In this document: piece after piece, positions 1 through 64,000 of the stretch
How positions within the stretch are numbered: the first letter of the stretch is position 1
How the letters are laid out: each line of letters begins with the position of its first letter
Assembly (NCBI GenBank): GCA_031459915.1
Contig: JAVKHO010000002.1
Coordinates: forward strand, 23,952-87,951
Source: Candidatus Tepidifontimicrobium thermophilum
Lineage (GTDB): Bacteria; Sysuimicrobiota; Sysuimicrobiia; Sysuimicrobiales; Sysuimicrobiaceae
Length of the DNA: 64,000 bases
Direction of reading: 5' to 3'
Notes under the pieces: generated by a model
Database searches by the model: none
Seen by the model: the letters and a program-made list of their open reading frames with translations, nothing else
What the model was told of the DNA's origin: nothing
Made by a program: the position numbers and the translations under genes

Positions 1-28
1 CAGACCCCCACCAGCTCCACGCTCACGC

Positions 29-1234
29 TCAGCGTCCCACCAGCTCGCCCAGCAGCCGGAGCACCAGCAGGAAGTTGGTCCACGGTAGCGACGCCAAGAA
101 AACCGCCAGCAGCCCCACCCCGGCCCACCGGCGGGACGGGGACGGGGGGGTGAGGTCGTCCATGGGCCCGGGGTGGCCCCGCGACAGCAGGAACAGCAGC
201 AAAATCGCCATCAGCCACAGGCCCATGAGGAACAGCAGCCCCACCGCCAGGTACGATCCCCACCGGTGCCACCGCTCGCCCAGCAGCGCCCGGGTAACGT
301 GGCCGCCGTCGAGGGAGCTGGCGGGCAGCAGGTTCACCGCGGTCACGAACACCCCGATGACCGCGGCGTCCAGCAGAGGATCCAGGTAAGCCACCACCTC
401 CGGCGAGGCCCCGAACCGCCAGCGCACCACGTGGTCCACCACCCACGGCAGCCCGAAGGGGAAGCGCGGGAGCGCCAGCAGGGGGCCGCAGTTCTCCGGC
501 CGGAGCCCGGGGCACAGGGCGGCCAGGTCCAGCAGGACGGTACGGTCCAACCCCACCCACAGCACCAAGGCGGCCACCACCAGGCCCGCCACGGGTCCGG
601 AGGCACCGAGGTCGAACAGTCCGTCTCGGTCCGGCGCGGGCTCCTTGGAGAAGATCACCGCGCCCATGGTCCCCAGGGACATCTCGCCTCCCACCAGCAG
701 GGGCGGGAACGGGATGAAGTAAGGACCGCTGGCCTCGATCCCGTGCGCCCGCGCTGCCAGTTTGTGCCCCAGCTCGTGCACCAGGAGGATGGCCATGAGG
801 GCGGCGCTGAAGGTGAGTCCGTCCACCCACGGGTTCGGCCAGTATCCGGCCCGCAGCACCGCGTGGGGCACCTCCCGCAGCACTTGCGAGAAGCGCTGGG
901 AGGCCAGAAACCCCGTGGCGAAGGTGGTGCCCACGGTGGCCAGGAACAGGGCCACCACCAGCCACCGGTTGCTGGCCCCCCTCGGCGGCCGGGGCACCAG
1001 GTACAGCCACACGCGCCCCCGGTGCCTGCGCAGCAGCGGCGAGTAGCCCAGGGCCAGGAGCTCGCGCCGGAGGCTGCGGAAAGCCCCCGCGGGGTGGGGG
1101 CCGTCGGGGATCACAAACCGCACCGTCCCGTCCGTCCGGTGCACCTCCAGCACGGCGAAGTGACGCCGGACTGCACGCTCCAGGGGGTCACCGAGCTCGG
1201 TCATAGGCCTCCTCCGGCACGGCAGCCCCGCCAC
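29..1234 (-). CDS. M50-family (site-2 protease-like) membrane zinc metalloprotease
   Basis: HELGH zinc motif plus distal NLLPASSLDGG motif and several hydrophobic segments. It lies immediately downstream of ftsZ on the same strand. Confidence 0.8.
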   Translation of the reverse strand: MAGLPCRRRPMTELGDPLERAVRRHFAVLEVHRTDGTVRFVIPDGPHPAGAFRSLRRELLALGYSPLLRRHRGRVWLYLVPRPPRGASNRWLVVALFLATVGTTFATGFLASQRFSQVLREVPHAVLRAGYWPNPWVDGLTFSAALMAILLVHELGHKLAARAHGIEASGPYFIPFPPLLVGGEMSLGTMGAVIFSKEPAPDRDGLFDLGASGPVAGLVVAALVLWVGLDRTVLLDLAALCPGLRPENCGPLLALPRFPFGLPWVVDHVVRWRFGASPEVVAYLDPLLDAAVIGVFVTAVNLLPASSLDGGHVTRALLGERWHRWGSYLAVGLLFLMGLWLMAILLLFLLSRGHPGPMDDLTPPSPSRRWAGVGLLAVFLASLPWTNFLLVLRLLGELVGR

Positions 1235-1260
1235 GCCGGCACGGTCTTGCGCACGTCCGG

Positions 1261-2373
1261 TCAGCGCTTGCGCAGGAACGCCGGTACGTCCAGGTCGTCG
1301 ATGAACATCTTCACGGGCACTTCGCGGTCCTGCGGCGGGGCAGCCGCCGGTCCTGCCGCTTCCTCGGCCCGCTTGGGCCGGGCCGCGTCGAAGCCGGTGG
1401 CGATCACCGTGATCCGCACCTCGTCCCGCAGGCCCTCATCGATGACCGCGCCGAAGATGATGTTGGCGTCGGGGTCTGCGGCCTCCGCGATGATCTGCGC
1501 CGCCTCGTTCACCTCCACCAGGCCCAGGTCGAGGCCGCCCGTGACGTTCAACAGCACCCCACGGGCGCCGTCCATGGAGGTCTCCAGCAGGGGGCTGCTG
1601 ATGGCGGTACGGGCCGCCCGCACAGCCCGGTCCTCCCCCGAGGCCACGCCGATCCCGATGAGGGCACTTCCGGCCTCCGCCATCACCGTTCGGACGTCCG
1701 CGAAGTCCAGGTTGATCAGCCCGGGCACGGTGATGAGGTCCGCGATCCCCTGCACGCCCTGGCGGAGGACGTCGTCCGCGACCCGGAAAGCCTCGATCAT
1801 GCTCACGCTGCGGTCCACCAACTGCAGCAGCCGGTCGTTGGGGATGGTGATCAGGGTGTTCACCTGCTCCTTGAGGTTCCGGATGCCCTCCTCCGCAGCC
1901 GCGGCCCGGCGACGCCCCTCGAAGGAGAACGGCTTGGTCACCACCCCGATGGTCAGGGCGCCCTGCTCCCTCGCGATGCGGGCCACCACGGGCGCCCCAC
2001 CCGTCCCGGTCCCGCCGCCCATGCCCGCGGTGACGAAGACCATGTCCGCGCCCTCCAGGGCGTCGTACAGCTCGTCCTTGGTCTCCTCCGCCGCCTGACG
2101 CCCGACCTCCGGGTTGCCGCCGGCCCCCAGCCCCCGGGTGAGCTTCGCCCCGATGTGGATCTTCCGCTCTGCCTGGGAAAGAGCTAAGGCCTGCACGTCG
2201 GTGTTGATGGCGATGAACTCTACCCCCCGCAGGCCCGCCGCGATCATGCGGTTCACCGCGTTGCTGCCTGCCCCACCCACCCCCACCACCTTGATGGAGG
2301 CGAACCGCCGCAGGTCCCGGTCTAGATGCGCCATGGTCCCCTCCTTGACTGTTTCCCTCCGCGTCTTCCCCAC
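1261..2373 (-). CDS. ftsZ: cell division GTPase FtsZ
   Basis: [13 protein letters not shown]-terminus and the GGGTGTG tubulin signature. It is the last gene of the dcw cluster. Confidence 0.95.
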
Positions 2374-3609
2374 CTACTCTCCGTGCAGCACCCCGCGCAC
2401 CCACGCCCGAAACCGCCCCCACAGCGCGCCGTTGCGCTCCGCACGGCCCCGCTGACGCCGGTCACCCCGAGCTCCGTACAGGACGAGGCCCACTGCGGTG
2501 GCGAACGCGGGGCTATAGACCGCGTCCACCAACCCCACCACGCCGGCGGGGTAGCCGACCCTGGCAGGGAGTCCCAGCCGCTCGGTGGCCAGCTCCGCGA
2601 ACCCCCGCAGCAGCGCCGTCCCGCCCGTGAGTACGAGCCCTGCGGGCACCCGCCGCGCCACCTCCGGGCGGTGCAGGTGTGACGCCACCAGACTCAGGAT
2701 CTCCTCCACCCGGGGCTGGATGATCTCGCACAGGTGACGCCGCGGCAGCACCCGGGGCTCCCGCTCGCCCACGCCCACCACCTCCACCAGCTCCCCCTCC
2801 TGGACCGCGTGCACGGACGCGGCCCCGTGGCGGACCTTCAGTTTTTCTGCCTCCGGCAGGGGGGTCCGCAGCCCGAAGGCGATGTCGTGGGTGATGTGGT
2901 TGCCGCCCACCGGCAGTACCACCGTGTGCACTAGGCCTCCCGCGTGGAACACGCCCAAGCTGGTGGTGCCGCCTCCCACGTCGCACACCACCACGCCCAG
3001 CTCCCGCTCCGCGGGGGACAGCACGGCCTCCGCGGAGGCCAGAGGTTCCAGCACCAGCTCCTCCACCTCGAGCCCGGCCCGGTGCACGCACTTCACGAGG
3101 TTCGCCAGGAAGGTGCTGGTCCCGGTGACGATGTGCGCCTCCACCTCCAACCGTGTCCCGTACATGCCAACGGGATCCCGCACCCCGTCCTGCCCGTCCA
3201 CCACGAAGCCCCGGGGGAGGAGGTGGATGATCTCCCGGTCGGGAGCCGGGATGGCGGCCATGCGCGCGGCTTCCACCACCCGCTCCACATCCTGTGGGCT
3301 GATCTCCCGGTCGCTGCGGGAGACCGCCACGACCCCGCGGCTGTTCTGGGAGGCGATGTGCTCCCCGGACACGGACAGGTACGCGGACCGGATGGGCTGT
3401 CCCGACATGCGCTCCGCCCGTTCCACGGCCTCCGTCACGGCCCGCGTGGTAGCCTCCAGGTCCGTCACCACTCCCCGGCGCAGTCCGCTGCACGGCACCG
3501 TCCCCACCCCGGCCACGTGGACCTCGCCGTCCTCGTCCACCTCACCCACCAGGGCGCACACCTTCGTGGTGCCGATGTCCAGCCCCACTAGGGAACCCTT
3601 CTTCGGCAC
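2374..3609 (-). CDS. ftsA: cell division protein FtsA (actin-like ATPase)
   Basis: VGLDIGTTKV actin-fold N-terminus. GTG at 3609 is preceded by GGAGGAGG 7 nt upstream; the track ORF start at 3924 is a spurious upstream extension. Confidence 0.9.
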   Translation of the reverse strand: MPKKGSLVGLDIGTTKVCALVGEVDEDGEVHVAGVGTVPCSGLRRGVVTDLEATTRAVTEAVERAERMSGQPIRSAYLSVSGEHIASQNSRGVVAVSRSDREISPQDVERVVEAARMAAIPAPDREIIHLLPRGFVVDGQDGVRDPVGMYGTRLEVEAHIVTGTSTFLANLVKCVHRAGLEVEELVLEPLASAEAVLSPAERELGVVVCDVGGGTTSLGVFHAGGLVHTVVLPVGGNHITHDIAFGLRTPLPEAEKLKVRHGAASVHAVQEGELVEVVGVGEREPRVLPRRHLCEIIQPRVEEILSLVASHLHRPEVARRVPAGLVLTGGTALLRGFAELATERLGLPARVGYPAGVVGLVDAVYSPAFATAVGLVLYGARGDRRQRGRAERNGALWGRFRAWVRGVLHGE

Positions 3610-3739
3610 CGCCGACCTCCTCCGTGCAACTTCGCGCAAGGAAATGGCCTTTGCTTTTCCGAAGTCTTCTGCGATCGAGCCCCGACTCCTGCCGGGACGT
3701 ACCGGAGGCCCGGACGTTTCCGTCACCGTTCGGCCAGCC

Positions 3740-4477
3740 TCAGGGGGCGGGCTCCACGACGGCGCGCTCGCGGAACCGCACGTCCACCACCGCAGGCCGC
3801 ACCCCGCGCGCCCGCAGGGCTTCGGCAACCCTCCGCGCCCTCCGCAGGCCCTGCTGCAGCTGTCGCGCGGCGACCCTTGCCACCACCCCGTCCCACCCTC
3901 CCACCACGTAGTCCCCGGTGCCAAGCCAGCGCACCCACCTCACCTGTCTGCGGTCCTCTTCCGGCAACGCCGCCAGCTCCACTACCAGCCCGACTACCGG
4001 TGCTGCGGGGACCACTTCTCCGGGCCGCAGCCAGGGCACCGCGGGGACGAGGACCACGGGCAGCCCTTCCGCCTGCTCGCCGCGGTCCAGGACGACGCCC
4101 TCTGCGTCCACCACGGCCTGGGTCCCGTCCGGAAGCCGGAGGGCCGCCACGGGCTGGCGCTCCTGCACCCACACCACTACCCGCGACGGCCACTGGACCT
4201 CCACACGCGCTTGTCTGACCCGCGGCAGCCGCAAAAGCCCGCGGCGGGCGCGCTCGGCATCCACGGACGCCAAGGGCGAACCCGGATCTAGCCCCGCCGC
4301 CCGGACTAGGGCCTGAGGGTCCAGGGTGACGGCACCGTGGACTTCCACGTATCGCAGGGAGAACACCGACGACGTCGGGAAGCTCACCACGGCGCAGGCG
4401 GCCGCGGTGGCCGCCCACAGCCGCAGCAGCCGCATCCACAACTCCGCGGGAGCCTGCGGCCGCTCCGGAGCGTGCAC
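3740..4477 (-). CDS. ftsQ: FtsQ/DivIB-like cell division protein (N-terminal TM, POTRA-like region)
   Basis: Bitopic protein in the canonical slot between murB and ftsA, with a hydrophobic N-terminal segment. Confidence 0.65.
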   Translation of the reverse strand: MHAPERPQAPAELWMRLLRLWAATAAACAVVSFPTSSVFSLRYVEVHGAVTLDPQALVRAAGLDPGSPLASVDAERARRGLLRLPRVRQARVEVQWPSRVVVWVQERQPVAALRLPDGTQAVVDAEGVVLDRGEQAEGLPVVLVPAVPWLRPGEVVPAAPVVGLVVELAALPEEDRRQVRWVRWLGTGDYVVGGWDGVVARVAARQLQQGLRRARRVAEALRARGVRPAVVDVRFRERAVVEPAP

Positions 4478-5401
4478 CTAGAACTCCCCCACCAGCTGCA
4501 CTTCCAGCTCCAGCTCCACCCCGAAGGTCCGGCGGACCCGCTCCCGCACCCGCTCCACCAGCCGCAGCACGTCCTCCGCGCGGCCGCCGCCGGTGTTCAC
4601 CACGTAGTTGGCGTGCAGGGTGGACACCTCCACCCCGCCCTCCCGCATCCCCTTGGCGCCACAGAGCTCCACCAGCCGCCCTGCGGCGTCGCCCGGCGGG
4701 TTGCGGAAGATGCACCCGGAGGAGGGCAACCGGACGGGCTGGGTCGCGCCCCGCTGCTGCAACCAGCGCTGGGTGCGCTCCAGTACCTCCTCCACAGGGG
4801 CGGGGGTGAGCTCCAGCTCCACCTCCACCACCACCGCGGACGTGTCCTGCAGCCGGCTCGTGCGGTAGCCGAACTCCAGCGCCTGCGCGGGCCACGTGGC
4901 CTCGCCCCACGGCCCCACCACGCGCACTGTCCGCACCACCTCCTGCAGGCTGTGGCCGTGGGCGCCCGCGTTCATCACCACGCCCCCGCCCACCGACCCC
5001 GGGATCCCCGCGGCGAACTCCAGGCCCGACAGTCCCCGGCGGGCCGCCCGAAAGCTCAGCCGGGGAAGGCCCGAGCCGGCCTCCGCCACCACGCGCGAGC
5101 CGTCCCAGCGAACCCGGTCCAGTCCTCCGCCCACCTTCACCACCACGCCCCTCACGCCCCGGTCGGAGACCAGCACGTTCGACCCGCGTCCCAACACCAC
5201 GAACGGCTCCGCGGAGGCGTACAGCCACGTCACCACCGCCCGGAGCTCGTCCCCGGTCCGGGGCACCACGAGCACGTCCGCGGGCCCGCCGATGCGGAAC
5301 GTGGTGTGCCGGCGCAGGGGTTCGGCGCACCGCACGTCGCGGCACAGCCCGCGCAGGACCCGGGCCAGGCGGTCGGTACGGGCCGGATCCACGGCCCTCA
5401 C
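4478..5401 (-). CDS. murB: UDP-N-acetylenolpyruvoylglucosamine reductase MurB
   Basis: EPLRRHTTFRIGGPADVLV FAD-binding N-terminus and MurB C-domain. GTG at 5401 overlaps the murC TGA (GTGA); an ATG at 5440 is an alternative start. Confidence 0.85.
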   Translation of the reverse strand: MRAVDPARTDRLARVLRGLCRDVRCAEPLRRHTTFRIGGPADVLVVPRTGDELRAVVTWLYASAEPFVVLGRGSNVLVSDRGVRGVVVKVGGGLDRVRWDGSRVVAEAGSGLPRLSFRAARRGLSGLEFAAGIPGSVGGGVVMNAGAHGHSLQEVVRTVRVVGPWGEATWPAQALEFGYRTSRLQDTSAVVVEVELELTPAPVEEVLERTQRWLQQRGATQPVRLPSSGCIFRNPPGDAAGRLVELCGAKGMREGGVEVSTLHANYVVNTGGGRAEDVLRLVERVRERVRRTFGVELELEVQLVGEF

Positions 5402-6744
5402 CGCCCTGCCTCCCGGGCCACCGTCTGCGCCACCCGCCATACGTCTCCGGCTCCCAGGGTGACCACCACGTCCTCCGGTCCCACGGTCCTCCGCAGCAGG
5501 GGCACCACGTCCTCCAGCTCCGGGATCCATCGGACGCACGGGTGGCGCAGGTGGTCCGCGATCAGCTTGCCGCTCACACCGGGCTCGGGCGGCTCGTCCG
5601 CCGGGTACAGCTCCGTGACCACCACCTCGTCTGCGTCCGCAAACGCGTCCGCGTACTGGGCGTAGGTGGTGCGGGTCCGGGAGTAGCGGTGGGGCTGGAA
5701 CACCGCCACCACCCTGCGGCCGGGCCACGCCTCGCGCACCGCCTGCAACAACGACCGCACCTTGACGGGGTTGTGGGCGTAGTCGTCCACCACCAGGGGG
5801 GACTCGCAGTACACCTCGAACCGCCGGCGGACTCCCTGGAAACCCGCCAGGGCCTCCCGCAGAACGTCAAACGACGCGCCCCGCTCCAGCCCCACCGCCA
5901 GCGCCGCGGTGGCGTTGGCCACGTTGTGGCGGCCGGGCAGGCCGAGGCGCACCTCGCCCACCTCCCGGCCCTCCCGCAGCAGCACGAAGTGCGACCACCG
6001 CCCCTGAACCCGGAGGATCCGGCCGCGGTAGGTCCCCGCTTCCACGCCGTAGGTCACCACGCGGCCCGGGGCGTGGGCCGCAAGGCGGCGCGCGTTGGGG
6101 CAGTCCGCGCACAGCGCCACCATCCCCTCAGGATCCGTCGAGGCCACGAAACGTGCGAAGGTGCGTAGCAGAGAGTCCAGGTCCCGGTAGTGGTCCGCGT
6201 GGTCCGTGAGATCCAGGCTCGTGACCACAGCGCCCCGGACCCGGACCCACACCAGAGATCCGTCGCTCTCGTCCACCTCCGCCACCGCCACCCCGCTCCC
6301 CACCCGGGCCCCGCCTCCGAACTGACGCACCTCGCCGCCCACGAGGGCCGTGGGGTCCAGTCCCGCGGCTTCCAGGGCCACGCTCAACAGGGCCGTGGTG
6401 GTGGTCTTTCCGTGAGTCCCCACCACGCCTACGGAGTCGGCCTCCCGGGCCAGCAGCTGGCCCAGCAGTTGAGCTCGGTGCAGCACCGGAAGCCCCCGCG
6501 CCCGGGCCGCGGCCACCTCCGGCTCGGTAGGTGGGACCGCCCGCGACACCACCACGCGCTCCGCGGTCTGTAGGTGGTCCGGGCCGTGCCCCAGCCGGAC
6601 GTCCACCCCCAGGGTCCGGAGCCGGCGGACCGCGGCGCTGTCCCGGAGGTCGCATCCGGAGACCTGCACCCCGCGCCGCGCGCACACCTCCGCCAGCGGG
6701 CTCATGCCGGCCCCGCCCGCGCCCACGAAGTGCAGGTCACCCAC
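5398..6744 (-). CDS. murC: UDP-N-acetylmuramate--L-alanine ligase MurC
   Basis: HFVGAGGAGMS nucleotide-binding N-terminus and GTHGKTTTTAL Mur-ligase P-loop. Start taken at the GTG near 6744; the track ORF extends to 7122. Confidence 0.9.
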   Translation of the reverse strand: MGDLHFVGAGGAGMSPLAEVCARRGVQVSGCDLRDSAAVRRLRTLGVDVRLGHGPDHLQTAERVVVSRAVPPTEPEVAAARARGLPVLHRAQLLGQLLAREADSVGVVGTHGKTTTTALLSVALEAAGLDPTALVGGEVRQFGGGARVGSGVAVAEVDESDGSLVWVRVRGAVVTSLDLTDHADHYRDLDSLLRTFARFVASTDPEGMVALCADCPNARRLAAHAPGRVVTYGVEAGTYRGRILRVQGRWSHFVLLREGREVGEVRLGLPGRHNVANATAALAVGLERGASFDVLREALAGFQGVRRRFEVYCESPLVVDDYAHNPVKVRSLLQAVREAWPGRRVVAVFQPHRYSRTRTTYAQYADAFADADEVVVTELYPADEPPEPGVSGKLIADHLRHPCVRWIPELEDVVPLLRRTVGPEDVVVTLGAGDVWRVAQTVAREAGR

Positions 6745-7825
6745 GGCGCACCTCCCGTGCCGCGAGAACGACCTGCTCCCACACCGCCCTCGCCGCATCC
6801 GGCCGGCCCAGGGCTCGCGCGGCCCGGGCCATACGCTCCAGCCGCAGGCGGTCTTCCAGCAGCTCCTCGAGAAGCTCCGCCAGCCGCACAGCGGAAAGCG
6901 CCTCTTCGTGTAGCACCACCGCGGCGCCGGCTTCCTCCAGGGCCCGGGCGTTGTGCAGCTGGTGGCCCGAAGCCAGGCGCAGGGGGACCAGGACCGAGGG
7001 CAGGCCTGCGGCCAGCAGCTCCGCGCACGTGACCGCCCCGGCCCGCGCCACCACCAGGTGGCTGGCGGCGTAGGCGTCCCCGATGGGGTCCAGGTAGTCC
7101 ACGGTGCGGTAGAGAACCCCACCCGGCGGGACCTCCCCTCCGAGCCCGGCCCGGGCGCGGCCCGTGGCGTGCAGGACCTGGAGGTCGGTGCGGTGGCCCA
7201 ACAACGTGACCGCCTCTTGGACGACGCGGTTCAGAACCCGTGAGCCCTGGCTGCCGCCCAGCACCAGCACCGTGGTGCGATCCCGTGCCAGCCCGTAGCA
7301 GACCCGGGCGCGCTCCGCTTCTCCCGGGAGGGCCGCGCGCCGCACGGGCGCTCCGGTCCACACCGCTCGCTCGCCGAAGGCGGTCGCGGTGGCCGCAAAC
7401 GCCACGCACACCCTCCGCGCCCGGGCCGCCAGAAGCCGGCTGGCAGCACCCGGAACCCTGTTGGGTTCCACCAGGACCAGGGGCACCCCCAGGTCCGCGG
7501 CGGCCCGGGCGGTGGGATACCCCGCGTAGCCTGCGGTGGAGACCACCGCGTGCGGCCGCAGCGCCCGCAGCAGCCGGCGCGCCCGCAGCACGCCGCGGGC
7601 GATGCGGGCCAGGTTACGCGCGGCCACCAGCGGGCCTTTTCCCACCACGCCGCCGCAGGGCACTCGGTGAAAGGGAATTCCGGACTGCGGTACCACCTCC
7701 CTCTCCAGGCCGTCTCCGCCCACAAACTGGAACACTGCTTCACCGGCCGCGGCCTCCGCCACCGCCAGCAGCGGGTAGACGTGACCGCCCGTCCCACCTC
7801 CCGCCAGCACCACGCGCGGGGTCAC
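6737..7825 (-). CDS. murG: MurG undecaprenyl-PP-MurNAc-pentapeptide GlcNAc transferase
   Basis: AGGGTGGHVYP N-terminus and GT28 C-domain. The GTG start near 7825 abuts the ftsW stop. Confidence 0.9.
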   Translation of the reverse strand: MTPRVVLAGGGTGGHVYPLLAVAEAAAGEAVFQFVGGDGLEREVVPQSGIPFHRVPCGGVVGKGPLVAARNLARIARGVLRARRLLRALRPHAVVSTAGYAGYPTARAAADLGVPLVLVEPNRVPGAASRLLAARARRVCVAFAATATAFGERAVWTGAPVRRAALPGEAERARVCYGLARDRTTVLVLGGSQGSRVLNRVVQEAVTLLGHRTDLQVLHATGRARAGLGGEVPPGGVLYRTVDYLDPIGDAYAASHLVVARAGAVTCAELLAAGLPSVLVPLRLASGHQLHNARALEEAGAAVVLHEEALSAVRLAELLEELLEDRLRLERMARAARALGRPDAARAVWEQVVLAAREVRRG

Positions 7826-9003
7826 CCTGCGCCCCCGGGCGCGGGCGAAGCGGGCCAGCCGGCGAACACGTCCGCTTCCCGAGGAGCCCGCGCGTACTGG
7901 GAGAGGTTGAGGCAGACCCCCGAGGCCGCCATCAGGGCCACCAGGGACGAGCCGCCGAAGCTCACGAACGGGAGCGGAACCCCCGTGACCGGCAGCATTC
8001 CGGTCACCACCCCCATGTTCAGCACCGCCTGTGCAGCCACCCACGCGCCGAACCCCGCGGCCAGCAACGCACCGTAGCGGTCCGGGGCCCGCAGGGCCGC
8101 GCGGTAGGTCCGCGCGACGAACACCGCGTACAGACCCACCACCAGCACCACCCCCACGATCCCCAGCTCCTCCGCCAGGATGGCGAAGATGAAGTCCGTG
8201 TGGCGCTCCGGAAGGTAGAAGAACTTCTGGCGGCTCTGGCCCAGGCCCACCCCTGCAAGCCCGCCGGACGCCACCGCCACCAGGGACTGGATGATGTGGA
8301 AGCCGCTACCCAGGGTGTCGCGCCAGGGATCCAGAAACGCCAGGATCCGCTCCCGCCGGTACCCCTCCGCCAGGGCGGCCCACACGACCGCGGGCGTCGC
8401 CACCAGCGCCACAGCCGCCAGGTGGTGCAGCCTGGCACCCCCGCAGAACAGCACCGCACCCGCGATGGCCGCCAGGACCACGGCGCTGCCCATGTCCGGC
8501 TGGCGCAGCACCAGCGCGGCCAGCACGCCTGTGAACGCCAGCGGCGGCAGCAGTCCCCGGACCAGGGAGCGCACCTGGTGCCGCCGGTTGGCGAGGAAGT
8601 GGGCCAGGTACACCGCCAGGCTGAACTTCGCCAGCTCCACGGGCTGGAAGCTCACCGGCCCCACCGCGATCCACCGGCGGGCACCGCCCGCCACCTCGCC
8701 CACCCCGGGAACGAGGACCGCGCCCAGAAGGCCCAGGGAGGCCGCCAGCAGGGGCGCTGCCAGGCCGCGCCACGCCGTGTAGTGCACCCGGGAGGTGAGG
8801 GTCATGCAGGCGCAGCCCAGGACAAACCACACCAGCTGGCGCTTGAGGAAGTAGGCGGCGTCCCCGAACCGCTCGAAAGCCACTACGGAGCTGGAGCTGT
8901 ACACCATCACCAGCCCCACACCGCACAGGCCCAGCACACTGGCCACCAGCCACCCGTCCGGGGGGCCGCGCCGGATCTCCTGCCGCGGGCCTGGATGGGT
9001 CAA
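7822..9003 (-). CDS. ftsW: SEDS-family peptidoglycan polymerase FtsW
   Basis: Polytopic SEDS protein carrying the canonical PERHTDFIFAILAEE motif. Confidence 0.9.
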   Translation of the reverse strand: MTHPGPRQEIRRGPPDGWLVASVLGLCGVGLVMVYSSSSVVAFERFGDAAYFLKRQLVWFVLGCACMTLTSRVHYTAWRGLAAPLLAASLGLLGAVLVPGVGEVAGGARRWIAVGPVSFQPVELAKFSLAVYLAHFLANRRHQVRSLVRGLLPPLAFTGVLAALVLRQPDMGSAVVLAAIAGAVLFCGGARLHHLAAVALVATPAVVWAALAEGYRRERILAFLDPWRDTLGSGFHIIQSLVAVASGGLAGVGLGQSRQKFFYLPERHTDFIFAILAEELGIVGVVLVVGLYAVFVARTYRAALRAPDRYGALLAAGFGAWVAAQAVLNMGVVTGMLPVTGVPLPFVSFGGSSLVALMAASGVCLNLSQYARAPREADVFAGWPASPAPGGAG

Positions 9004-10469
9004 CCCGCCCGTTTCCTCCTCTCCTGCGCCACGAGCGCGGCGAACAGTTCGGCCCGCTCGCGGTAGTCGGCGAACTGGTCGAAGGACTCGCAGCCCGGCG
9101 ACAGCAGCACGGCCTCCCCGGGCCTCGCCAGCTGCACCGCGCGCCGGAAGGCCTGCGGCAGGCTGCGCACCTCCAGCACCTCCGCTGCCAGGCCCCGCAG
9201 GGCCTGTCGCAGGACCGGCGCGCTCTCCCCGATGAGGTACACGGCCCGGACGGGGCTCGTGCGCAGCGCCTGGCGCAGCGGCTCGAACTCGTCCCGCGTG
9301 GCCTGCGGCCGCCGTCCGCCCGCGATGAGGACGAAGGGGCGCTCCATGGCCGCCACCGCGGCGGCCGCGGCCGCGGGGTTGGTAGCCAGGGAGTCCTCGT
9401 AGTACCGCACGCCTGCGATCTCATCCACCAGCCACAGCCGGTGCGGCAACCCCCGGAACTCCCGCAGCACCGCCGCCATGGCCTCCACGGTCCCTCCCGC
9501 CACCGCGGCCGCCGCGCACGCGGCCAGGGCGTTGGAGGCCGCGTGCTGGCCCGGTACCGGCAGGTCCGACCGTGGCAACACCCGGCGGTCCCGCCAGCAG
9601 ATCCAGTCCCCCTCTAGCCACGCTCCCTCCCGGGCGCGCACTCCGAACGGCACCACCCGGGAGGGTGCCTTTTTGGCCAAAGACCACGTCACGGGGTCGT
9701 CCAGGTTCGCCACCAGGACGTCCTGAGGACCCTGGTACTGAAAGATGCGGGCCTTGCAGTCCGCGTACGCCTCGAAGCTCCCGTGGTCGTCCAGGTGGTG
9801 GACGCTCACGTTGGTGATCACCGCCACCGGGGGGCTGCGCCAGATGCCCAGGAGCTGTCGGTTGCTCAGCTCCAGCACCAGGCGATCGTCCGGGCCGAGC
9901 TCGTGCAGGAAGTACACCGCGGGCACGTGGGTGCGGTCGTTGCCGCTGGCGTAGGTCCGCAGTCCGGAGGCGTTCAGGATCCGCTCGATCAGCGTGACCA
10001 CGGTGAACTTCCCGTTGGTGCCCGTGACCCCCACCACCGGACAGGGTGCCAGCTCCAGGACCAGCTGGGTCAGGCTGTGCGCCCGCAGGCCACGGGCCAG
10101 TAGCTCCCTCACGCGCGCGTTCTCGGGCCTGCGGAACCACGCCTGGGGCAGGAACACCACCTCCGCGTCCTCGATGCCCTCCAGGTAGCGGGCGCGCCAG
10201 CGCACCGGCTGCTCGAGCCACCACCGCACGCGGTCCTCCCGCTCGCCCGGTTCCATCCACTGGTGGGTCCGGTGGAAGGCCTCGGGGAAGTCCTCGGGGG
10301 TCTGCAGGTCGTGGCAGACGGGATCGATGCCCTGCGCCAGGAGGAACTCCGCCACCGCGGAGCCTTCGGTGCCGCTGATGCCCAGCACGTGGACCCGCTT
10401 CCCCCGCAGCGCCTCCAACGCCGGATGGTGGACGGGACGCGCTCGCAGTGCCTTTCCCGGCCCCGCCAC
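9000..10469 (-). CDS. murD: UDP-N-acetylmuramoylalanine--D-glutamate ligase MurD
   Basis: VGVTGTNGKFT Mur-ligase P-loop. The track ORF 9000..11414 is an artefactual in-frame extension across mraY; the start was set at the GTG just after the mraY stop. Confidence 0.9.
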   Translation of the reverse strand: MAGPGKALRARPVHHPALEALRGKRVHVLGISGTEGSAVAEFLLAQGIDPVCHDLQTPEDFPEAFHRTHQWMEPGEREDRVRWWLEQPVRWRARYLEGIEDAEVVFLPQAWFRRPENARVRELLARGLRAHSLTQLVLELAPCPVVGVTGTNGKFTVVTLIERILNASGLRTYASGNDRTHVPAVYFLHELGPDDRLVLELSNRQLLGIWRSPPVAVITNVSVHHLDDHGSFEAYADCKARIFQYQGPQDVLVANLDDPVTWSLAKKAPSRVVPFGVRAREGAWLEGDWICWRDRRVLPRSDLPVPGQHAASNALAACAAAAVAGGTVEAMAAVLREFRGLPHRLWLVDEIAGVRYYEDSLATNPAAAAAAVAAMERPFVLIAGGRRPQATRDEFEPLRQALRTSPVRAVYLIGESAPVLRQALRGLAAEVLEVRSLPQAFRRAVQLARPGEAVLLSPGCESFDQFADYRERAELFAALVAQERRKRAG

Positions 10470-10471
10470 GG

Positions 10472-11422
10472 CTACACCACGACTAGGCCCGCCAGCGCGG
10501 CAAGGCCCGCCAGCACCCAGAACCGGGTGACGATCTTGGGCTCCTCCCAGCCCGCCAGCTCGAAGTGGTGGTGCAGGGGCGAGCTGCGGAACACCCGCCG
10601 GCCTCTCGTGAGCTTGAAGTAAGTCACCTGGATCACCACGGACGCCGCCTCCAGTACGAACACCGCCCCCACCACGAACAGCAACAGCTCCCTGCGGGTG
10701 AGGATCGCCAGGGTGCTCAGCGCGGCTCCCAAAGCCTGGGAGCCCACGTCGCCCATGATGACCTGGGCCGGGTAAGCGTTGAACCACAGGAAGCCCAGAC
10801 AGCCTCCCGCCAGGGAGGCGGCAAGGCCTGCCAGCTCCGGCTGACCCGTCCGCAGGGCGACCACCGCGTAGGTGCCCAGCGCCACGGCCGCGCAGCCCGC
10901 GGCCAGCCCGTCCAGCCCGTCGGTCAGGTTCGCGCCGTTGGCGAACCCCACCATGAACACCGCCGCGAACGGGACGTAGGCCCACCCCAGGTCCCACGTC
11001 CCGCCCCACGGCAGCCACAGCCCAGTGCCGTGAGACAGGTTCCGGACCGCGTACCAGCCGACCGCCAACGCCACCGGCACCTGCAGGGCCAGCTTCTCGC
11101 GGGCCCGCAGCCCCAGGTTCCGGCCGCGCCGCAGGCTCAGCCAGTCGTCTACCAGCCCCACCGCGCCGTACAGGGCCACGGCCGCCGCTGCCACGGCCAC
11201 CGTGGGAGCCCACGTCCCTGCGGCTGCGAGCCCCGCAGCCGTCCCGCCGAGAATGGCCAGGCCGCCCAGGGTGGGAGTGCCTGCCTTCTGCTGGTGGCGG
11301 GCGGGCGCGTCTTCCCGGATGGGCTGCTGCGCCACCCGGCGCAGCCAGGGCAGCAGCGCCCCCGCCAGGGCCGCGCTGGCCGCGGCGGAGACCACCGCGC
11401 CCCACAGCACCCACTGTGTCAC
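10472..11422 (-). CDS. mraY: phospho-N-acetylmuramoyl-pentapeptide transferase MraY
   Basis: GFANGANLTDGLDGLA and SPLHHHFEL motifs. GTG at 11422 overlaps the murF TGA. Confidence 0.9.
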   Translation of the reverse strand: MTQWVLWGAVVSAAASAALAGALLPWLRRVAQQPIREDAPARHQQKAGTPTLGGLAILGGTAAGLAAAGTWAPTVAVAAAAVALYGAVGLVDDWLSLRRGRNLGLRAREKLALQVPVALAVGWYAVRNLSHGTGLWLPWGGTWDLGWAYVPFAAVFMVGFANGANLTDGLDGLAAGCAAVALGTYAVVALRTGQPELAGLAASLAGGCLGFLWFNAYPAQVIMGDVGSQALGAALSTLAILTRRELLLFVVGAVFVLEAASVVIQVTYFKLTRGRRVFRSSPLHHHFELAGWEEPKIVTRFWVLAGLAALAGLVVV

Positions 11423-12801
11423 CGCTGCCGCAGCGCCTCCACCACCCGCTCCAGGCCCACAGCCCGGGAGCCCTTCACCAGCACCACGTCTCCTGCGCGC
11501 AGCCGCCCGCTCAACTCCAGGGCCGCCGCCTGAGCGTCCGGGACCCACACCACCCGGTCCCGCGCCAGCCCCGCCTGGACCGCCGCTTGCGCCAGCTCCC
11601 GGCTGGCCTGGCCCACCGCCACCAGCAGGTCCACGCCCTCTACCGCACACCGCCGGCCCACCTCCCGGTGCGCCGGTACCTCTAGGTCCCCCAGCTCCCG
11701 CATCTCCCCCAGCACCGCCACCAGCCGCCGACCCGTCCGCAGCGCACGCGCGGCCTCCAGGGCGGCCTCCACCGAAAGGGGGCTGGCGTTGTACGCGTCG
11801 TTCAACACCAGCACGTCGCCGGGTGCCCGCACCACCTCCAGCCGCATGCGTGGCGGCCGGAACTCCCGCAGGGCTTCCACCGCCTGCTCCAGCGGCACGC
11901 CCGCCTGCAGGCCCGCCGCCACCGCCGCCAGGGCGTTATTCACGAAGTGAGGCGACGGAACGGGCAGGAAGCCCTGCACGGAACCCTTCCCTGTCCGAAC
12001 CAGAAACCGCACGCCGTCCCCTGCCAGTTCCACCCGGCCCGCCCGCACGTCGCAGTCGTCCGTCGTACCGCACAGCACCACCTTCGCGGCGGTCCGGCCC
12101 GCCATCCCCCGGACGAAGGGGTCGTCCCCGTTGAGGATCGCCACGCCGTCTCGGGGCAGGGCCTGCACCAGCTCCGCCTTGGCCTGGGCCACGCGCTCCA
12201 CGGAGCCCAGCTGCTCCGTGTGGGCCGCGCCCACGCGGGTCACGATGCCTACCTGGGGCTGGACCGCACGGCACAGCTCCGCGATCTGCCCCATGCCCCG
12301 CATCGCCAGCTCCACCACCGCGTAGCGGTGCTCTGGCCGCAGCCCGAACACCGTGAGCGGCACGCCCAGCTCCGCGTTCCACTCGGGCTGGGAGGCGTGT
12401 ACGGGAAAACGCCTCCCCAGCACCGCGGCCACCATCTGGACCGTGGTGGACTTGCCCACGCTGCCCGTCACCCCCACCACCGTCACCGGGAACCGCGCAC
12501 GCCAGGCCGCCGCCAGGGGCAGCAGGGCCTGACGGGTGTCCGGGACGTGGACCTGCGCCAGGGCCGCCTCCACGGGCCGGCTCAGCAGCGCGGCCGCGGC
12601 CCCGCGCTGTGCCGCGTCACTGACAAACTCGTGCCCGTCCCTCTGCGGTCCCCGAAGGGCGACGAACAGCGCCCCAGGCCGACAGCTCCGGCTGTCGGTG
12701 CGGACCGACTGCAGAGGGGTGTGCGGGTCGCCCCGCATCAGGCGGCCGCCCGTTGCCCGGGCCACCTCCTCCACCGTCAGGACGCAAAACCTTCCCGTCA
12801 C
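11419..12801 (-). CDS. murF: UDP-MurNAc-tripeptide--D-Ala-D-Ala ligase MurF
   Basis: VGVTGSVGKSTT P-loop. Preferred start is the GTG at 12801 with GGGAGG 9 nt upstream; a TTG at 12819 is possible. Confidence 0.9.
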   Translation of the reverse strand: MTGRFCVLTVEEVARATGGRLMRGDPHTPLQSVRTDSRSCRPGALFVALRGPQRDGHEFVSDAAQRGAAAALLSRPVEAALAQVHVPDTRQALLPLAAAWRARFPVTVVGVTGSVGKSTTVQMVAAVLGRRFPVHASQPEWNAELGVPLTVFGLRPEHRYAVVELAMRGMGQIAELCRAVQPQVGIVTRVGAAHTEQLGSVERVAQAKAELVQALPRDGVAILNGDDPFVRGMAGRTAAKVVLCGTTDDCDVRAGRVELAGDGVRFLVRTGKGSVQGFLPVPSPHFVNNALAAVAAGLQAGVPLEQAVEALREFRPPRMRLEVVRAPGDVLVLNDAYNASPLSVEAALEAARALRTGRRLVAVLGEMRELGDLEVPAHREVGRRCAVEGVDLLVAVGQASRELAQAAVQAGLARDRVVWVPDAQAAALELSGRLRAGDVVLVKGSRAVGLERVVEALRQR

Positions 12802-14265
12802 GCTTCCGACGCCTCCCAACCCAGCTCGCGCAGGGCGCGCCGGGCTTCCTCTCGGTCGTCGAACGGCACGGTGCGGTCGCGAAAGACCTGTACGGTCTCG
12901 TGGCCTTTGCCGCAGATGAGTACTGCGTCTTCCGGCGCCGCCAGCTGGAGGGCCTTGCGGATGGCCTCGCGCCGGTCCGGCTCCACGTCGTACGTAGCCC
13001 CCGCCCCTCCCGCGCTGCGCAGGCCCTGCAGGATCTCCTCCACGATGACCAGGGGGTCCTCGCTGCGGGGGTTGTCGCTGGTCACCACCACGTGGTCTGC
13101 CATCCGGGCGGCCACCTGCCCCATCAGGGGCCGCTTACCGCGGTCCCGATCCCCGCCGCATCCGAACACCACGATGACCCGTCCCGGTGTGATCTCCCGG
13201 GCCGCAGCCAACACGTTGGCCAGGCCGTCCGGCGTGTGTGCGTAGTCCACCACCACCGAGAAAGGCTGGCCCGCCTCGATCCGTTCGAACCGGCCGGGGA
13301 TGGCCCGTACGGACTCCAGGGCCCGGGCCGCGGCTTCCAGCGACACGCCCCGGTGCACCCCCACCGCCAGCGCACACAGGGCGTTGTACACGTTGAACCG
13401 ACCCACCAGGCGCAGGCGGACGCGCACGCGGCCTGCGGGTGTGACCGCTTCGAAGGTACAGCCGTCCCGGCCTACCCGCACGTCCTCCGCCCGTACCGCC
13501 GCGCGGCTGCTGAGGCCGTAGGTGAGCACCGGGGCCCGGCTGCAGGACGCCATGTACGCGCCGTGGGGATCGTCGCGGTTCACCACGCTCAGCCCGTCCG
13601 GATCGACCCGCTGGAACAGCTTTGCCTTGGCGTCCCGGTAGGCTTCCCACGTGCCGTGGAAGTCCAGGTGGTCCTGGGTGAGGTTGGTGAAGGCGGCCAC
13701 CCGAAAGCGCACCCCGCCCACCCTCTCCTGGGCCAGGGCATGGGAGGCCACCTCCACCGCAGCCGCCCGCAGCCCTGCACCGACCATGCGGCTCAGCAGG
13801 GCGTGCAGGTCCGGTGCCTCCGGGGTGGTCCGCTCCAACGTCTCCCAGCCGCCGCCCACCCAGGCGCCCAGCGTCCCCACGATCCCGCAGGGGACCCCCG
13901 CGGCCTCCAGGACCGCGCGGACCAGAAACGAGACCGCGCCCTTGCCGTTGGTCCCGGTGACCCCTACCACCTCCAGGCGCTGGGAGGGGTGGCCCCAGAA
14001 CGCGGACGCCAGCGGGCCCATGGCCTCCCGCACGGAAGGGACCACCACCTGCGGGACGGCCACCTCCACCGGCCGCTGCACGAGGACTGCCACCGCACCT
14101 CGGCTGCAGGCCTCGTCCACGAACCGGTGGCCGTCGTGGCGCTGGCCCGGGACCGCGCAGAACAAGTCTCCTGGGCGCACGCGCCGTGAGTCGTAGGCGA
14201 TCCCGCGCACTTCCACGGAGTCCGGACCCCGCAGCTGACAGCTGCGGAGGTTGGAGATCAGCTCT
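12798..14265 (-). CDS. murE: UDP-MurNAc-L-Ala-D-Glu--meso-DAP ligase MurE
   Basis: VGVTGTNGKGA P-loop and DSRRVRPGDLFCAVPG N-terminal region. The N-terminal start (TTG or CTG near 14265) is uncertain; the track ORF runs to 15266. Confidence 0.85.
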
Positions 14266-14368
14266 CGAAGACGCAAGGCGGATTCCTCGCGGACCTCCCA
14301 AATTATAAGGCGACTTTTAGGCCGACTCCCCGCCACCCCCCGCCCCTCAACGGCTCGGTGGTCCGACC

Positions 14369-16135
14369 TCAATCGCCTCCCCGGTGTCGCACGACCTGGG
14401 GGGTGGACTCGCTCGGGGGCACTCCGAGCATCCACAACGCCTGTGAGGCGATCCGGCTGAAGACCGGCGCGGCCACCACGCCTCCGAAGTAAGCACCCCG
14501 GGGCTCGTCCACCACCACCACGATGGCCAGCTGCGGCCTGTCCGCGGGCACGACTCCCACGAAGGACGCCACATACCGGCCGGGTTCGTACCCGCCGTGC
14601 GGGGAAGGTTTCTGGGCGGTGCCGGTCTTGCCCGCTACCCGGTAGCCCCGAACCGCCGCCGCAGTCCCGGTGCCGTCCGTCACCGTGCCCTCCATCATGC
14701 GCAGAAGCGCGCGTGCCACGGCCGGCGACAGCACGCGGACCCGCTCCCCCGCGTCCAGTCGCCGCAAGCCTCCGTCCGGATCCCGGACCGCCACCGCCAG
14801 GTGCGGCCGGACCAGGTAGCCCCCGTTGGCCACCGCCGCCACGAAGCGCACTAGCTGCAGGGGCGTGACCGCCACGCCCTGGCCGATGGAGACCACGTAG
14901 GGGTCTGTTCCGGACCACTGGCGGGCCGGTCGGAGGATGCCCGCGGACTCCCCGGGCAGGTCCACCCCGGTGGTCTGACCGAAGCCGAAGCGGGTGAGGA
15001 AGTGGTGCAGCCGCTGTGGTCCCAGCATCGAGCCCACCTGGGCGGCCGCCACGTTGCACGACAGGCGCACCACTCCGGCCAGGTCGACCCGGCCGTGGGC
15101 TTCGCCGTGTGCCTCCCGGATGACATAACCTCCCGGGATCCGGAGGAAGCCGGGGCACGTAAAGCGTGACCGCACCTCCACCACGCCCTCCTCCAGGGCT
15201 GCAGCCACGGTCGCCAGCTTCAGGGTGGAGCCTGGCTCGTAACTGTCCAGGGCACGGTTGCGCCACGCCTGCTCGTTTTCCGGGAGCCGGTTAGGGTCGA
15301 AGGCCGGGAGGCTGGCGAGGGCCAGCACCTCGCCCGTGTGCACGTCCATGGCCACGGCCGCGCCGCCCCGCGCCCGGTACTGCGTCACGGTCCGCTCCAG
15401 CTCCCGCTCCGCGACGTGCTGGATGACGCTGTCCAGCGCCAACACCAGGTCAGAGCCTCGTCGGCCCGGGGAGAGCACCTGCCGGCCTTCCAGGATCTCG
15501 CGTCCCAGACCGTCCCGCACCCGTACCGCGCGGCCGGGGCGTCCCCGGAGGACTTCCTCGTACTGCAGCTCCAGGCCCGCGAGCCCCTGGTTGTCCACTC
15601 CCGTGAAGCCCAGGACGTGCGCGGCCAGGGAGCCCGCAGGGTACACCCGTCTTTCCTCGGGTTCGAAGCCCAGCTCTTGCTCCAGATCCAGCTCCCGAAG
15701 ACGCGCGGCGGCCTCCGGGGGAATCTGGCGGGCCAGCCAGACAAAGTAGCCGCCCCGCCGCACGCGATCCACCACCGCGGCCGGGTCCATCCCGAGCACC
15801 GGCCCCACCCGGCGCGCGAAGGCCTCGGGGTCCCGGATGGCGCGGGGTACCGCGTACACAGAGTCCCGCACGACGTTGGAAGCCAGTTCGCGGCCGGCCC
15901 GGTCGTAGATGCGCCCCCGGGAAGCAGGCAGGGTGACCGTGTCGACCTGCTGCCTCCGCCCCAGCTGCCTCAGGTTGTCGAACTTCGCGGTTTGCAGGTA
16001 GGCCACGCGGCCCGCCACCCCCGCCAGGGACAACAGCCACACCACCGCCAGCAGCTTCAGCCGGCGGCGGGAAAGGGCCAGGACCTCCGGGGACCCTTTC
16101 CGGGGCCCCCTCCCAGAAGACGGGTGGTGCTTCAT
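14369..16135 (-). CDS. ftsI: class B penicillin-binding protein FtsI (transpeptidase)
   Basis: N-terminal TM. The catalytic motifs GSTLK (SxxK), SCN and KTGT are intact. ATG at 16135 overlaps the ftsL TGA (ATGA). Confidence 0.9.
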   Translation of the reverse strand: MKHHPSSGRGPRKGSPEVLALSRRRLKLLAVVWLLSLAGVAGRVAYLQTAKFDNLRQLGRRQQVDTVTLPASRGRIYDRAGRELASNVVRDSVYAVPRAIRDPEAFARRVGPVLGMDPAAVVDRVRRGGYFVWLARQIPPEAAARLRELDLEQELGFEPEERRVYPAGSLAAHVLGFTGVDNQGLAGLELQYEEVLRGRPGRAVRVRDGLGREILEGRQVLSPGRRGSDLVLALDSVIQHVAERELERTVTQYRARGGAAVAMDVHTGEVLALASLPAFDPNRLPENEQAWRNRALDSYEPGSTLKLATVAAALEEGVVEVRSRFTCPGFLRIPGGYVIREAHGEAHGRVDLAGVVRLSCNVAAAQVGSMLGPQRLHHFLTRFGFGQTTGVDLPGESAGILRPARQWSGTDPYVVSIGQGVAVTPLQLVRFVAAVANGGYLVRPHLAVAVRDPDGGLRRLDAGERVRVLSPAVARALLRMMEGTVTDGTGTAAAVRGYRVAGKTGTAQKPSPHGGYEPGRYVASFVGVVPADRPQLAIVVVVDEPRGAYFGGVVAAPVFSRIASQALWMLGVPPSESTPQVVRHRGGD

Positions 16136-16596
16136 GGACGCTCGGGTTCTGCCGCCGAGGCTGCGGGGTCCCGGAAGACCTGGGCGATACGCTGCCACCA
16201 GGTCTGCGCAGGGGCCGCGGCCGGCCGGGGAGCAAGATCCGCCGGGATCACCGCCGCTACCAGCTGCTCTGGCGACGGCGGGTGCAGCCCCAACCGCGCC
16301 GCCACACGCTCCAAACGGTCGGGGGCCCGCAGGGCGGCTTCCCGGCTGCGCAGGGCCTGCCGCTCCCTCTCCAGCTCTGCCACCTCCTGCCGCAGAGCCC
16401 TCAGCCGGTAACCTGCCTGTGCCGCCTGGCTCTCCAGCCAAACGTGGCCCAGCAAAGGTGCGCCAAGAAGGACCAAAATCGCCAGGCCCCTGGCCACCGG
16501 ATTTGGGGGGCGCCTACGGGCCTGCGGCCGGGCGAGGCCCGCTTCCTTCGGCAGTAGGACTGGGTAGGTGCGGTGCTTGCGCTGGGCCGAGGTCAT
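16132..16596 (-). CDS. ftsL: FtsL-like bitopic coiled-coil cell division protein
   Basis: Small protein with one TM and an Arg/Glu-rich coiled coil, in the canonical slot between rsmH and ftsI. Its ATG overlaps the rsmH TGA. Confidence 0.6.
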   Translation of the reverse strand: MTSAQRKHRTYPVLLPKEAGLARPQARRRPPNPVARGLAILVLLGAPLLGHVWLESQAAQAGYRLRALRQEVAELERERQALRSREAALRAPDRLERVAARLGLHPPSPEQLVAAVIPADLAPRPAAAPAQTWWQRIAQVFRDPAASAAEPERP

Positions 16597-17504
16597 CGCA
16601 GTCCCTCCACCCGCTCCGCAGCCCTCAAGCGCGCGCTGCGGGCCCGGGGGTTCTGCCGGAGTTCCTCCGGCCCAGGCCGAACCGGCTTGAGGGTCAGCTG
16701 CCGCAGCCTCGGGTCGGACCGGAAGGCCTGCTTGACCAGGCGGTCCTCCAGCGAGTGGAAGGAGATCACCACCACACGGGCCCCGGGTCGCAGGACGTCT
16801 GGCACCTGGGCCAGCGCGGCCTCGAGGGCTTCCAGCTCCTGGTTGGTGGCGATCCGGAGGGCCTGGAAGGTCCGGGTCGCCACGTGGGTCCGCCTGGGCC
16901 AGCGGCTCCGCGGCACCGCGGCCTGGACGGCTTCTGCCAGGTCCGTGGTGGTACGCAGCGGCCTGCGGCGGACGATGGACCGGGCGATCCGCCGGGCGAA
17001 GGGCTCCTCTCCGTACCGCAGGAGCAGTTCCGCCAGCTGGTTTTCCGGTAGCCGGTTCACCAGGTCGGCGGCAGTCTGCGGCTGGCGCGGGTCCATGCGC
17101 ATATCCAGGGGGCCGGGGAGCTGAAAGCTGAAGCCCCGCTCCGCCCTCTCCAGCTGCAGGCTGGAAACCCCGAGGTCGAAAAGGATCCCGTCCGCCTCCC
17201 GCACGCCTGCCTCCTGCAGCACGTCCCGCAGATGCCTGAAGTCCCCGCTTACCAGGCGTACCCGGCCGGTAAAACGGGACAGGCGTCGCCCGGCGGCCTC
17301 CAGCGCGTCGGGGTCCCGGTCGATGCCGACCAGCTGCCCGTCGGGCCCGCAGGCTTCCAGGATCCGCTCCGCGTGCCCCCCAGCTCCCACCGTGGCGTCC
17401 ACGTACAGCCCGCCCGGGTGGGGCTGCAACCACTCCAGTACCGCGTCCACCAGAACCGGGACGTGTTCCGGGTGCCGGCCCGGGGAAGGGTCACGGTACC
17501 GCAC
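16593..17504 (-). CDS. rsmH: 16S rRNA (cytosine1402-N4)-methyltransferase RsmH/MraW
   Basis: HVPVLVDAVLEWL...YVDATVGAGGHAE SAM-MTase N-terminus. GTG start near 17504 with no obvious SD sequence. Confidence 0.9.
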   Translation of the reverse strand: MRYRDPSPGRHPEHVPVLVDAVLEWLQPHPGGLYVDATVGAGGHAERILEACGPDGQLVGIDRDPDALEAAGRRLSRFTGRVRLVSGDFRHLRDVLQEAGVREADGILFDLGVSSLQLERAERGFSFQLPGPLDMRMDPRQPQTAADLVNRLPENQLAELLLRYGEEPFARRIARSIVRRRPLRTTTDLAEAVQAAVPRSRWPRRTHVATRTFQALRIATNQELEALEAALAQVPDVLRPGARVVVISFHSLEDRLVKQAFRSDPRLRQLTLKPVRPGPEELRQNPRARSARLRAAERVEGLR

Positions 17505-17671
17505 GCGGAGGGATCGGGGCCCGGGGTCGGTGCGTCCGCGCTGCGTCGGCTGGGCGTGGAGCAGGGGGGTTGGAGCGAGCGACGGTGTGTGCGCGCGGCG
17601 TCGTCGCTGCGTCGCGATGCAACCCGGGCCCCGGTCTCTCCGCGCGTGCTTGGCCTCCCACGATCTACCCG

Positions 17672-18094
17672 CTACAGGCTCAGTCCGCGAAGCCCCTCCA
17701 GCAGGGCCGCCTCGTCCTCGGCCGTGCTCTGGAGGTAGGCGTGCCACCGTTCCTTGCTCCACACCTCCACCTTGTTCACCAGGCCCACCACCACGGCGTC
17801 CCGGTGGATGCCCGCGTGTTCCCGGAGGGGTTGCGGGAGGAGGAACCGGCCTTGCCGGTCCAGTTCGCACTCCACCGCGGAGCCCAACAGGTAGCGCACC
17901 AGCCGACGGTTCTCCAGGGGTTCTGCGGCCAGCTTGGCCTCGACCCGCTGCCACTCCAGCAAGGGATACAGCACCACGCACCCGTCGAAACCCCGGGTGG
18001 CGACGAACCGCTCTCCCATAGGCGCCCTGAACCTGGGCGGCATCACCAAGCGGCCCCGGTCGTCCAGGGTGTACTCGTATTCCCCCTTGAGCAT
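17672..18094 (-). CDS. mraZ: transcriptional regulator MraZ
   Basis: MLKGEYEYTLDDRGRLVMPPRFR start and tandem MraZ domains. First gene of the dcw cluster. Confidence 0.9.
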   Translation of the reverse strand: MLKGEYEYTLDDRGRLVMPPRFRAPMGERFVATRGFDGCVVLYPLLEWQRVEAKLAAEPLENRRLVRYLLGSAVECELDRQGRFLLPQPLREHAGIHRDAVVVGLVNKVEVWSKERWHAYLQSTAEDEAALLEGLRGLSL

Positions 18095-18098
18095 GTCT

Positions 18099-18144
18099 CC
18101 CCACGATCTGGGAATAGCGCCCCAATTTTCCCACTGATCCCCAC
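18099..18144 (-). promoter_or_regulatory. MraZ-box direct repeats (GTGGG[GA], three copies at 10-bp spacing plus one overlapping the SD) in the mraZ leader
   Basis: On the minus strand: GTGGGGATCA GTGGGAAAAT TGGGGC (plus-strand 18119-18144), with one more GTGGGG at 18099-18104. Confidence 0.45.
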
Positions 18145-18269
18145 CTTACGCTCAAGAGAACACGAATCCTGCCGCGTTGCAAGAAAATCTCGCAATGGAA
18201 CCCGGACCGTATGGACGTTCGCCTGCTGGGTGGTGTTGCCGCCTCGGCGGGCGGGCTAGCGGGCGCGCC

Positions 18270-18530
18270 TCAGTAGATGACCTCGTGGACCCCTTCCCGG
18301 TGCCGGACCACGATCACGTCCCCGCTCTCCTGCAGTTTGCGGATGGCCGGGGTGATTTCCTCCAGGACCACCGCGGACAGGCTGAGCCCGTCCTCTGTTG
18401 TGGGCTCGAAGGACTTACCGCAGGTGGTACAGTAGTGGCCCCGGCGCGGGACAAACACACCCCGCACCTGGTTCCACCGGATGGTCACGTTGCAGACCAC
18501 GTTCTCGCTGTTGCAGTACGGACAGGTCAT
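18270..18530 (-). CDS. small C4 zinc-ribbon protein, function unknown
   Basis: CPYC...(29 aa)...CTTC cysteine pairs and strong GC3 codon bias. ATG at 18530 lies about 42 nt 3' of rnpB; the longer track start at 18617 would overlap rnpB P1 and was not used. Confidence 0.5.
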   Translation of the reverse strand: MTCPYCNSENVVCNVTIRWNQVRGVFVPRRGHYCTTCGKSFEPTTEDGLSLSAVVLEEITPAIRKLQESGDVIVVRHREGVHEVIY

Positions 18531-18572
18531 CCCTGGCACCCAGAAGCCTTTCCGTCCTCCGCGCCTGCTGAC

Positions 18573-18934
18573 CGGACGGGAGCGGGCCTGTAAGCCGGGT
18601 TCTGTACACCGAGGCATCCCTCGGTGCGGCGGCCATCTCTCTGGGACCTCCGTTGCCGGAGGCCTCTAGCGGCCTACCCGGGGATCGGCGGGCCACCTCA
18701 TCTCCCCCTACTCGGCCTTGCTCCGGGTGGGGTTTGCCTGGCCGGCGTGTCACCACGCCGCCGGTGCGCTCTTACCGCACCTTTTCACCCTTACCGGCCG
18801 ACTGGCCGGCGGTATGTTTCTGTGGCACTTTCCCTCGGGTCACCCCGGGTGGGCGTTACCCACCACCCTGCCCTGTGGAGCCCGGACTTTCCTCACCGCC
18901 TGCCGGCGGCGCGGCCGCCCGGCCCGCTCCCGTA
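18573..18934 (-). ncRNA. rnpB: RNase P RNA (bacterial type A)
   Basis: Minus strand contains GGAAAGTCCGGGCTCC, AGGGCAGGGTGGTGGGTAACGCCCACCCGGG, GGTGCGGTAAGAGCGCACC and ACAGAACCCGGCTTA. The 5' GGGAGCGGGCC and 3' GGCCCGCTCCC segments form the P1 helix. Confidence 0.9.
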
Positions 18935-19491
18935 TTCATTTTCCCACGCCTGGGAAGGGGTCGGCCCGCCAGCTCGGCCACCAGCCGCTCCGCCACCTTC
19001 CGCACGGCTTGGGGCGGCAGGCGTCGCAGCTCCGCCAGCGCCTCCTCCACCCTGCCCTGCACTGCCAACTGCACCACCCCGTCGGCTGGCTCTAGGGGGC
19101 CCGCCAGGGCGCGGCGTGCCAGCCAGTCGGCCCTGGCGTTCTCGGACCGGGGCACGGAGCGCACCGTCACCCGGTCAAACTCCCCCATCCGCCGCCGCAC
19201 CGTCCCGAACAGGGCCTGCAGGTCCGGATCCCGCACCCGGTACTGGCCCAGGAGCTGTCTGGCCACCAGCTCGCTGTCGGTGCGGACCTCCACCTCCCGG
19301 GCGCCCAACTTGCGGGCTTCCTCCAGGCCCCGCAGGAGCGCCCGGTACTCGGCCACGTTGTTGGTGGCCGGACCGATGGGCTCCGACACCTCCCGCAGCA
19401 CGCGGCCGGCGCTGTCTTCTACCACCACCCCGACGGCCGCAGGACCCGGGTTGCCGCGGCAGGCGCCGTCGGGGCGCACCACCACCTTCAC
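18856..19491 (-). CDS. rnhA: ribonuclease HI with an about 85-aa C-terminal extension
   Basis: VVRPDGACRGNPGPAAVGVVV...TNNVAEYRAL...TDSELV RNase H fold. GTG at 19491 overlaps the upstream TGA. The C-terminal 28 codons run through the rnpB 5' region. Confidence 0.8.
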   Translation of the reverse strand: MKVVVRPDGACRGNPGPAAVGVVVEDSAGRVLREVSEPIGPATNNVAEYRALLRGLEEARKLGAREVEVRTDSELVARQLLGQYRVRDPDLQALFGTVRRRMGEFDRVTVRSVPRSENARADWLARRALAGPLEPADGVVQLAVQGRVEEALAELRRLPPQAVRKVAERLVAELAGRPLPRRGKMNTGAGRAAAPPAGGEESPGSTGQGGG

Positions 19492-20207
19492 GGCACCAGC
19501 AGCCGCCCACACGCGGGGCAGGCTAGCGGCTGCCCGTCCTCGCCAGACCTCAACCGCTCGCGGAATGCGGCGGCCAAGCTCACGTGGCAGCCGCCGCAGG
19601 CCTCACCGACCAGCCTCACCACGGGCGGCTGCAGCCGCTGGCGCAGGCGCTCGTACCGCTCCACCAGCTCGGGGTCCATGAGGGAAACCTGCGCGTGTCT
19701 GCGCTGCCGCAGGGCCTCCAGCTCGGCCTCCAGGGCCCTGGACCGCGCCGTGCGGTCCTCCACGGCGGCGCGGTACGCCGCCTCCAGGTTCCGCAGTTCG
19801 CCGTCCAGCTCCTCCAGCTCGCGCTCCACGGACTCCGCCTCTTCCATCTGTTCGAGGACCCACGTCTCCAGCTCCGCGTGCTGGCGGGCCAGACTGTCCA
19901 GCTCCCGCTGCAGGTTCACCAGCTCTTTGGGGTTCAGCCGGCCGCTGTAGAGTTCTCGCTCCAGCCGCTGTCGCTTCTCCCGCAGGGACTCCAGCTGTAG
20001 CTCCGCAGCCCGTTGGGCGGACCGGACCTGCCGGGCACGTGACCGCAGGGACTCCAGTCGCTCCCGCAGCTCCGCCAGGCGCGCCGCGGTCCCTCCGTCG
20101 TCAGCCAGCGCGTCCGCGGCCGCCTGCCGCTCCGCGATGGCCGCGTCCAGGAGGTGAAGGCTCCACAGGGCCTCCCGAGGGTCCATCGCCATGGTGTTCC
20201 CCGCCAC
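19488..20207 (-). CDS. COG1579-type coiled-coil protein with C-terminal C4 zinc ribbon
   Basis: Long Glu/Arg/Leu coiled coil ending in CGGCHVS...CPACGRLL. The COG1579-rnhA pairing is a conserved neighbourhood. Confidence 0.75.
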   Translation of the reverse strand: MAGNTMAMDPREALWSLHLLDAAIAERQAAADALADDGGTAARLAELRERLESLRSRARQVRSAQRAAELQLESLREKRQRLERELYSGRLNPKELVNLQRELDSLARQHAELETWVLEQMEEAESVERELEELDGELRNLEAAYRAAVEDRTARSRALEAELEALRQRRHAQVSLMDPELVERYERLRQRLQPPVVRLVGEACGGCHVSLAAAFRERLRSGEDGQPLACPACGRLLVP

Positions 20208-20235
20208 GCCACCGGACCCCTGCCGACCCCCAGGT

Positions 20236-20886
20236 CTAACGTCCTCCGAGCGCGTCCACCAGACGCGCCACGGCCGAGGCGGGATCGGGGGCGCGCACCA
20301 CCGCAGACACCACCGCCACCCCCGCGGCCCCGGCAGCCAGGCACGCGCCCACGCGCTCCGCGGTGATCCCGCCGACCGCCAGCACGGGCCGGCGGCTTAG
20401 AGCACACACGCGGCGCAGCGCCTCCAGCCCCACCGCAGACGCCTCCTTGGACCCCGGAGGGAACACCGGGCCGAACACCAGGTAGTGCGCCACCCGCTCC
20501 GCCCGCCCCGCGGCCGCCTCGCCGTGCACGCTACTAGACCGCAGAAGCTTCCTGGCTTCCGGCGGGACAGCCCGGGGGATCGCCACCTCCGGCCAGTGCA
20601 CCCCTGCCAGGCCGAGTTCTTGCGCCACGGCCGCGGGGCCGTTCAGGACCACGGGGAGCCGGCCCGCCAGCACCTCCCTCGCTCGCGCCGCGAGATCCCG
20701 GAGCGCGGGAACGGAGCGGCCCTTGGCCCTCACCTGCACCACCACGGGCAGGCCCGCGGGAGCTTGCGCGATGCGGCGCAGGAGCTCTGTCCACGGTACC
20801 TCTCCTCCCGCGGCGTCCACGTCCGCCACCACCACCAGACGGGGGACGCGGCCCTCCTGCAGAACTTCGCCCTCGCCGCCCCGCAC
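20236..20886 (-). CDS. thiE: thiamine-phosphate synthase ThiE
   Basis: TMP-TENI fold (LVVVADVD...GVHWPE...GPVFPPGSK). Last gene of the thi operon. Confidence 0.85.
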   Translation of the reverse strand: MRGGEGEVLQEGRVPRLVVVADVDAAGGEVPWTELLRRIAQAPAGLPVVVQVRAKGRSVPALRDLAARAREVLAGRLPVVLNGPAAVAQELGLAGVHWPEVAIPRAVPPEARKLLRSSSVHGEAAAGRAERVAHYLVFGPVFPPGSKEASAVGLEALRRVCALSRRPVLAVGGITAERVGACLAAGAAGVAVVSAVVRAPDPASAVARLVDALGGR

Positions 20887-20892
20887 CGCCGG

Positions 20893-21906
<1,014 letters not shown>

Positions 21907-21910
<4 letters not shown>

Positions 21911-23025
21911 TCCAACACCGCGAAGCGCCGGGGATCCACAGCGTCGGCCATGGGGTGGCGGCCTCCCTCCAGCTGCTGTCTTAGCATCGCCGCGGTGAGG
22001 GGGGCCAGCTCGACCCCCTTCCGGTAGTGCCCGGTGGCGACGAACAGGGTCCCCTCCTCGTCCACCGCACCGATGGCCGGCACGTTGTCTCGGATGGCAG
22101 GCCGGAATCCCACCGCGACCTCCCGCAGCGGCATCTCGTCCACACACGGGAGCGCGCGTCGGCTCTCCCGCAACAGCTCGTACACTCCGCCCGCCAGGGC
22201 CTCCCGGGCCCAGCCCCGCTCCTCCACCGTGGCCCCCACCACCGTCTCGCCCCACCTCCGGGGCACCACGTACACCCGGGGAGTCCGCACCACGTGGCTG
22301 GACTCCAGCCCCGAGCCCAGGCGCAGGACTACGCCCCGCACCGGCCGCAGCGGAGGCCGCGGCAGCTCCGCGGGCAACACGAACGGGGTCCAAGCGCCCG
22401 CGGCCACCACCACCCTGCGCGCGGCCAGGTCCTCCCCACCCCGCACGCCCACACGCCAGGATCCGTCCTGCCGGCGCAGGGCTTGCACCTCTACGCCTTC
22501 CAGGACCCGACCTCCGGCCAGTTCCGCGCTGCGGCGCAGCGCCTGCAACAGGCGCCGCGGGTCCACCTGCCAGTCGTCCGCCAACAGCAGCCCGCCGACC
22601 ACCGACGGCCCCAGGGACGGCTGCATCTTGCGAGCTTCACCACCCGACAGCCTCTGGGTCCGAAGCCCGAACCGCCGCTGGGCCTGTTCCAGGTGCACCA
22701 GCTCCCGGAGGTCGTCTGCATCCAGCGCCACCATCACGGTGCCCGAGCGGTCCAGGCCCACCTGCACGCCCGAGCTGGCCTCCAGGCGGGCTACCCACTC
22801 CGGGTACATGCGGTGGCTCTGCAGCGCCAGCTGAGTCGTGACCTCCGGGGTGGTGTCCGCCTCCGCGGCCGGTGCCAGCATGCCCGCGGCCGCGGCGGCG
22901 GCGCACGAGCTGCCCACGCGGTCGCGCTCCAGCACCACCACCCTGTGACCGGCCCTGGCCAGTTCCTCCGCGACCGCGAGGCCGATCACTCCGCCGCCCA
23001 CCACCGCCACGTCCGCGGTCACCAC
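21907..23025 (-). CDS. thiO: glycine oxidase ThiO (FAD-dependent)
   Basis: VAVVGGGVIGLAVAEEL Rossmann N-terminus. GTG at 23025 follows GGAGGAGGG. Confidence 0.85.
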
Positions 23026-23139
23026 GGCCCTCCTCCAGAGCCGACCCGACCCGGACAATCCCCGAGCCCGGACTCCCACAGAGAGCCCGCGGGGCGGTCG
23101 CTCATGGGCGGTACGCTGACGTGGGGGAGGTGTGTGGAC

Positions 23140-23230
23140 ACGTGCCGCGCATTCCCTCCGCCGGCATTACCCGGATCAGGTTCGACGGGTCTCTCTCAGG
23201 CCGGCCTTTCCGCCGACCACCCCGTGCGCT
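23140..23230 (-). promoter_or_regulatory. TPP (THI-box) riboswitch aptamer upstream of thiO
   Basis: Minus strand reads GGGGTGGTCGGCGGAAAGGCCGGCCTGAGAGAGACCCGTCGAACCTGATCCGGGTAATGCCGGCGGAGGGA. Downstream CCTCCCCC could sequester the thiO SD. Confidence 0.85.
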
Positions 23231-23239
23231 TCCATCCCC

Positions 23240-23268
23240 ATCGTCGGAGCACAAGGCACCCGTGTCAA
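23240..23268 (-). promoter_or_regulatory. candidate thi operon promoter (TTGACA -35, weak GACGAT -10)
   Basis: A perfect TTGACA at 23268..23263 lies 17 nt upstream of GACGAT; the predicted TSS falls at the riboswitch 5' edge. Confidence 0.3.
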
Positions 23269-23482
23269 CCGCCGATGCCACCCCAGCCAGTCGAAGGCTC
23301 CCGTTCCCTTGCAGCCTACCGCTGCTCGACTGGCTGGGGACCCCGGCCGAGGTCGGCGGTTCCCACTCCCATGTCCCGCACGGGAAACTCCCTACAGAGG
23401 CTCCCTTCAGACCACTGGTCGGGGCGGGCGGATTTCTACCCCGCGAATCGCTGGCGCGCTTCGCGGGGACCCAACAGCCTCC

Positions 23483-23560
23483 TGGTCGGGGCGGGCGGAT
23501 TTGAACCGCCGACCTCAGCGTCCCGAACGCTGCGCGCTAGCCAAGCTGCGCCACGCCCCG
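23483..23560 (-). tRNA. tRNA-Pro (anticodon CGG), CCA encoded
   Basis: CGGGGCGTGGCGCAGCTTGGCTAGCGCGCAGCGTTCGGGACGCTGAGGTCGGCGGTTCAAATCCGCCCGCCCCGACCA folds as a cloverleaf with a 7-bp acceptor stem. It lies 23 nt after the rpsA stop. Confidence 0.9.
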
Positions 23561-23583
23561 CACCCTAAAAGCGTACCACAACC

Positions 23584-24798
23584 CTAGCTCTGCTTTTCCC
23601 CCTCTGGGGTCGGCTCCGCAGCCTGGGAGCCGGTCCCCTGCACCGCCTGCCGCAGCACCTCACCGGCCACAGCGCCGATGGTGAACCCGCTGCGCTCCTG
23701 AGCCGGCTGGTACTGGTTCAGCTCCTCCCGCTCCCGCTGCTGGCGCAGCCGACGGACGCTCACCACCATGCGGCGGCCCTCCGGCTTGATCTCGGTGACC
23801 ACCGCCTCCACGGTGGTCCCCACCTGTACCAGCTCCTCCACTTTCTGCCCCCTCCGCTCCGCCAGCTCGCTCAGGGGCAGGAACGCGTCCACGTCCTTCA
23901 ACCTCACGAAGGCGCCCGACGGTGCCAGGCGCACCACCTTGCCCCGCACCACGTCCCCTTCCCGGTAGCGGGAGCGGATGTCCACCCACGGGTCCGGCAG
24001 CACCTGCTTGAGGCTCAAGCTGATCTTCCCTGCCCCGGGATCCACCCGGATCACCCGCAGGCGCAGGGTCTGGCCCCGCCGCACCACCTCCGAAGGGTGC
24101 TTGATGTACGTCCACGCCATCTCGCTGATGGGCAGCAGGGCGTCCACCCCGCCCAGGTCGACGAACGCACCGAAGTCCGTGATCCGGCGGACCACGCCCT
24201 CCACCTCGTCCCCTTCCCGCAGGGTGTTGAACAGCTCCTCCCGGCGCCGGGCGCGCTCTTCCTCCACCGCCTGCTTGTGGGACAGGATCACCCGGTTCCG
24301 CTCGCGGTCGATCTCGATGACCTTGAGGGGCACACTCTCCCCCACCAGGTTCTCGAACCTCCGGCCCTTCACCCGGGTCAGGTCGATGTGGGAGCCGGGC
24401 ACGAAGCCCCGCAGGCCCACGTCCACCACGACCCCGCCCTTGACCCGGTCCACCACCATGGCATGCAGGACCTGCCCGTCCCGCAGCGCCGCCTCCAGCC
24501 GCTCCCAGGCCCTCTGCACGTCCGCGCGGCGCTTGCTGAGCAGGATGCTCCCTTCCTCCTGCTCCACCCGCATCACGTACACGTCGATCTGCTCGCCCAC
24601 CTGCAGGTCCGCGGGCGACTCACCGGGTCGGAACTCCCGCAAGGGGATGAGCCCTTCGGACTTGGCGCCCACGTCCACCAGCACGCCCTCACTGTCCACG
24701 CGCACCACGGTGCCGCGGACGATCTGGCGTTCCTGCAGCTCCGGGAACGCACTCTCCATGCTGACGTCTTCGGCGGGGGTCCGGCTCTCCTCGGACAT
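23584..24798 (-). CDS. rpsA: 30S ribosomal protein S1 (four S1 domains)
   Basis: Repeated S1 OB-fold domains in a 404-aa protein. Confidence 0.9.
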   Translation of the reverse strand: MSEESRTPAEDVSMESAFPELQERQIVRGTVVRVDSEGVLVDVGAKSEGLIPLREFRPGESPADLQVGEQIDVYVMRVEQEEGSILLSKRRADVQRAWERLEAALRDGQVLHAMVVDRVKGGVVVDVGLRGFVPGSHIDLTRVKGRRFENLVGESVPLKVIEIDRERNRVILSHKQAVEEERARRREELFNTLREGDEVEGVVRRITDFGAFVDLGGVDALLPISEMAWTYIKHPSEVVRRGQTLRLRVIRVDPGAGKISLSLKQVLPDPWVDIRSRYREGDVVRGKVVRLAPSGAFVRLKDVDAFLPLSELAERRGQKVEELVQVGTTVEAVVTEIKPEGRRMVVSVRRLRQQREREELNQYQPAQERSGFTIGAVAGEVLRQAVQGTGSQAAEPTPEGEKQS

Positions 24799-24824
24799 AC
24801 AGCCTCCTGCGCGAGCCTACACGC

Positions 24825-24844
24825 GAAAAAAGGGCGTTTCCGCC
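24825..24844 (-). terminator. GC hairpin GGGCGGAAACGCCC followed by T7, inside the rpsA leader and 3' of the HDAC gene
   Basis: Plus-strand aaaaaagggcgtttccgccc at 24825-24844. Confidence 0.5.
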
Positions 24845-24857
24845 CGGGTGCTCCGCC

Positions 24858-24887
24858 ATTATACCCGCGGCCCCGCGGGCGGAGCAA
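24858..24887 (-). promoter_or_regulatory. candidate rpsA promoter TTGCTC-18-TATAAT
   Basis: A perfect TATAAT at 24863..24858. Confidence 0.4.
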
Positions 24888-24904
24888 GGCGACGGCACAC
24901 CGGC

Positions 24905-25942
24905 CTACAGGGACCAGTACGTGGACAGCACCCGCCGGACCTGCCGCACCCGCTCCCGCACCACCGCGTACGGCACCTCCGGGTGCCCGGCGGGTGCCGG
25001 TCCGCCCAGTCCTGCCAGCACCCGCAGCGTGGCCTCCACGCACCCCGCTAGGCCCCTGGGGTCGTAGCCGCCCTCCAGCACCAGGACGACCTTCCCGCCA
25101 CACCACCGCCCCGCGGCTTCCTGCAGCAGGGACGAAAGACGGCCGAAGCCTGCCTCCGTGACCTGCATCCGGCCCAAGGGGTCGGTGTGGTGCGCGTCGA
25201 AGCCCGCCGACACCACCACCAGCTCCGGCCTCCACGCATCTCCCAGGGGGATCAGCACCTCCTCGAAGACCGTTCGGTAGCCCTCGTCGCCTACCCCCGC
25301 CGGCAGCGGGATGTTCACCGTCAGCCCCTCCCCGTCCCCCTCGCCCGTCTCCTCCACGGCGCCGGTCCCCGGGTACCAGCCCTCCTGGTGCACCGACGCG
25401 AACAGGACCCCCCCGTCGCGGTAGAACACCTCCTGCGTGCCGTTCCCGTGGTGCACGTCCCAGTCCAGCACCAGGACTTTCCGGACCCCCAGACGCTCCT
25501 GAGCGTAGCGGGTGGCCACCGCCACGTGGTTGACGAGGCAGAACCCCATGGCGCGCCCGAACCCCGCGTGGTGGCCCGGCGGCCTTACCAAGGCGAAGGC
25601 CCAGGAGGCCTCTCCCCGCACCACCGCGTCCACTGCCCGCACCGCAGCCCCCGAGGCGGCCGCGACCGCGCGCCAGGTCCCCTCCACCGCGTAGGTGTCC
25701 GGATCCAGCCACACACCCGGCGCCCGGCTGGCCCGCCGTACCTGGTCCAGGTAGCCCCGTGGGTGCACGGCCTCCAGCAACTCCAAACCGGCGGGCTCGG
25801 GCTCCTCGCGGGGGAGTCGGTCCCACAGCTCCGCCCGCTCCAGCGCCTCCCGCACGGCCTGCAGCCGCTCCGGCTTCTCGGGGTGCGGCCGCGGCGGGAC
25901 GTGCAGCAGGCAGTCCGGGTGGTGCAGAACTAGACCGCTCAC
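24905..25942 (-). CDS. histone deacetylase-superfamily amidohydrolase (AcuC/acetoin-utilisation-like)
   Basis: LVLHHPDCLLHVPPRPHPEKPERL, HHGNGTQ and DAHHTDP motifs. GTG at 25942 overlaps the rpe TGA. Confidence 0.8.
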   Translation of the reverse strand: MSGLVLHHPDCLLHVPPRPHPEKPERLQAVREALERAELWDRLPREEPEPAGLELLEAVHPRGYLDQVRRASRAPGVWLDPDTYAVEGTWRAVAAASGAAVRAVDAVVRGEASWAFALVRPPGHHAGFGRAMGFCLVNHVAVATRYAQERLGVRKVLVLDWDVHHGNGTQEVFYRDGGVLFASVHQEGWYPGTGAVEETGEGDGEGLTVNIPLPAGVGDEGYRTVFEEVLIPLGDAWRPELVVVSAGFDAHHTDPLGRMQVTEAGFGRLSSLLQEAAGRWCGGKVVLVLEGGYDPRGLAGCVEATLRVLAGLGGPAPAGHPEVPYAVVRERVRQVRRVLSTYWSL

Positions 25943-26613
25943 GTGCGGGCCGGCTTCGCAGACGTAGCTTGGCGCAGGGCTCGCAGGGCCGCGGCCACGC
26001 CCTCTGGGTGGCGGTACACGTAGTACCCGGCCACGAGGACGGTAGCCCCCGCCTCCACGGCCCGGGCGCCGGTGGTGGGGTCGATCCCGCCGTCTACCTC
26101 GAGCTCGAAGTGCAGGGCCCGCTCGTCCCGCACGCGCGCTAGGTGAGACACCTTCCGAAGCATCCGGGGGAGGAACTCCTGGCCGCCGAAGCCCGGATCC
26201 ACCGTCATCACCACCACCGTGTCCACGTCCTCCAGGACCCACTCCACCGCCTCGGGAGGGGTGTGCGGGTTGAGGGCCACCCCCGGGGCGGCGCCCAGCT
26301 CCCGGATGCGGGACAGGGTCCGGTGCAGGTGGCGGCAGGCCTCCACGTGCACCGAGATGCGGTCCGCGCCCGCGGTGCGGAACGCCTCCAGCAACCGGTC
26401 CGGGGCCTCCACCATCAGGTGCACGTCCAGGGGCAGCCGGGTGCACCGGCGTACGGCATCTACCACCACGGGCCCCACGGTGAGGTTCGGCACGAAGTGC
26501 CCGTCCATCACGTCCACGTGGATCCAGTCTGCCCCTGCAGCCTCGGCCTCCACCACCTGCTCGCCCAGGCGCGCGAAGTCCGCGGACAGCAAAGAGGGCG
26601 CCAGCCGGATCAC
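25939..26613 (-). CDS. rpe: ribulose-phosphate 3-epimerase
   Basis: SLLSADFARLGEQV...HVDVMDGHFVPN... Confidence 0.9.
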   Translation of the reverse strand: MIRLAPSLLSADFARLGEQVVEAEAAGADWIHVDVMDGHFVPNLTVGPVVVDAVRRCTRLPLDVHLMVEAPDRLLEAFRTAGADRISVHVEACRHLHRTLSRIRELGAAPGVALNPHTPPEAVEWVLEDVDTVVVMTVDPGFGGQEFLPRMLRKVSHLARVRDERALHFELEVDGGIDPTTGARAVEAGATVLVAGYYVYRHPEGVAAALRALRQATSAKPART

Positions 26614-28541
26614 GGCCGCACCTCCTGGACGAAGCGCCCGCCGAAGTACACCTGCACGATGGCGTAGCCTTCTACCTCCACCGTCCGCACCACGCGCTCG
26701 CCGGGTTCGTGCACCTGCCGGTACGCCACCCGCACGCCGCGGCTGTCGATCACCACGATGCGGACCTCCTCAGGCTCCCCGGGCGGTAAGGTCAGCTCCA
26801 GCCGGACCCTCCGCACCGCCCCGGCCGCGGGCTCGGCGGTGGCCTGTACCGCGGGCGGGGTCGGCAACGGGGGCAGGGGAGCGCCCACCTCGGGTGTCGC
26901 GGGCGCCGTGGGGAGGGCCGGCGCGGCGGTGGGCTGCACCTGGGGCCGGACCGCCACCACCAGCGCGAGCCGCTGGGTGCGTTGGATGCGGCTCCCCGCA
27001 GCCGGGCTCTGCTCCACCACGATCCCTGGCGGCACGTCCGTCCGGGCCAGGTAGCCGACTCGATCCAGGTTGAGCCCGGCCCGGTGCAGGACGTCCCGTG
27101 CCTGCTCCAGGGTCAGACCCACCAGTCCCGGTACGGTCACCAGCTCAGGCCCCTTGCTCACCACCAGGTCCACCGTCTGGCCCCGGCCCACCTCTGACCC
27201 CGGGGCCGGCTCCTGGGACACCACCACCCCCCGCGGGGCCTGGTCGTCGAAGTCCTCCCTCACCCTGCCCACCCGGACCCGAGCCTGTTCCAGGAGCAGG
27301 GTGGCCTCCGCCAGCGGCCTACGGGTCACGTCGGGCACCACGACCCGCTCAGGACCCTGGCTGAGGATCACGGACACCCACCGGCCTTCCCGGACCTTTT
27401 GGCCTGCCGGAGGGTCCTGGTCCACGACCACGCCCGAGGGGTAGCGGTCGTGGTACTGCCGACCCGCCACCGTCAGCTGCAACCGCAGCTCTGCGGCCGC
27501 AGCCTGCGCCTCCGTGAGGGACCGGCCCCGGAAGTCGGGCACCGTCACCTCCGCCACGTTCACGTACGCCTGTAGGGCCCGCCAACCCGCCACCATACCG
27601 GAGGCCAGGGCTACCAGCAGCACCGCGGCCACCGCGGCAGCGGACGGCCTCCACCGCCGCCGCGGGACCGCGGCCGGACGCTCCAGGACCACCGTGGGAC
27701 CTTCGCGCCAGTACTGGGCCCGGCCCTCGAGGTCGGCCCGCATGTGGGCGGCGGACGGGTAACGGTCCTCAGGCCGCTTAGCGAGGGCCCGTCGCACCAC
27801 GCCCTCCAGCCACTCGGGGACCTCAGGGTTGGCGTGCCGCAGGGACGGAGGCTCCTCGTACAGCTGCTTCAGGACCACGGCGATGGGAGACTCCCCGTCG
27901 AAGGGCAGCTCGCCCGTCAGCATCTCGTACAGCACCACGCCCAGGGCGTACAGGTCGGAGGCAGCGGTGGCGGGCTCGCCCTTCGCCTGCTCGGGGGACA
28001 GGTAGTGCACCGAGCCCAGCACCGTTCCCGTTTCGGTGATGGTGGCGGAGGTGAGGGCCCGGGCGATCCCGAAGTCGGTGACCTTCACCTGCCCGGTGGG
28101 CGTGAGCAGGATGTTCTGGGGCTTGACGTCCCGGTGGACGATCCCGCGGGCGTGGGCGTACTGCAGGGCGTCGCACACCGCCGCCGCGACGGCTGCGGCG
28201 CGCGCGGGGGACAGGGGGCCCGAGCGGCGCAGCAGGGACTTCAGGTCCTCCCCCTCCACGTACTCCATGACCAGGAACCGCACCCCGCGGTCCTCCCCGC
28301 GATCGAGCACAGGCACCACGTGGGGGTGCGCCAGGGAAGCAGCCGCCTGCGCCTCCCGCTCGAAGCGCTCCACGAACTCCCGGTCGTGGCAGTACGGCTC
28401 CCGGAGGACCTTCACCGCCACTACCTTGCCGTCGGACAGCCGCCGGGCCCGGTACACGGTGGCCATCCCGCCGTGGCCCACGGTCTCCAGAAGCTCGTAC
28501 CGGCCTGCCAGCACCGACCCAGAAGCCACCGCCACGTGCAC
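26610..28541 (-). CDS. prkC: PASTA-domain Ser/Thr protein kinase (PrkC/PknB-type)
   Basis: VAVKVL, HRDVKPQN and DFG kinase motifs intact. Single TM, three PASTA repeats, Pro-rich linker and a C-terminal beta-rich domain. Confidence 0.9.
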   Translation of the reverse strand: MHVAVASGSVLAGRYELLETVGHGGMATVYRARRLSDGKVVAVKVLREPYCHDREFVERFEREAQAAASLAHPHVVPVLDRGEDRGVRFLVMEYVEGEDLKSLLRRSGPLSPARAAAVAAAVCDALQYAHARGIVHRDVKPQNILLTPTGQVKVTDFGIARALTSATITETGTVLGSVHYLSPEQAKGEPATAASDLYALGVVLYEMLTGELPFDGESPIAVVLKQLYEEPPSLRHANPEVPEWLEGVVRRALAKRPEDRYPSAAHMRADLEGRAQYWREGPTVVLERPAAVPRRRWRPSAAAVAAVLLVALASGMVAGWRALQAYVNVAEVTVPDFRGRSLTEAQAAAAELRLQLTVAGRQYHDRYPSGVVVDQDPPAGQKVREGRWVSVILSQGPERVVVPDVTRRPLAEATLLLEQARVRVGRVREDFDDQAPRGVVVSQEPAPGSEVGRGQTVDLVVSKGPELVTVPGLVGLTLEQARDVLHRAGLNLDRVGYLARTDVPPGIVVEQSPAAGSRIQRTQRLALVVAVRPQVQPTAAPALPTAPATPEVGAPLPPLPTPPAVQATAEPAAGAVRRVRLELTLPPGEPEEVRIVVIDSRGVRVAYRQVHEPGERVVRTVEVEGYAIVQVYFGGRFVQEVRP

Positions 28542-28563
28542 GCCTCCGAGACCTTCTTCGCGC

Positions 28564-29874
28564 CTACCGTACCACCCTCAGGGCCGCTTCCACGACCTTC
28601 TGGCCCACGCGGTTCGCCACCTCCTCAGTTGCCCCCTCCACCAGCACCGCAACCGCCAGGCGTGGCCGCTGGGCGGGCGCGAGGCCTACGAACCAACCCA
28701 CGGATTCTTTCGCGGCCCGCACGACGCCGCTAACTGCCGGCACGCCGCCTTTTCCGGACACCCTCATGGCCTCCACCACCGCGTGCGCCACCTCCGGGGC
28801 CAGGATACGCATGGCGGGCCGCGCCGGGGTCCTGTCCACGACCCCCAGCTCGCCCCGCAGGGCGGTCACGAAGTACGGGCTCACCCGCTCGCCTCCCCGC
28901 GCCACGGTGGCGGCCACAGCCGCCATTTGCAGGGGAGACACCAGCACGCCGCCCTCCCCGGATGCCACGCGGGCCAGCGCGTCCCGATCCCGTTCGTCCA
29001 GCTCCGGGAACCCGCCTGCGGCGGCGGGCACGTCCGTAGCCGGCAGCTGGCCCAGCCCGAGGGCCTCAGCCATCTCCCGCAGCACCCGGCCTCCGAGGGC
29101 CACGCCCATCTGGATCAGCGCCCGGTCACAGTCTCCGGTCAGGACGTCCCGCACCAGGTGGATGCGCTGGGTCCCGGAACCCCCGCAGTCCACCGGGCTG
29201 TGAAGGGTGACCAACCCGCGGCTGAGAGCCGCGCTCAGCACGACGATCCCGAAGGGTCTGCCCGGAGGGTACAGGCCGCTCAGCGCGCGGTCCACCAGCG
29301 GCAAGGCGGGCGACCACCGCAGCTCGGCCCAGGTCTCCTCCAGGTGGTTGGGGTCAAAGCCGGGACGGCTGGCACTGGCCACGACGCCGCCTGTCAGTGC
29401 CACCACGACCACAGCGCCGGCCCTGGGGCCGAGTGCGAGCCACACCTCCCGTTGCAGCCTGGCGTCGAGGGTGGTGACCACGTCCAGCCCGCGACGCGGC
29501 CGGCCCGCCCGCGCCCGCAACGCCCGCCAGGAGTCGGCCTCCGCCATGCCCAGCAGCTCCGCGTCCGCGGACGCCTCAAGCCCGGCCTTGCCCAGCAGGA
29601 GGCTGCGGTAGCCTACCGGGTGGGCGAACACCTCCTTCTTGGGATACACCCGCACCGTCCGGCCGCCTCGGCGGACGCTGTGTGCCAGAACCTCCAGCCG
29701 CCGGTCCAGAATCCGTCCCCGCTGGACCCGGTCCTCAGCCAGCAGCAGGCGCGGGTTTTCCGAGTGGTGGGCCAGGTCCGGCCCGCGGACCACCTGCCAG
29801 TAACCGACCCACGCTGCCACCACCGCGAAAAGTCCTATGTGCAGCGCTGCCAGTCTCCTCAGCCGGTCCCTCAC
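28564..29874 (-). CDS. class-B PBP2/PbpA-like transpeptidase homolog with degenerate catalytic motifs
   Basis: Aligns with ftsI of this window (GWFVGLAPAQRPRLAVAV versus ASFVGVVPADRPQLAIVV). The SxxK, SxN and KTG positions read PPGRPFG, GDCD and SGKGG. Confidence 0.75.
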   Translation of the reverse strand: MRDRLRRLAALHIGLFAVVAAWVGYWQVVRGPDLAHHSENPRLLLAEDRVQRGRILDRRLEVLAHSVRRGGRTVRVYPKKEVFAHPVGYRSLLLGKAGLEASADAELLGMAEADSWRALRARAGRPRRGLDVVTTLDARLQREVWLALGPRAGAVVVVALTGGVVASASRPGFDPNHLEETWAELRWSPALPLVDRALSGLYPPGRPFGIVVLSAALSRGLVTLHSPVDCGGSGTQRIHLVRDVLTGDCDRALIQMGVALGGRVLREMAEALGLGQLPATDVPAAAGGFPELDERDRDALARVASGEGGVLVSPLQMAAVAATVARGGERVSPYFVTALRGELGVVDRTPARPAMRILAPEVAHAVVEAMRVSGKGGVPAVSGVVRAAKESVGWFVGLAPAQRPRLAVAVLVEGATEEVANRVGQKVVEAALRVVR

Positions 29875-31094
29875 CGGAGGTCCTCCCGCACCCGCGGCGC
29901 GGCCAGCACCGCCCCCACTAGCGCCAACTGGACCGCCGCCGACACCCCCCCGGCGCTCACGAAGGGCATCGGTACGTCCGCGGGTGGCACCACTCCCACG
30001 GCTCCTGCAGCCGCCAAAAACGCCTGGCTAGCCACCAAAGCCGCCGCACCCGCAGCCAGTAACCGCACCCAGGGCGCTCCCGCCTGTCCGGCGGCACGCA
30101 CCGCCCGCCCCGTCCACACCGCGTATCCCGCCACTAGCGCCGTCACACCCCCAAACCCCCACTCCTCCGCCACCGCGGCCAAAACAAACCCCGCGTGGGA
30201 CTGCGGGACGAGTTCGGGGTACCCCGCACCCGGGCCTGCACCGGCCAAGCCGCCTGAGGCCACCGCGAACAGGCTCTGGACCAGGGGGTATCCGGCCCCC
30301 AGGCGGTCCGCCCACGGGTTCACCCACCCCCGCAGACGCTCTGTGAGCTGCGGGATCGTGGCGTACGCCAGACCCGCCATCAACAGGAAGCCGCCGGCAC
30401 CCGTAAGCACAGGCCCCAGGGACGCGGTAGCGCAGTAAGCGAGGGCCAGGGCCACCCAGACCATCACCGCCGCGGTCCCCACGTCCCCACGCAGCAGCCA
30501 CAGGGTTGCGGACGCAGCCCACGCGGCCACCACGGAGCCCCTCACCTTCCCCCGTGTCAGCTCTGCCACGCCCAGCACCAACGCGAGCAGCTTCGCCAGC
30601 TCGGAGGCGGCCTCCACCACCGCGGCCTCGGCCGGCGTCCGGATCGGCAGTCCGCGCTCTACCCACGCCCACCCCCACGGGAACAGCGACACCGTCACCA
30701 GCAGGGCGGCCAACGGAGTTGCCAGCCGCTGTGGGTTCAACGGCCGGCGTGCCATCCGGAAGGACGCCACCGACAGCGCCAGCCCCGCGCACACCCACGC
30801 GGCCTGGTAAGCCACCAGGTGGGGCTGTAGGCGGTAGGTGGTGACCAGGCCCACCGCCACCAGCAGCGCGGTAACGGGCAGCAGCACGCCTTCTCCGGTC
30901 TGGAGCACCCGGTCGACAGCGGGGAACGCCAGCAGGGCCACGGCTACGTACAGCAGCGCCAGCGGAGGATCCTGGGGGTGCTTGTTCCCGTGCACGAGGG
31001 CCGCGCCAGCTAGGCCTACGGCCAGGGCCAACGCGTAGAGCTCTGCTCCCCTCCACCAGGCCCTCTTGGTGCAAGGGGTGTCGGGCGGGTGCAT
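29871..31094 (-). CDS. SEDS-family RodA/FtsW-like membrane protein with a divergent conserved motif
   Basis: Polytopic SEDS homolog. Its PELVPQSHAGFVLAAVAEE aligns to ftsW PERHTDFIFAILAEE with the Asp replaced by Gly. Confidence 0.75.
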   Translation of the reverse strand: MHPPDTPCTKRAWWRGAELYALALAVGLAGAALVHGNKHPQDPPLALLYVAVALLAFPAVDRVLQTGEGVLLPVTALLVAVGLVTTYRLQPHLVAYQAAWVCAGLALSVASFRMARRPLNPQRLATPLAALLVTVSLFPWGWAWVERGLPIRTPAEAAVVEAASELAKLLALVLGVAELTRGKVRGSVVAAWAASATLWLLRGDVGTAAVMVWVALALAYCATASLGPVLTGAGGFLLMAGLAYATIPQLTERLRGWVNPWADRLGAGYPLVQSLFAVASGGLAGAGPGAGYPELVPQSHAGFVLAAVAEEWGFGGVTALVAGYAVWTGRAVRAAGQAGAPWVRLLAAGAAALVASQAFLAAAGAVGVVPPADVPMPFVSAGGVSAAVQLALVGAVLAAPRVREDLR

Positions 31095-31100
31095 GTGGGC

Positions 31101-31532
31101 TCAGCCGCCGGCCGCTTGCGGGCCGCGGGGCTGGAGAAAACGGAACACCGTGGAGCCCACGCGCACACGGTCCCCGTGGCGGACGGGGGCGGGGACCTCC
31201 AGCCTCCGGCCGTTCAGGTACGTGCCCGCCGGAGATCCCAGGTCCTCCAGCCAGAAGCTGTCCCCGGAGCCCACGAGGCGGGCGTGCCTGAGGCCGGCCT
31301 CTGGGTCCGGCACGGTCACGTCGTTGCCCGTCCCCCGGCCCACCAGCGCCTCGCCCCGCACGGCAAACGCCTCGCCCGGGCTCATCCCAGGCCCCTCTTC
31401 CACCAGCAGCACCGCCCAGGGCCGGTCCAGCTCCTGGCCCGCCGCACGCAGGTCATCCCCTACCACCCTCACCACCCGGTAGAGGAAGAGGAACAGGGCT
31501 GCCAGGAGGACGTACCGCAGCGCCTCGCTCAC
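31101..31532 (-). CDS. FhaB-like membrane-anchored FHA-domain protein
   Basis: N-terminal TM (YVLLAALFLFLY) and C-terminal FHA domain (TVFRF). GTG at 31532 overlaps the upstream TGA. Confidence 0.7.
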   Translation of the reverse strand: MSEALRYVLLAALFLFLYRVVRVVGDDLRAAGQELDRPWAVLLVEEGPGMSPGEAFAVRGEALVGRGTGNDVTVPDPEAGLRHARLVGSGDSFWLEDLGSPAGTYLNGRRLEVPAPVRHGDRVRVGSTVFRFLQPRGPQAAGG

Positions 31533-31852
31533 GGGCCCTCCCGGTATTCCAGGACTACCCCGCCCAGCTGCAGGCGGTCGCCGTGGCGCAGCCGGCACTG
31601 GGTCACCTTGCGCCCGTTCACGAACGTCCCGTTGGTGGAGCCCAGGTCCACCACCTCCACCCCGTCCGGCCCCCGCTCCACCCGCGCGTGCTCCCTCGAC
31701 ACGCCCGGGTCCGCCAGGACAAGGTCGCAGGTCTGCGAGCGCCCCAGGGTGTGGCACCCGCGCAATACCAGCACCGCGCCCTCCCCTGGTCCCCTCAGCA
31801 CTCTCAGGACCGGCAGGGTGCCCACTTGGTAGACCCGGGTGTCCTGATCCAC
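31529..31852 (-). CDS. small cytosolic FHA-domain protein
   Basis: GRSQTCDLVLADPGVSREHARV...TNGTFVNG FHA signature. GTG start with GGGAGGG upstream. Confidence 0.75.
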   Translation of the reverse strand: MDQDTRVYQVGTLPVLRVLRGPGEGAVLVLRGCHTLGRSQTCDLVLADPGVSREHARVERGPDGVEVVDLGSTNGTFVNGRKVTQCRLRHGDRLQLGGVVLEYREGP

Positions 31853-31865
31853 GCAACCCTCCCGT

Positions 31866-32954
31866 TTACGGCGCCAACGCGGGCAGCAGGTGCGGGGCCA
31901 GCCGCACCGGCTTTTTGCCCGGCGTGTGGGCCTCCCGAAGCTGGCCGCACGCCGCCAGGATGTCCACGCCGCGCTCTACCCGCACCGTCACCGGCACCCC
32001 CTTCGCCCTCACGATCCGGGCGAACTGGCGCACGCGCTCGGGCCCCGGGCGCCGGTAAGGCAACGACGGGACGGGGTTCCACGGGATGAGGTTCACATGC
32101 GCCAGCAGCCCCTGCAGCCGCTCGGCCAGCCGGCGCGCGTGGTCCGGGGTGTCGTTCACCCCCTCCAGGAGCACGTACTCGAAGGTCACCCGCCGGCCGG
32201 TGAGCGCCGTGTACTCCTGGCACGCTTCCAGCAGGTCCCGGATCGGGTACCGCCGGTTGATGGGCACCAGCTGGCTCCGCAGCTCGTCGTCGGGCGCGTG
32301 CAGGGACACCGCCAGGGTGCAACCCAGCCGCAATTGGGCCAGCCGGCGGATCTGCGGGACCAGCCCCACGGTGGAGACGGTGATGCGCCGGACGCCCACC
32401 CGAAGCCCGTACGCCGCGTTCAGAAGGCGCACGGCACGCACCGAGGCATCCAGGTTGGCCAGCGGCTCCCCCATCCCCATGAAGACCACGTGGGTGACCC
32501 GCTCCCCCTGGTCGTGCTGCATCACGTGCACCTGGTCGGTGATCTCGCCCGCGGTGAGGTTGCGGCCGAACCCGCTCAGGCCCGTTGCGCAGAAGGTGCA
32601 GCCCATGCCGCAGCCCACCTGCGTGGACACGCACGCGCTGCGCCGGCCGTCCGCGTACCGCATCCACACGCTCTCCACGGTGCTGCCGTCCTCGCAGGCC
32701 AGCAGGTACTTGGTGGTGGACCCGTCCGCGGAGGTGGTCCGGCGCAACACCCGCAACGTCGCAAGGCGTGCTTCCTCCGCCAGCCGCCGCCGCAGGGACG
32801 CGGGCAGGTCCGTCATCGCTTCGAAGCTGCGGGCGCCGCGGCCGTGGATCCAGCGGGCCAGCTGCCGACCGCGGTACGGGGGCTCGTTGAGTCCCGCGAC
32901 CCAGGACACCAGCTCCTCCTCGTACAGGGACCGGAGGTCGGGGCGCTCGGTCAT
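31866..32954 (-). CDS. rlmN: 23S rRNA/tRNA m2A methyltransferase RlmN (radical SAM)
   Basis: CVSTQVGCGMGCTFCATG radical-SAM cluster. ATG at 32954 overlaps the rsmB TGA. Confidence 0.9.
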   Translation of the reverse strand: MTERPDLRSLYEEELVSWVAGLNEPPYRGRQLARWIHGRGARSFEAMTDLPASLRRRLAEEARLATLRVLRRTTSADGSTTKYLLACEDGSTVESVWMRYADGRRSACVSTQVGCGMGCTFCATGLSGFGRNLTAGEITDQVHVMQHDQGERVTHVVFMGMGEPLANLDASVRAVRLLNAAYGLRVGVRRITVSTVGLVPQIRRLAQLRLGCTLAVSLHAPDDELRSQLVPINRRYPIRDLLEACQEYTALTGRRVTFEYVLLEGVNDTPDHARRLAERLQGLLAHVNLIPWNPVPSLPYRRPGPERVRQFARIVRAKGVPVTVRVERGVDILAACGQLREAHTPGKKPVRLAPHLLPALAP

Positions 32955-34216
32955 GTCCTGCGGAACCTCGCTATGAAGTACCCGTCCGTGCCGTGGTGGT
33001 GCGGCCACAGGCGCAACGTCCCCCCCTCCGCCCGCAGGCTGCCGTCCCCCCAGGGCACCGCGAACGGGTCGGGGACGAACCCGCCCGAGGCCAGCAACCA
33101 TTCTACGACGGCCTCCCCCTCTTCCGGCTCGGTGCTGCACACGCTGTAGACCAGCACACCGCCGCTGCGCACCGCGTCGCTCGCGCCCTTCAGAATTGCG
33201 CGCTGCACCTCCGCCGCCCGCGGGAGGTCCTCCGGCACCACGCGCCACCGGATTTCCGGCCTGCGCCGCAGGACCCCGAGCCCGGTGCAGGGAGCGTCCA
33301 CCAGCACACGGTCCGCACCCCGCACGTCCAGGGCCCGGGCGTCACAGCGCCGCGCCTCCACGGAGGTCGCGCCCAACGCCTGAGCCCGCCGGGCCAGGGC
33401 TTCCACCTTCCGGGGGTGGACGTCGCACGCCACCACTCTCCCCTGGTTGCCCATGAGCGCCGCGAGGTGGGTGGCTTTGCCCCCCGGAGCCGCGCAGGCG
33501 TCCACCACCAGCTCGCCAGGCCTGGGGTCCACCGCGTATGCCACCACCAGGGCCGCCTCGTCCTGCGCCACCACCGAGCCTTCCTCCGCCAGCGCGAGCC
33601 GCGCCGGCAGAGGACCCCGGACGTGGAGGGACTCCGGCAGCGATCCCGGCCGGACCTCTAGTCCGGCTTCGGTCAGCCTCCAAGCCACCTCCTGGGGCGC
33701 AGCCTTCAGGGTGTTCACCCGAAGGTGGGCCGGCGGCGCCGTGTTGTTGACCTCGCACAGCTTCTCCACCTCCTGGGCGGGCCAGCGCTCCAGCCACCGC
33801 CGCACCAGCCAAAGGGGGTGGCTGCCGAGCACCGACAGGCGCTCGTCGGGGGTTTCCGGGGGAGGGGCTTCGCCCTCGCGGGCCACCCGCCGCAGCACCG
33901 CGTTGGTAAAAGCTGCGGTTCCTGCGTGTCCATAGCGCTTGGCCAGCTCCACGCTGGAGCTCACCGCCACCGCGTGCGGCACCCGTTGCAGGAACAGGAG
34001 CTGGTAGGCGCCCAGACGCAGGATCTGCCGGATCGCAGGGGGTAAAGCCAGCAGTTGCCGGCCGGATTTGGCCTGTAGGGTCCAGTCCAGGCGTGCCCTC
34101 CAGCGGAGGACCCCCAACACGAGCTCCGTGGCCAGGTCCCGCTCCCCCTCCGGCAGAGGCCAACGGGACAGGGCCGCCCGCAGCGCCAGGTTGCTGAACG
34201 CTCCCTCCAGCTCCAC
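32951..34216 (-). CDS. rsmB: 16S rRNA m5C967 methyltransferase RsmB/Sun
   Basis: NusB-like N-domain and SAM-MTase C-domain (VVDACAAPGGKATH...DAPCTGLGV). Confidence 0.85.
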   Translation of the reverse strand: MELEGAFSNLALRAALSRWPLPEGERDLATELVLGVLRWRARLDWTLQAKSGRQLLALPPAIRQILRLGAYQLLFLQRVPHAVAVSSSVELAKRYGHAGTAAFTNAVLRRVAREGEAPPPETPDERLSVLGSHPLWLVRRWLERWPAQEVEKLCEVNNTAPPAHLRVNTLKAAPQEVAWRLTEAGLEVRPGSLPESLHVRGPLPARLALAEEGSVVAQDEAALVVAYAVDPRPGELVVDACAAPGGKATHLAALMGNQGRVVACDVHPRKVEALARRAQALGATSVEARRCDARALDVRGADRVLVDAPCTGLGVLRRRPEIRWRVVPEDLPRAAEVQRAILKGASDAVRSGGVLVYSVCSTEPEEGEAVVEWLLASGGFVPDPFAVPWGDGSLRAEGGTLRLWPHHHGTDGYFIARFRRT

Positions 34217-34291
34217 CCGCTGGAGGACCCTAAGCGCCAGCTCGCGTCCGGACTGAGGGGGCTCGGAGACGGCTCGCGGGACGGCTTGACC

Positions 34292-34984
34292 TCACTCCCG
34301 CGACATGTTGCGGATGGCCACCAGCCGCAACAGCTCCACGATGGCGCTGGCCGCGGCCGCCACGTACGTCAGGGCCGCCGCCCCCAGCACCGCCTTGACC
34401 CCGTCCAGCTCCCTCGGGGTCACCAGCCCGTGGGCCTGCAGCGCGGCCACCGCCCGCCGGCTGGCGTCGAACTCCACCGGCAGAGTCACCAAGGTGAAGG
34501 CCACCACGCCCAGGAACAGCACGATACCCAGGTCCATCAGGAGTCCGCCCGCCTGCCCCAGGAACATCCCGATCACGAACAGCCAGATGCCCAGCTGAGA
34601 CCCGATCCCGGCCACCGGGACGATGGCGTTCCGCAGGGCCAGGGGCGCGTAGTTCTCCCGGTGCTGCAACGCGTGTCCTGCCTCGTGCGCCGCCACCCCC
34701 AGCGCCGCCACAGACGGTGTCCCGTACACCTCCGGCGACAGCCGCAGGGTACGGGTGCGCGGGTCGTAGTGGTCGGACAGCATACCCCGCACGGGCTCCA
34801 CCCGCACGTCATAGAGGCCCGCGGCCTGCAGGATCCGGGCCGCCACCTCCGCCCCCGAAAGCCCCACGCCCGCGGGCACCCGGCTGTAGCGCCGGAAGGC
34901 GCTCATGACCCTGTACTGCGCCCACAGGGCGAAGCCGAAGGCCAGAACCGCCAGCCAGAACAGTGGGCCTCCGTAGAACAGCAT
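34292..34984 (-). CDS. YugP-type membrane zinc metallopeptidase
   Basis: N-terminal TM, HEAGHALQ motif and C-terminal hydrophobic segments. Confidence 0.75.
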   Translation of the reverse strand: MLFYGGPLFWLAVLAFGFALWAQYRVMSAFRRYSRVPAGVGLSGAEVAARILQAAGLYDVRVEPVRGMLSDHYDPRTRTLRLSPEVYGTPSVAALGVAAHEAGHALQHRENYAPLALRNAIVPVAGIGSQLGIWLFVIGMFLGQAGGLLMDLGIVLFLGVVAFTLVTLPVEFDASRRAVAALQAHGLVTPRELDGVKAVLGAAALTYVAAAASAIVELLRLVAIRNMSRE

Positions 34985-35048
34985 CGCAACACCTCCCGCC
35001 CTATTCTAACGGAGGACGGTCCAGATTTTCCTCCTTACCTTGGGGGGG

Positions 35049-35963
35049 TCAGCCCAGCCGGTCTCCGGGCTGCAGCCGGTACCCGCGGGCGTACTCCGCG
35101 CCCGTCATCCTGCGGCCGGACGGCGGTTGCACTTCCACCACCTCCACCGCGCCAGAACCGGTCGCCACCACGAACCCCTCCGGGGTCACGCGGAGGACCT
35201 CACCGGGCTGCCCGTGTCCTTCCACTGGCCGCACCCGCCAGATCCTGAGCAGCCGCCCGCGGTGCAGGGTGTGGGCGACGGGCCAGGGGTCCATAGCCCG
35301 CACGTGCCGCTCCACCACCTCCGCCGGCTCGTCCCACCGGATGAGGCCGTCCTCCTTGGACAGCTTGCCGCAGTAGGTCGCCTGAGCAGGGTCCTGCGGA
35401 CGCGGCCGCAGCTGGCCTCGCTCCAGCGCGTCCAGGACCTCGAGGAGCAGACGGGCGCCCTCCTCCGCCAGCTTGGCCTCCAGCGTGCCCGCGGTGTCGT
35501 CCGGGGATACGGGAACCTCCTTCTGGCCGAGGATGTCGCCCGCATCGAGCTCCTCCGTGACCCACAGCACGGAGACGCCCGCGGTCGGGTCGCCGTTCCG
35601 GATGGCAGCCTGGACGGGCGAGGCGCCGCGGTACTTGGGCAGCAGGGACGGGTGCACGTTCACGCAGCCCAAGCGGGGGAGCCTAACTAGCCACGATGGG
35701 AGGATGCGGCCATACGCCACTACCACCCCCACGTCCGGAGCCGAGGCCTCCAAGGCTTCGCGGGCCTCCCGCAGGCGCTCCGGCTGGAGCACCACCAGGC
35801 CCAGTTCCCGCGCCCGGACCGCCACCGGGGGGGAGGTCACGCGCCGGCCGCGACCCGCCGGGCGGTCAGGCTGCGTGACCACCGCCACCACGCGGTGCGC
35901 CCTCGCGCACGCTTCCAGGCAGGGGACCGCGAAGCGGGGCGTGCCGAAGAACAGCACCCGCAT
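35049..35963 (-). CDS. fmt: methionyl-tRNA formyltransferase
   Basis: MRVLFFGTP...NVHPSLLPKYRG. Confidence 0.9.
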   Translation of the reverse strand: MRVLFFGTPRFAVPCLEACARAHRVVAVVTQPDRPAGRGRRVTSPPVAVRARELGLVVLQPERLREAREALEASAPDVGVVVAYGRILPSWLVRLPRLGCVNVHPSLLPKYRGASPVQAAIRNGDPTAGVSVLWVTEELDAGDILGQKEVPVSPDDTAGTLEAKLAEEGARLLLEVLDALERGQLRPRPQDPAQATYCGKLSKEDGLIRWDEPAEVVERHVRAMDPWPVAHTLHRGRLLRIWRVRPVEGHGQPGEVLRVTPEGFVVATGSGAVEVVEVQPPSGRRMTGAEYARGYRLQPGDRLG

Positions 35964-35970
35964 CGCGGCC

Positions 35971-36465
35971 TCAGCCCACCACCTCGCCCACCGCCCGCTC
36001 CCGGTCCACGTAGTGGATGTCGGCGGGGCTTTCGACCCGGTCGGTGATCAGGATACCGTCCAGGTGGTCCACCTCGTGCTGGAAGATCCGGGCCAGCCAG
36101 CCGTCCGCGCGCACGGTCACGGTCCTGCCGCGTCGGTTCTTCCCGCGCACTGTGACCCGGGTAGCGCGTCGCACGTCGCACAGGATCCCCGGCAGCGACA
36201 GACAGCCCTCCTGTGCGACCTCCTCCCCCTCCCGGGACGTGATCTCGGGGTCTACAAGCTGGTAGAGCTTATTGTCGTACTCCACCACGATGACCCGGAG
36301 ACTGTACCCCACCTGCGGAGCGGCCAGGCCCACGCCTGATGCGCGGCGCATCACCTCCACCATCTCGTCCATCAGGCGCACGACCTCGGGGGTCAGGCGG
36401 CCCACGGGCCGCGCCCGCCTCCGCAGGATCGCACCTCCGGGACCGTCCAGGGTCACGATGCGCAT
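35971..36465 (-). CDS. def: peptide deformylase
   Basis: GVGLAAPQVG, EGCLS and HEVDHLDG motifs. ATG near 36465. Confidence 0.9.
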   Translation of the reverse strand: MRIVTLDGPGGAILRRRARPVGRLTPEVVRLMDEMVEVMRRASGVGLAAPQVGYSLRVIVVEYDNKLYQLVDPEITSREGEEVAQEGCLSLPGILCDVRRATRVTVRGKNRRGRTVTVRADGWLARIFQHEVDHLDGILITDRVESPADIHYVDRERAVGEVVG

Positions 36466-36478
36466 TCCGAACCCGAGT

Positions 36479-38878
36479 CTACAGCATCTCCAGCGGGTCC
36501 ACGTCCACCGCCACCCGCACGTCCCCGGGCCTGCGCCAGCTGGCGAGCGCCTCCCGCACCGCCTCTCGGGCCACGCGGTCATCCGCAGCCCGGACCACCA
36601 GGCGCCACCGGAACCAGCCGCGCAGGGGGTTCAGGGGCGCGGGCGAGGGGCCCAGAACTTCCGCTCCCCGTACCCGCTCTGCAACGCTCCGGCTGGCCTC
36701 CGCGGCGCGGGCCTCGTTGCGGGCGCTGAACACCACGTGCACCAGGCTCGCAAACGGCGGGTAGCCCGTGCGGCGCCTGTCCTCCCACTCCCCCTGGTAG
36801 AAGCCCAGCACGTCGTGCTCTGCGGCGGCACGGATGGCGGGGTGCTCCGGCTGGTAGGTCTGCACCACCACGCGACCCGGACGATCGCCGCGCCCGGCCC
36901 GCCCCGCCACCTGCACCAGCTGTTGCAGCGTCCGCTCGCCGGCCCGGAAGTCAGGTAGGGACAGCGCCACGTCCGCGGCCACCACGCCCACCAGCCCCAC
37001 CTCCGGAAGGTCGAGGCCCTTGGCCACCACCTGCGTGCCCACCAGCACCCGTACCTCCTTGCGCCTGAGCCGCTCCACCAGCCTGGCGTGCGCGCCCCGG
37101 CCCGACAGGGTGTCGCGGTCGGCCCGAGCGACCGCGACGCCGGGGAACAGGCTCCGTATCGCCTCCTCCACCCGCTGGGTACCGGGGCCGTAGGGCCGCA
37201 GCCCCACTCCGCCGCACGACGGACAGGTGCTGGGTGCGGGCAGCACCCGGCCGCAGTAATGGCACCGCAGGGTACGGTTGGCCAGGTGGAAGGTCAGCGA
37301 CACCGCGCACCGGTGGCAGCGGGGCACGAACCCGCACTCCCGGCACACCAGGCACGCCGCGTAGCCCCGACGGTTCACGTACAGCAGGACCTGATCTCCC
37401 CGGTCCAGGTGCGCGCGCAGGGCCTCCACCAGGGGCCGGCTGAACACCGACCGCCCGCCCTGTGCGCGCATGTCCACCACCTGCACTTCGGGGAGGGGTC
37501 GGTCCAGTACCCGCCGACCGAGGCGCAGGTACTCCCACACCCCGCACCGCGCCCGCCACAGGGACTCCACCGCGGGCGTGGCACTGCCCAGGATGACCGG
37601 CGCCCCGGACCGGCGTGCCCGTTCCACAGCTACCTCTCGGGCGTGGTAGCGGGGGGACTGCGGCTGCTTGTAGGCGGTCTCGTGCTCTTCGTCCACCACC
37701 ACCAGCCGCAGCCGGGACAGCGGCGCGAACGCCGCCGAGCGCGTGCCCACCACCACGTCGAACTGCCCCGCGTGGAGGCGCCGCCACGTGTCGAACCGCT
37801 CGCCCGCGGTGAGCTGGCTGTGCAGCACCGCCACGCGATCCCCGAAACGCCCCAGAAACCGCGCCACCGTCTGTGGTGCCAGCACGATCTCGGGGACCAG
37901 GACCAGCACCTGGCCTCCGCCCGCCACCGCCTCGGCCGCGCACCGCAGGTACACCTCGGTCTTCCCGCTCCCCGTGACCCCGTGGAGCAGGAACACCCGG
38001 TGCTGCCCAGCCCGCAGGGCCTGCTGGACGGCCTGACACGCCGCCAGCTGCTCCCTGGTGGGCTCCTGCACCGGCCCTCCCTCCCGGAACGCCTCCCGCA
38101 GGGGGTCCCGCACCACCTCCACCACCTGCTCTGTGGCCACGCCGGCCTCCACCAGCCCCCGGACCGTCCCCGACCCCACCGCTCGCGACAGCTCCGCCTT
38201 CGGCACCTCCACCGACCGCAGCAGCCTCTCCAGCGCCGCCGCCCTGCGGGGCGCCCGCCGCCGCCAGAGGCCCACGAGATCCCAGGCGCGCTCGGGGGGG
38301 ATCGCCAGCCGGACTACGGATTCCCTGGCAGGCCGCACCGCCGGTGGCAGGGCCGCGAGCTCCTGTTCCACGCACCCTGCCCGCCGCAGGCGGGCCAGCG
38401 CGCGCCGCAGCTCCGGACTCGCAACGAGTTCTGGCTCCGGGACCGGCCCGGAGCGCAGCCGATCCAGCAACGAGGCCGTCGCGGTGTCAGCCCCGAGACG
38501 CCCTTCGGGTTCCCGAACCAGGCGCACGTGGCGTACCACACGGGACAGGGCCTCGGACGGGAAGGCTGCCCGCAGCGCGTCCCTGGGGTGAGCGAGATAC
38601 CGGTCCGCTACCCAGCAGGCCAGCTGCCAGGCCTCGTCCCCGAACAGCGGCGTACGGGACAGCACCCCGCGTACGGGCAGCACCTGCCGTACGGGAGCCT
38701 CTCGGTCGAAGCCGACCACGAAACCGGGCACCGTACGGCCTGCCAGCGGGACCAGCACCCGCGAGCCCACGGGCACCGGACCCAGTTCGGCGGGCAACGA
38801 GTAGTGAAGGGGACCTACTAAAGGCGCAGGGGTGTCCGGCAGAACCAGGACGTACACGGCTTGCTGGCTCCGTTTCAC
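36479..38878 (-). CDS. priA: primosomal protein N' (PriA helicase)
   Basis: GVTGSGKTEVY Walker A, DEEH box and Cys4 zinc-binding insert. GTG near 38878; the track ORF extension to 39427 is spurious. Confidence 0.9.
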   Translation of the reverse strand: MKRSQQAVYVLVLPDTPAPLVGPLHYSLPAELGPVPVGSRVLVPLAGRTVPGFVVGFDREAPVRQVLPVRGVLSRTPLFGDEAWQLACWVADRYLAHPRDALRAAFPSEALSRVVRHVRLVREPEGRLGADTATASLLDRLRSGPVPEPELVASPELRRALARLRRAGCVEQELAALPPAVRPARESVVRLAIPPERAWDLVGLWRRRAPRRAAALERLLRSVEVPKAELSRAVGSGTVRGLVEAGVATEQVVEVVRDPLREAFREGGPVQEPTREQLAACQAVQQALRAGQHRVFLLHGVTGSGKTEVYLRCAAEAVAGGGQVLVLVPEIVLAPQTVARFLGRFGDRVAVLHSQLTAGERFDTWRRLHAGQFDVVVGTRSAAFAPLSRLRLVVVDEEHETAYKQPQSPRYHAREVAVERARRSGAPVILGSATPAVESLWRARCGVWEYLRLGRRVLDRPLPEVQVVDMRAQGGRSVFSRPLVEALRAHLDRGDQVLLYVNRRGYAACLVCRECGFVPRCHRCAVSLTFHLANRTLRCHYCGRVLPAPSTCPSCGGVGLRPYGPGTQRVEEAIRSLFPGVAVARADRDTLSGRGAHARLVERLRRKEVRVLVGTQVVAKGLDLPEVGLVGVVAADVALSLPDFRAGERTLQQLVQVAGRAGRGDRPGRVVVQTYQPEHPAIRAAAEHDVLGFYQGEWEDRRRTGYPPFASLVHVVFSARNEARAAEASRSVAERVRGAEVLGPSPAPLNPLRGWFRWRLVVRAADDRVAREAVREALASWRRPGDVRVAVDVDPLEML

Positions 38879-38901
38879 CGCCGGCCCCGGCGGGTATGGC
38901 T

Positions 38902-39456
38902 CTAGCCCTGGGGCTGCGGCTGCAGCAAGGCCCGAGCGGCTTCCAGGATCTCCTCGGGCTCTGCCATCCTGCCCCACCCCTCGCGGCCGGACGCCAGCCG
39001 GCCGTAGTGGGGGCCCACGAATCGGTACCCCATGTCCCGCAGCGTCTGCACGTTGCGCTGGGTGACGGGGTGCAACCACATGGCTTCCGCCATGGCGGGC
39101 GCCAGAAGCACCGGCGCCCGGGTGCTCAAAACCACCGCGCTCACCGGGTCGTCCGCGAGCCCCACGGCCAGCTTGGCCAGAGTGTGTGCGGTGGCGGGCG
39201 CCACCACCACCAGCTCTGCCCGTTCGCCCAACGCCACGTGCGGCTCGGCCTCCGGGCCTTGAGGGTCCCACAGGTCCACCAGGACCGGGTGGTCCGACAG
39301 GGCCCGGAGGGTGGCCTCCCCCACGAACTTCCTGCCGGACCGGGTGACGGCCACCCACACGGACGCGCCCTCCCGACGCAGCGCGCTCACCAGCGCCGCG
39401 GCTTTGAAGGCCGCCACGCTCCCGCACACCCCCACCACCACCGTGTGGCCCTTCAC
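38902..39456 (-). CDS. coaC: phosphopantothenoylcysteine decarboxylase-type flavoprotein (CoaC half only)
   Basis: VVGVCGSVAAFKAAALVSAL flavodoxin-like fold. No CoaB (CTP-ligase) domain follows it. GTG at 39456 overlaps the upstream TGA. Confidence 0.75.
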   Translation of the reverse strand: MKGHTVVVGVCGSVAAFKAAALVSALRREGASVWVAVTRSGRKFVGEATLRALSDHPVLVDLWDPQGPEAEPHVALGERAELVVVAPATAHTLAKLAVGLADDPVSAVVLSTRAPVLLAPAMAEAMWLHPVTQRNVQTLRDMGYRFVGPHYGRLASGREGWGRMAEPEEILEAARALLQPQPQG

Positions 39457-39983
39457 CGCACCCGCTCCATCAGGGCCTGCGCCAGGTCCACCAGAGCCCG
39501 CGTGACCTCGTCCCGCTCCCACCGGTGGGTGTCCACCACCACGTGGTACGGAGACAGGTCGTCCAGGTCGATGCCGTAGATGGCCCGGTAGCGCCGGCGC
39601 TCGCTGGCCTCCCGCCGCTGCAGCTCCTCCAGCGCGACCTGGAAGTCCACCCCTTCCCGCTGCGCCACCCGCTGGGCCCGGACCTCCAGGGGAGCGCGCA
39701 GCCACACCTTCATGGTGGCGGGAACGAACCAGCCGCTCAGACGGGAGTCCACCACCGCGTTGCCCTCCCGGGCCATCTCCACCTGCAGGCGGTCCAGCTC
39801 CCGGTCGATGGTGTGGTCCTGCTCGGCCATCTCGGAGAAGCGCAGGAGGTTCAGCCCCCGCTCCCGCGCCCACCGGCGCATGACCTCGCCGGCGGACAGG
39901 TACCGCAGTCCCAGCCGCTCGGCGAGGGCCCTGGCCTGTGTGGTCTTGCCGCTGGCGATGAGCCCGCTGACGGTGACGATCAC
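39453..39983 (-). CDS. cmk: archaeal/short-type cytidylate kinase-like P-loop NMP kinase
   Basis: VTVSGLIASGKTT P-loop and overall similarity to archaeal CMP kinases. It occupies the slot where gmk sits in Bacillus. Confidence 0.65.
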   Translation of the reverse strand: MIVTVSGLIASGKTTQARALAERLGLRYLSAGEVMRRWARERGLNLLRFSEMAEQDHTIDRELDRLQVEMAREGNAVVDSRLSGWFVPATMKVWLRAPLEVRAQRVAQREGVDFQVALEELQRREASERRRYRAIYGIDLDDLSPYHVVVDTHRWERDEVTRALVDLAQALMERVR

Positions 39984-40000
39984 CTGCGCCTCCGGGACCG

Positions 40001-40270
40001 CTACGCCTCCTCCGCCTCCTCCGCCGGCTCCCGGGACAGGAAGCGGTGCGCCACGGTCTCCGGTTGCACCGCGGAGAGCACCACGTGGCCGCTGTCGGTG
40101 ATCACCACCGCCCGCGTCCGCCGACCGTACGTGGCGTCGATGAGCGACCCGTTCTCCCGCGCCTCCTGGATGATGCGCTTGATGGGCGCGCTGTCGGGAC
40201 TCACGATGGCCACGATCCGGTGGGCGGCCACCACGTTGCCGAACCCGATGTGGATGAGTCTGGGTTCCAC
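40001..40270 (-). CDS. remA: RemA/DUF370 family regulator
   Basis: [33 protein letters not shown]...[31 protein letters not shown]. Confidence 0.85.
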
Positions 40271-40274
40271 GGCC

Positions 40275-41165
40275 TCACTCCACGTTCTGCACCTGCTCCC
40301 GAATCGCCTCCAGCTCCGACTTCATCTCCACCACCGCCCGCGTCACCTCCAGGTCCGCGGCCTTGGACCCCACGGTGTTCACCTCCCGCTGCATCTCCTG
40401 CAGGAGGAACTCCAGCTTGCGGCCCACGGACCCGTCCGGCCCTTCCAGCAGCGCGCGAGCCTCCTCCAGGTGGCTGCGCAGCCGGACCAGCTCCTCCCTC
40501 ACGTCGCACCGGTCCGCGAAGGCCGCCACCTCCAGGGCCAGGCGCGCCTCGTCGGGCGGCTGGTCTACCTCGAGGGAGCGCAGCAGCTCCGCCACCCGCT
40601 GCCGGAGACGCTGCGCGTACGCCCGAGGCAGCTCCTCCGCTCGCTGCGCCACGCGTTCCACCCAGCTCTCCAGCCGGGCGAGCCGCTCCCGCAGGTCCGC
40701 CGCCAGCCGACCGCCCTCCTTCGTCCGCATGTCCACCAGCCGCTCCAGGGCCCGCTGCAGCACCGGATGCAGGGCCTCCCACGTGGCCTCCGGATCCGGG
40801 CGCGCCTCCTCCAAGCGCACCACCTCCGGCAGAGCCAGAAGCGCCCCCAGGGTCACCGGCTCAGCCAGCCCCAGCTCCCGCCGCAACCGCTCCAGGGCGT
40901 CCGCGTACCGCCTGGCCAGCTCCGTGTCCACGACCGCCTCCCGCGGCCGCAGGCCGGAGTCCTCCCGCACCAGCACCTCCACGCGGCCGCGCCGCACGCG
41001 CTCCGCCACCGCGGCACGCACCCGGTCTTCCAGGGCCCCGAGCTCCCGCGGCAGGCGCACCACCACCTCCAGGAACCGGTGGTTGGTGGAGCGCACCTCC
41101 ACCCACCACCGTCCTCCGTCCGCGGAGGGCTCCGCGGCGCCGTACCCCGTCATGCTGCGGACCAC
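40275..41165 (-). CDS. YicC/YloC family stress-induced protein
   Basis: [10 protein letters not shown]-terminus and DUF1732-like C-terminus. GTG start 4 nt after GGAGGAGG. Confidence 0.85.
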
Positions 41166-41214
41166 CGGGCCTCCTCCGGCGCACCGGCACCGGCACTAGT
41201 ATGATAAGCCCCGG

Positions 41215-42888
41215 ATGCCAAATGCCCCCGCTCCCACCTTCGACAGCGTGGTGCTGGCCGCGGTGGTCCGGGAGGTGCGCCAGTGCCTGCCCCTGCGTGT
41301 GCTGCGGGTCGAACCGGGCGGCCCCCACGACGTGGTCCTGCGCACGGACCGGGAGCCTTTGCTGCTGAGTGCCGACCCCGCGTGGCCGCGGGTCCACTTC
41401 GTCCAGCGCCGCTCCCCTGACGCTGTCTCCGGGAACTTTGCCGACCTGTTGCGCGCCCGCCTGGCAGGCGGCAGGGTGGTGGCGGCGGAGCAGCCTCCCT
41501 TTGAGCGGGTGGTGGACTTCCACGTGCAGGCCGCGGACGGACCCTACCGCCTCGTGGCCGAGCCTATGGGCAAGCACGCCAACCTGGTGTTGGTGCGGGA
41601 GGGCACCGTGGTGGGTGTAGCCCGGCCTGTCCCCCCCGAGCGGTCCCGCGTGCGGCCGCTGCTGCCAGGGCTCCCCTACCGGCCGCCGCCCCCGGACCCG
41701 AGGCCAAAGCCTGGAGAGCTGGACGGTGCCGCCCTCCTCGACTGCTTGCGTCAGGTCCCGCAGCCCCTTTGGCAGGCCCTGCTGCGCTGCGTGGCGGGAG
41801 TCGGGCCGCTTCTGGCCTACGAGCTGGCCTGGCGCACCGGAGACCCAGAGGTCACTGCCTGCGAGCCCGCGCGAGCCTGCGCCCTGGCCGAGTTGCTGGA
41901 GGAGCTCCGGGACCGCGTCGCCTCAGGCCGTTTCGACCCGCACCTGTACGGCCCCGACCCCGCGCCCGTCGCGTTTGCCCCCTTCGCCTACGGCTGCCTG
42001 GAGGACCTGCCGGCCCACAGGGTCCGCATGAGCGAGGCGCTGGAGCGGGCGGTGGACGTCCGGGCCCGGACAGCACGCCTGGAGGCGCACCGGCAGGCGC
42101 TGCTGTCGCGCATCCGCGCGCTGGCGGAGCGCAGGACCGCGGCCCTGCAGCAGGTGCGGCTGGACCTGGAGGAGGCCCAGAACGCCGACCGGCTGCGGGA
42201 ATGGGGAACGTTGCTCCTGGCCTACAGCGCCCAGGTCCCAAAGGGCGCCAGCTCCGTGCGACTCCCCGGCTACCAGGGCGAGCCGGTGGACATCCCCCTA
42301 AACCCCGCCCAAACCGCGGTGGAGAACGCGCAGGAGTACTTCCGCCGGCACGCAAAACTGCGGGCCGCGCTCCGCGCCCTCCCACAGCGAGCTTTGGCCC
42401 TCGCACAGGAGGTGGACTTCCTCGACGGCCTGCGGGTGCACGCGGAGTGTGCTACCACCCACGAGGAGCTGGAGGAGGTGGCCGCAGAGCTGCCGGGCGC
42501 GCGGCCCCGCCGCGGACGGCCAGGCCGCTCTGCCCCCCGCGCGTTCACCGTGGACGGCTTCCAGGTCCTGGTGGGACGGTCGAACCGAGACAACGACCGG
42601 GTGACCTTCCAGCTGGCCGGCCCCCGGGACCTGTGGTTCCACGCCCGAGGCGTCCCGGGCGCCCACGTGGTGTTGAAGACGGGAGGCCGCGTGCCCGCGG
42701 AGGACACCCTGCGCCGCGTGGCCGCGGTGGCCGCGTACTACAGCGGCGCCCGTACCTCGCCCGCGGTAGACGTGGACTACACGGAGCGGCGGTTCGTGCG
42801 GCGCGTCCCCGGCGGCCCGCCGGGCCGCGTCACCTACCGGGAGGAGCGGACCCTGCGGGTCAGCCCCTCACCCCCGGAGGGCGCGTGA
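41215..42888 (+). CDS. rqcH: NFACT-family ribosome quality control protein RqcH (FbpA/YloA-like)
   Basis: NFACT-N, coiled-coil and NFACT-R (DLWFHARGVPGAHVVL) architecture. One of only two confident plus-strand genes. Confidence 0.85.
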   Translation: MPNAPAPTFDSVVLAAVVREVRQCLPLRVLRVEPGGPHDVVLRTDREPLLLSADPAWPRVHFVQRRSPDAVSGNFADLLRARLAGGRVVAAEQPPFERVVDFHVQAADGPYRLVAEPMGKHANLVLVREGTVVGVARPVPPERSRVRPLLPGLPYRPPPPDPRPKPGELDGAALLDCLRQVPQPLWQALLRCVAGVGPLLAYELAWRTGDPEVTACEPARACALAELLEELRDRVASGRFDPHLYGPDPAPVAFAPFAYGCLEDLPAHRVRMSEALERAVDVRARTARLEAHRQALLSRIRALAERRTAALQQVRLDLEEAQNADRLREWGTLLLAYSAQVPKGASSVRLPGYQGEPVDIPLNPAQTAVENAQEYFRRHAKLRAALRALPQRALALAQEVDFLDGLRVHAECATTHEELEEVAAELPGARPRRGRPGRSAPRAFTVDGFQVLVGRSNRDNDRVTFQLAGPRDLWFHARGVPGAHVVLKTGGRVPAEDTLRRVAAVAAYYSGARTSPAVDVDYTERRFVRRVPGGPPGRVTYREERTLRVSPSPPEGA

Positions 42889-42895
42889 CACAGGG

Positions 42896-44412
<1,517 letters not shown>

Positions 44413-45157
44413 GGGCCCTTCCCAACGCCCACAGGCCTGCCCCCGCGGCTGCCGCCACCACCCCGGCGCTCAACTGGCCGAGGGTCAACGGACCCACCAC
44501 TGCGGACGTGGCGTTGGGGTCCACGAACAGGTCCGCGGCGGTCCGGGCGGTCCCGTGGAGCACCAGGTAGGTCAGGGTCAGCTGGCCGGGCAGGTGTTCC
44601 ACGCGGGCCATGGCCTCCAGGACCCGGTAGGCCCCCACCGACGCCAGCGCCAGGTACGCCGCAACAGGGTGGCGCAGCGCTCCAGCCACGTCCACGGCCC
44701 ACGGCAGGTCCGTGGGCCGTCCCAGGAAGAGCCCGCCCCACAGAGCCCCGAGTACGCCCAAGGCGTAGCCAGCTGCCGCCGGTGCCGCCACCGCGTCCAG
44801 GACCGCCACCCAACGGTCCGGGCGCAGCGTCCGGCAGGCCACCACGCACGCCGCCACGCCCCCGTAGAAGGCCAGCCCTCCGTCCTGCCAGATGAGGACC
44901 GCTCGCAGGGGATCCGCCAGGTAAGCTCCCGCGTGCGCCAGGACGTGGCCCAAACGAGCTCCCACCAGCCCCGCCAGCAGCAGGTACAGGCCGAGGTCCA
45001 ACGCCTCGGCCTGCGTCAGGCCCGCCCGCCCCGCACTGCGGACGAGCCGAAGCAGCCCGGCACCGAAGCCAGCCAGCAGGAACAGCCCGTAGACGGAGAC
45101 GCCCACGCCTCCGATCCGGAACAGGGTGCCCTCCACCGTCCGCCGTGCCCCCCCTGA

Positions 45158-45691
45158 CTACACGGGCCTTCCGGCCCGCACGCTGCCCAGGGCCAGCAAC
45201 ACCCCCCCGACCACGATGCAGGCGTCTGCCACGTTGAAGATCGGCCAGTACGGCAGCTGCACGAAGTCCACCACGTAGCCGTACCGCACCCGATCCACCA
45301 GATTCCCCGCGGCGCCCCCCAGCACCATCCCCATACCGGCCCGGATGAGCGGGGAGTCGTGCCACCGGTGCCGGTGGTGCAGGACCAGCCAGACTGCCGC
45401 TAGGACCGCCGCCACGCCCACCCACTCGCTGGCGCCGCTGAGCAGGCCGAAGGCGATCCCAGTATTGCGCCACAGCGTGAGCCTCAGGAGGGGAGCGAGC
45501 AACGGCACGGACTCACCGAACTGCAGCCGGCTCAGGACCGCGGCCTTAGAAGCCTGGTCCACCGCCGCCACCAGCAGGGCCGTCCCCACGAACTCTGGAC
45601 GCAGGCCCCGCGGGACCTCCCAGGTCAGCTGGACCAGCCGTTGCCGGAACCGCTCTCGCGCTCCTGCTCGGCCTTGCACCGGATGCATAGG
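45158..45691 (-). CDS. lspA: lipoprotein signal peptidase II
   Basis: LWRNTGIAFG and FNVADACIVVG motifs. Start is uncertain; the track ORF extends to 45742. Confidence 0.85.
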   Translation of the reverse strand, partial: PMHPVQGRAGARERFRQRLVQLTWEVPRGLRPEFVGTALLVAAVDQASKAAVLSRLQFGESVPLLAPLLRLTLWRNTGIAFGLLSGASEWVGVAAVLAAVWLVLHHRHRWHDSPLIRAGMGMVLGGAAGNLVDRVRYGYVVDFVQLPYWPIFNVADACIVVGGVLLALGSVRAGRPV

Positions 45692-46332
45692 CTCGCGAAG
45701 GGAAGGGCCCGCAGACGCTCCACGTCGATAGGCCCTCCGCACCTCTCACACGTGCCGTAGGTGCCCGCCTCCAGCTTGCGGAGGGCATCCTCCACCATGC
45801 GCAGCATGCCCTGGACGGAGGTCTCCAGGGCGAAGCCCTTCTCCCGCTCGAACGCCTCCGAGGCCACGTCCCCGTAGTCGTCCTCGTTGGCGGCTTCCAC
45901 CAGGCCGATCTCCTCCACCTGCTGTAGGCGCTCCCCGAGGGTCGCGAGCTCCTGCAGCAGCCGCTCCCGCTCCGCCAGCAGCAGCCGTCGGAACTCGGGG
46001 TAGTCCGCCTGCGTCACGGGCTGCACCTGCCCGCCCACCGGGCCTGCCACCGGACCGGGCCTCGGTGTGGACCGGGCTGCCGTGGGCGAGGGCAGGTCCA
46101 CGCGCGGCGGCCGCAGGAGCACCGACCCGGCAGGCGCCCCGCTTGAGGACCGGCTGAAGGAGGTGACCTGGGCAGGTGCCCGCTGAGTCCCGGAAGTTCG
46201 CTTGGCCTCCCCCTGGCTTCGCGAGGCCGCGGTGCTGCGCTTGCGCGCCGGCTTTGCCGGCTTCGGGGGAGCAGGCTTTCGCGCCCGCTTCCTCTCCGTC
46301 TTCCTAGCCTCGGACACCTTCTTCTTGGCCAT
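45625..46332 (-). CDS. DksA/TraR-family C4 zinc-finger protein with Lys/Ala/Pro-rich N-terminal tail (YlyA position)
   Basis: C-terminal CERCGGPIDVERLRALPFASLCIRCK. N-terminal MAKKKVSEARKTERKRARKPAPPKPAKPARK is histone H1-like. Placed at the ATG at 46332; the track ORF from 46365 begins with a further N-terminal extension that was not used. Confidence 0.75.
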   Translation of the reverse strand: MAKKKVSEARKTERKRARKPAPPKPAKPARKRSTAASRSQGEAKRTSGTQRAPAQVTSFSRSSSGAPAGSVLLRPPRVDLPSPTAARSTPRPGPVAGPVGGQVQPVTQADYPEFRRLLLAERERLLQELATLGERLQQVEEIGLVEAANEDDYGDVASEAFEREKGFALETSVQGMLRMVEDALRKLEAGTYGTCERCGGPIDVERLRALPFASLCIRCKAEQERESGSGNGWSS

Positions 46333-46459
46333 CCTCGCCCCCAGCTCGGAACTAGCTGGCCCCACCGGCCGCTGCGTACGTCCCGGCCGGCACGCCAGGG
46401 TGTTGACCCGACGCGCCCAGCCCCTGGAGCCCTAGTCCCGTCTTCGTCCCTTGGCTTGC

Positions 46460-47188
46460 TTAGTCGCCGAACGCCGCCGCCGCCGCCCCCATTCCCGCCG
46501 TCCGCTCCTCCCGCAGGGCCTCCTCCACTGCGGCCTCCGCCAGCAACGCGGTGGAGTCCAGCACGGGGACCGGCCACTCCTGCGGGTCCACCACTAAGGG
46601 GATCTCCGTGCAGCCCAGGACCAGGGCCTGCGCGCCTTCAGCCAGCAGCTCCCGGGCCGCTTCCCTTACCCATCCGCGCACCTCCGATCCCAGGTCGCCT
46701 GCCTTGACCGCGAAGATGGCCCGGTCTACCAGCTCCTGCGCCCTGGGGGACGCCAACACAACCCGGCAGCCGCGCCGCTCCAGGGCCTTCTGGTACAGGC
46801 CTGCGGCCACAGTGGCCCGGGTCGCGAGCAGCCCCACGGCAGAGAAGCCCTCCGCCCGCCGCGCCACCGCCTCGGTGATGTCGAGCACCGGGATGCGGAC
46901 CGCGCCGCGGATCGCCTCGAGGAAGTGGTGTGCGGTGTTGCAGGGGATGACCAGGAAGTCCGCGCCCGCCCGCTCCAGGTTCCGGGCGGTGGCCACCAGG
47001 GCCGGGGTGGGATCCTCTCCCCCCTCCAGGATGCACCGCGACCGGTCCGGGATCTGCGGGTTGCTGTCGATGATCACCCTCAGGTGATCCTGATCCCGCG
47101 CTGCGGGGGTGCGATCGATGAGCTTCTGGAAGAAGTCTGCGGTGGCCCGCGGCCCCATGCCGCCGAGGACCCCCACCGTGCGCGCCAT
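46460..47188 (-). CDS. Asp/Glu/hydantoin racemase family protein (RacX/YgeA-like)
   Basis: VGVLGGMGPRATADF... Confidence 0.8.
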   Translation of the reverse strand: MARTVGVLGGMGPRATADFFQKLIDRTPAARDQDHLRVIIDSNPQIPDRSRCILEGGEDPTPALVATARNLERAGADFLVIPCNTAHHFLEAIRGAVRIPVLDITEAVARRAEGFSAVGLLATRATVAAGLYQKALERRGCRVVLASPRAQELVDRAIFAVKAGDLGSEVRGWVREAARELLAEGAQALVLGCTEIPLVVDPQEWPVPVLDSTALLAEAAVEEALREERTAGMGAAAAAFGD

Positions 47189-47295
47189 CCGTCCCTCCCG
47201 ACCGGTGCTGGCCGTCTGCGGGCTGCCGGAGGCACCCGCCGGCCCTGGCGCTTCATCTTAGCACAAACCTGCAAGCCGGCCCCAGGGGTGTGCCG

Positions 47296-50200
47296 TCACG
47301 GCAGCGGCTGCAGCACCAGCGTCACGGGCTCGCCGAGGATCGACACCTCCCTGCGGAATCCCTCCAACTCACGCGCCAGCTCCACGCGGTCCGCCAGCAC
47401 CTCCTCCGCCACCGCCGCGCGGTGCTCCCTCACCGCCTCCACCACCTCCGCCGGCCCGGCCACCGAAAGCACGATCCGCTGGTCCACCCGGAGTTCCGCC
47501 TCCCGCCGCGCCTGCTGCACGTGGTGCACCAGCTCCCGCACCAGCCCTTCCCGCCGCAGCTCCGGGGTGATGCGGGTATCCAGCACCACCACGAACCCTC
47601 GCCCCGCCTCGGCCACGAATCCCTCCCGCTGCCGGACGCGCACGTCCAGCTCCTCCGGACCCAGCTCCACCCGCTCGCCTGCCAGCTCCACCACCGCCCG
47701 GCCCTCCAAGGCGACCCGTCGCGCCTCCGCGGGGCTGAGGCGATCCAAAGCCGCGGCGAGCTCCTGGACCTTGGGCCCGTACCGGGGCCCCAGCACGTCG
47801 AACCGCGGCCTGACCTCGTACTCCACCCGTGCGCTGTCCTGCCCGACCAGCTCCACCCGCTTGCAGTTGAGCTCCTCGGACACGTACTCCACCAGCTCAG
47901 GGTACCGGTGCAGGAGGGACTGGGGGGCCACCACCACCGCCGAAGCGAGCGGCTGGCGGACCCGGATGCGGGCCCGGGACCGCGCCGCGCGGCCCAGGCT
48001 CGCCACCCACCGCGCCTCCTCCATGGCCCGTTCCAGCTCGACGTCCCGATCCTGCTCCCTGGCCTGTGGCCAGTCCGTGAGGTGCACGCTCACCGGCGCG
48101 CCGTCGTCCACCGCCCGAACGAGCCCCTGGTACAGCTCCTCGGACAGGAAGGGGGCCAGCGGAGCCATGACCTTGGCGGTGGTGACCAGGGCTTCGTACA
48201 GGGTGTGGTACGCGCTGCGCTGGTCCTGCACGTCCCTGGCCTTCCAGTACCGACGCCGTCCCCGACGCACGTACCAGGTGGACAGGTCCTCCACGAACCG
48301 CTCCACCGCGCGGGCCGCGTCGGTGGGGTTATACGCCTCCATGGCCTCGGTGGCTTCCGCCACCAGCCCGGCCAGCCGCGACAGCAGCCAGCGGTCCAGG
48401 GCAGGTCGCTCGTTGACGGTCGGCGCGGGCCACCGCAGGGGGTCGAAGCGGTCCAGGCTGGCGTAGGTCGTGAAGAACACGTACGTGTTCCACAGGGTGA
48501 GGAAGAACCGCCGGACGACTTCCTCCACCGCGGCAGGGCCGAGCCGTTTGGGCATCCCCGGGGGGCTGACGGAGAAGAAGAACCACCGCAGGGCGTCCGC
48601 GCCGAACCGCTGGATGAGGCTCCACGGGTCCAGTACGTTCCCCCGGCTCTTGCTCATCTTCTCCCCGTGCTCGTCCAGCACCAGCTCCAGGCACACGCAG
48701 TTCCGGTACGCCGGCCGGTCGAACAGCAGCACGGAGATGGCGTGGAGGCTGTAGAACCACCCCCGGGTCTGGTCGATCCCCTCGCAGATGTAGTCCGCGG
48801 GGAAGGAGCGCTCGAACCACTCCTGGTTCTCGAAGGGGTAGTGCCACTGGGCCACGGGCATGGCCCCCGAATCGAACCACACGTCGATGAGGTCGGGGAC
48901 CCGGCGCAGGATCCCGCCACACCGCGGACAGCGCAGCCGGACTCCGTCCACGTACGGCCGGTGCAGGTCCAGGGGCTGCGGCAGCGGCTCCGCGGCCATC
49001 TCCCGGAGCTCCGCAAGGCTGCCCACGCAGTGCTGGAGCCCGCACGCCTCGCACACCCAGATCGGGAGGGGCGTGCCCCAGTACCGCTCCCGGGACAGGG
49101 CCCAGTCCACCACGTTCTCCAGCCAGTTCCCGAACCGGCCGCGCTGGATGTGCTCGGGCACCCACCGGATCTGCTCGTTCGCCCGCAGGAGCTGCTCCTT
49201 ACACCGGGTGACCGCCACGTGCCAGCTGGTGCGGGCGTAGTACAGGAGGGGGCTATCGCAGCGCCAGCAGAAGGGGTAGGTGTGACGGTAGGTGCCCGCG
49301 CGGTACAGCAGGCCCCGCTGGCGCAGGTCCTCCACGATCTCCGGGTCCGCGTCCTTCACGAACCGCCCCGCCCACGGGGGGACCTCCTCCGTGTACCGGC
49401 CGTCGGGGCCCACCGGGTGGAACACCGGGAGGCCGTGCCGCCGCGCCAGCTCCATGTCCTCCTCCCCGTAGGCCGGCGCCATGTGCACCACCCCGGTCCC
49501 CTCCTCGGTGGTGACGAACTCTGCGGCCCACACCCGCCACAACCGGTCGCCCTCTGGGTAGAAGCGGAAAAGGGGCTCGTACTTCAGGCCCACCAGGGAC
49601 TCCCCGCGGACCTCCTCCAGGACCTCGTAGGAGCCTTGCAGCACGGCGTCCGCCAGGTCTTTCGCCACCACCAACACCTCGTCTCCCTGGCGGGCCTTCA
49701 CGTAGGCGACCTGCGGGTGCACCGCGCACGCCACGTTGGCGGGCAGCGTCCAGGGCGTGGTGGTCCACACCAGCAGCGACGTCCCGGGCTGCTCGGTCAG
49801 CCGGAGCCGCACGATCACCGAGGGGTCGTCCGTCTCCCGGTAGCCCAAAGCCACCTCGTGGCTGCTGAGCGGGGTCCCGCAACGGGGGCAGTAGGGCACC
49901 ACCTTGTAACCCTGGTAGAGCAGCCCGCGGTCCCAGAGCTGCCGGAGGATCCACCACACGGACTCGATGTACTCGTTGGAGTACGTCACGTAGGGGTGCT
50001 CGTAGTCCAGCCAGAAGCCGATGCGCTCGCTCAGGCGCACCCACTCCCGCTCGTAGCGGAACACGGACTCCTTACAGCGGCGGTTGAATTCCGCAACCCC
50101 GTAGGCCTCGATCTCCCGTTTGCTGTTGATCCCGAGCTCCTTCTCCACCTCGATCTCCACGGGCAGGCCGTGGGTGTCCCAACCCGCCTTGCGGGGGACA

Positions 50201-50436
50201 AAGTAGCCGCGCATGGTGCGGTAGCGCGGGATGGCGTCCTTGTAGGCCCGGGCCAGGACGTGGTGCACGCCCGGCAGCCCGTTGGCCGTGGGCGGCCCCT
50301 CGTAGAAGGTGAACTGCGGGCAGCCCTGCCGCGCTTCCAGGGTCTTGCGGAAGACGTCCTGCTCGGCCCAGAAGCCCAAGATCCGCTCTTCCAGCTCCGG
50401 GAAGTTCACCCGGGGCGAAGCTGGTGAAAATCCCAT
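47296..50436 (-). CDS. ileS: isoleucine--tRNA ligase, type 2 (long form)
   Basis: PPTANGLPGVHH (HIGH region) and GEKMSKSRGN motifs in a 1046-aa protein. Confidence 0.95.
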   Translation of the reverse strand: MGFSPASPRVNFPELEERILGFWAEQDVFRKTLEARQGCPQFTFYEGPPTANGLPGVHHVLARAYKDAIPRYRTMRGYFVPRKAGWDTHGLPVEIEVEKELGINSKREIEAYGVAEFNRRCKESVFRYEREWVRLSERIGFWLDYEHPYVTYSNEYIESVWWILRQLWDRGLLYQGYKVVPYCPRCGTPLSSHEVALGYRETDDPSVIVRLRLTEQPGTSLLVWTTTPWTLPANVACAVHPQVAYVKARQGDEVLVVAKDLADAVLQGSYEVLEEVRGESLVGLKYEPLFRFYPEGDRLWRVWAAEFVTTEEGTGVVHMAPAYGEEDMELARRHGLPVFHPVGPDGRYTEEVPPWAGRFVKDADPEIVEDLRQRGLLYRAGTYRHTYPFCWRCDSPLLYYARTSWHVAVTRCKEQLLRANEQIRWVPEHIQRGRFGNWLENVVDWALSRERYWGTPLPIWVCEACGLQHCVGSLAELREMAAEPLPQPLDLHRPYVDGVRLRCPRCGGILRRVPDLIDVWFDSGAMPVAQWHYPFENQEWFERSFPADYICEGIDQTRGWFYSLHAISVLLFDRPAYRNCVCLELVLDEHGEKMSKSRGNVLDPWSLIQRFGADALRWFFFSVSPPGMPKRLGPAAVEEVVRRFFLTLWNTYVFFTTYASLDRFDPLRWPAPTVNERPALDRWLLSRLAGLVAEATEAMEAYNPTDAARAVERFVEDLSTWYVRRGRRRYWKARDVQDQRSAYHTLYEALVTTAKVMAPLAPFLSEELYQGLVRAVDDGAPVSVHLTDWPQAREQDRDVELERAMEEARWVASLGRAARSRARIRVRQPLASAVVVAPQSLLHRYPELVEYVSEELNCKRVELVGQDSARVEYEVRPRFDVLGPRYGPKVQELAAALDRLSPAEARRVALEGRAVVELAGERVELGPEELDVRVRQREGFVAEAGRGFVVVLDTRITPELRREGLVRELVHHVQQARREAELRVDQRIVLSVAGPAEVVEAVREHRAAVAEEVLADRVELARELEGFRREVSILGEPVTLVLQPLP

Positions 50437-50439
50437 CCC

Positions 50440-50700
50440 GTCCTCCTGGAAAAGCCGAGGCCCGTCCCACCGGGACGGGCCTCGGCCCGCGGTACCACCC
50501 CGCTTCAGGCAAGCGCGCCTGCCCTCTGCCGGAACGGGAGGCGTCCGTCGCCTCCGATTCCGCCCTCCGGGTCACGGTGGAGGCTCCGTCCTCGGCTACT
50601 CCTTGGCGTTTCGCCGGGAAGCTCCGGGGCGATGTTCACGCCGCGCGACCCACCGCCTCCCACCACCGCGGCTCGCTTCGGGACCCGCCCGCGGCGCTAC
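50440..50700 (-). promoter_or_regulatory. T-box riboswitch leader of ileS (Ile specifier inferred)
   Basis: T-box sequence GGGTGGTACCGCGG at 50500..50487 overlaps the 5' arm of the terminator. Candidate specifier AAC-AUC-G at 50643..50641. Confidence 0.8.
50450..50486 (-). terminator. T-box terminator hairpin GCCGAGGCCCGTCCC-GGTG-GGACGGGCCTCGGC plus UUUU
   Basis: Perfect 15-bp stem followed by TTTT, then the AGGAGGA SD and ATG. Confidence 0.7.
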
Positions 50701-50736
50701 TGGTCCCCTTCGTCGCCTGTGTGGCGATTGTAGCTT

Positions 50737-50767
50737 GCTGGGCCGACGCCCGGTCAAGGACCAGCAG
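50737..50767 (-). promoter_or_regulatory. candidate ileS leader promoter TTGACC-19-TACAAT
   Basis: -35 at 50767..50762 and -10 at 50742..50737. Confidence 0.4.
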
Positions 50768-50817
50768 GAACCCGACACCGCGGTTGCGTATTTGGTGGGC
50801 GATCCACAGGAGGTCTC

Positions 50818-52680
50818 ATGGCGCGGAAAAGGTCCTGGGGGTTGTTGTGCGGGGTGGCAGCGGCCCTCCTGGCCGCGGCTCCGGTCAGCTACGCCCAGTC
50901 CCCGCAGCCCCGGCAGGTGTCCGTGGACGTGCTCGTTTACGGCGCGACCCCCCAGGGGGTGACCGCAGCGGCCGCCGCAGCCTACCGGGGGCTTCGGGTG
51001 GTGCTGGCCGACCCGACGTCCTTCGTGGGCGGTGCTTTCGCCCAGAGCTGGCTCGACACCCTGGACCTGTCCTGGGACTCCTCCGGTGCTCTGCTGTACG
51101 GCGGCCTCGTACAGGAGTTCGTACGCCGGCTGGGCTCCTTCGACGGCGTGGACGTCCGCCGTGCGGGGCGGATCCTTCGCGAGTTGCTGCACACTTCCGG
51201 TGTACAGGTCAAGCTGGGCTGGCGGCTTGAGGAGGTCGAGGTCAGCCACAATCGGGTGACCGCGGTGGTCATGGCGACCCCGGAGGGTCGCGCGAGGATC
51301 TCCGCGGAGGCGGTCGTGGACGCCACGGACGTAGCTCAGCTGGCCGCAGCCGCGGGCGTCCGCTTCACCGTGGGTCGCGAGGACACGGGCCTGGACCGCC
51401 GATCCATGGCCGCAGGCCTGGTCCTGCGGCTGCGCGGCCTGTCCTGGACGCAGGTCTCTGTGGCTGCCTGCCCGAGCCGGCCGTGTCCGGACGGCAGCGG
51501 CCGCGGGCCGTACCTGGTGTGGGGCTTCAACGGCCTGCTGACCCGCTACGTCCCCAGCGACCCCTCGCGCTTCACCCTGAGGGGACTGGAGCTGGCCCTG
51601 CAGGGCGACGGGAGCGTGCTCGTCAAGGGCTTACAGGTCTTCGGGGTGGATGCCACCGACCCGGACTCCCTGGCCCTGGCGCACCGCCAGGCGCAGGCAG
51701 AGGCCCTGCGGGCGGTGAGGTACCTGCGGCTCGCAGCCCCGCACCTGTTCGGCACCGCGGAGCTCGTGGCCACGGCTCCGGCGCTGTACGTGCGGGAAAG
51801 TCGCCACATGGTAGGCCGGTACCGGCTCCGGGCAGACGACGTGCTGTACGGCCGCGACTTCCCCGACACCGTGGCCGTCGGAGGCTACCCCCTGGACGGG
51901 CAGGCCTACTACGCGGGCGAGCCTCCGTACCTGCCCGGCGTGCCCGCTCCGTACGGGGTCCCCTTCCGCTCGCTCCTGCCCGAGCGGATCGACAACCTCC
52001 TGGTGGTCTCCCAGGCCGCGTCCTTCGACTCGGTAGCGGCTTTCTCTGCCCGGGTCGTGCCGTTGCAGATGGCGCTGGGAGAGGCCGCCGGGATCGCGGC
52101 CGCGGTCGCGCACTCGCTGGGAAGGCCGCCGTCGGTGTTCGCGGAAAACCCGTCAGCCCTCCAGCAGCTCCGCACCGCCTTGCGGCTGGCAGGGGTGCGG
52201 TTGCACGCGCCCAGGCGCGCGGCCGTGGATGACGCGCTGGATCCTGGGTACCCCGACGCCGTGGAGTTGCTGCGCCGGGGTCTGTTCAACGGAAGTTACT
52301 GGCTCCGTGGCGGGATGCACCTGCGGCGCCCCATCTCGGTGCGCGAATGGCTGGATAACCTGGAACACTTCTTCAGGGCCAGGGGCCCGGACTCGGCCTT
52401 GGACACCATCCAGGCCGTCCGCCTGGCCTCCTTCCCTACCCTGGGCTACCCGCTACCGGCGTCCTCTGCCGTCGCGCTGCTCCGTGCGCTGGGACTTCCT
52501 GGGTCTCAGCCTGCGGGGAACCGCGCCCTGACCCGCGGCGAAGCCGCCAGCTTGCTCTGGGCCGCCTTCCGCGGCGTCTTGGAAGTCCGCGAACCGAGGC
52601 CCGACCTGGTAAGCTCGGGCTGCCGTGAGCTCTGGTCTGTGACCGTCTGCCCGAGGGGCCCCGACGGCCGTGGGCGCTGA
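50818..52680 (+). CDS. secreted FAD-dependent oxidoreductase (FAD_oxidored-like) with extra C-terminal domain
   Basis: Signal peptide ending AQS, VLVYGATPQGVTAAAAAA dinucleotide-binding motif and an AGGAGG SD. Divergent from ileS. Confidence 0.7.
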   Translation: MARKRSWGLLCGVAAALLAAAPVSYAQSPQPRQVSVDVLVYGATPQGVTAAAAAAYRGLRVVLADPTSFVGGAFAQSWLDTLDLSWDSSGALLYGGLVQEFVRRLGSFDGVDVRRAGRILRELLHTSGVQVKLGWRLEEVEVSHNRVTAVVMATPEGRARISAEAVVDATDVAQLAAAAGVRFTVGREDTGLDRRSMAAGLVLRLRGLSWTQVSVAACPSRPCPDGSGRGPYLVWGFNGLLTRYVPSDPSRFTLRGLELALQGDGSVLVKGLQVFGVDATDPDSLALAHRQAQAEALRAVRYLRLAAPHLFGTAELVATAPALYVRESRHMVGRYRLRADDVLYGRDFPDTVAVGGYPLDGQAYYAGEPPYLPGVPAPYGVPFRSLLPERIDNLLVVSQAASFDSVAAFSARVVPLQMALGEAAGIAAAVAHSLGRPPSVFAENPSALQQLRTALRLAGVRLHAPRRAAVDDALDPGYPDAVELLRRGLFNGSYWLRGGMHLRRPISVREWLDNLEHFFRARGPDSALDTIQAVRLASFPTLGYPLPASSAVALLRALGLPGSQPAGNRALTRGEAASLLWAAFRGVLEVREPRPDLVSSGCRELWSVTVCPRGPDGRGR

Positions 52681-52724
52681 TAGTCCTGCGCCGCCGGGGC
52701 CCGCCTGCAGGCGCGCCGGAGACT

Positions 52725-52898
52725 TCAGTCCCCCGCCTCGCGCATGAACCGCTGCAGCGCCTCCACCAGAGCCTGTACCTGCTTGACCACGTCCTTGGTG
52801 CTGGGGTACTCCCCCAGACCCTGCAGCTCTTTCTGGATCCGCACCAGCTCACGGTAGCAGTTCAGCGCAGCGTCTCGAACGGCTGTGCGTACGGCCAC
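52725..52898 (-). CDS. hypothetical 57-aa helical protein
   Basis: Falls below the 60-aa track cutoff. GTG 8 nt after GGAGGTGG, strong GC3 bias; sequence VAVRTAVRDAALNCYRELVRIQKELQGLGEYPSTKDVVKQVQALVEALQRFMREAGD. Confidence 0.4.
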   Translation of the reverse strand: MAVRTAVRDAALNCYRELVRIQKELQGLGEYPSTKDVVKQVQALVEALQRFMREAGD

Positions 52899-52952
52899 GG
52901 ATCACCACCTCCTCGTCGCCCGCGGTTTTTGGCGTTCGAGGCCCTGCGACCC

Positions 52953-53408
52953 CTATTCTACCGTCCCCGGCGCGCGCAGAACCGGGCGTTCCCTCTGACC
53001 GCCCGAACGCGGCGCCCGGGCTCCCTCTAGTACCTGCCGCAAGGTCTCCGGCAGTGGCATCGCCTGCCCGTTCAGGTCGCAGCACACGTGACGGGTATAC
53101 CCCTCCGCCAGCAGGCGTCCGTCCAGCTCCACCGCATACCGGAAGGAGACGGCCCGGCTAGCGAGCCCGCTCAGCTGGCAGCTCACCGCCACCACTTGGC
53201 CGAAGCTGGCCGGGGCGCGGTAGGTGACGCCCAGCTCCACCACCGGAAGCCGAATCCCCGAGCGCTCCAGCTCGTGGTAGGGGGTCCCCAGACGCTTGAG
53301 GAACTCCACGCGTGCGGCCTCCATCCACACCACGTACACCGCGTGGTGCACCACGCCCATCTGGTCGGTCTCCGCGTACCGCACCTCCACCGGCAACGTG
53401 ACCTGCAC
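52953..53408 (-). CDS. 4HBT/YbgC-type acyl-CoA thioesterase
   Basis: Hotdog fold with ETDQMGVVHHAVY. GTG start 7 nt after GGGAGGG. Confidence 0.8.
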   Translation of the reverse strand: MQVTLPVEVRYAETDQMGVVHHAVYVVWMEAARVEFLKRLGTPYHELERSGIRLPVVELGVTYRAPASFGQVVAVSCQLSGLASRAVSFRYAVELDGRLLAEGYTRHVCCDLNGQAMPLPETLRQVLEGARAPRSGGQRERPVLRAPGTVE

Positions 53409-53466
53409 GGAACGCCCTCCCGTGCCCCCTCAACCGGCGGGCGCCTCCACCGCCGGGGGATGGATG

Positions 53467-53541
53467 TGGTGGGCGGAGCAGGGTTCGAACCTGCGACCCC
53501 GTCCTTGTAAGGGACGTGCTCTCCCGCTGAGCTATCCGCCC
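53467..53541 (-). tRNA. tRNA-Val (anticodon TAC), CCA encoded
   Basis: GGGCGGATAGCTCAGCGGGAGAGCACGTCCCTTACAAGGACGGGGTCGCAGGTTCGAACCCTGCTCCGCCCACCA. Confidence 0.9.
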
Positions 53542-53628
53542 TGGTGCCGGAGGTGGGAGTCGAACCCACACGGGCTTGCGCCCACCGGATTTTGAGTCCG
53601 GCGCGTCTGCCGGTTCCGCCACTCCGGC
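53542..53628 (-). tRNA. tRNA-Leu (anticodon CAA), long variable arm, CCA encoded
   Basis: GCCGGAGTGGCGGAACCGGCAGACGCGCCGGACTCAAAATCCGGTGGGCGCAAGCCCGTGTGGGTTCGACTCCCACCTCCGGCACCA. It abuts tRNA-Val with no spacer. Confidence 0.9.
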
Positions 53629-53681
53629 CTCCACGAACAGCCTAACACCCGACGCAAAGGATCGCCGGACAGGGCCGCTTT

Positions 53682-54728
53682 TCAGTCTACCGCGTCCGCG
53701 GCGGGGAAAGTTCCGAGGTAGTGCCGGAGGAAGGTCCGGCGCAGGACCGGGTGGGACCAGCTGGCCAGGGCCAGTTCCCGCATGGTGGGGGGCCAGCGCA
53801 CCGCGCACGCCGTGGCCGCGGAGAGAAACGCCACCCTACCCCGCTGCGCCCTCAGGTATTCGCCGTAGCGCCGGTGCGCTGCCTCCAGGGTGAAGTGGCC
53901 CGCCAGCACCCCGCTCGCGAGGGATCCCAGCAGCCACCCCGCGTGGAGGGCGCAGCGGATGCCCTCTCCCGTCAGCGGGAGGCAGTGGCCGGCGCTGTCG
54001 CCCGCCGCGAACAGGCGGCCCGCACCCGGGCAAGCCGGTCCCACGCCCAGGAACCCGCCGTGGTACCCCCGCGGCCGCAGGCGGAAGCGGGCCAGGAACC
54101 CTTCCAGATTACTCCGCAGCCGGGTGCGGCCTCGGTAGGACAGGACCCCGAACCGCACGCGGTCGCCGCACGGGAACGCCCAGGCGTACCCGTCGGGTGC
54201 GACCTCAGGCCAGAAGTAGAAGTGCAGTCCGGGCTCGAAGGCCGTGGGGACTTCCGTCTCGAGCCCGAACCACTTCCACCGCGGTCCCGCCACGGAGGGA
54301 CCGCCCCAGGACCGTGCCAGCACGGCCCTCCATCCGGTGCAGTCCACCACCAACTCCGCGCGGAACCGGCCCGACGACGTGTGCACGAAGAAACCGTCGA
54401 AAGACCACGCTGCCGCCTGCACCAGCTCCCCCTGCACCCGCTGCCACGCCAGCTGACAGAACCGGCGGTAGTCGAAGGTGCAGAAGGGCTCGCCCTGGAG
54501 GTCCCACACGAAGGCGCGGCGAGGCGTGTGCACCACGAGGCTGCGGTGCACCTGCTGGACCGCCCCGGCAGCACCGGCCCGTTCCACCACGGACAGGGGC
54601 GCCCCGCACGCGGACGTCTGGCCCTCTCCCAGGGGCTTGGGATCTACGACCAGCAGGCGGCCGCGGACGGCCTGAGCGACCGCGAGGCCCGCAAACGAGG
54701 CCCCCGCCACCACCACGTCGTACGTCAC
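53682..54728 (-). CDS. geranylgeranyl reductase-family FAD-dependent oxidoreductase
   Basis: YDVVVAGASFAGLAVA Rossmann N-terminus. GTG at 54728 overlaps the upstream TGA. Confidence 0.65.
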   Translation of the reverse strand: MTYDVVVAGASFAGLAVAQAVRGRLLVVDPKPLGEGQTSACGAPLSVVERAGAAGAVQQVHRSLVVHTPRRAFVWDLQGEPFCTFDYRRFCQLAWQRVQGELVQAAAWSFDGFFVHTSSGRFRAELVVDCTGWRAVLARSWGGPSVAGPRWKWFGLETEVPTAFEPGLHFYFWPEVAPDGYAWAFPCGDRVRFGVLSYRGRTRLRSNLEGFLARFRLRPRGYHGGFLGVGPACPGAGRLFAAGDSAGHCLPLTGEGIRCALHAGWLLGSLASGVLAGHFTLEAAHRRYGEYLRAQRGRVAFLSAATACAVRWPPTMRELALASWSHPVLRRTFLRHYLGTFPAADAVD

Positions 54729-55486
54729 GGCGTCGGGCGGGCGTGCTCGAACTGGAACCCACCCTGGTAGGCGGGCAGGTGGACCCGGTCGCGCCGCTCC
54801 ACCCGGACGTCCAAGCCCAGTCCCCGCAGCCCCTCCACCACCCCTCCCCGAATGTTCAGGGCGCCTTCGAGCGTCGCAGGGTCCCCGATGGCCTCCACCA
54901 GGAAGGGGGGGGACAGCCGCCGCAGGTTCACCAGAATGGTGCCGCCTACCTGGCTGAAGCCGCTCGTGGCCACCACCCGCTGCCCGTTCACCGCCACGGC
55001 CTCCGCCCCCGCAGCCCACAGTTCGTTGGTTACCGCCACCAGATCCTGGTACTGCACCGCCGCGGGGCCCCGGGACGGCCTCGCCCTTGGCTCCGCCACG
55101 TGAACCGCCACCCCGGGACCCTCCACGGGTACTAGGCCGAGCGCCAGCCGGTACTCCTCCACCTGGCGGCGCAGCGCCTCCAGCGCGGTTCGGCCGCTGG
55201 CCGCGGCCTGCTCGAACTCCCGCACGCGGCCCTGCAGTTCCGCCAGCTGCGCCTCCAGCTGTCGACGCGCCTCCCGCTCCTGCCGCAGCATGGCGGCCAG
55301 GGCGTACAGGTTGCGCGTCCGGACTTCAGGCTGCTCGCGGAAGTGGCGGGTGGCGCGCACCTGGGTCACCAGCAGAAAACCCATGAGCGCGAGCAGCACG
55401 ACGGCGGCGATCTGAAGCGCCGCCACGGACCGGGCGCGGCCGCCCCGCGCCGGGGCGTCCGTCGGCACCAGACGCAGCGCCCTCAC
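54725..55486 (-). CDS. DUF881 family membrane protein
   Basis: N-terminal TM and DUF881-like core (VTNELWAAGAEAVAVNGQRV...). Confidence 0.7.
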   Translation of the reverse strand: MRALRLVPTDAPARGGRARSVAALQIAAVVLLALMGFLLVTQVRATRHFREQPEVRTRNLYALAAMLRQEREARRQLEAQLAELQGRVREFEQAAASGRTALEALRRQVEEYRLALGLVPVEGPGVAVHVAEPRARPSRGPAAVQYQDLVAVTNELWAAGAEAVAVNGQRVVATSGFSQVGGTILVNLRRLSPPFLVEAIGDPATLEGALNIRGGVVEGLRGLGLDVRVERRDRVHLPAYQGGFQFEHARPTP

Positions 55487-56016
55487 CGCGCCAGCACCTC
55501 CCGGACCGCCCGCTCCAGCGCCCGCTCCCCCTCCGGCCCCAGGAAGGGCCCCGCGTGTACGCCGGCCATCCCACCCTGGCGGCTCACGAACACCGTTGTG
55601 GGCAGGCCCAGCACCCGGAACCACCGGAGGGTGTCGCCGTTGGGGTCGTGCACGGAAGGGAAGGGGATCCGCAACTCCCGCACGAACCGCCGCGCCTCGT
55701 CCGGGTCATCCAGCACGTTCACCCCGACGAAGTGCACGGCCTGCCCGTGGTGCTGCCAGGACCGCACCAGCACCGGCATCTCGGAACGGCAGGGCGCGCA
55801 CCACGAGGCCCAGAAGTTCAGGACCACCGGCTTGCCCCGCAGCTGGGCGAGGTCTAGTTTCCCACCGTCCAGGGTGTCCAGGATGAAGCTGGGAGCTGTG
55901 GGGAGCCTGCCCGCAGGAGCTCTGCCCGCCACGGGGCCCTCGCGGGGCCGCAGGGCCAGTCCGGCCAGCACCCCCAGCAGCCCCGCCAGCACCAGCCAGG
56001 GCAAACGGCGAACCAC
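55483..56016 (-). CDS. TlpA/ResA-like membrane-anchored thiol-disulfide oxidoreductase
   Basis: N-terminal anchor and WCAPC thioredoxin motif. Confidence 0.85.
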   Translation of the reverse strand: MVRRLPWLVLAGLLGVLAGLALRPREGPVAGRAPAGRLPTAPSFILDTLDGGKLDLAQLRGKPVVLNFWASWCAPCRSEMPVLVRSWQHHGQAVHFVGVNVLDDPDEARRFVRELRIPFPSVHDPNGDTLRWFRVLGLPTTVFVSRQGGMAGVHAGPFLGPEGERALERAVREVLAR

Positions 56017-56052
56017 AGTGCCTCCAGTGTAGCGGAGCGCGGAGCCGCGAGG

Positions 56053-56517
56053 TTACAGCTCGTCCTCGCTGGAGGCCACAACCCGCGCCGGGCGGCCGGC
56101 CGCGTACTCCCGCAATCCCTGCTGGAGCGCCACCCACGCCAGGGTGGCGCACTTGATCCGCACGGGGAACCGGCGGACGCCCTGAAGGGCCACCAGGTCG
56201 CCCAGGCGCCCCTCGTCCGGCACCTGCCCGTGCATCATGGCCTTGAACTCCTCCGCCAGCTCGTGGGCGGCGTCCAGGCTCTTGCCCTTCACCGCCTCCG
56301 TCATCATGGAAGCGGACGCTTGGCTGATGGAGCACCCACGGCCCTCGAAGCGCACCTCCTCCAGCCGCCCGTCCCGCACCCGGGCGTACAGGCTGATCTC
56401 GTCCCCACAGGAGGGGTTGACCCCCTCCACCGCGATGTCCGCTCCCTCCAGCTTCCCCCGGTTCCTGGGGTGGGCGTAGTGGTCCAGGATGATCTCGCGG
56501 TAAAGGTCCTGCAGCAT
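56053..56517 (-). CDS. sufU: SufU/IscU-type Fe-S assembly scaffold
   Basis: NPSCGDE...GCSIS...KCATLA. Confidence 0.9.
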   Translation of the reverse strand: MLQDLYREIILDHYAHPRNRGKLEGADIAVEGVNPSCGDEISLYARVRDGRLEEVRFEGRGCSISQASASMMTEAVKGKSLDAAHELAEEFKAMMHGQVPDEGRLGDLVALQGVRRFPVRIKCATLAWVALQQGLREYAAGRPARVVASSEDEL

Positions 56518-56532
56518 CCGGCGCTCCGGGAC

Positions 56533-57765
56533 TCAGCTAGCTAGCCCGAAGAAGGCCCGCACGCGTTCCAGGCCCCGCACCAGGGCGTCGATGTCCTCAG
56601 CGGTATTGTACAGGTACACGCTGGCCCGTGCGGTGGCGGCCAGGCCCAGGGCGCGGTGCAGGGGCTGGGCGCAGTGGTGTCCGGCCCGCACGCACACTCC
56701 CTGTTCGTCCAGCACCTGCGCCACGTCGTGGGGGTGGACCCCCTCCAGGGTGAAGGCCAGCGCGCCGCCGCGCAGCTCCGGGTCCTTCGGCCCGTACAGC
56801 CGGAGGCCGCGGAGTTCCGCCAGCTGGGCCATGGCGTAGCGGACCAAGGCCTTCTCGTGCTCCCGCACCGCCTCCATTCCCAGCGCCCGCAAGTATTCCA
56901 CCGCCACGCCCAGAGCGATGGCCCCCGCGATGTTGGGGGTGCCCGCCTCGAACCGGTGAGGGGGGTCCTTGTAGGTGGAATGCTCCAACTCCACCCGCTC
57001 GATCATCTCCCCGCCCCCGTGGAAGGGGGGCATGGCCTCCAGCAGTTCTCGGCGGCCCCAGAGGGCCCCGATGCCTGTTGGACCGCACATCTTGTGTCCG
57101 GAGAAGGCGAGGAAGTCACAGCCCAGCTCGGCCACCCGCACGGGCATGTGGGGCACGCTCTGGGCGCCGTCCACCACCACCACCGCCCCCACGGCGTGGG
57201 CACGCTCCGAGATGTAGCGGACCGGGTTGATGGTCCCCACCACGTTGGACTGGTGCGTCACAGCTACGATGCGGGTGCGTTCCGTGAGCAGACGGTCCAG
57301 GGAGTCCAGGTCCAGGGTTCCGTCCTCCGGCCTGACCTTCAGGACCCGGAGCCTGGCTCCGCGCCGCTGGGCCAGCAACTGCCAGGGCACCAGGTTGCTG
57401 TGGTGCTCCATCTCCGTGACCAGCACCTCGTCCCCCGCCCGGACGAACGCGTCCCCCCAGGCGTAGGCCACTAGGTTGATGGCCTCCGTGGTCCCCCGGG
57501 TGAAGACCAGTTCCTCCGGTCGCGCTCCCACAAAGGCCGCCACCTTGGCCCGTGCCTCCTCGTAGGCCAGGGTGGCCCGCTCCGCGATACGGTACAGGCC
57601 CCGGTGCACGTTGGCGTTGTACTCCTCGTAGTACCGCTGCAAGGCCTCCAGGACCGCCCGGGGCTTCTGGGAGGTGGCCGCGCTGTCCAGGTAGACGAGG
57701 GGCTTTCCGTCCAAGGATCTCTGGAGGAGGGGGAAGTCCGCTCGGACGTCCAAGGGAATGGGCAC
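56533..57765 (-). CDS. sufS: cysteine desulfurase SufS
   Basis: Class V aminotransferase with SGHKMCGPTG and RAGHHCAQP. Confidence 0.9.
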   Translation of the reverse strand: MPIPLDVRADFPLLQRSLDGKPLVYLDSAATSQKPRAVLEALQRYYEEYNANVHRGLYRIAERATLAYEEARAKVAAFVGARPEELVFTRGTTEAINLVAYAWGDAFVRAGDEVLVTEMEHHSNLVPWQLLAQRRGARLRVLKVRPEDGTLDLDSLDRLLTERTRIVAVTHQSNVVGTINPVRYISERAHAVGAVVVVDGAQSVPHMPVRVAELGCDFLAFSGHKMCGPTGIGALWGRRELLEAMPPFHGGGEMIERVELEHSTYKDPPHRFEAGTPNIAGAIALGVAVEYLRALGMEAVREHEKALVRYAMAQLAELRGLRLYGPKDPELRGGALAFTLEGVHPHDVAQVLDEQGVCVRAGHHCAQPLHRALGLAATARASVYLYNTAEDIDALVRGLERVRAFFGLAS

Positions 57766-57787
57766 CGTCCCCTCCTCCCTGGCCTGC

Positions 57788-58135
57788 TCAGGCCCCGCCG
57801 TGGATCCGGCCCGCGTGGACCCTGGGGGTTGGGTCCACGTAGACCACGCCGTCCTCCACCTTCACCGCGTACGTGGCCACGTTGTGCACTGCGGGCAGGG
57901 AACGCACCTGCCCGGTGGGGATGTGGAACCGCGACCCGTGGCGGGGGCAGACGGCCATCTCCCCCATGACCGGTCCGTCCGAAAGCGAAGCCTCCTCGTG
58001 GGTGCACGTGTCGTCGATGGCGTAGAACCGACCGCCCAGGTTGAACACCGCGATCCGCCTGCCCGCCACCTCGAACGCCCGGCCCCTGCGCTCCGGGATG
58101 TCCTCTACCCTGGCCACCGCCACGAACCCGCTCAC
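57788..58135 (-). CDS. Rieske [2Fe-2S] domain protein inside the suf operon
   Basis: CTHEEASL...CPRHGSRF Rieske motifs. GTG overlaps the sufD TGA; the track ORF extension to 59428 is spurious. Confidence 0.8.
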   Translation of the reverse strand: MSGFVAVARVEDIPERRGRAFEVAGRRIAVFNLGGRFYAIDDTCTHEEASLSDGPVMGEMAVCPRHGSRFHIPTGQVRSLPAVHNVATYAVKVEDGVVYVDPTPRVHAGRIHGGA

Positions 58136-59490
58136 CGGCTCTGGGCCACCTCCTCCAGCAGCCCCCGCAGGGCCGCCACCCGACCCAGGGGAGCTTCCGC
58201 GCCCATCTTCTCCGCCACCTTCTGCTCCAGCCACCACCGTACGCGCTCCACCGGCAGCCGATCCAGTACCTCCGAGAAGAAACCCTCCACGATCATGTGC
58301 ACCGCCTGCTGCCGCGTGAGCCCTCGGGTCTGCAGGTAGAACAGGTGGGGTTCCTCCAGCCGGCTGACCGCGGACCCGTGGGTGCACCGCAGGTCGTTGG
58401 CCATAATCTCCAGCTCCGGCTTGCTGTCCGCACGGGCCTCCGGGGACAGCAACAGGTTCCGGTTGGACTGGAAGGCGTTGGTCTTCTGCGCCCCCGGGTG
58501 GACCCGGATGAGCCCCGCGAACACCGACCGCGCGGAGCCCAGCAGCGCGACCTTGTACAGCAGGTCGCTGGCGGTGTGGGGCGCCTGGTGCTCCTGCAGG
58601 GTGTGCACGTCGTAGTGCTGGGCGTCGTCCGCGAAAAACGCCCCCAGCATCTCCGAGGCCCCCCCGGGGGAGTCCAGAACCGACTCCACGAACAACTTCT
58701 CCAAGGACGCGCCGAACGACGCCACCAGGGTCCGGACGGTGGCGTCCCGGCCCACCCGGGCCCGGACCACCCCGAACTCGCGCACCGGGCCGCGCAGGTC
58801 CTGCAGCTGCGCGTAGCCCAGTTGGGCTCCGTCCCGCACCACCAGCTCCACGCCCAGGTTTACCAGTCCGGTGCCCGGGCCTGTCCGGCGCTGGACCAGG
58901 GTCGCCCGGCTGCGGGGCTCCAGGACCACCAGGGTGTGGGGAGCCACCAGGCCCTCCCCGTCCACCCAGTCCGCCACCACCAGCGGTTCCTCCAGCTCCA
59001 CCCCCGCAGGGACGTAGAGGAACACTCCCCCGGTGGCAAACGCCACGTGCTGCGCGGTGAAGGCGTTCTCCTCCGCCCGCAGGCCCGCCCGGAAGAGGAA
59101 CGGTTCCAAAAGGTCCGGCCACTCCCGGGCCGCGGTGCGCAGGTCGCAGAACACCACGCCCGCCCGCCGCAGCCGTTCCGCACCCCAGGACCCCGCGACA
59201 GCTCCGTTGTGGAGGGCCAGGGCCGGCCCGTCCCCCCGCAGGCCGTCCAGGCCCTGCCGGGCCACCTCGTCGCCCCGTTCCTGCAACACCGGCCCGAGAC
59301 CGTCCCAGGCCAGCCGTTCCGGGGGAGTCCGCCGCCACGCTTCGTGGGTGGGCGGGGGGAGCGGCAGCGATCGGAACAGCTCCCACGCCTGCTGCCGCCG
59401 CCGCCGTAGCCACTCCGGGCCCTCCCACAGCTCCGCCAGCCGCTCCACTGTCGCTCGGTCGAAACCCTCCCGCACCGCCGCGTCCTCCAC
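58132..59490 (-). CDS. sufD: Fe-S cluster assembly protein SufD
   Basis: SufBD-family beta-helix C-domain. Confidence 0.85.
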   Translation of the reverse strand: MEDAAVREGFDRATVERLAELWEGPEWLRRRRQQAWELFRSLPLPPPTHEAWRRTPPERLAWDGLGPVLQERGDEVARQGLDGLRGDGPALALHNGAVAGSWGAERLRRAGVVFCDLRTAAREWPDLLEPFLFRAGLRAEENAFTAQHVAFATGGVFLYVPAGVELEEPLVVADWVDGEGLVAPHTLVVLEPRSRATLVQRRTGPGTGLVNLGVELVVRDGAQLGYAQLQDLRGPVREFGVVRARVGRDATVRTLVASFGASLEKLFVESVLDSPGGASEMLGAFFADDAQHYDVHTLQEHQAPHTASDLLYKVALLGSARSVFAGLIRVHPGAQKTNAFQSNRNLLLSPEARADSKPELEIMANDLRCTHGSAVSRLEEPHLFYLQTRGLTRQQAVHMIVEGFFSEVLDRLPVERVRWWLEQKVAEKMGAEAPLGRVAALRGLLEEVAQSR

Positions 59491-59501
59491 TCAGCCTCCT
59501 G

Positions 59502-60908
59502 CTAGCCTACGGACCCCTCCATCTCGAGGGCGATCAGCCGGTTCAGTTCTACCGCGTACTCCAGGGGCAGCTCCTTTGCGATGGGTTCGATGAACCCCCG
59601 CACGATCATGTTCATCGCCTCGTCCTCCTGGATCCCCCGGCTCATCAGGTAAAAGAGCTGCTCGTCGCTCACCTTGGACACCGTCGCCTCGTGGGTGATC
59701 TGTACGTCCTCCTCGTCGATCTCCATGGTGGGGTAGGTGTCCGACCGGGAGCGGTCGTCCAGGATCAGAGCGTCGCACCGCACCGCGCACTTGCTCCCCC
59801 GGGCGCCCTTGTACACCTTCACCAGACCCCGGTATCCAGCCCGGCCGCCGTCCTTGCTGATGGACTTGCTCACGATGGACGACTGGGTATAGGGGGCCGC
59901 GTGGATCACCTTCCCGCCTGGGTCCTGGTGCTGTCCGGCGCCCGCGAAGGCCACCGACAGGATCTCCGCCTTCGCCCCCGGCTCCACCAGGTACACGCTC
60001 GGGTACTTCATCGTGATCTTGGAGCCCAGATTGCCGTCCACCCACTCCATGGTGGCGTCCCGGTAGGCCACCGCGCGCTTGGTGACCAGGTTGTACACGT
60101 TCTTCGACCAGTTCTGGATGGTGGTGTACCGGCAGCGGGCGCCCTCCTTCACGATGATCTCCACCACCGCGCTGTGGAGGGAGTCGGTGGTGTAGATGGG
60201 CGCCGTGCAGCCCTCCACGTAGTGCACGTAGGCGCCGGGCTCCACGATGATGAGGGTCCGCTCGAACTGGCCCACGTTCTCCGCGTTGATCCGGAAGTAC
60301 GCCTGGAGGGGGATCTCCACCTTGACCCCCTCGGGCACGTAGATGAACGACCCCCCAGACCACACCGCGGAGTTCAGGGCGGCGAACTTGTTGTCCTCCG
60401 GCGGGACCACGGTACCGAAGTACTCCCGCACCAGGTCCGGGTACTGCTTCACCGCGGTGTCCGTGTCCACGAAGATGACCCCGAGCTTCTCCCACTCCTC
60501 CTTCAGGCTGTGGTAGACGACCTCGCTTTCGTACTGGGCACCCACCCCGGCCAGAAACTTCCGCTCCGCCTCCGGGATCCCCAGCCGCTCGTAGGTGTCC
60601 CGGATCTCCTGGGGCAGCTCGTCCCAGCTGCGCGCTTGGCGGTCCGTGGGCTTGATGTAGTAGTAGATGTCCTCGAAGTCGATGACGGACAGGTCCGGGC
60701 CCCAGGTGGGCAGGGGCTTCTTCAAGAAGACTTCCAGACTGTGCAGCCGGAACGCCCGCATCCAGTCCGGCTCGCCCTTCAGGTAAGAGATCTCCTCCAC
60801 CACCTCCCGGCTCAAGCCCTTGCGGGACTTGAACACGTAGTTCTCGGGCATGCGGAAGCCCCACTGGTACTGGTCCAGGTCGATGCCCAGGGGGTTGGCG
60901 GTCGCCAT
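59502..60908 (-). CDS. sufB: Fe-S cluster assembly protein SufB
   Basis: Highly conserved SufB ([13 protein letters not shown]...[16 protein letters not shown]). Confidence 0.95.
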
Positions 60909-60925
60909 AGTCCACCTCCCTTCAA

Positions 60926-61774
60926 TCAGTGCGCCACCCAGAAGACCTTGCCCGCGCGCCGGACCGGCTGGTCGCCCGGAGTAGCGGCCGCCACCTCTGC
61001 GAACTGGGCCTGCAGACCCTCGTAGCCGGTCTGCTCCAGCTCCTCCGCCAGCTCCGGGCCGCCCGAGATCACGATCCGCCCGTCCAGCATCACGTGCACC
61101 TGGTGCGGGCGGATGTACTGCAGGATCCGGGAGTAGTGGGTGATGAGGACGATCCCCAGGTTGCCTGCCGCCTTGTCGAACAGCTGGTTGACGTTCTCCG
61201 CCACCACCTTCACCGCGTCGATGTCGAGCCCCGAGTCCGTCTCGTCCAGGATGGCCATCTCCGGCTCCAGCACGGCCATCTGCAAGATCTCCGCCCGCTT
61301 CTTCTCCCCGCCGCTGAAGCCCTCGTTCACGTAGCGGGTCACGATGCTGGGGTCCAGCTTCAGCAGGTCCAGCTTCTCCCGGAGGATCTTCTGGAACTCC
61401 GCCACCGGGATGAGCTCGTTCTGGTAGCCCCGCCGGGCCGAAAGGGCCGTCCGCAGGAAGGAGGCGAAGTTGACCCCGGGAATGGCCACCGGGTACTGGA
61501 AGGCGATGAACAGGCCTTCCCTCGCCCGCTCGTCCGGGCTCATCTCCAGGAGATCCCGGCCCTTGTACAGGACTTCGCCTCCTGTGATCACGTAGAAGGG
61601 GTTCCCCATGAGGACGTTGGCCAGGGTGGACTTGCCTGACCCGTTGGGGCCCATGATGGCGTGGATCTCTCCCTTCCGGACCTCCAGGTTGACCCCCTTG
61701 AGGATCTCGCGATCCAGGTCCTCCACCTTGGCCCGCAGGTTGCGGATCACCAGGTCCGGCGCGCGCTCGTTCAT
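60926..61774 (-). CDS. sufC: Fe-S cluster assembly ATPase SufC
   Basis: GPNGSGKST Walker A and LSGGEKKR signature. ATG at 61774 is 4 nt after GGAGGGAG. Confidence 0.95.
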
Positions 61775-61837
61775 GCTCCCTCCGTCGTTTTCGGTGGTCC
61801 TAAAATTCTTGACGTTTTTACTCAACAACCACAACCC

Positions 61838-61866
61838 ATTCTAGGGCCGCCTAGTGGGCCCGTCAA
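61838..61866 (-). promoter_or_regulatory. suf operon promoter TTGACG-17-TAGAAT in an AT-rich island
   Basis: -35 at 61866..61861 and -10 at 61843..61838. It is followed by an AT-rich leader of about 55 nt. Confidence 0.55.
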
Positions 61867-61875
61867 ACGCCCCAG

Positions 61876-62319
61876 TTACGGGGCCAGTTGTGCGTCCAGG
61901 GTCAGGGCCTCCAGCCCCGGCTTGAGGAGCTGGGAGACGGGGCAGCCGTCCTTGGCACCCTCCGCTACCTCTCGGAAGGTGGCCTCGTCGATGCCGGGGA
62001 CCCGCGCTCGGGTCTCGAGGTGGACTTTCGTGATCCTGGCGCCTGCCTCCCCCAGCTGCAGGGTCACCGTGGCTCGCGTCTCTACGCGCTCCGGCGGGGT
62101 ACCTCCCCGGGTCAGGCGGCCGGCCAGCGCCATGCTGAAGCAGGCCGCATGGGCTGCGGCGATGAGTTCTTCGGGGTTGCTCCCCTCGCCTGACTCGAAC
62201 CGGGACACGTACGTGACCGGAGTATCCCGGAGGGCTCCGCTGGGCGTGGAAACCTGCCCCGTCCCCGTGCGGAGGTCCCCGGTCCAGATGGCGCTCGCCG
62301 TGCGCGTGATCTCCGGCAT
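61876..62319 (-). CDS. OsmC/Ohr-family peroxiredoxin-like protein
   Basis: OsmC fold with conserved Cys pair (AACFSMA...GCPVSQ). Confidence 0.85.
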   Translation of the reverse strand: MPEITRTASAIWTGDLRTGTGQVSTPSGALRDTPVTYVSRFESGEGSNPEELIAAAHAACFSMALAGRLTRGGTPPERVETRATVTLQLGEAGARITKVHLETRARVPGIDEATFREVAEGAKDGCPVSQLLKPGLEALTLDAQLAP

Positions 62320-62372
62320 GGCTATCGCTCCTTTCGGGATCTCTGTTGGGAAGCAGGACGTACGGGGTCAGT

Positions 62373-63866
62373 TTACCACGGTTTGCCGCAGGCCCTCCCC
62401 TCCGCCAGCAGCTGCGCTGCGAGCTCCCGCAGGCGCCTGCGGCTCACCTTGTCCAGTCCCGCCCGAGGCAGCCGGTCGATGATCCACACCCGGCGCGGGA
62501 CTTTGAAACCGGCCAGGCGCGCCCGGCAGAAGCTCACGAGCTCCTGCGGGTCGGCCACCATCCCCGGCCTGACCCTCACGAAGCCCACCACCTGCTGCCC
62601 CCACTGGGGGTCCGGCAGCCCCACCACCGCGGCTTCCGCCACCGCGGGGTGAGCGCGCAGTACTGCTTCCACCTCCGCGGGGTACACGTTCTCCCCTCCC
62701 GTGACGATGAGATCCTCCCGCCGGTCCAACACGTGGAGGTGGCCCTCTGGGTCCACGTAACCGACATCCCCCGTGTGCAGCCATCCTCCCCGGAGCGTCC
62801 TCGCGGTGGCCTCGGGCCTGCGGAAGTAGCCCTTCATGACCGTGGGTCCGCGCACCAGGATTTCCCCTGGCTCCTGGGCGGATCGGCCCGCCCGCACCTC
62901 CACGCCCAGAAGGGGACGGCCCGCCGAGTCGGGCCGGTACAGCGCCACGGCGGGATGCAGGGTCGCCACCTGGGAGGCGGCCTCCGTAAGGCCGTAAGTG
63001 GGCGCCACGGGCCAGCCGCGGCGCGCTGCCTGCACCACCAGCTCTGCCGGCACGGGCCCGCCTCCTAGCAGCACCGCCCGCAGGCTCGCGGGCACCGGCC
63101 GGGCTGCCCGCGACTGCAGGACCCGGTCCAGCATGGTGGGGACCAGGGAGGTGTACGCTACCCCGAGATCCACCTCGTGGTTGAAAGCGTCGGGGTCGAA
63201 GCGGTCGTGCAGCACCACCACCGAGCCCGAAAGCGCGGCCCGCCACAGCACCGCGAGCCCGCCCACGTGGTACAGGGGCAGGACCACTAGCCACCCTCCT
63301 TCCGGGCCGCAGCCCAGGTGCAGGTTGCTGTACAGGGCATTCCAGAAGTGGTTGGCGAAGGTGAGCTGGGCTCCCTTCGGTTCGCCGGTGGTGGCGGAGG
63401 TGTACAGGATGCCCTGGACCGCGGCCCCAGGGTAGCGGTCCTGGAGCCGGACGGGCTCAGGACGGGCGTCTGGGAGGAGCTCGGGGTGCTCGGGATCCAC
63501 GCAGACGGTCTGCTTCCAGCCGGCCTCTGCCGCCAGGTCCTGCAACTCCGGCTCCGTCAGCAGCAGCTGGGGGGCGCAGTCCTCCAGGCGCCAGCGCAGC
63601 TCCGGCCCCGCAAGCCGCACGTGGAGCGGCACGCACACCGCCCCGAGCCGCGCCAGGGCACCCACCAGGACCACGAAGGGGACGCCGTTGCGCAGCAGCA
63701 GGGCCACCCGGGCACCCTTGGTCACCCCCAGCCCGGCCAGCCTGCACGCTGTCGCCCGCTGCCGCCGGTCCAGCTCGCCATAGCTCAGAACCCCCCCGGC
63801 CCAGCGGACGGCGGGCCGGGCCGGCTCCGAACCAGCCCAGTAGGCCACCGGGTCCGGGACCTTCAT
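62373..63866 (-). CDS. AMP-dependent synthetase/ligase (acyl-CoA synthetase or MenE-like)
   Basis: YTSATTGEPKG AMP-binding motif. ATG near 63866. Confidence 0.8.
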   Translation of the reverse strand: MKVPDPVAYWAGSEPARPAVRWAGGVLSYGELDRRQRATACRLAGLGVTKGARVALLLRNGVPFVVLVGALARLGAVCVPLHVRLAGPELRWRLEDCAPQLLLTEPELQDLAAEAGWKQTVCVDPEHPELLPDARPEPVRLQDRYPGAAVQGILYTSATTGEPKGAQLTFANHFWNALYSNLHLGCGPEGGWLVVLPLYHVGGLAVLWRAALSGSVVVLHDRFDPDAFNHEVDLGVAYTSLVPTMLDRVLQSRAARPVPASLRAVLLGGGPVPAELVVQAARRGWPVAPTYGLTEAASQVATLHPAVALYRPDSAGRPLLGVEVRAGRSAQEPGEILVRGPTVMKGYFRRPEATARTLRGGWLHTGDVGYVDPEGHLHVLDRREDLIVTGGENVYPAEVEAVLRAHPAVAEAAVVGLPDPQWGQQVVGFVRVRPGMVADPQELVSFCRARLAGFKVPRRVWIIDRLPRAGLDKVSRRRLRELAAQLLAEGRACGKPW

Positions 63867-64000
63867 ACCACGTAGGCTGCAGCCAGCAGGACGCCGTACA
63901 GGAGGTGCAGCCGCGCGGTGTCCCGCAGCGCGCGGTTGAGGGACGGACCGTCGTCGTGGACCCACACCCACCGCACCGTGCGCGCTGCGGAGGGTGCAAC

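What the first reader, a model, noticed from the sequence alone, without database searches (positions are those of the whole stretch)
28564..31094. RodA-like and PBP2-like pair next to the Ser/Thr kinase have both lost conserved catalytic motifs
The PBP homolog aligns well with ftsI from this window. For example, GWFVGLAPAQRPRLAVAV matches ASFVGVVPADRPQLAIVV. However, the SxxK nucleophile motif reads PPGRPFG where ftsI has PGSTLK. The SxN motif reads GDCD, and KTG reads SGKGG. The adjacent SEDS homolog reads PELVPQSHAGFVLAAVAEE where the bona fide ftsW in this window has PERHTDFIFAILAEE, so a conserved Asp is Gly. The associated kinase keeps its HRD, DFG and VAVK motifs. Together this looks like a catalytically dead elongasome-like SEDS-bPBP pair kept in an FHA-SEDS-PBP-PASTA-kinase operon. 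It could act as a scaffold or sensor module rather than a synthase.
Basis: partly seen in the sequence, partly recalled or inferred. Interest (0 to 1): 0.7.

Follow-up and report, generated by a model that had tools for sequence, protein, structure and literature searches.

The report
Catalytically dead RodA–PbpA pair, conserved
Next to a cell-wall-sensing kinase, this uncultured hot-spring bacterium keeps a pair of peptidoglycan-synthase homologues that have both lost their catalytic residues. Selection still preserves them across a whole clade, so they probably serve as a non-enzymatic membrane complex rather than as a synthase.

Summary
The bPBP (28564-29874, minus strand) aligns end to end with M. 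tuberculosis PbpA. It has RPFG for SxxK and DCD for SxN, and no K-T/S-G on the β3 strand. The SEDS protein (29871-31094) has Gly where E. coli RodA has the catalytic Asp262, and it lacks the PL2 Arg/Trp/Gln residues.

This is not decay or error. The exact proteins occur on about 30 public contigs. A monophyletic clade of 19 bPBPs and about 12 SEDS partners from GAL15/CSP1-3 ('Armatimonadota') MAGs shares the losses, down to 40-54% identity. dN/dS is 0.25-0.28, and AlphaFold models are confident (pLDDT 90). Sister genomes with the same synteny carry an intact pair plus full-length FhaA.

The dead clade also lacks the FhaA N-domain and an operon PP2C. Its FhaB phosphothreonine pocket is degenerate. 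The PASTA kinase is intact.

Conservation has moved from the active sites to the TM/pedestal region and the SEDS ECL4 loop, which points to a non-catalytic complex. That function is inferred, not shown. I found no published natural dead SEDS-bPBP pair. It is a new variant of a known kind, of moderate interest.

The parts
29871..31094 (-). SEDS (RodA/FtsW-family) homologue of 407 aa, a pseudo-glycosyltransferase. Gly302 replaces the catalytic Asp (E. coli RodA D262). The PL2 residues R101, W102, R109 and Q111 are absent. E114, K117, D159, R210 and P257 equivalents are kept.
   Evidence: PF01098 at 132 bits. Alignment to 8TJ3_B. Site table. AF2 pLDDT 90.2, pTM 0.90. Foldseek to FtsW/RodA structures, TMt 0.67-0.75.
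30189..30191 (-). Codon for Gly302, the position of the SEDS catalytic Asp (HTDF has become HAGF).
   Evidence: In 11 of the 12 clade members examined this position is G, S, F, P, T or A.
28564..29874 (-). PbpA-type class B PBP homologue of 436 aa, with a TM helix, pedestal (PBP_dimer_2) and transpeptidase fold. It is a pseudo-transpeptidase.
   Evidence: PF00905 at 88 bits and PF21922 at 43 bits. phmmer to M. tuberculosis PbpA, E=1e-41. AF2 pLDDT 90.2. Foldseek to 3UPN, TM 0.80, rmsd 3.3 Å.
29248..29259 (-). R206-P-F-G209 at the place of the SxxK motif. The Ser nucleophile is Arg and the Lys is Gly.
29125..29133 (-). D248-C249-D250 at the place of the SxN motif.
28711..28734 (-). Residues 381-388 (VSGVVRAA), the β3 strand where KTG should be. 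There is no K-[TS]-G, and the β3-β4 loop is shortened.
   Evidence: The AF2 model has strands at 380-387 and 390-399.
26610..28541 (-). PASTA Ser/Thr kinase (PknB/Stk1 type) with all catalytic motifs intact, three PASTA repeats and a C-terminal domain.
   Evidence: NF033483 at 578 bits, above the 450 cut-off. Pfam Pkinase and three PASTA repeats. Motif check across loci.
31101..31532 (-). FhaB/FipA-like protein (TM helix plus FHA, 143 aa) with a degenerate phosphothreonine pocket. The Ser of SxxH is Gly and the Asn of the NG motif is Ala.
   Evidence: PF00498 and NF049868. Alignment of 8 loci.
31529..31852 (-). Stand-alone FHA protein of 107 aa, orthologous to FhaA but without the FhaA_N domain. 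The pThr-binding residues GR, SRxH and TNG are kept.
   Evidence: PF00498 at 84 bits. Sister loci have 242-243 aa FhaA with PF12401. Alignment. No FhaA_N remnant was found.

Best explanation
The locus is the orthologue of the actinobacterial-type cell-wall module fhaA-fhaB-(pstP)-rodA-pbpA-pknB. In one subclade of the uncultured GAL15/CSP1-3 lineage (deposited as 'Armatimonadota') the synthase pair has become a pair of pseudoenzymes. The bPBP can no longer form an acyl-enzyme, because it has no Ser nucleophile, no Lys, no SxN and no KTG. The SEDS protein can no longer polymerise lipid II, because it has no catalytic Asp and has lost the PL2 pyrophosphate-binding residues.

Both proteins keep their folds, their TM and pedestal regions, and the SEDS ECL4 and TM8-9 regions that form the SEDS-bPBP interface in solved complexes. 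They are still translationally coupled and are under purifying selection. I therefore propose that they persist as a non-catalytic membrane complex. Most likely this complex is a structural or regulatory scaffold tied to the intact PASTA kinase and the FHA proteins.

Peptidoglycan synthesis itself would be done by FtsW-FtsI, which are intact in the dcw cluster of the same window, and by whatever other synthases the genome encodes.

Shown: orthology and synteny, loss of catalytic residues, clade-wide conservation, omega well below 1, and retained fold. Inferred: that the complex still forms, and what it does.
For: Loss of catalytic residues:
- Searches show the substitutions.
- Experimental benchmark: E. 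coli RodA D262A is inactive (PMC10449877).

Orthology with an intact ancestor:
- Seven related loci share the order priA-def-fmt-Zn peptidase-rsmB-rlmN-[module]-rpe-HDAC-S1, except that the sister locus L090 has no rpe call (a 48-aa ORF sits in its place).
- The sister genomes L086 and L090 have STFK, SCN and KTGT in the PBP, and HTD, W102, E114 and K117 in the SEDS protein.
- The dead PBP clade of 19 sequences is monophyletic and sister to the intact P0019-22.

Selection (Nei-Gojobori):
- For window vs L081, omega is 0.25 for SEDS (Fisher p=3e-18) and 0.28 for PBP (p=4e-13). The kinase gives 0.16.
- There are no frameshifts or stops across lineages where dS exceeds 0.8.
- Constraint is relaxed. 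SEDS dN is 2.7-3.9 times kinase dN in the dead clade, against 1.05 times in the intact sister pair.

Fold retained:
- AF2 gives pLDDT 90 for both proteins.
- Foldseek finds PbpA at TM 0.80 and RodA/FtsW at TMt 0.67-0.75.

Constraint has moved away from the catalytic centres:
- In the PBP, residues 21-100 (juxtamembrane and pedestal) are the most conserved. The SxN and KTG segments are as variable as, or more variable than, in active relatives.
- In the SEDS protein, residues 261-300 (the first half of ECL4) and the start of TM8 are highly conserved. PL2 and TM4 are relaxed.

Precedent for a catalysis-independent structural role of a bPBP: B. subtilis PBP2B S309A (PMC5656894).
Against: - No experiment or expression data exist for these uncultured organisms.
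- The two genes are the fastest-evolving in the locus. SEDS is 51% identical where S1 is 93% and the kinase 83%. Slow decay is therefore not fully excluded.
- The FhaB pThr pocket, the FhaA N-domain and the operon PP2C have also been lost. This could equally mean the whole regulatory link to the pair is being dismantled.
- I could not model complex formation with the kinase, or even between the two proteins.
- I could not inventory the rest of the genome for a second pair, MreB or class A PBPs.
Confidence: 0.6

Rival explanations
1. Relic in slow decay. The elongation-type synthase became dispensable in this lineage, and the genes are non-functional leftovers that have not yet been deleted.
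For: - They have the highest substitution rates in the locus.
- dN relative to the kinase is 2-4 times higher than in the intact sister lineage.
- Different branches carry different inactivating changes. L084 keeps HTD but has lost E114, K117 and W102. Other members have G, S, F, P, T or A at D262.
- Accessory features (FhaA_N, PP2C, the FhaB pocket) were lost at the same time.
Against: - omega is 0.25-0.28 with p<1e-12 for the closest pair, and below 0.7 even for saturated pairs.
- Full-length, alignable ORFs survive in 19 PBP and about 12 SEDS lineages, down to 40-54% identity.
- 55 SEDS positions are invariant within the clade, with dense invariance in ECL4.
- Gene overlaps that indicate translational coupling are retained in all loci.
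- The one sister genome with published statistics is only about 2.2 Mb. Small genomes tend to shed dead genes.
Confidence: 0.17
2. The proteins are still enzymes. They use alternative residues, or they have been recruited to a different reaction on a lipid-linked or peptide substrate.
For: - The folds are intact.
- SEDS keeps D159, R210, P257 and mostly E114/K117.
- The PBP keeps an invariant Cys230/Cys249 pair and the YPPG motif.
Against: - No alternative nucleophile or base is conserved. The Ser position is R, A or T, the Lys position is G, R or Q, and the SxN and KTG segments differ from lineage to lineage.
- D262 is replaced by six different residues.
- The former active-site segments are the least constrained parts of both proteins.
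- D262A alone abolishes RodA activity.
Confidence: 0.05
3. The pair is a non-catalytic ligand sensor. The dead SEDS-bPBP binds lipid II or stem peptides without turnover and reports to the PASTA kinase.
For: - The pair sits immediately upstream of an intact PASTA kinase in one tightly packed operon.
- The ECL4 cavity-lining segment of the SEDS protein is strongly conserved.
- From general knowledge, BlaR1/MecR1 is a precedent for a PBP-like sensor domain.
Against: - The residues modelled to hold the lipid II pyrophosphate (R48, R101, R109) are lost in the window protein.
- The PBP active-site cleft motifs are the most variable regions.
- BlaR1-type sensing needs the acylating Ser, which is absent here.
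Confidence: 0.15
4. Artefact: assembly or sequencing error, a chimeric MAG, or a misalignment creates apparent motif loss.
For: None found.
Against: - Identical proteins occur on 29-36 independent contigs from NCBI, JGI, ENA and Logan.
- Three independent alignment methods agree: phmmer, MAFFT and hmmalign.
- Codon usage (GC3 0.83-0.85) matches the neighbouring genes.
Confidence: 0.01

Closest known systems
Mycobacterium/Actinobacteria fhaA-fhaB-pstP-rodA-pbpA-pknA-pknB cell-wall operon (RodA-PbpA pair; PDB 3UN7/3LO7 for PbpA)
   Same: - Gene order FHA, TM-FHA, SEDS, PbpA-type bPBP (PBP_dimer_2 plus transpeptidase), then PASTA kinase.
- The best sequence and structure match of the PBP is M. 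tuberculosis PbpA (E=1e-41; TM 0.80).
- Sister CSP1-3 genomes have the complete version with FhaA_N, and in L086 also PP2C.
   Different: - Both synthase subunits lack their catalytic residues.
- FhaA is reduced to the bare FHA domain, and the FhaB pThr pocket is degenerate.
- There is no PP2C gene and only one kinase gene.
- The module sits in a Firmicutes-like def-fmt-rsmB-rlmN ... rpe context.
E. coli RodA-PBP2 and T. thermophilus RodA-PBP2 (8TJ3, 6PL5); P. aeruginosa FtsW (8BH1)
   Same: - Ten-TM SEDS fold (TMt 0.67-0.75).
- Conserved ECL4 'DPxxDxLGxGYxxxQS...GSGG' segment, plus the P257, R210 and D159 equivalents.
- Adjacent cognate bPBP.
   Different: The catalytic Asp262 is Gly. R48, R101, W102, R109 and Q111 are lost. 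D262Ala alone inactivates the E. coli enzyme.
B. subtilis PBP2B(S309A), an engineered catalytically inactive bPBP that still supports division
   Same: It shows that a bPBP can have a structural or assembly role independent of transpeptidation (PMC5656894). That is the kind of role proposed here.
   Different: - That is a laboratory point mutant of a divisome PBP whose SEDS partner is active.
- Here the inactivation is natural and ancient, removes all three motifs, and extends to the SEDS partner.
Dead PbpA-like bPBPs paired with intact SEDS in other uncultured lineages, found here (P0028/L091, P0042/L092, P0083/L093)
   Same: PbpA-type bPBPs that lack SxxK, SxN and KTG and sit next to a SEDS gene. 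In L091 the pair also lies downstream of FhaA and FhaB.
   Different: - Their SEDS partners keep every catalytic and substrate-binding residue. They fit the model of a bPBP acting as a non-catalytic activator of an active SEDS.
- No kinase is adjacent, and a PNP_UDP_1 gene precedes the SEDS gene.
Locus L094 (P0291), an independent dead SEDS plus degraded bPBP in a FhaA-FhaB-PP2C-SEDS-PBP-kinase operon
   Same: The SEDS protein has Gly at D262 ('AATGL'). The neighbouring PBP lacks the SxxK, SxN and KTG regions. The operon type is the same.
   Different: - It belongs to a different lineage; its SEDS protein resembles the P0130-134 group.
- The PBP is shortened to 372 aa by internal deletions.
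- It still has FhaA_N and PP2C.
- It is known from a single contig, so selection could not be assessed.

Membership tests
SEDS (FtsW/RodA/SpoVE, PF01098) as a homologous superfamily | Significant profile match and the ten-TM SEDS fold | tested here: met
   PF01098 at 132 bits against a cut-off of 26.4. AF2 pLDDT 90.2. Foldseek to 8P1U, 6PL6 and 8TJ3, TMt 0.67-0.75.
SEDS peptidoglycan glycosyltransferase (functional RodA/FtsW) | Catalytic Asp in ECL4 (E. coli RodA D262, the HTDF motif) | tested here: not met
   The window has Gly302 in HAGF. Of the 150 nearest 50%-identity representatives, 146 keep the Asp. D262A is inactive.
SEDS peptidoglycan glycosyltransferase (functional RodA/FtsW) | PL2 motif GxxRW...FQPSE (R101, W102, R109, Q111) and the TM4 Glu/Lys pair (E114, K117) | tested here: inconclusive
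   In the window protein R101, W102, R109 and Q111 are lost while E114 and K117 are kept. The PL2 register varies between alignment runs for some clade members (L082, P0128 and P0129 may keep 'RRW'). L084 has lost E114 and K117.
SEDS peptidoglycan glycosyltransferase (functional RodA/FtsW) | NCBIfam equivalog score (TIGR02210 rodA, TIGR02614 ftsW) | tested here: not met
   115 and 143 bits against cut-offs of about 337.
Class B PBP, PbpA type (fold and domain architecture) | N-terminal TM helix, PBP_dimer_2 pedestal and PF00905 transpeptidase fold | tested here: met
   AF2 model. Foldseek to M. tuberculosis PbpA, TM 0.80.
Class B PBP as a DD-transpeptidase / penicillin-binding enzyme | SxxK with the nucleophilic Ser and the general-base Lys | tested here: not met
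   RPFG.
Class B PBP as a DD-transpeptidase / penicillin-binding enzyme | SxN (or SxD) motif | tested here: not met
   DCD, so the Ser is absent.
Class B PBP as a DD-transpeptidase / penicillin-binding enzyme | K-T/S-G on strand β3 | tested here: not met
   Residues 381-388 (VSGVVRAA) contain no K-[TS]-G in any alignment register.
Class B PBP as a DD-transpeptidase / penicillin-binding enzyme | Covalent β-lactam (bocillin) binding | not testable with these tools
   This needs purified protein.
Actinobacterial-type fhaA-fhaB-pstP-rodA-pbpA-pknB module | Gene order FHA, TM-FHA, SEDS, bPBP, then PASTA kinase | tested here: met
   The order is conserved in five further dead-clade loci.
Actinobacterial-type fhaA-fhaB-pstP-rodA-pbpA-pknB module | FhaA with its N-terminal FhaA_N (PF12401) domain, and a PP2C phosphatase gene | tested here: not met
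   FhaA is 107 aa and consists of the FHA domain only. tblastn finds no PP2C or FhaA_N in the window or in the dead-clade loci. The sister loci have FhaA_N, and L086 also has PP2C.
PASTA Ser/Thr kinase (Stk1/PknB, NF033483) | Equivalog score, catalytic motifs and PASTA repeats | tested here: met
   578 bits against a cut-off of 450. Three PASTA repeats. GxGxxA, VAVK, HRD and DFG are conserved in all 8 loci.

The most novel reading that the evidence does not exclude
The dead SEDS-bPBP pair, together with the degenerate FhaB, is a dedicated non-enzymatic receptor or scaffold of the PASTA-kinase pathway. On this reading a synthase complex has been converted into a signalling or positioning device, the cell-wall counterpart of pseudokinase scaffolds. 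The conversion would be recurrent, because an independent dead pair (L094) and several dead bPBPs with live SEDS partners (L091-L093) exist in other lineages.
Probability: 0.2. Interest if true: 0.8.

Novelty: new variant of a known kind. Interest (0 to 1): 0.58.

Why it matters
SEDS-bPBP pairs are the core peptidoglycan polymerases of bacteria and major antibiotic targets. Their non-catalytic roles (allosteric activation, complex assembly, possible lipid II handling) are debated, and so far have been studied only with engineered point mutants.

A natural pair that is dead in both subunits yet kept under purifying selection across a family- to order-level clade is a ready-made separation-of-function case. 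An intact orthologous pair in sister genomes serves as a built-in control. The case shows which surfaces stay constrained once catalysis is gone: the TM and pedestal region of the bPBP, and ECL4 and TM8 of the SEDS protein.

It also warns that automatic labels such as 'FtsW/RodA/SpoVE family' or 'penicillin-binding transpeptidase domain-containing protein' hide pseudoenzymes. Cell-wall capacity inferred from gene presence in uncultured phyla can therefore be overestimated.

Tried and rejected
1. The genome-contig scan with alignment A3 was wasted. The back-translated pattern YPPG[RSA][TPA]F[GKR] also matched canonical PbpA genes. I recovered the related loci through the look-up of encoding contigs instead.

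2. Second intact rodA/pbpA pair or MreB:
- The window holds only two SEDS and two bPBP genes.
- It holds no MreB; tblastn hits only FtsA.
- I had no tool for a genome-wide inventory.
- The supplement of the CSP1-3 paper holds no mreB, rodA or KO entries.

3. Morphology of the lineage: the only paper found on CSP1-3/GAL15 (PMC11604079) gives no cell shape or cell-wall data.

4. Literature searches for natural dead SEDS or bPBP pseudoenzymes returned nothing relevant. The Streptomyces review (PMC6273383) tabulates missing motifs only for β-lactamases.

5. PP2C loss as a hallmark of the dead state is rejected. The intact sister locus L090 also lacks PP2C in the operon.

Full report
**What is at the coordinates**

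The window is 72% G+C and almost all genes are on the minus strand. The finding spans two ORFs that overlap by 4 nt.
- 29871-31094 is a 407-aa SEDS protein (PF01098, 132 bits).
- 28564-29874 is a 436-aa class B PBP of the PbpA type (PF21922 pedestal plus PF00905 transpeptidase).

The genes are tightly packed, separated by 4-nt overlaps or gaps of at most 22 nt. The minus-strand order is def, fmt, Zn peptidase, rsmB, rlmN, FHA protein (31529-31852), TM+FHA protein (31101-31532), SEDS, bPBP, PASTA kinase (26610-28541), rpe.

Both synthase homologues score far below the NCBIfam equivalog cut-offs. The PBP gets 164 bits against 455 for pbp2_mrdA. The SEDS protein gets 115 and 143 bits against about 337 for rodA and ftsW. 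The kinase passes its equivalog cut-off, 578 against 450.

**Checking the observation**

bPBP. phmmer against PDB sequences aligns it over its whole length to M. tuberculosis PbpA (E=1e-41).
- 'YPPGRPFG' lies on 'YPPGSTFK', so Ser becomes Arg206 and Lys becomes Gly209.
- 'GDCD' lies on 'KSCN'.
- The 'SKTGT' strand falls on residues 381-388 (VSGVVRAA) with a shortened following loop.
No K-[TS]-G exists in any register.

SEDS. It aligns to E. coli RodA (8TJ3_B) with 'VPQSHAGF' on 'LPERHTDF', so Asp262 becomes Gly302.
- I recalled the E. coli RodA sequence from memory for a site table. Its numbering reproduces D262, D159, W102, E114, K117, P257 and R210, and it matches the stretch printed.
- The window protein also lacks R48, R101, W102, R109 and Q111. 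It keeps E114, K117, D159, R210 and P257.
- Nygaard et al. 2023 show that Asp262Ala makes RodA-PBP2 enzymatically inactive. They model R48, R101, R109 and R210 on the lipid II pyrophosphates (PMC10449877).

Comparators. FtsI and FtsW in the dcw cluster of the same window carry STLK/SCN/KTGT and HTDF. The kinase keeps all its catalytic motifs.

**It is real and clade-wide**

The exact PBP and SEDS sequences are on 36 and 29 public contigs. NCBI names them 'penicillin-binding transpeptidase domain-containing protein' and 'FtsW/RodA/SpoVE family cell cycle protein' of 'Armatimonadota bacterium'. Relatives are named 'candidate division GAL15'. GAL15 is the SILVA name for phylum CSP1-3/Sysuimicrobiota, and the sister MAG GCA_031432545.1 is classified p__CSP1-3 (PMC11604079).

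I aligned 122 PbpA-like sequences.
- Nineteen of them (the window plus P0001-P0018, 51-94% identical) lack all three motifs.
- They form one clade in a neighbour-joining tree, sister to P0019-P0022 (44-48% identical), which keep STFK/SIFK, SCN and KTGT.

Among the SEDS partners, 11 of the 12 clade members examined lack Asp262. The replacements are G, S, F, P, T or A. The deepest branch (L084) keeps HTD but has lost W102, E114 and K117.

I ran a profile of the dead SEDS proteins against 1.84 billion representatives.
- It found 12,971 SEDS proteins at E≤1e-10.
- Of the best 150, only four lack the Asp.
- Three of those belong to this clade, including an L084-like member with His.

**Orthology with an intact module**

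Five dead-clade loci (L081, L082, L084, L088, L089) and two sister loci (L086, L090) share the synteny priA-def-fmt-Zn peptidase-rsmB-rlmN-[module]-rpe-HDAC-S1. The one exception is that L090 has no rpe call; a 48-aa ORF sits in its place.
- In the sisters the module is FhaA (242-243 aa, with FhaA_N PF12401), FhaB, SEDS, PBP and PASTA kinase, with intact catalytic residues. L086 also has a PP2C gene.
- In the dead clade FhaA is a bare FHA domain of 107-120 aa. No PP2C or FhaA_N remnant is detectable.
- The FhaB FHA domain has lost its phosphothreonine-binding Asn in all six dead-clade loci, its Ser in five of them, and its Arg in two. FhaA keeps GR, SRxH and TNG.
- PP2C absence is not diagnostic, because the intact L090 lacks it too.

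**Selection and structure**

Amino-acid identity to the window shows that SEDS and PBP are the fastest-evolving genes of the locus. Against L088, SEDS is 51% identical and PBP 64%, while the kinase is 83% and S1 93%.

Nei-Gojobori estimates for the closest, unsaturated pair (window vs L081, dS 0.25-0.35) are as follows.

| Gene | omega | Fisher p (omega<1) |
|---|---|---|
| SEDS | 0.25 | 3e-18 |
| PBP | 0.28 | 4e-13 |
| kinase | 0.16 | not listed here |
| rlmN | 0.18 | not listed here |

The former transpeptidase domain alone (residues 221-436) has omega 0.34.

Relative to the kinase, SEDS dN is 2.7-3.9 times higher and PBP dN 2.0-2.8 times higher in the dead clade. Both ratios are about 1 in the intact sister pair. 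Selection is therefore relaxed but clearly purifying.

AlphaFold2 models are confident.
- PBP: pLDDT 90.2, pTM 0.86. Its best PDB match is M. tuberculosis PbpA at TM 0.80.
- SEDS: pLDDT 90.2, pTM 0.90. It matches FtsW and RodA structures at TMt 0.67-0.75.

**Where the constraint now lies**

bPBP:
- The juxtamembrane and pedestal region (residues 21-100) and the helix that used to carry SxxK are the most conserved.
- The SxN and KTG segments are as variable as, or more variable than, in active relatives.

SEDS:
- Residues 261-300 (the first half of ECL4, 'NPWADxLGxGYPLVQSLFA..GGL.G.GPG.G.PELVP') and 'AEEWGF' at the start of TM8 are nearly invariant.
- PL2 and TM4 are relaxed.

In solved RodA-PBP2 complexes these conserved regions make the SEDS-bPBP contacts (general knowledge of 6PL5 and 8TJ3). 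The pattern fits a complex that still assembles but no longer catalyses.

**Interpretation**

Most likely (about 0.6), the pair persists as a non-catalytic membrane complex associated with the PASTA-kinase/FHA module. FtsW-FtsI and other synthases would make the wall. A catalysis-independent structural role for a bPBP has experimental precedent in B. subtilis PBP2B S309A (PMC5656894).

Rivals:
- Slow decay (about 0.17). It is supported by the elevated rates and the simultaneous loss of accessory features. It is opposed by omega, by ORF integrity over deep divergence, and by the small genome of the one sister MAG with published statistics (about 2.2 Mb).
- A ligand-sensing pseudo-receptor (about 0.15). 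It is weakened because the former binding residues are the ones that were lost or drifted.
- Residual or new catalysis (about 0.05). No conserved substitute residues exist.
- Artefact (about 0.01).

**Wider context found on the way**

- Other uncultured lineages have dead PbpA-like bPBPs next to fully intact SEDS proteins (L091, L092, L093). Each pair is preceded by a PNP_UDP_1 gene.
- One unrelated contig (L094) has an independent Asp-to-Gly SEDS next to a truncated, motif-less PBP, inside a FhaA-FhaB-PP2C-SEDS-PBP-kinase operon.
- Catalytic loss in this module therefore recurs. Loss in the bPBP alone is the commoner state.
- In CSP1-3 the different inactivating changes in L084 and in the rest suggest that glycosyltransferase activity became dispensable at or before the base of the clade.

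**Limits**

- I could not inventory the rest of the genome. The window holds only the FtsW/FtsI pair besides this one, and no MreB.
- I could not model the complex or obtain expression data.
- The NG86 estimates are crude for a genome with GC3 of 0.83-0.93.
- My literature searches found no description of a natural dead SEDS-bPBP pair. That is absence from one library, not proof of novelty.

**Verdict**

This is a new variant of a known kind, of moderate interest.

Noticed in passing
window 31101-31532 (-); loci L081, L082, L084, L088, L089: The FhaB/FipA-like TM+FHA protein has a degenerate phosphothreonine pocket throughout the dead clade. The Asn of the NG motif is A, G or S. The Ser of SxxH is G, A, Q or E in five of six loci. 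The Arg of GR is Thr in L082 and L089. The intact sister loci keep all three residues.
   Followed up: partly
window 31529-31852 (-), compared with L086 6486-7217 and L090 3574-4302: The FhaA orthologue is only 107 aa, a bare FHA domain with an intact pThr pocket. Sister genomes have 242-243 aa proteins with the FhaA_N domain (PF12401). tblastn finds no remnant of that domain in the window.
   Followed up: yes
L091 3378-7183; L092 295-4128; L093 3535-8332: Three other uncultured lineages (59-67% GC) carry a PbpA-like bPBP without SxxK, SxN or KTG next to a SEDS protein with every catalytic residue intact. Each pair is preceded by a PNP_UDP_1 (PF01048) gene. L093 has a LysM-YkuD L,D-transpeptidase gene ending about 300 nt upstream of the PNP_UDP_1 gene. 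P0034, P0040 and P0031 look similar but I did not look them up.
   Followed up: partly
L094 3608-10010: An independent dead pair in a 69% GC contig. The order is FhaA(FhaA_N)-FhaB-PP2C-SEDS-PBP-kinase. The SEDS protein has 'AATGL', so D262 is Gly. The PBP is 372 aa; its SxxK and SxN regions are deleted and KTG is GGD. It is a single contig, so I could not assess selection.
   Followed up: partly
hits (e.g. P0182, P0184, P0186, P0187; 850-900 aa): Many of the nearest SEDS representatives are 850-900 aa long. The SEDS domain occupies the first ~420 residues, which suggests natural SEDS-bPBP fusion proteins. I did not examine the C-terminal halves.
   Followed up: no
window 28564-29874 (-), residues C230 and C249: Two cysteines are invariant across dead and intact members of alignment A3. 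One of them is the middle residue of the former SxN motif. This is compatible with a structural disulfide kept after catalysis was lost.
   Followed up: no
window 1-24800 and 36000-64000: The rest of the window is housekeeping:
- M50 protease (29-1435), FtsZ (1261-2373) and FtsA (2374-3939).
- The dcw cluster, with FtsW (7822-9003) and FtsI (14369-16441).
- thi genes, placed by synteny with L081, and S1 (23584-24798).
- YicC, an NFACT protein, rluD-like, lgt, lspA, murI and ileS (47296-50571).
- The suf cluster (55-60 kb).

There is no MreB and no third SEDS or bPBP gene.
   Followed up: partly
window 29871-31094 (-): NCBI gene calls for this SEDS protein start 21 codons later (386 aa against 407 aa). 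The ATG at 31094 lies 6 nt after the FhaB stop. The N-terminal 20 residues are poorly conserved and have low pLDDT, so the true start is uncertain.
   Followed up: no
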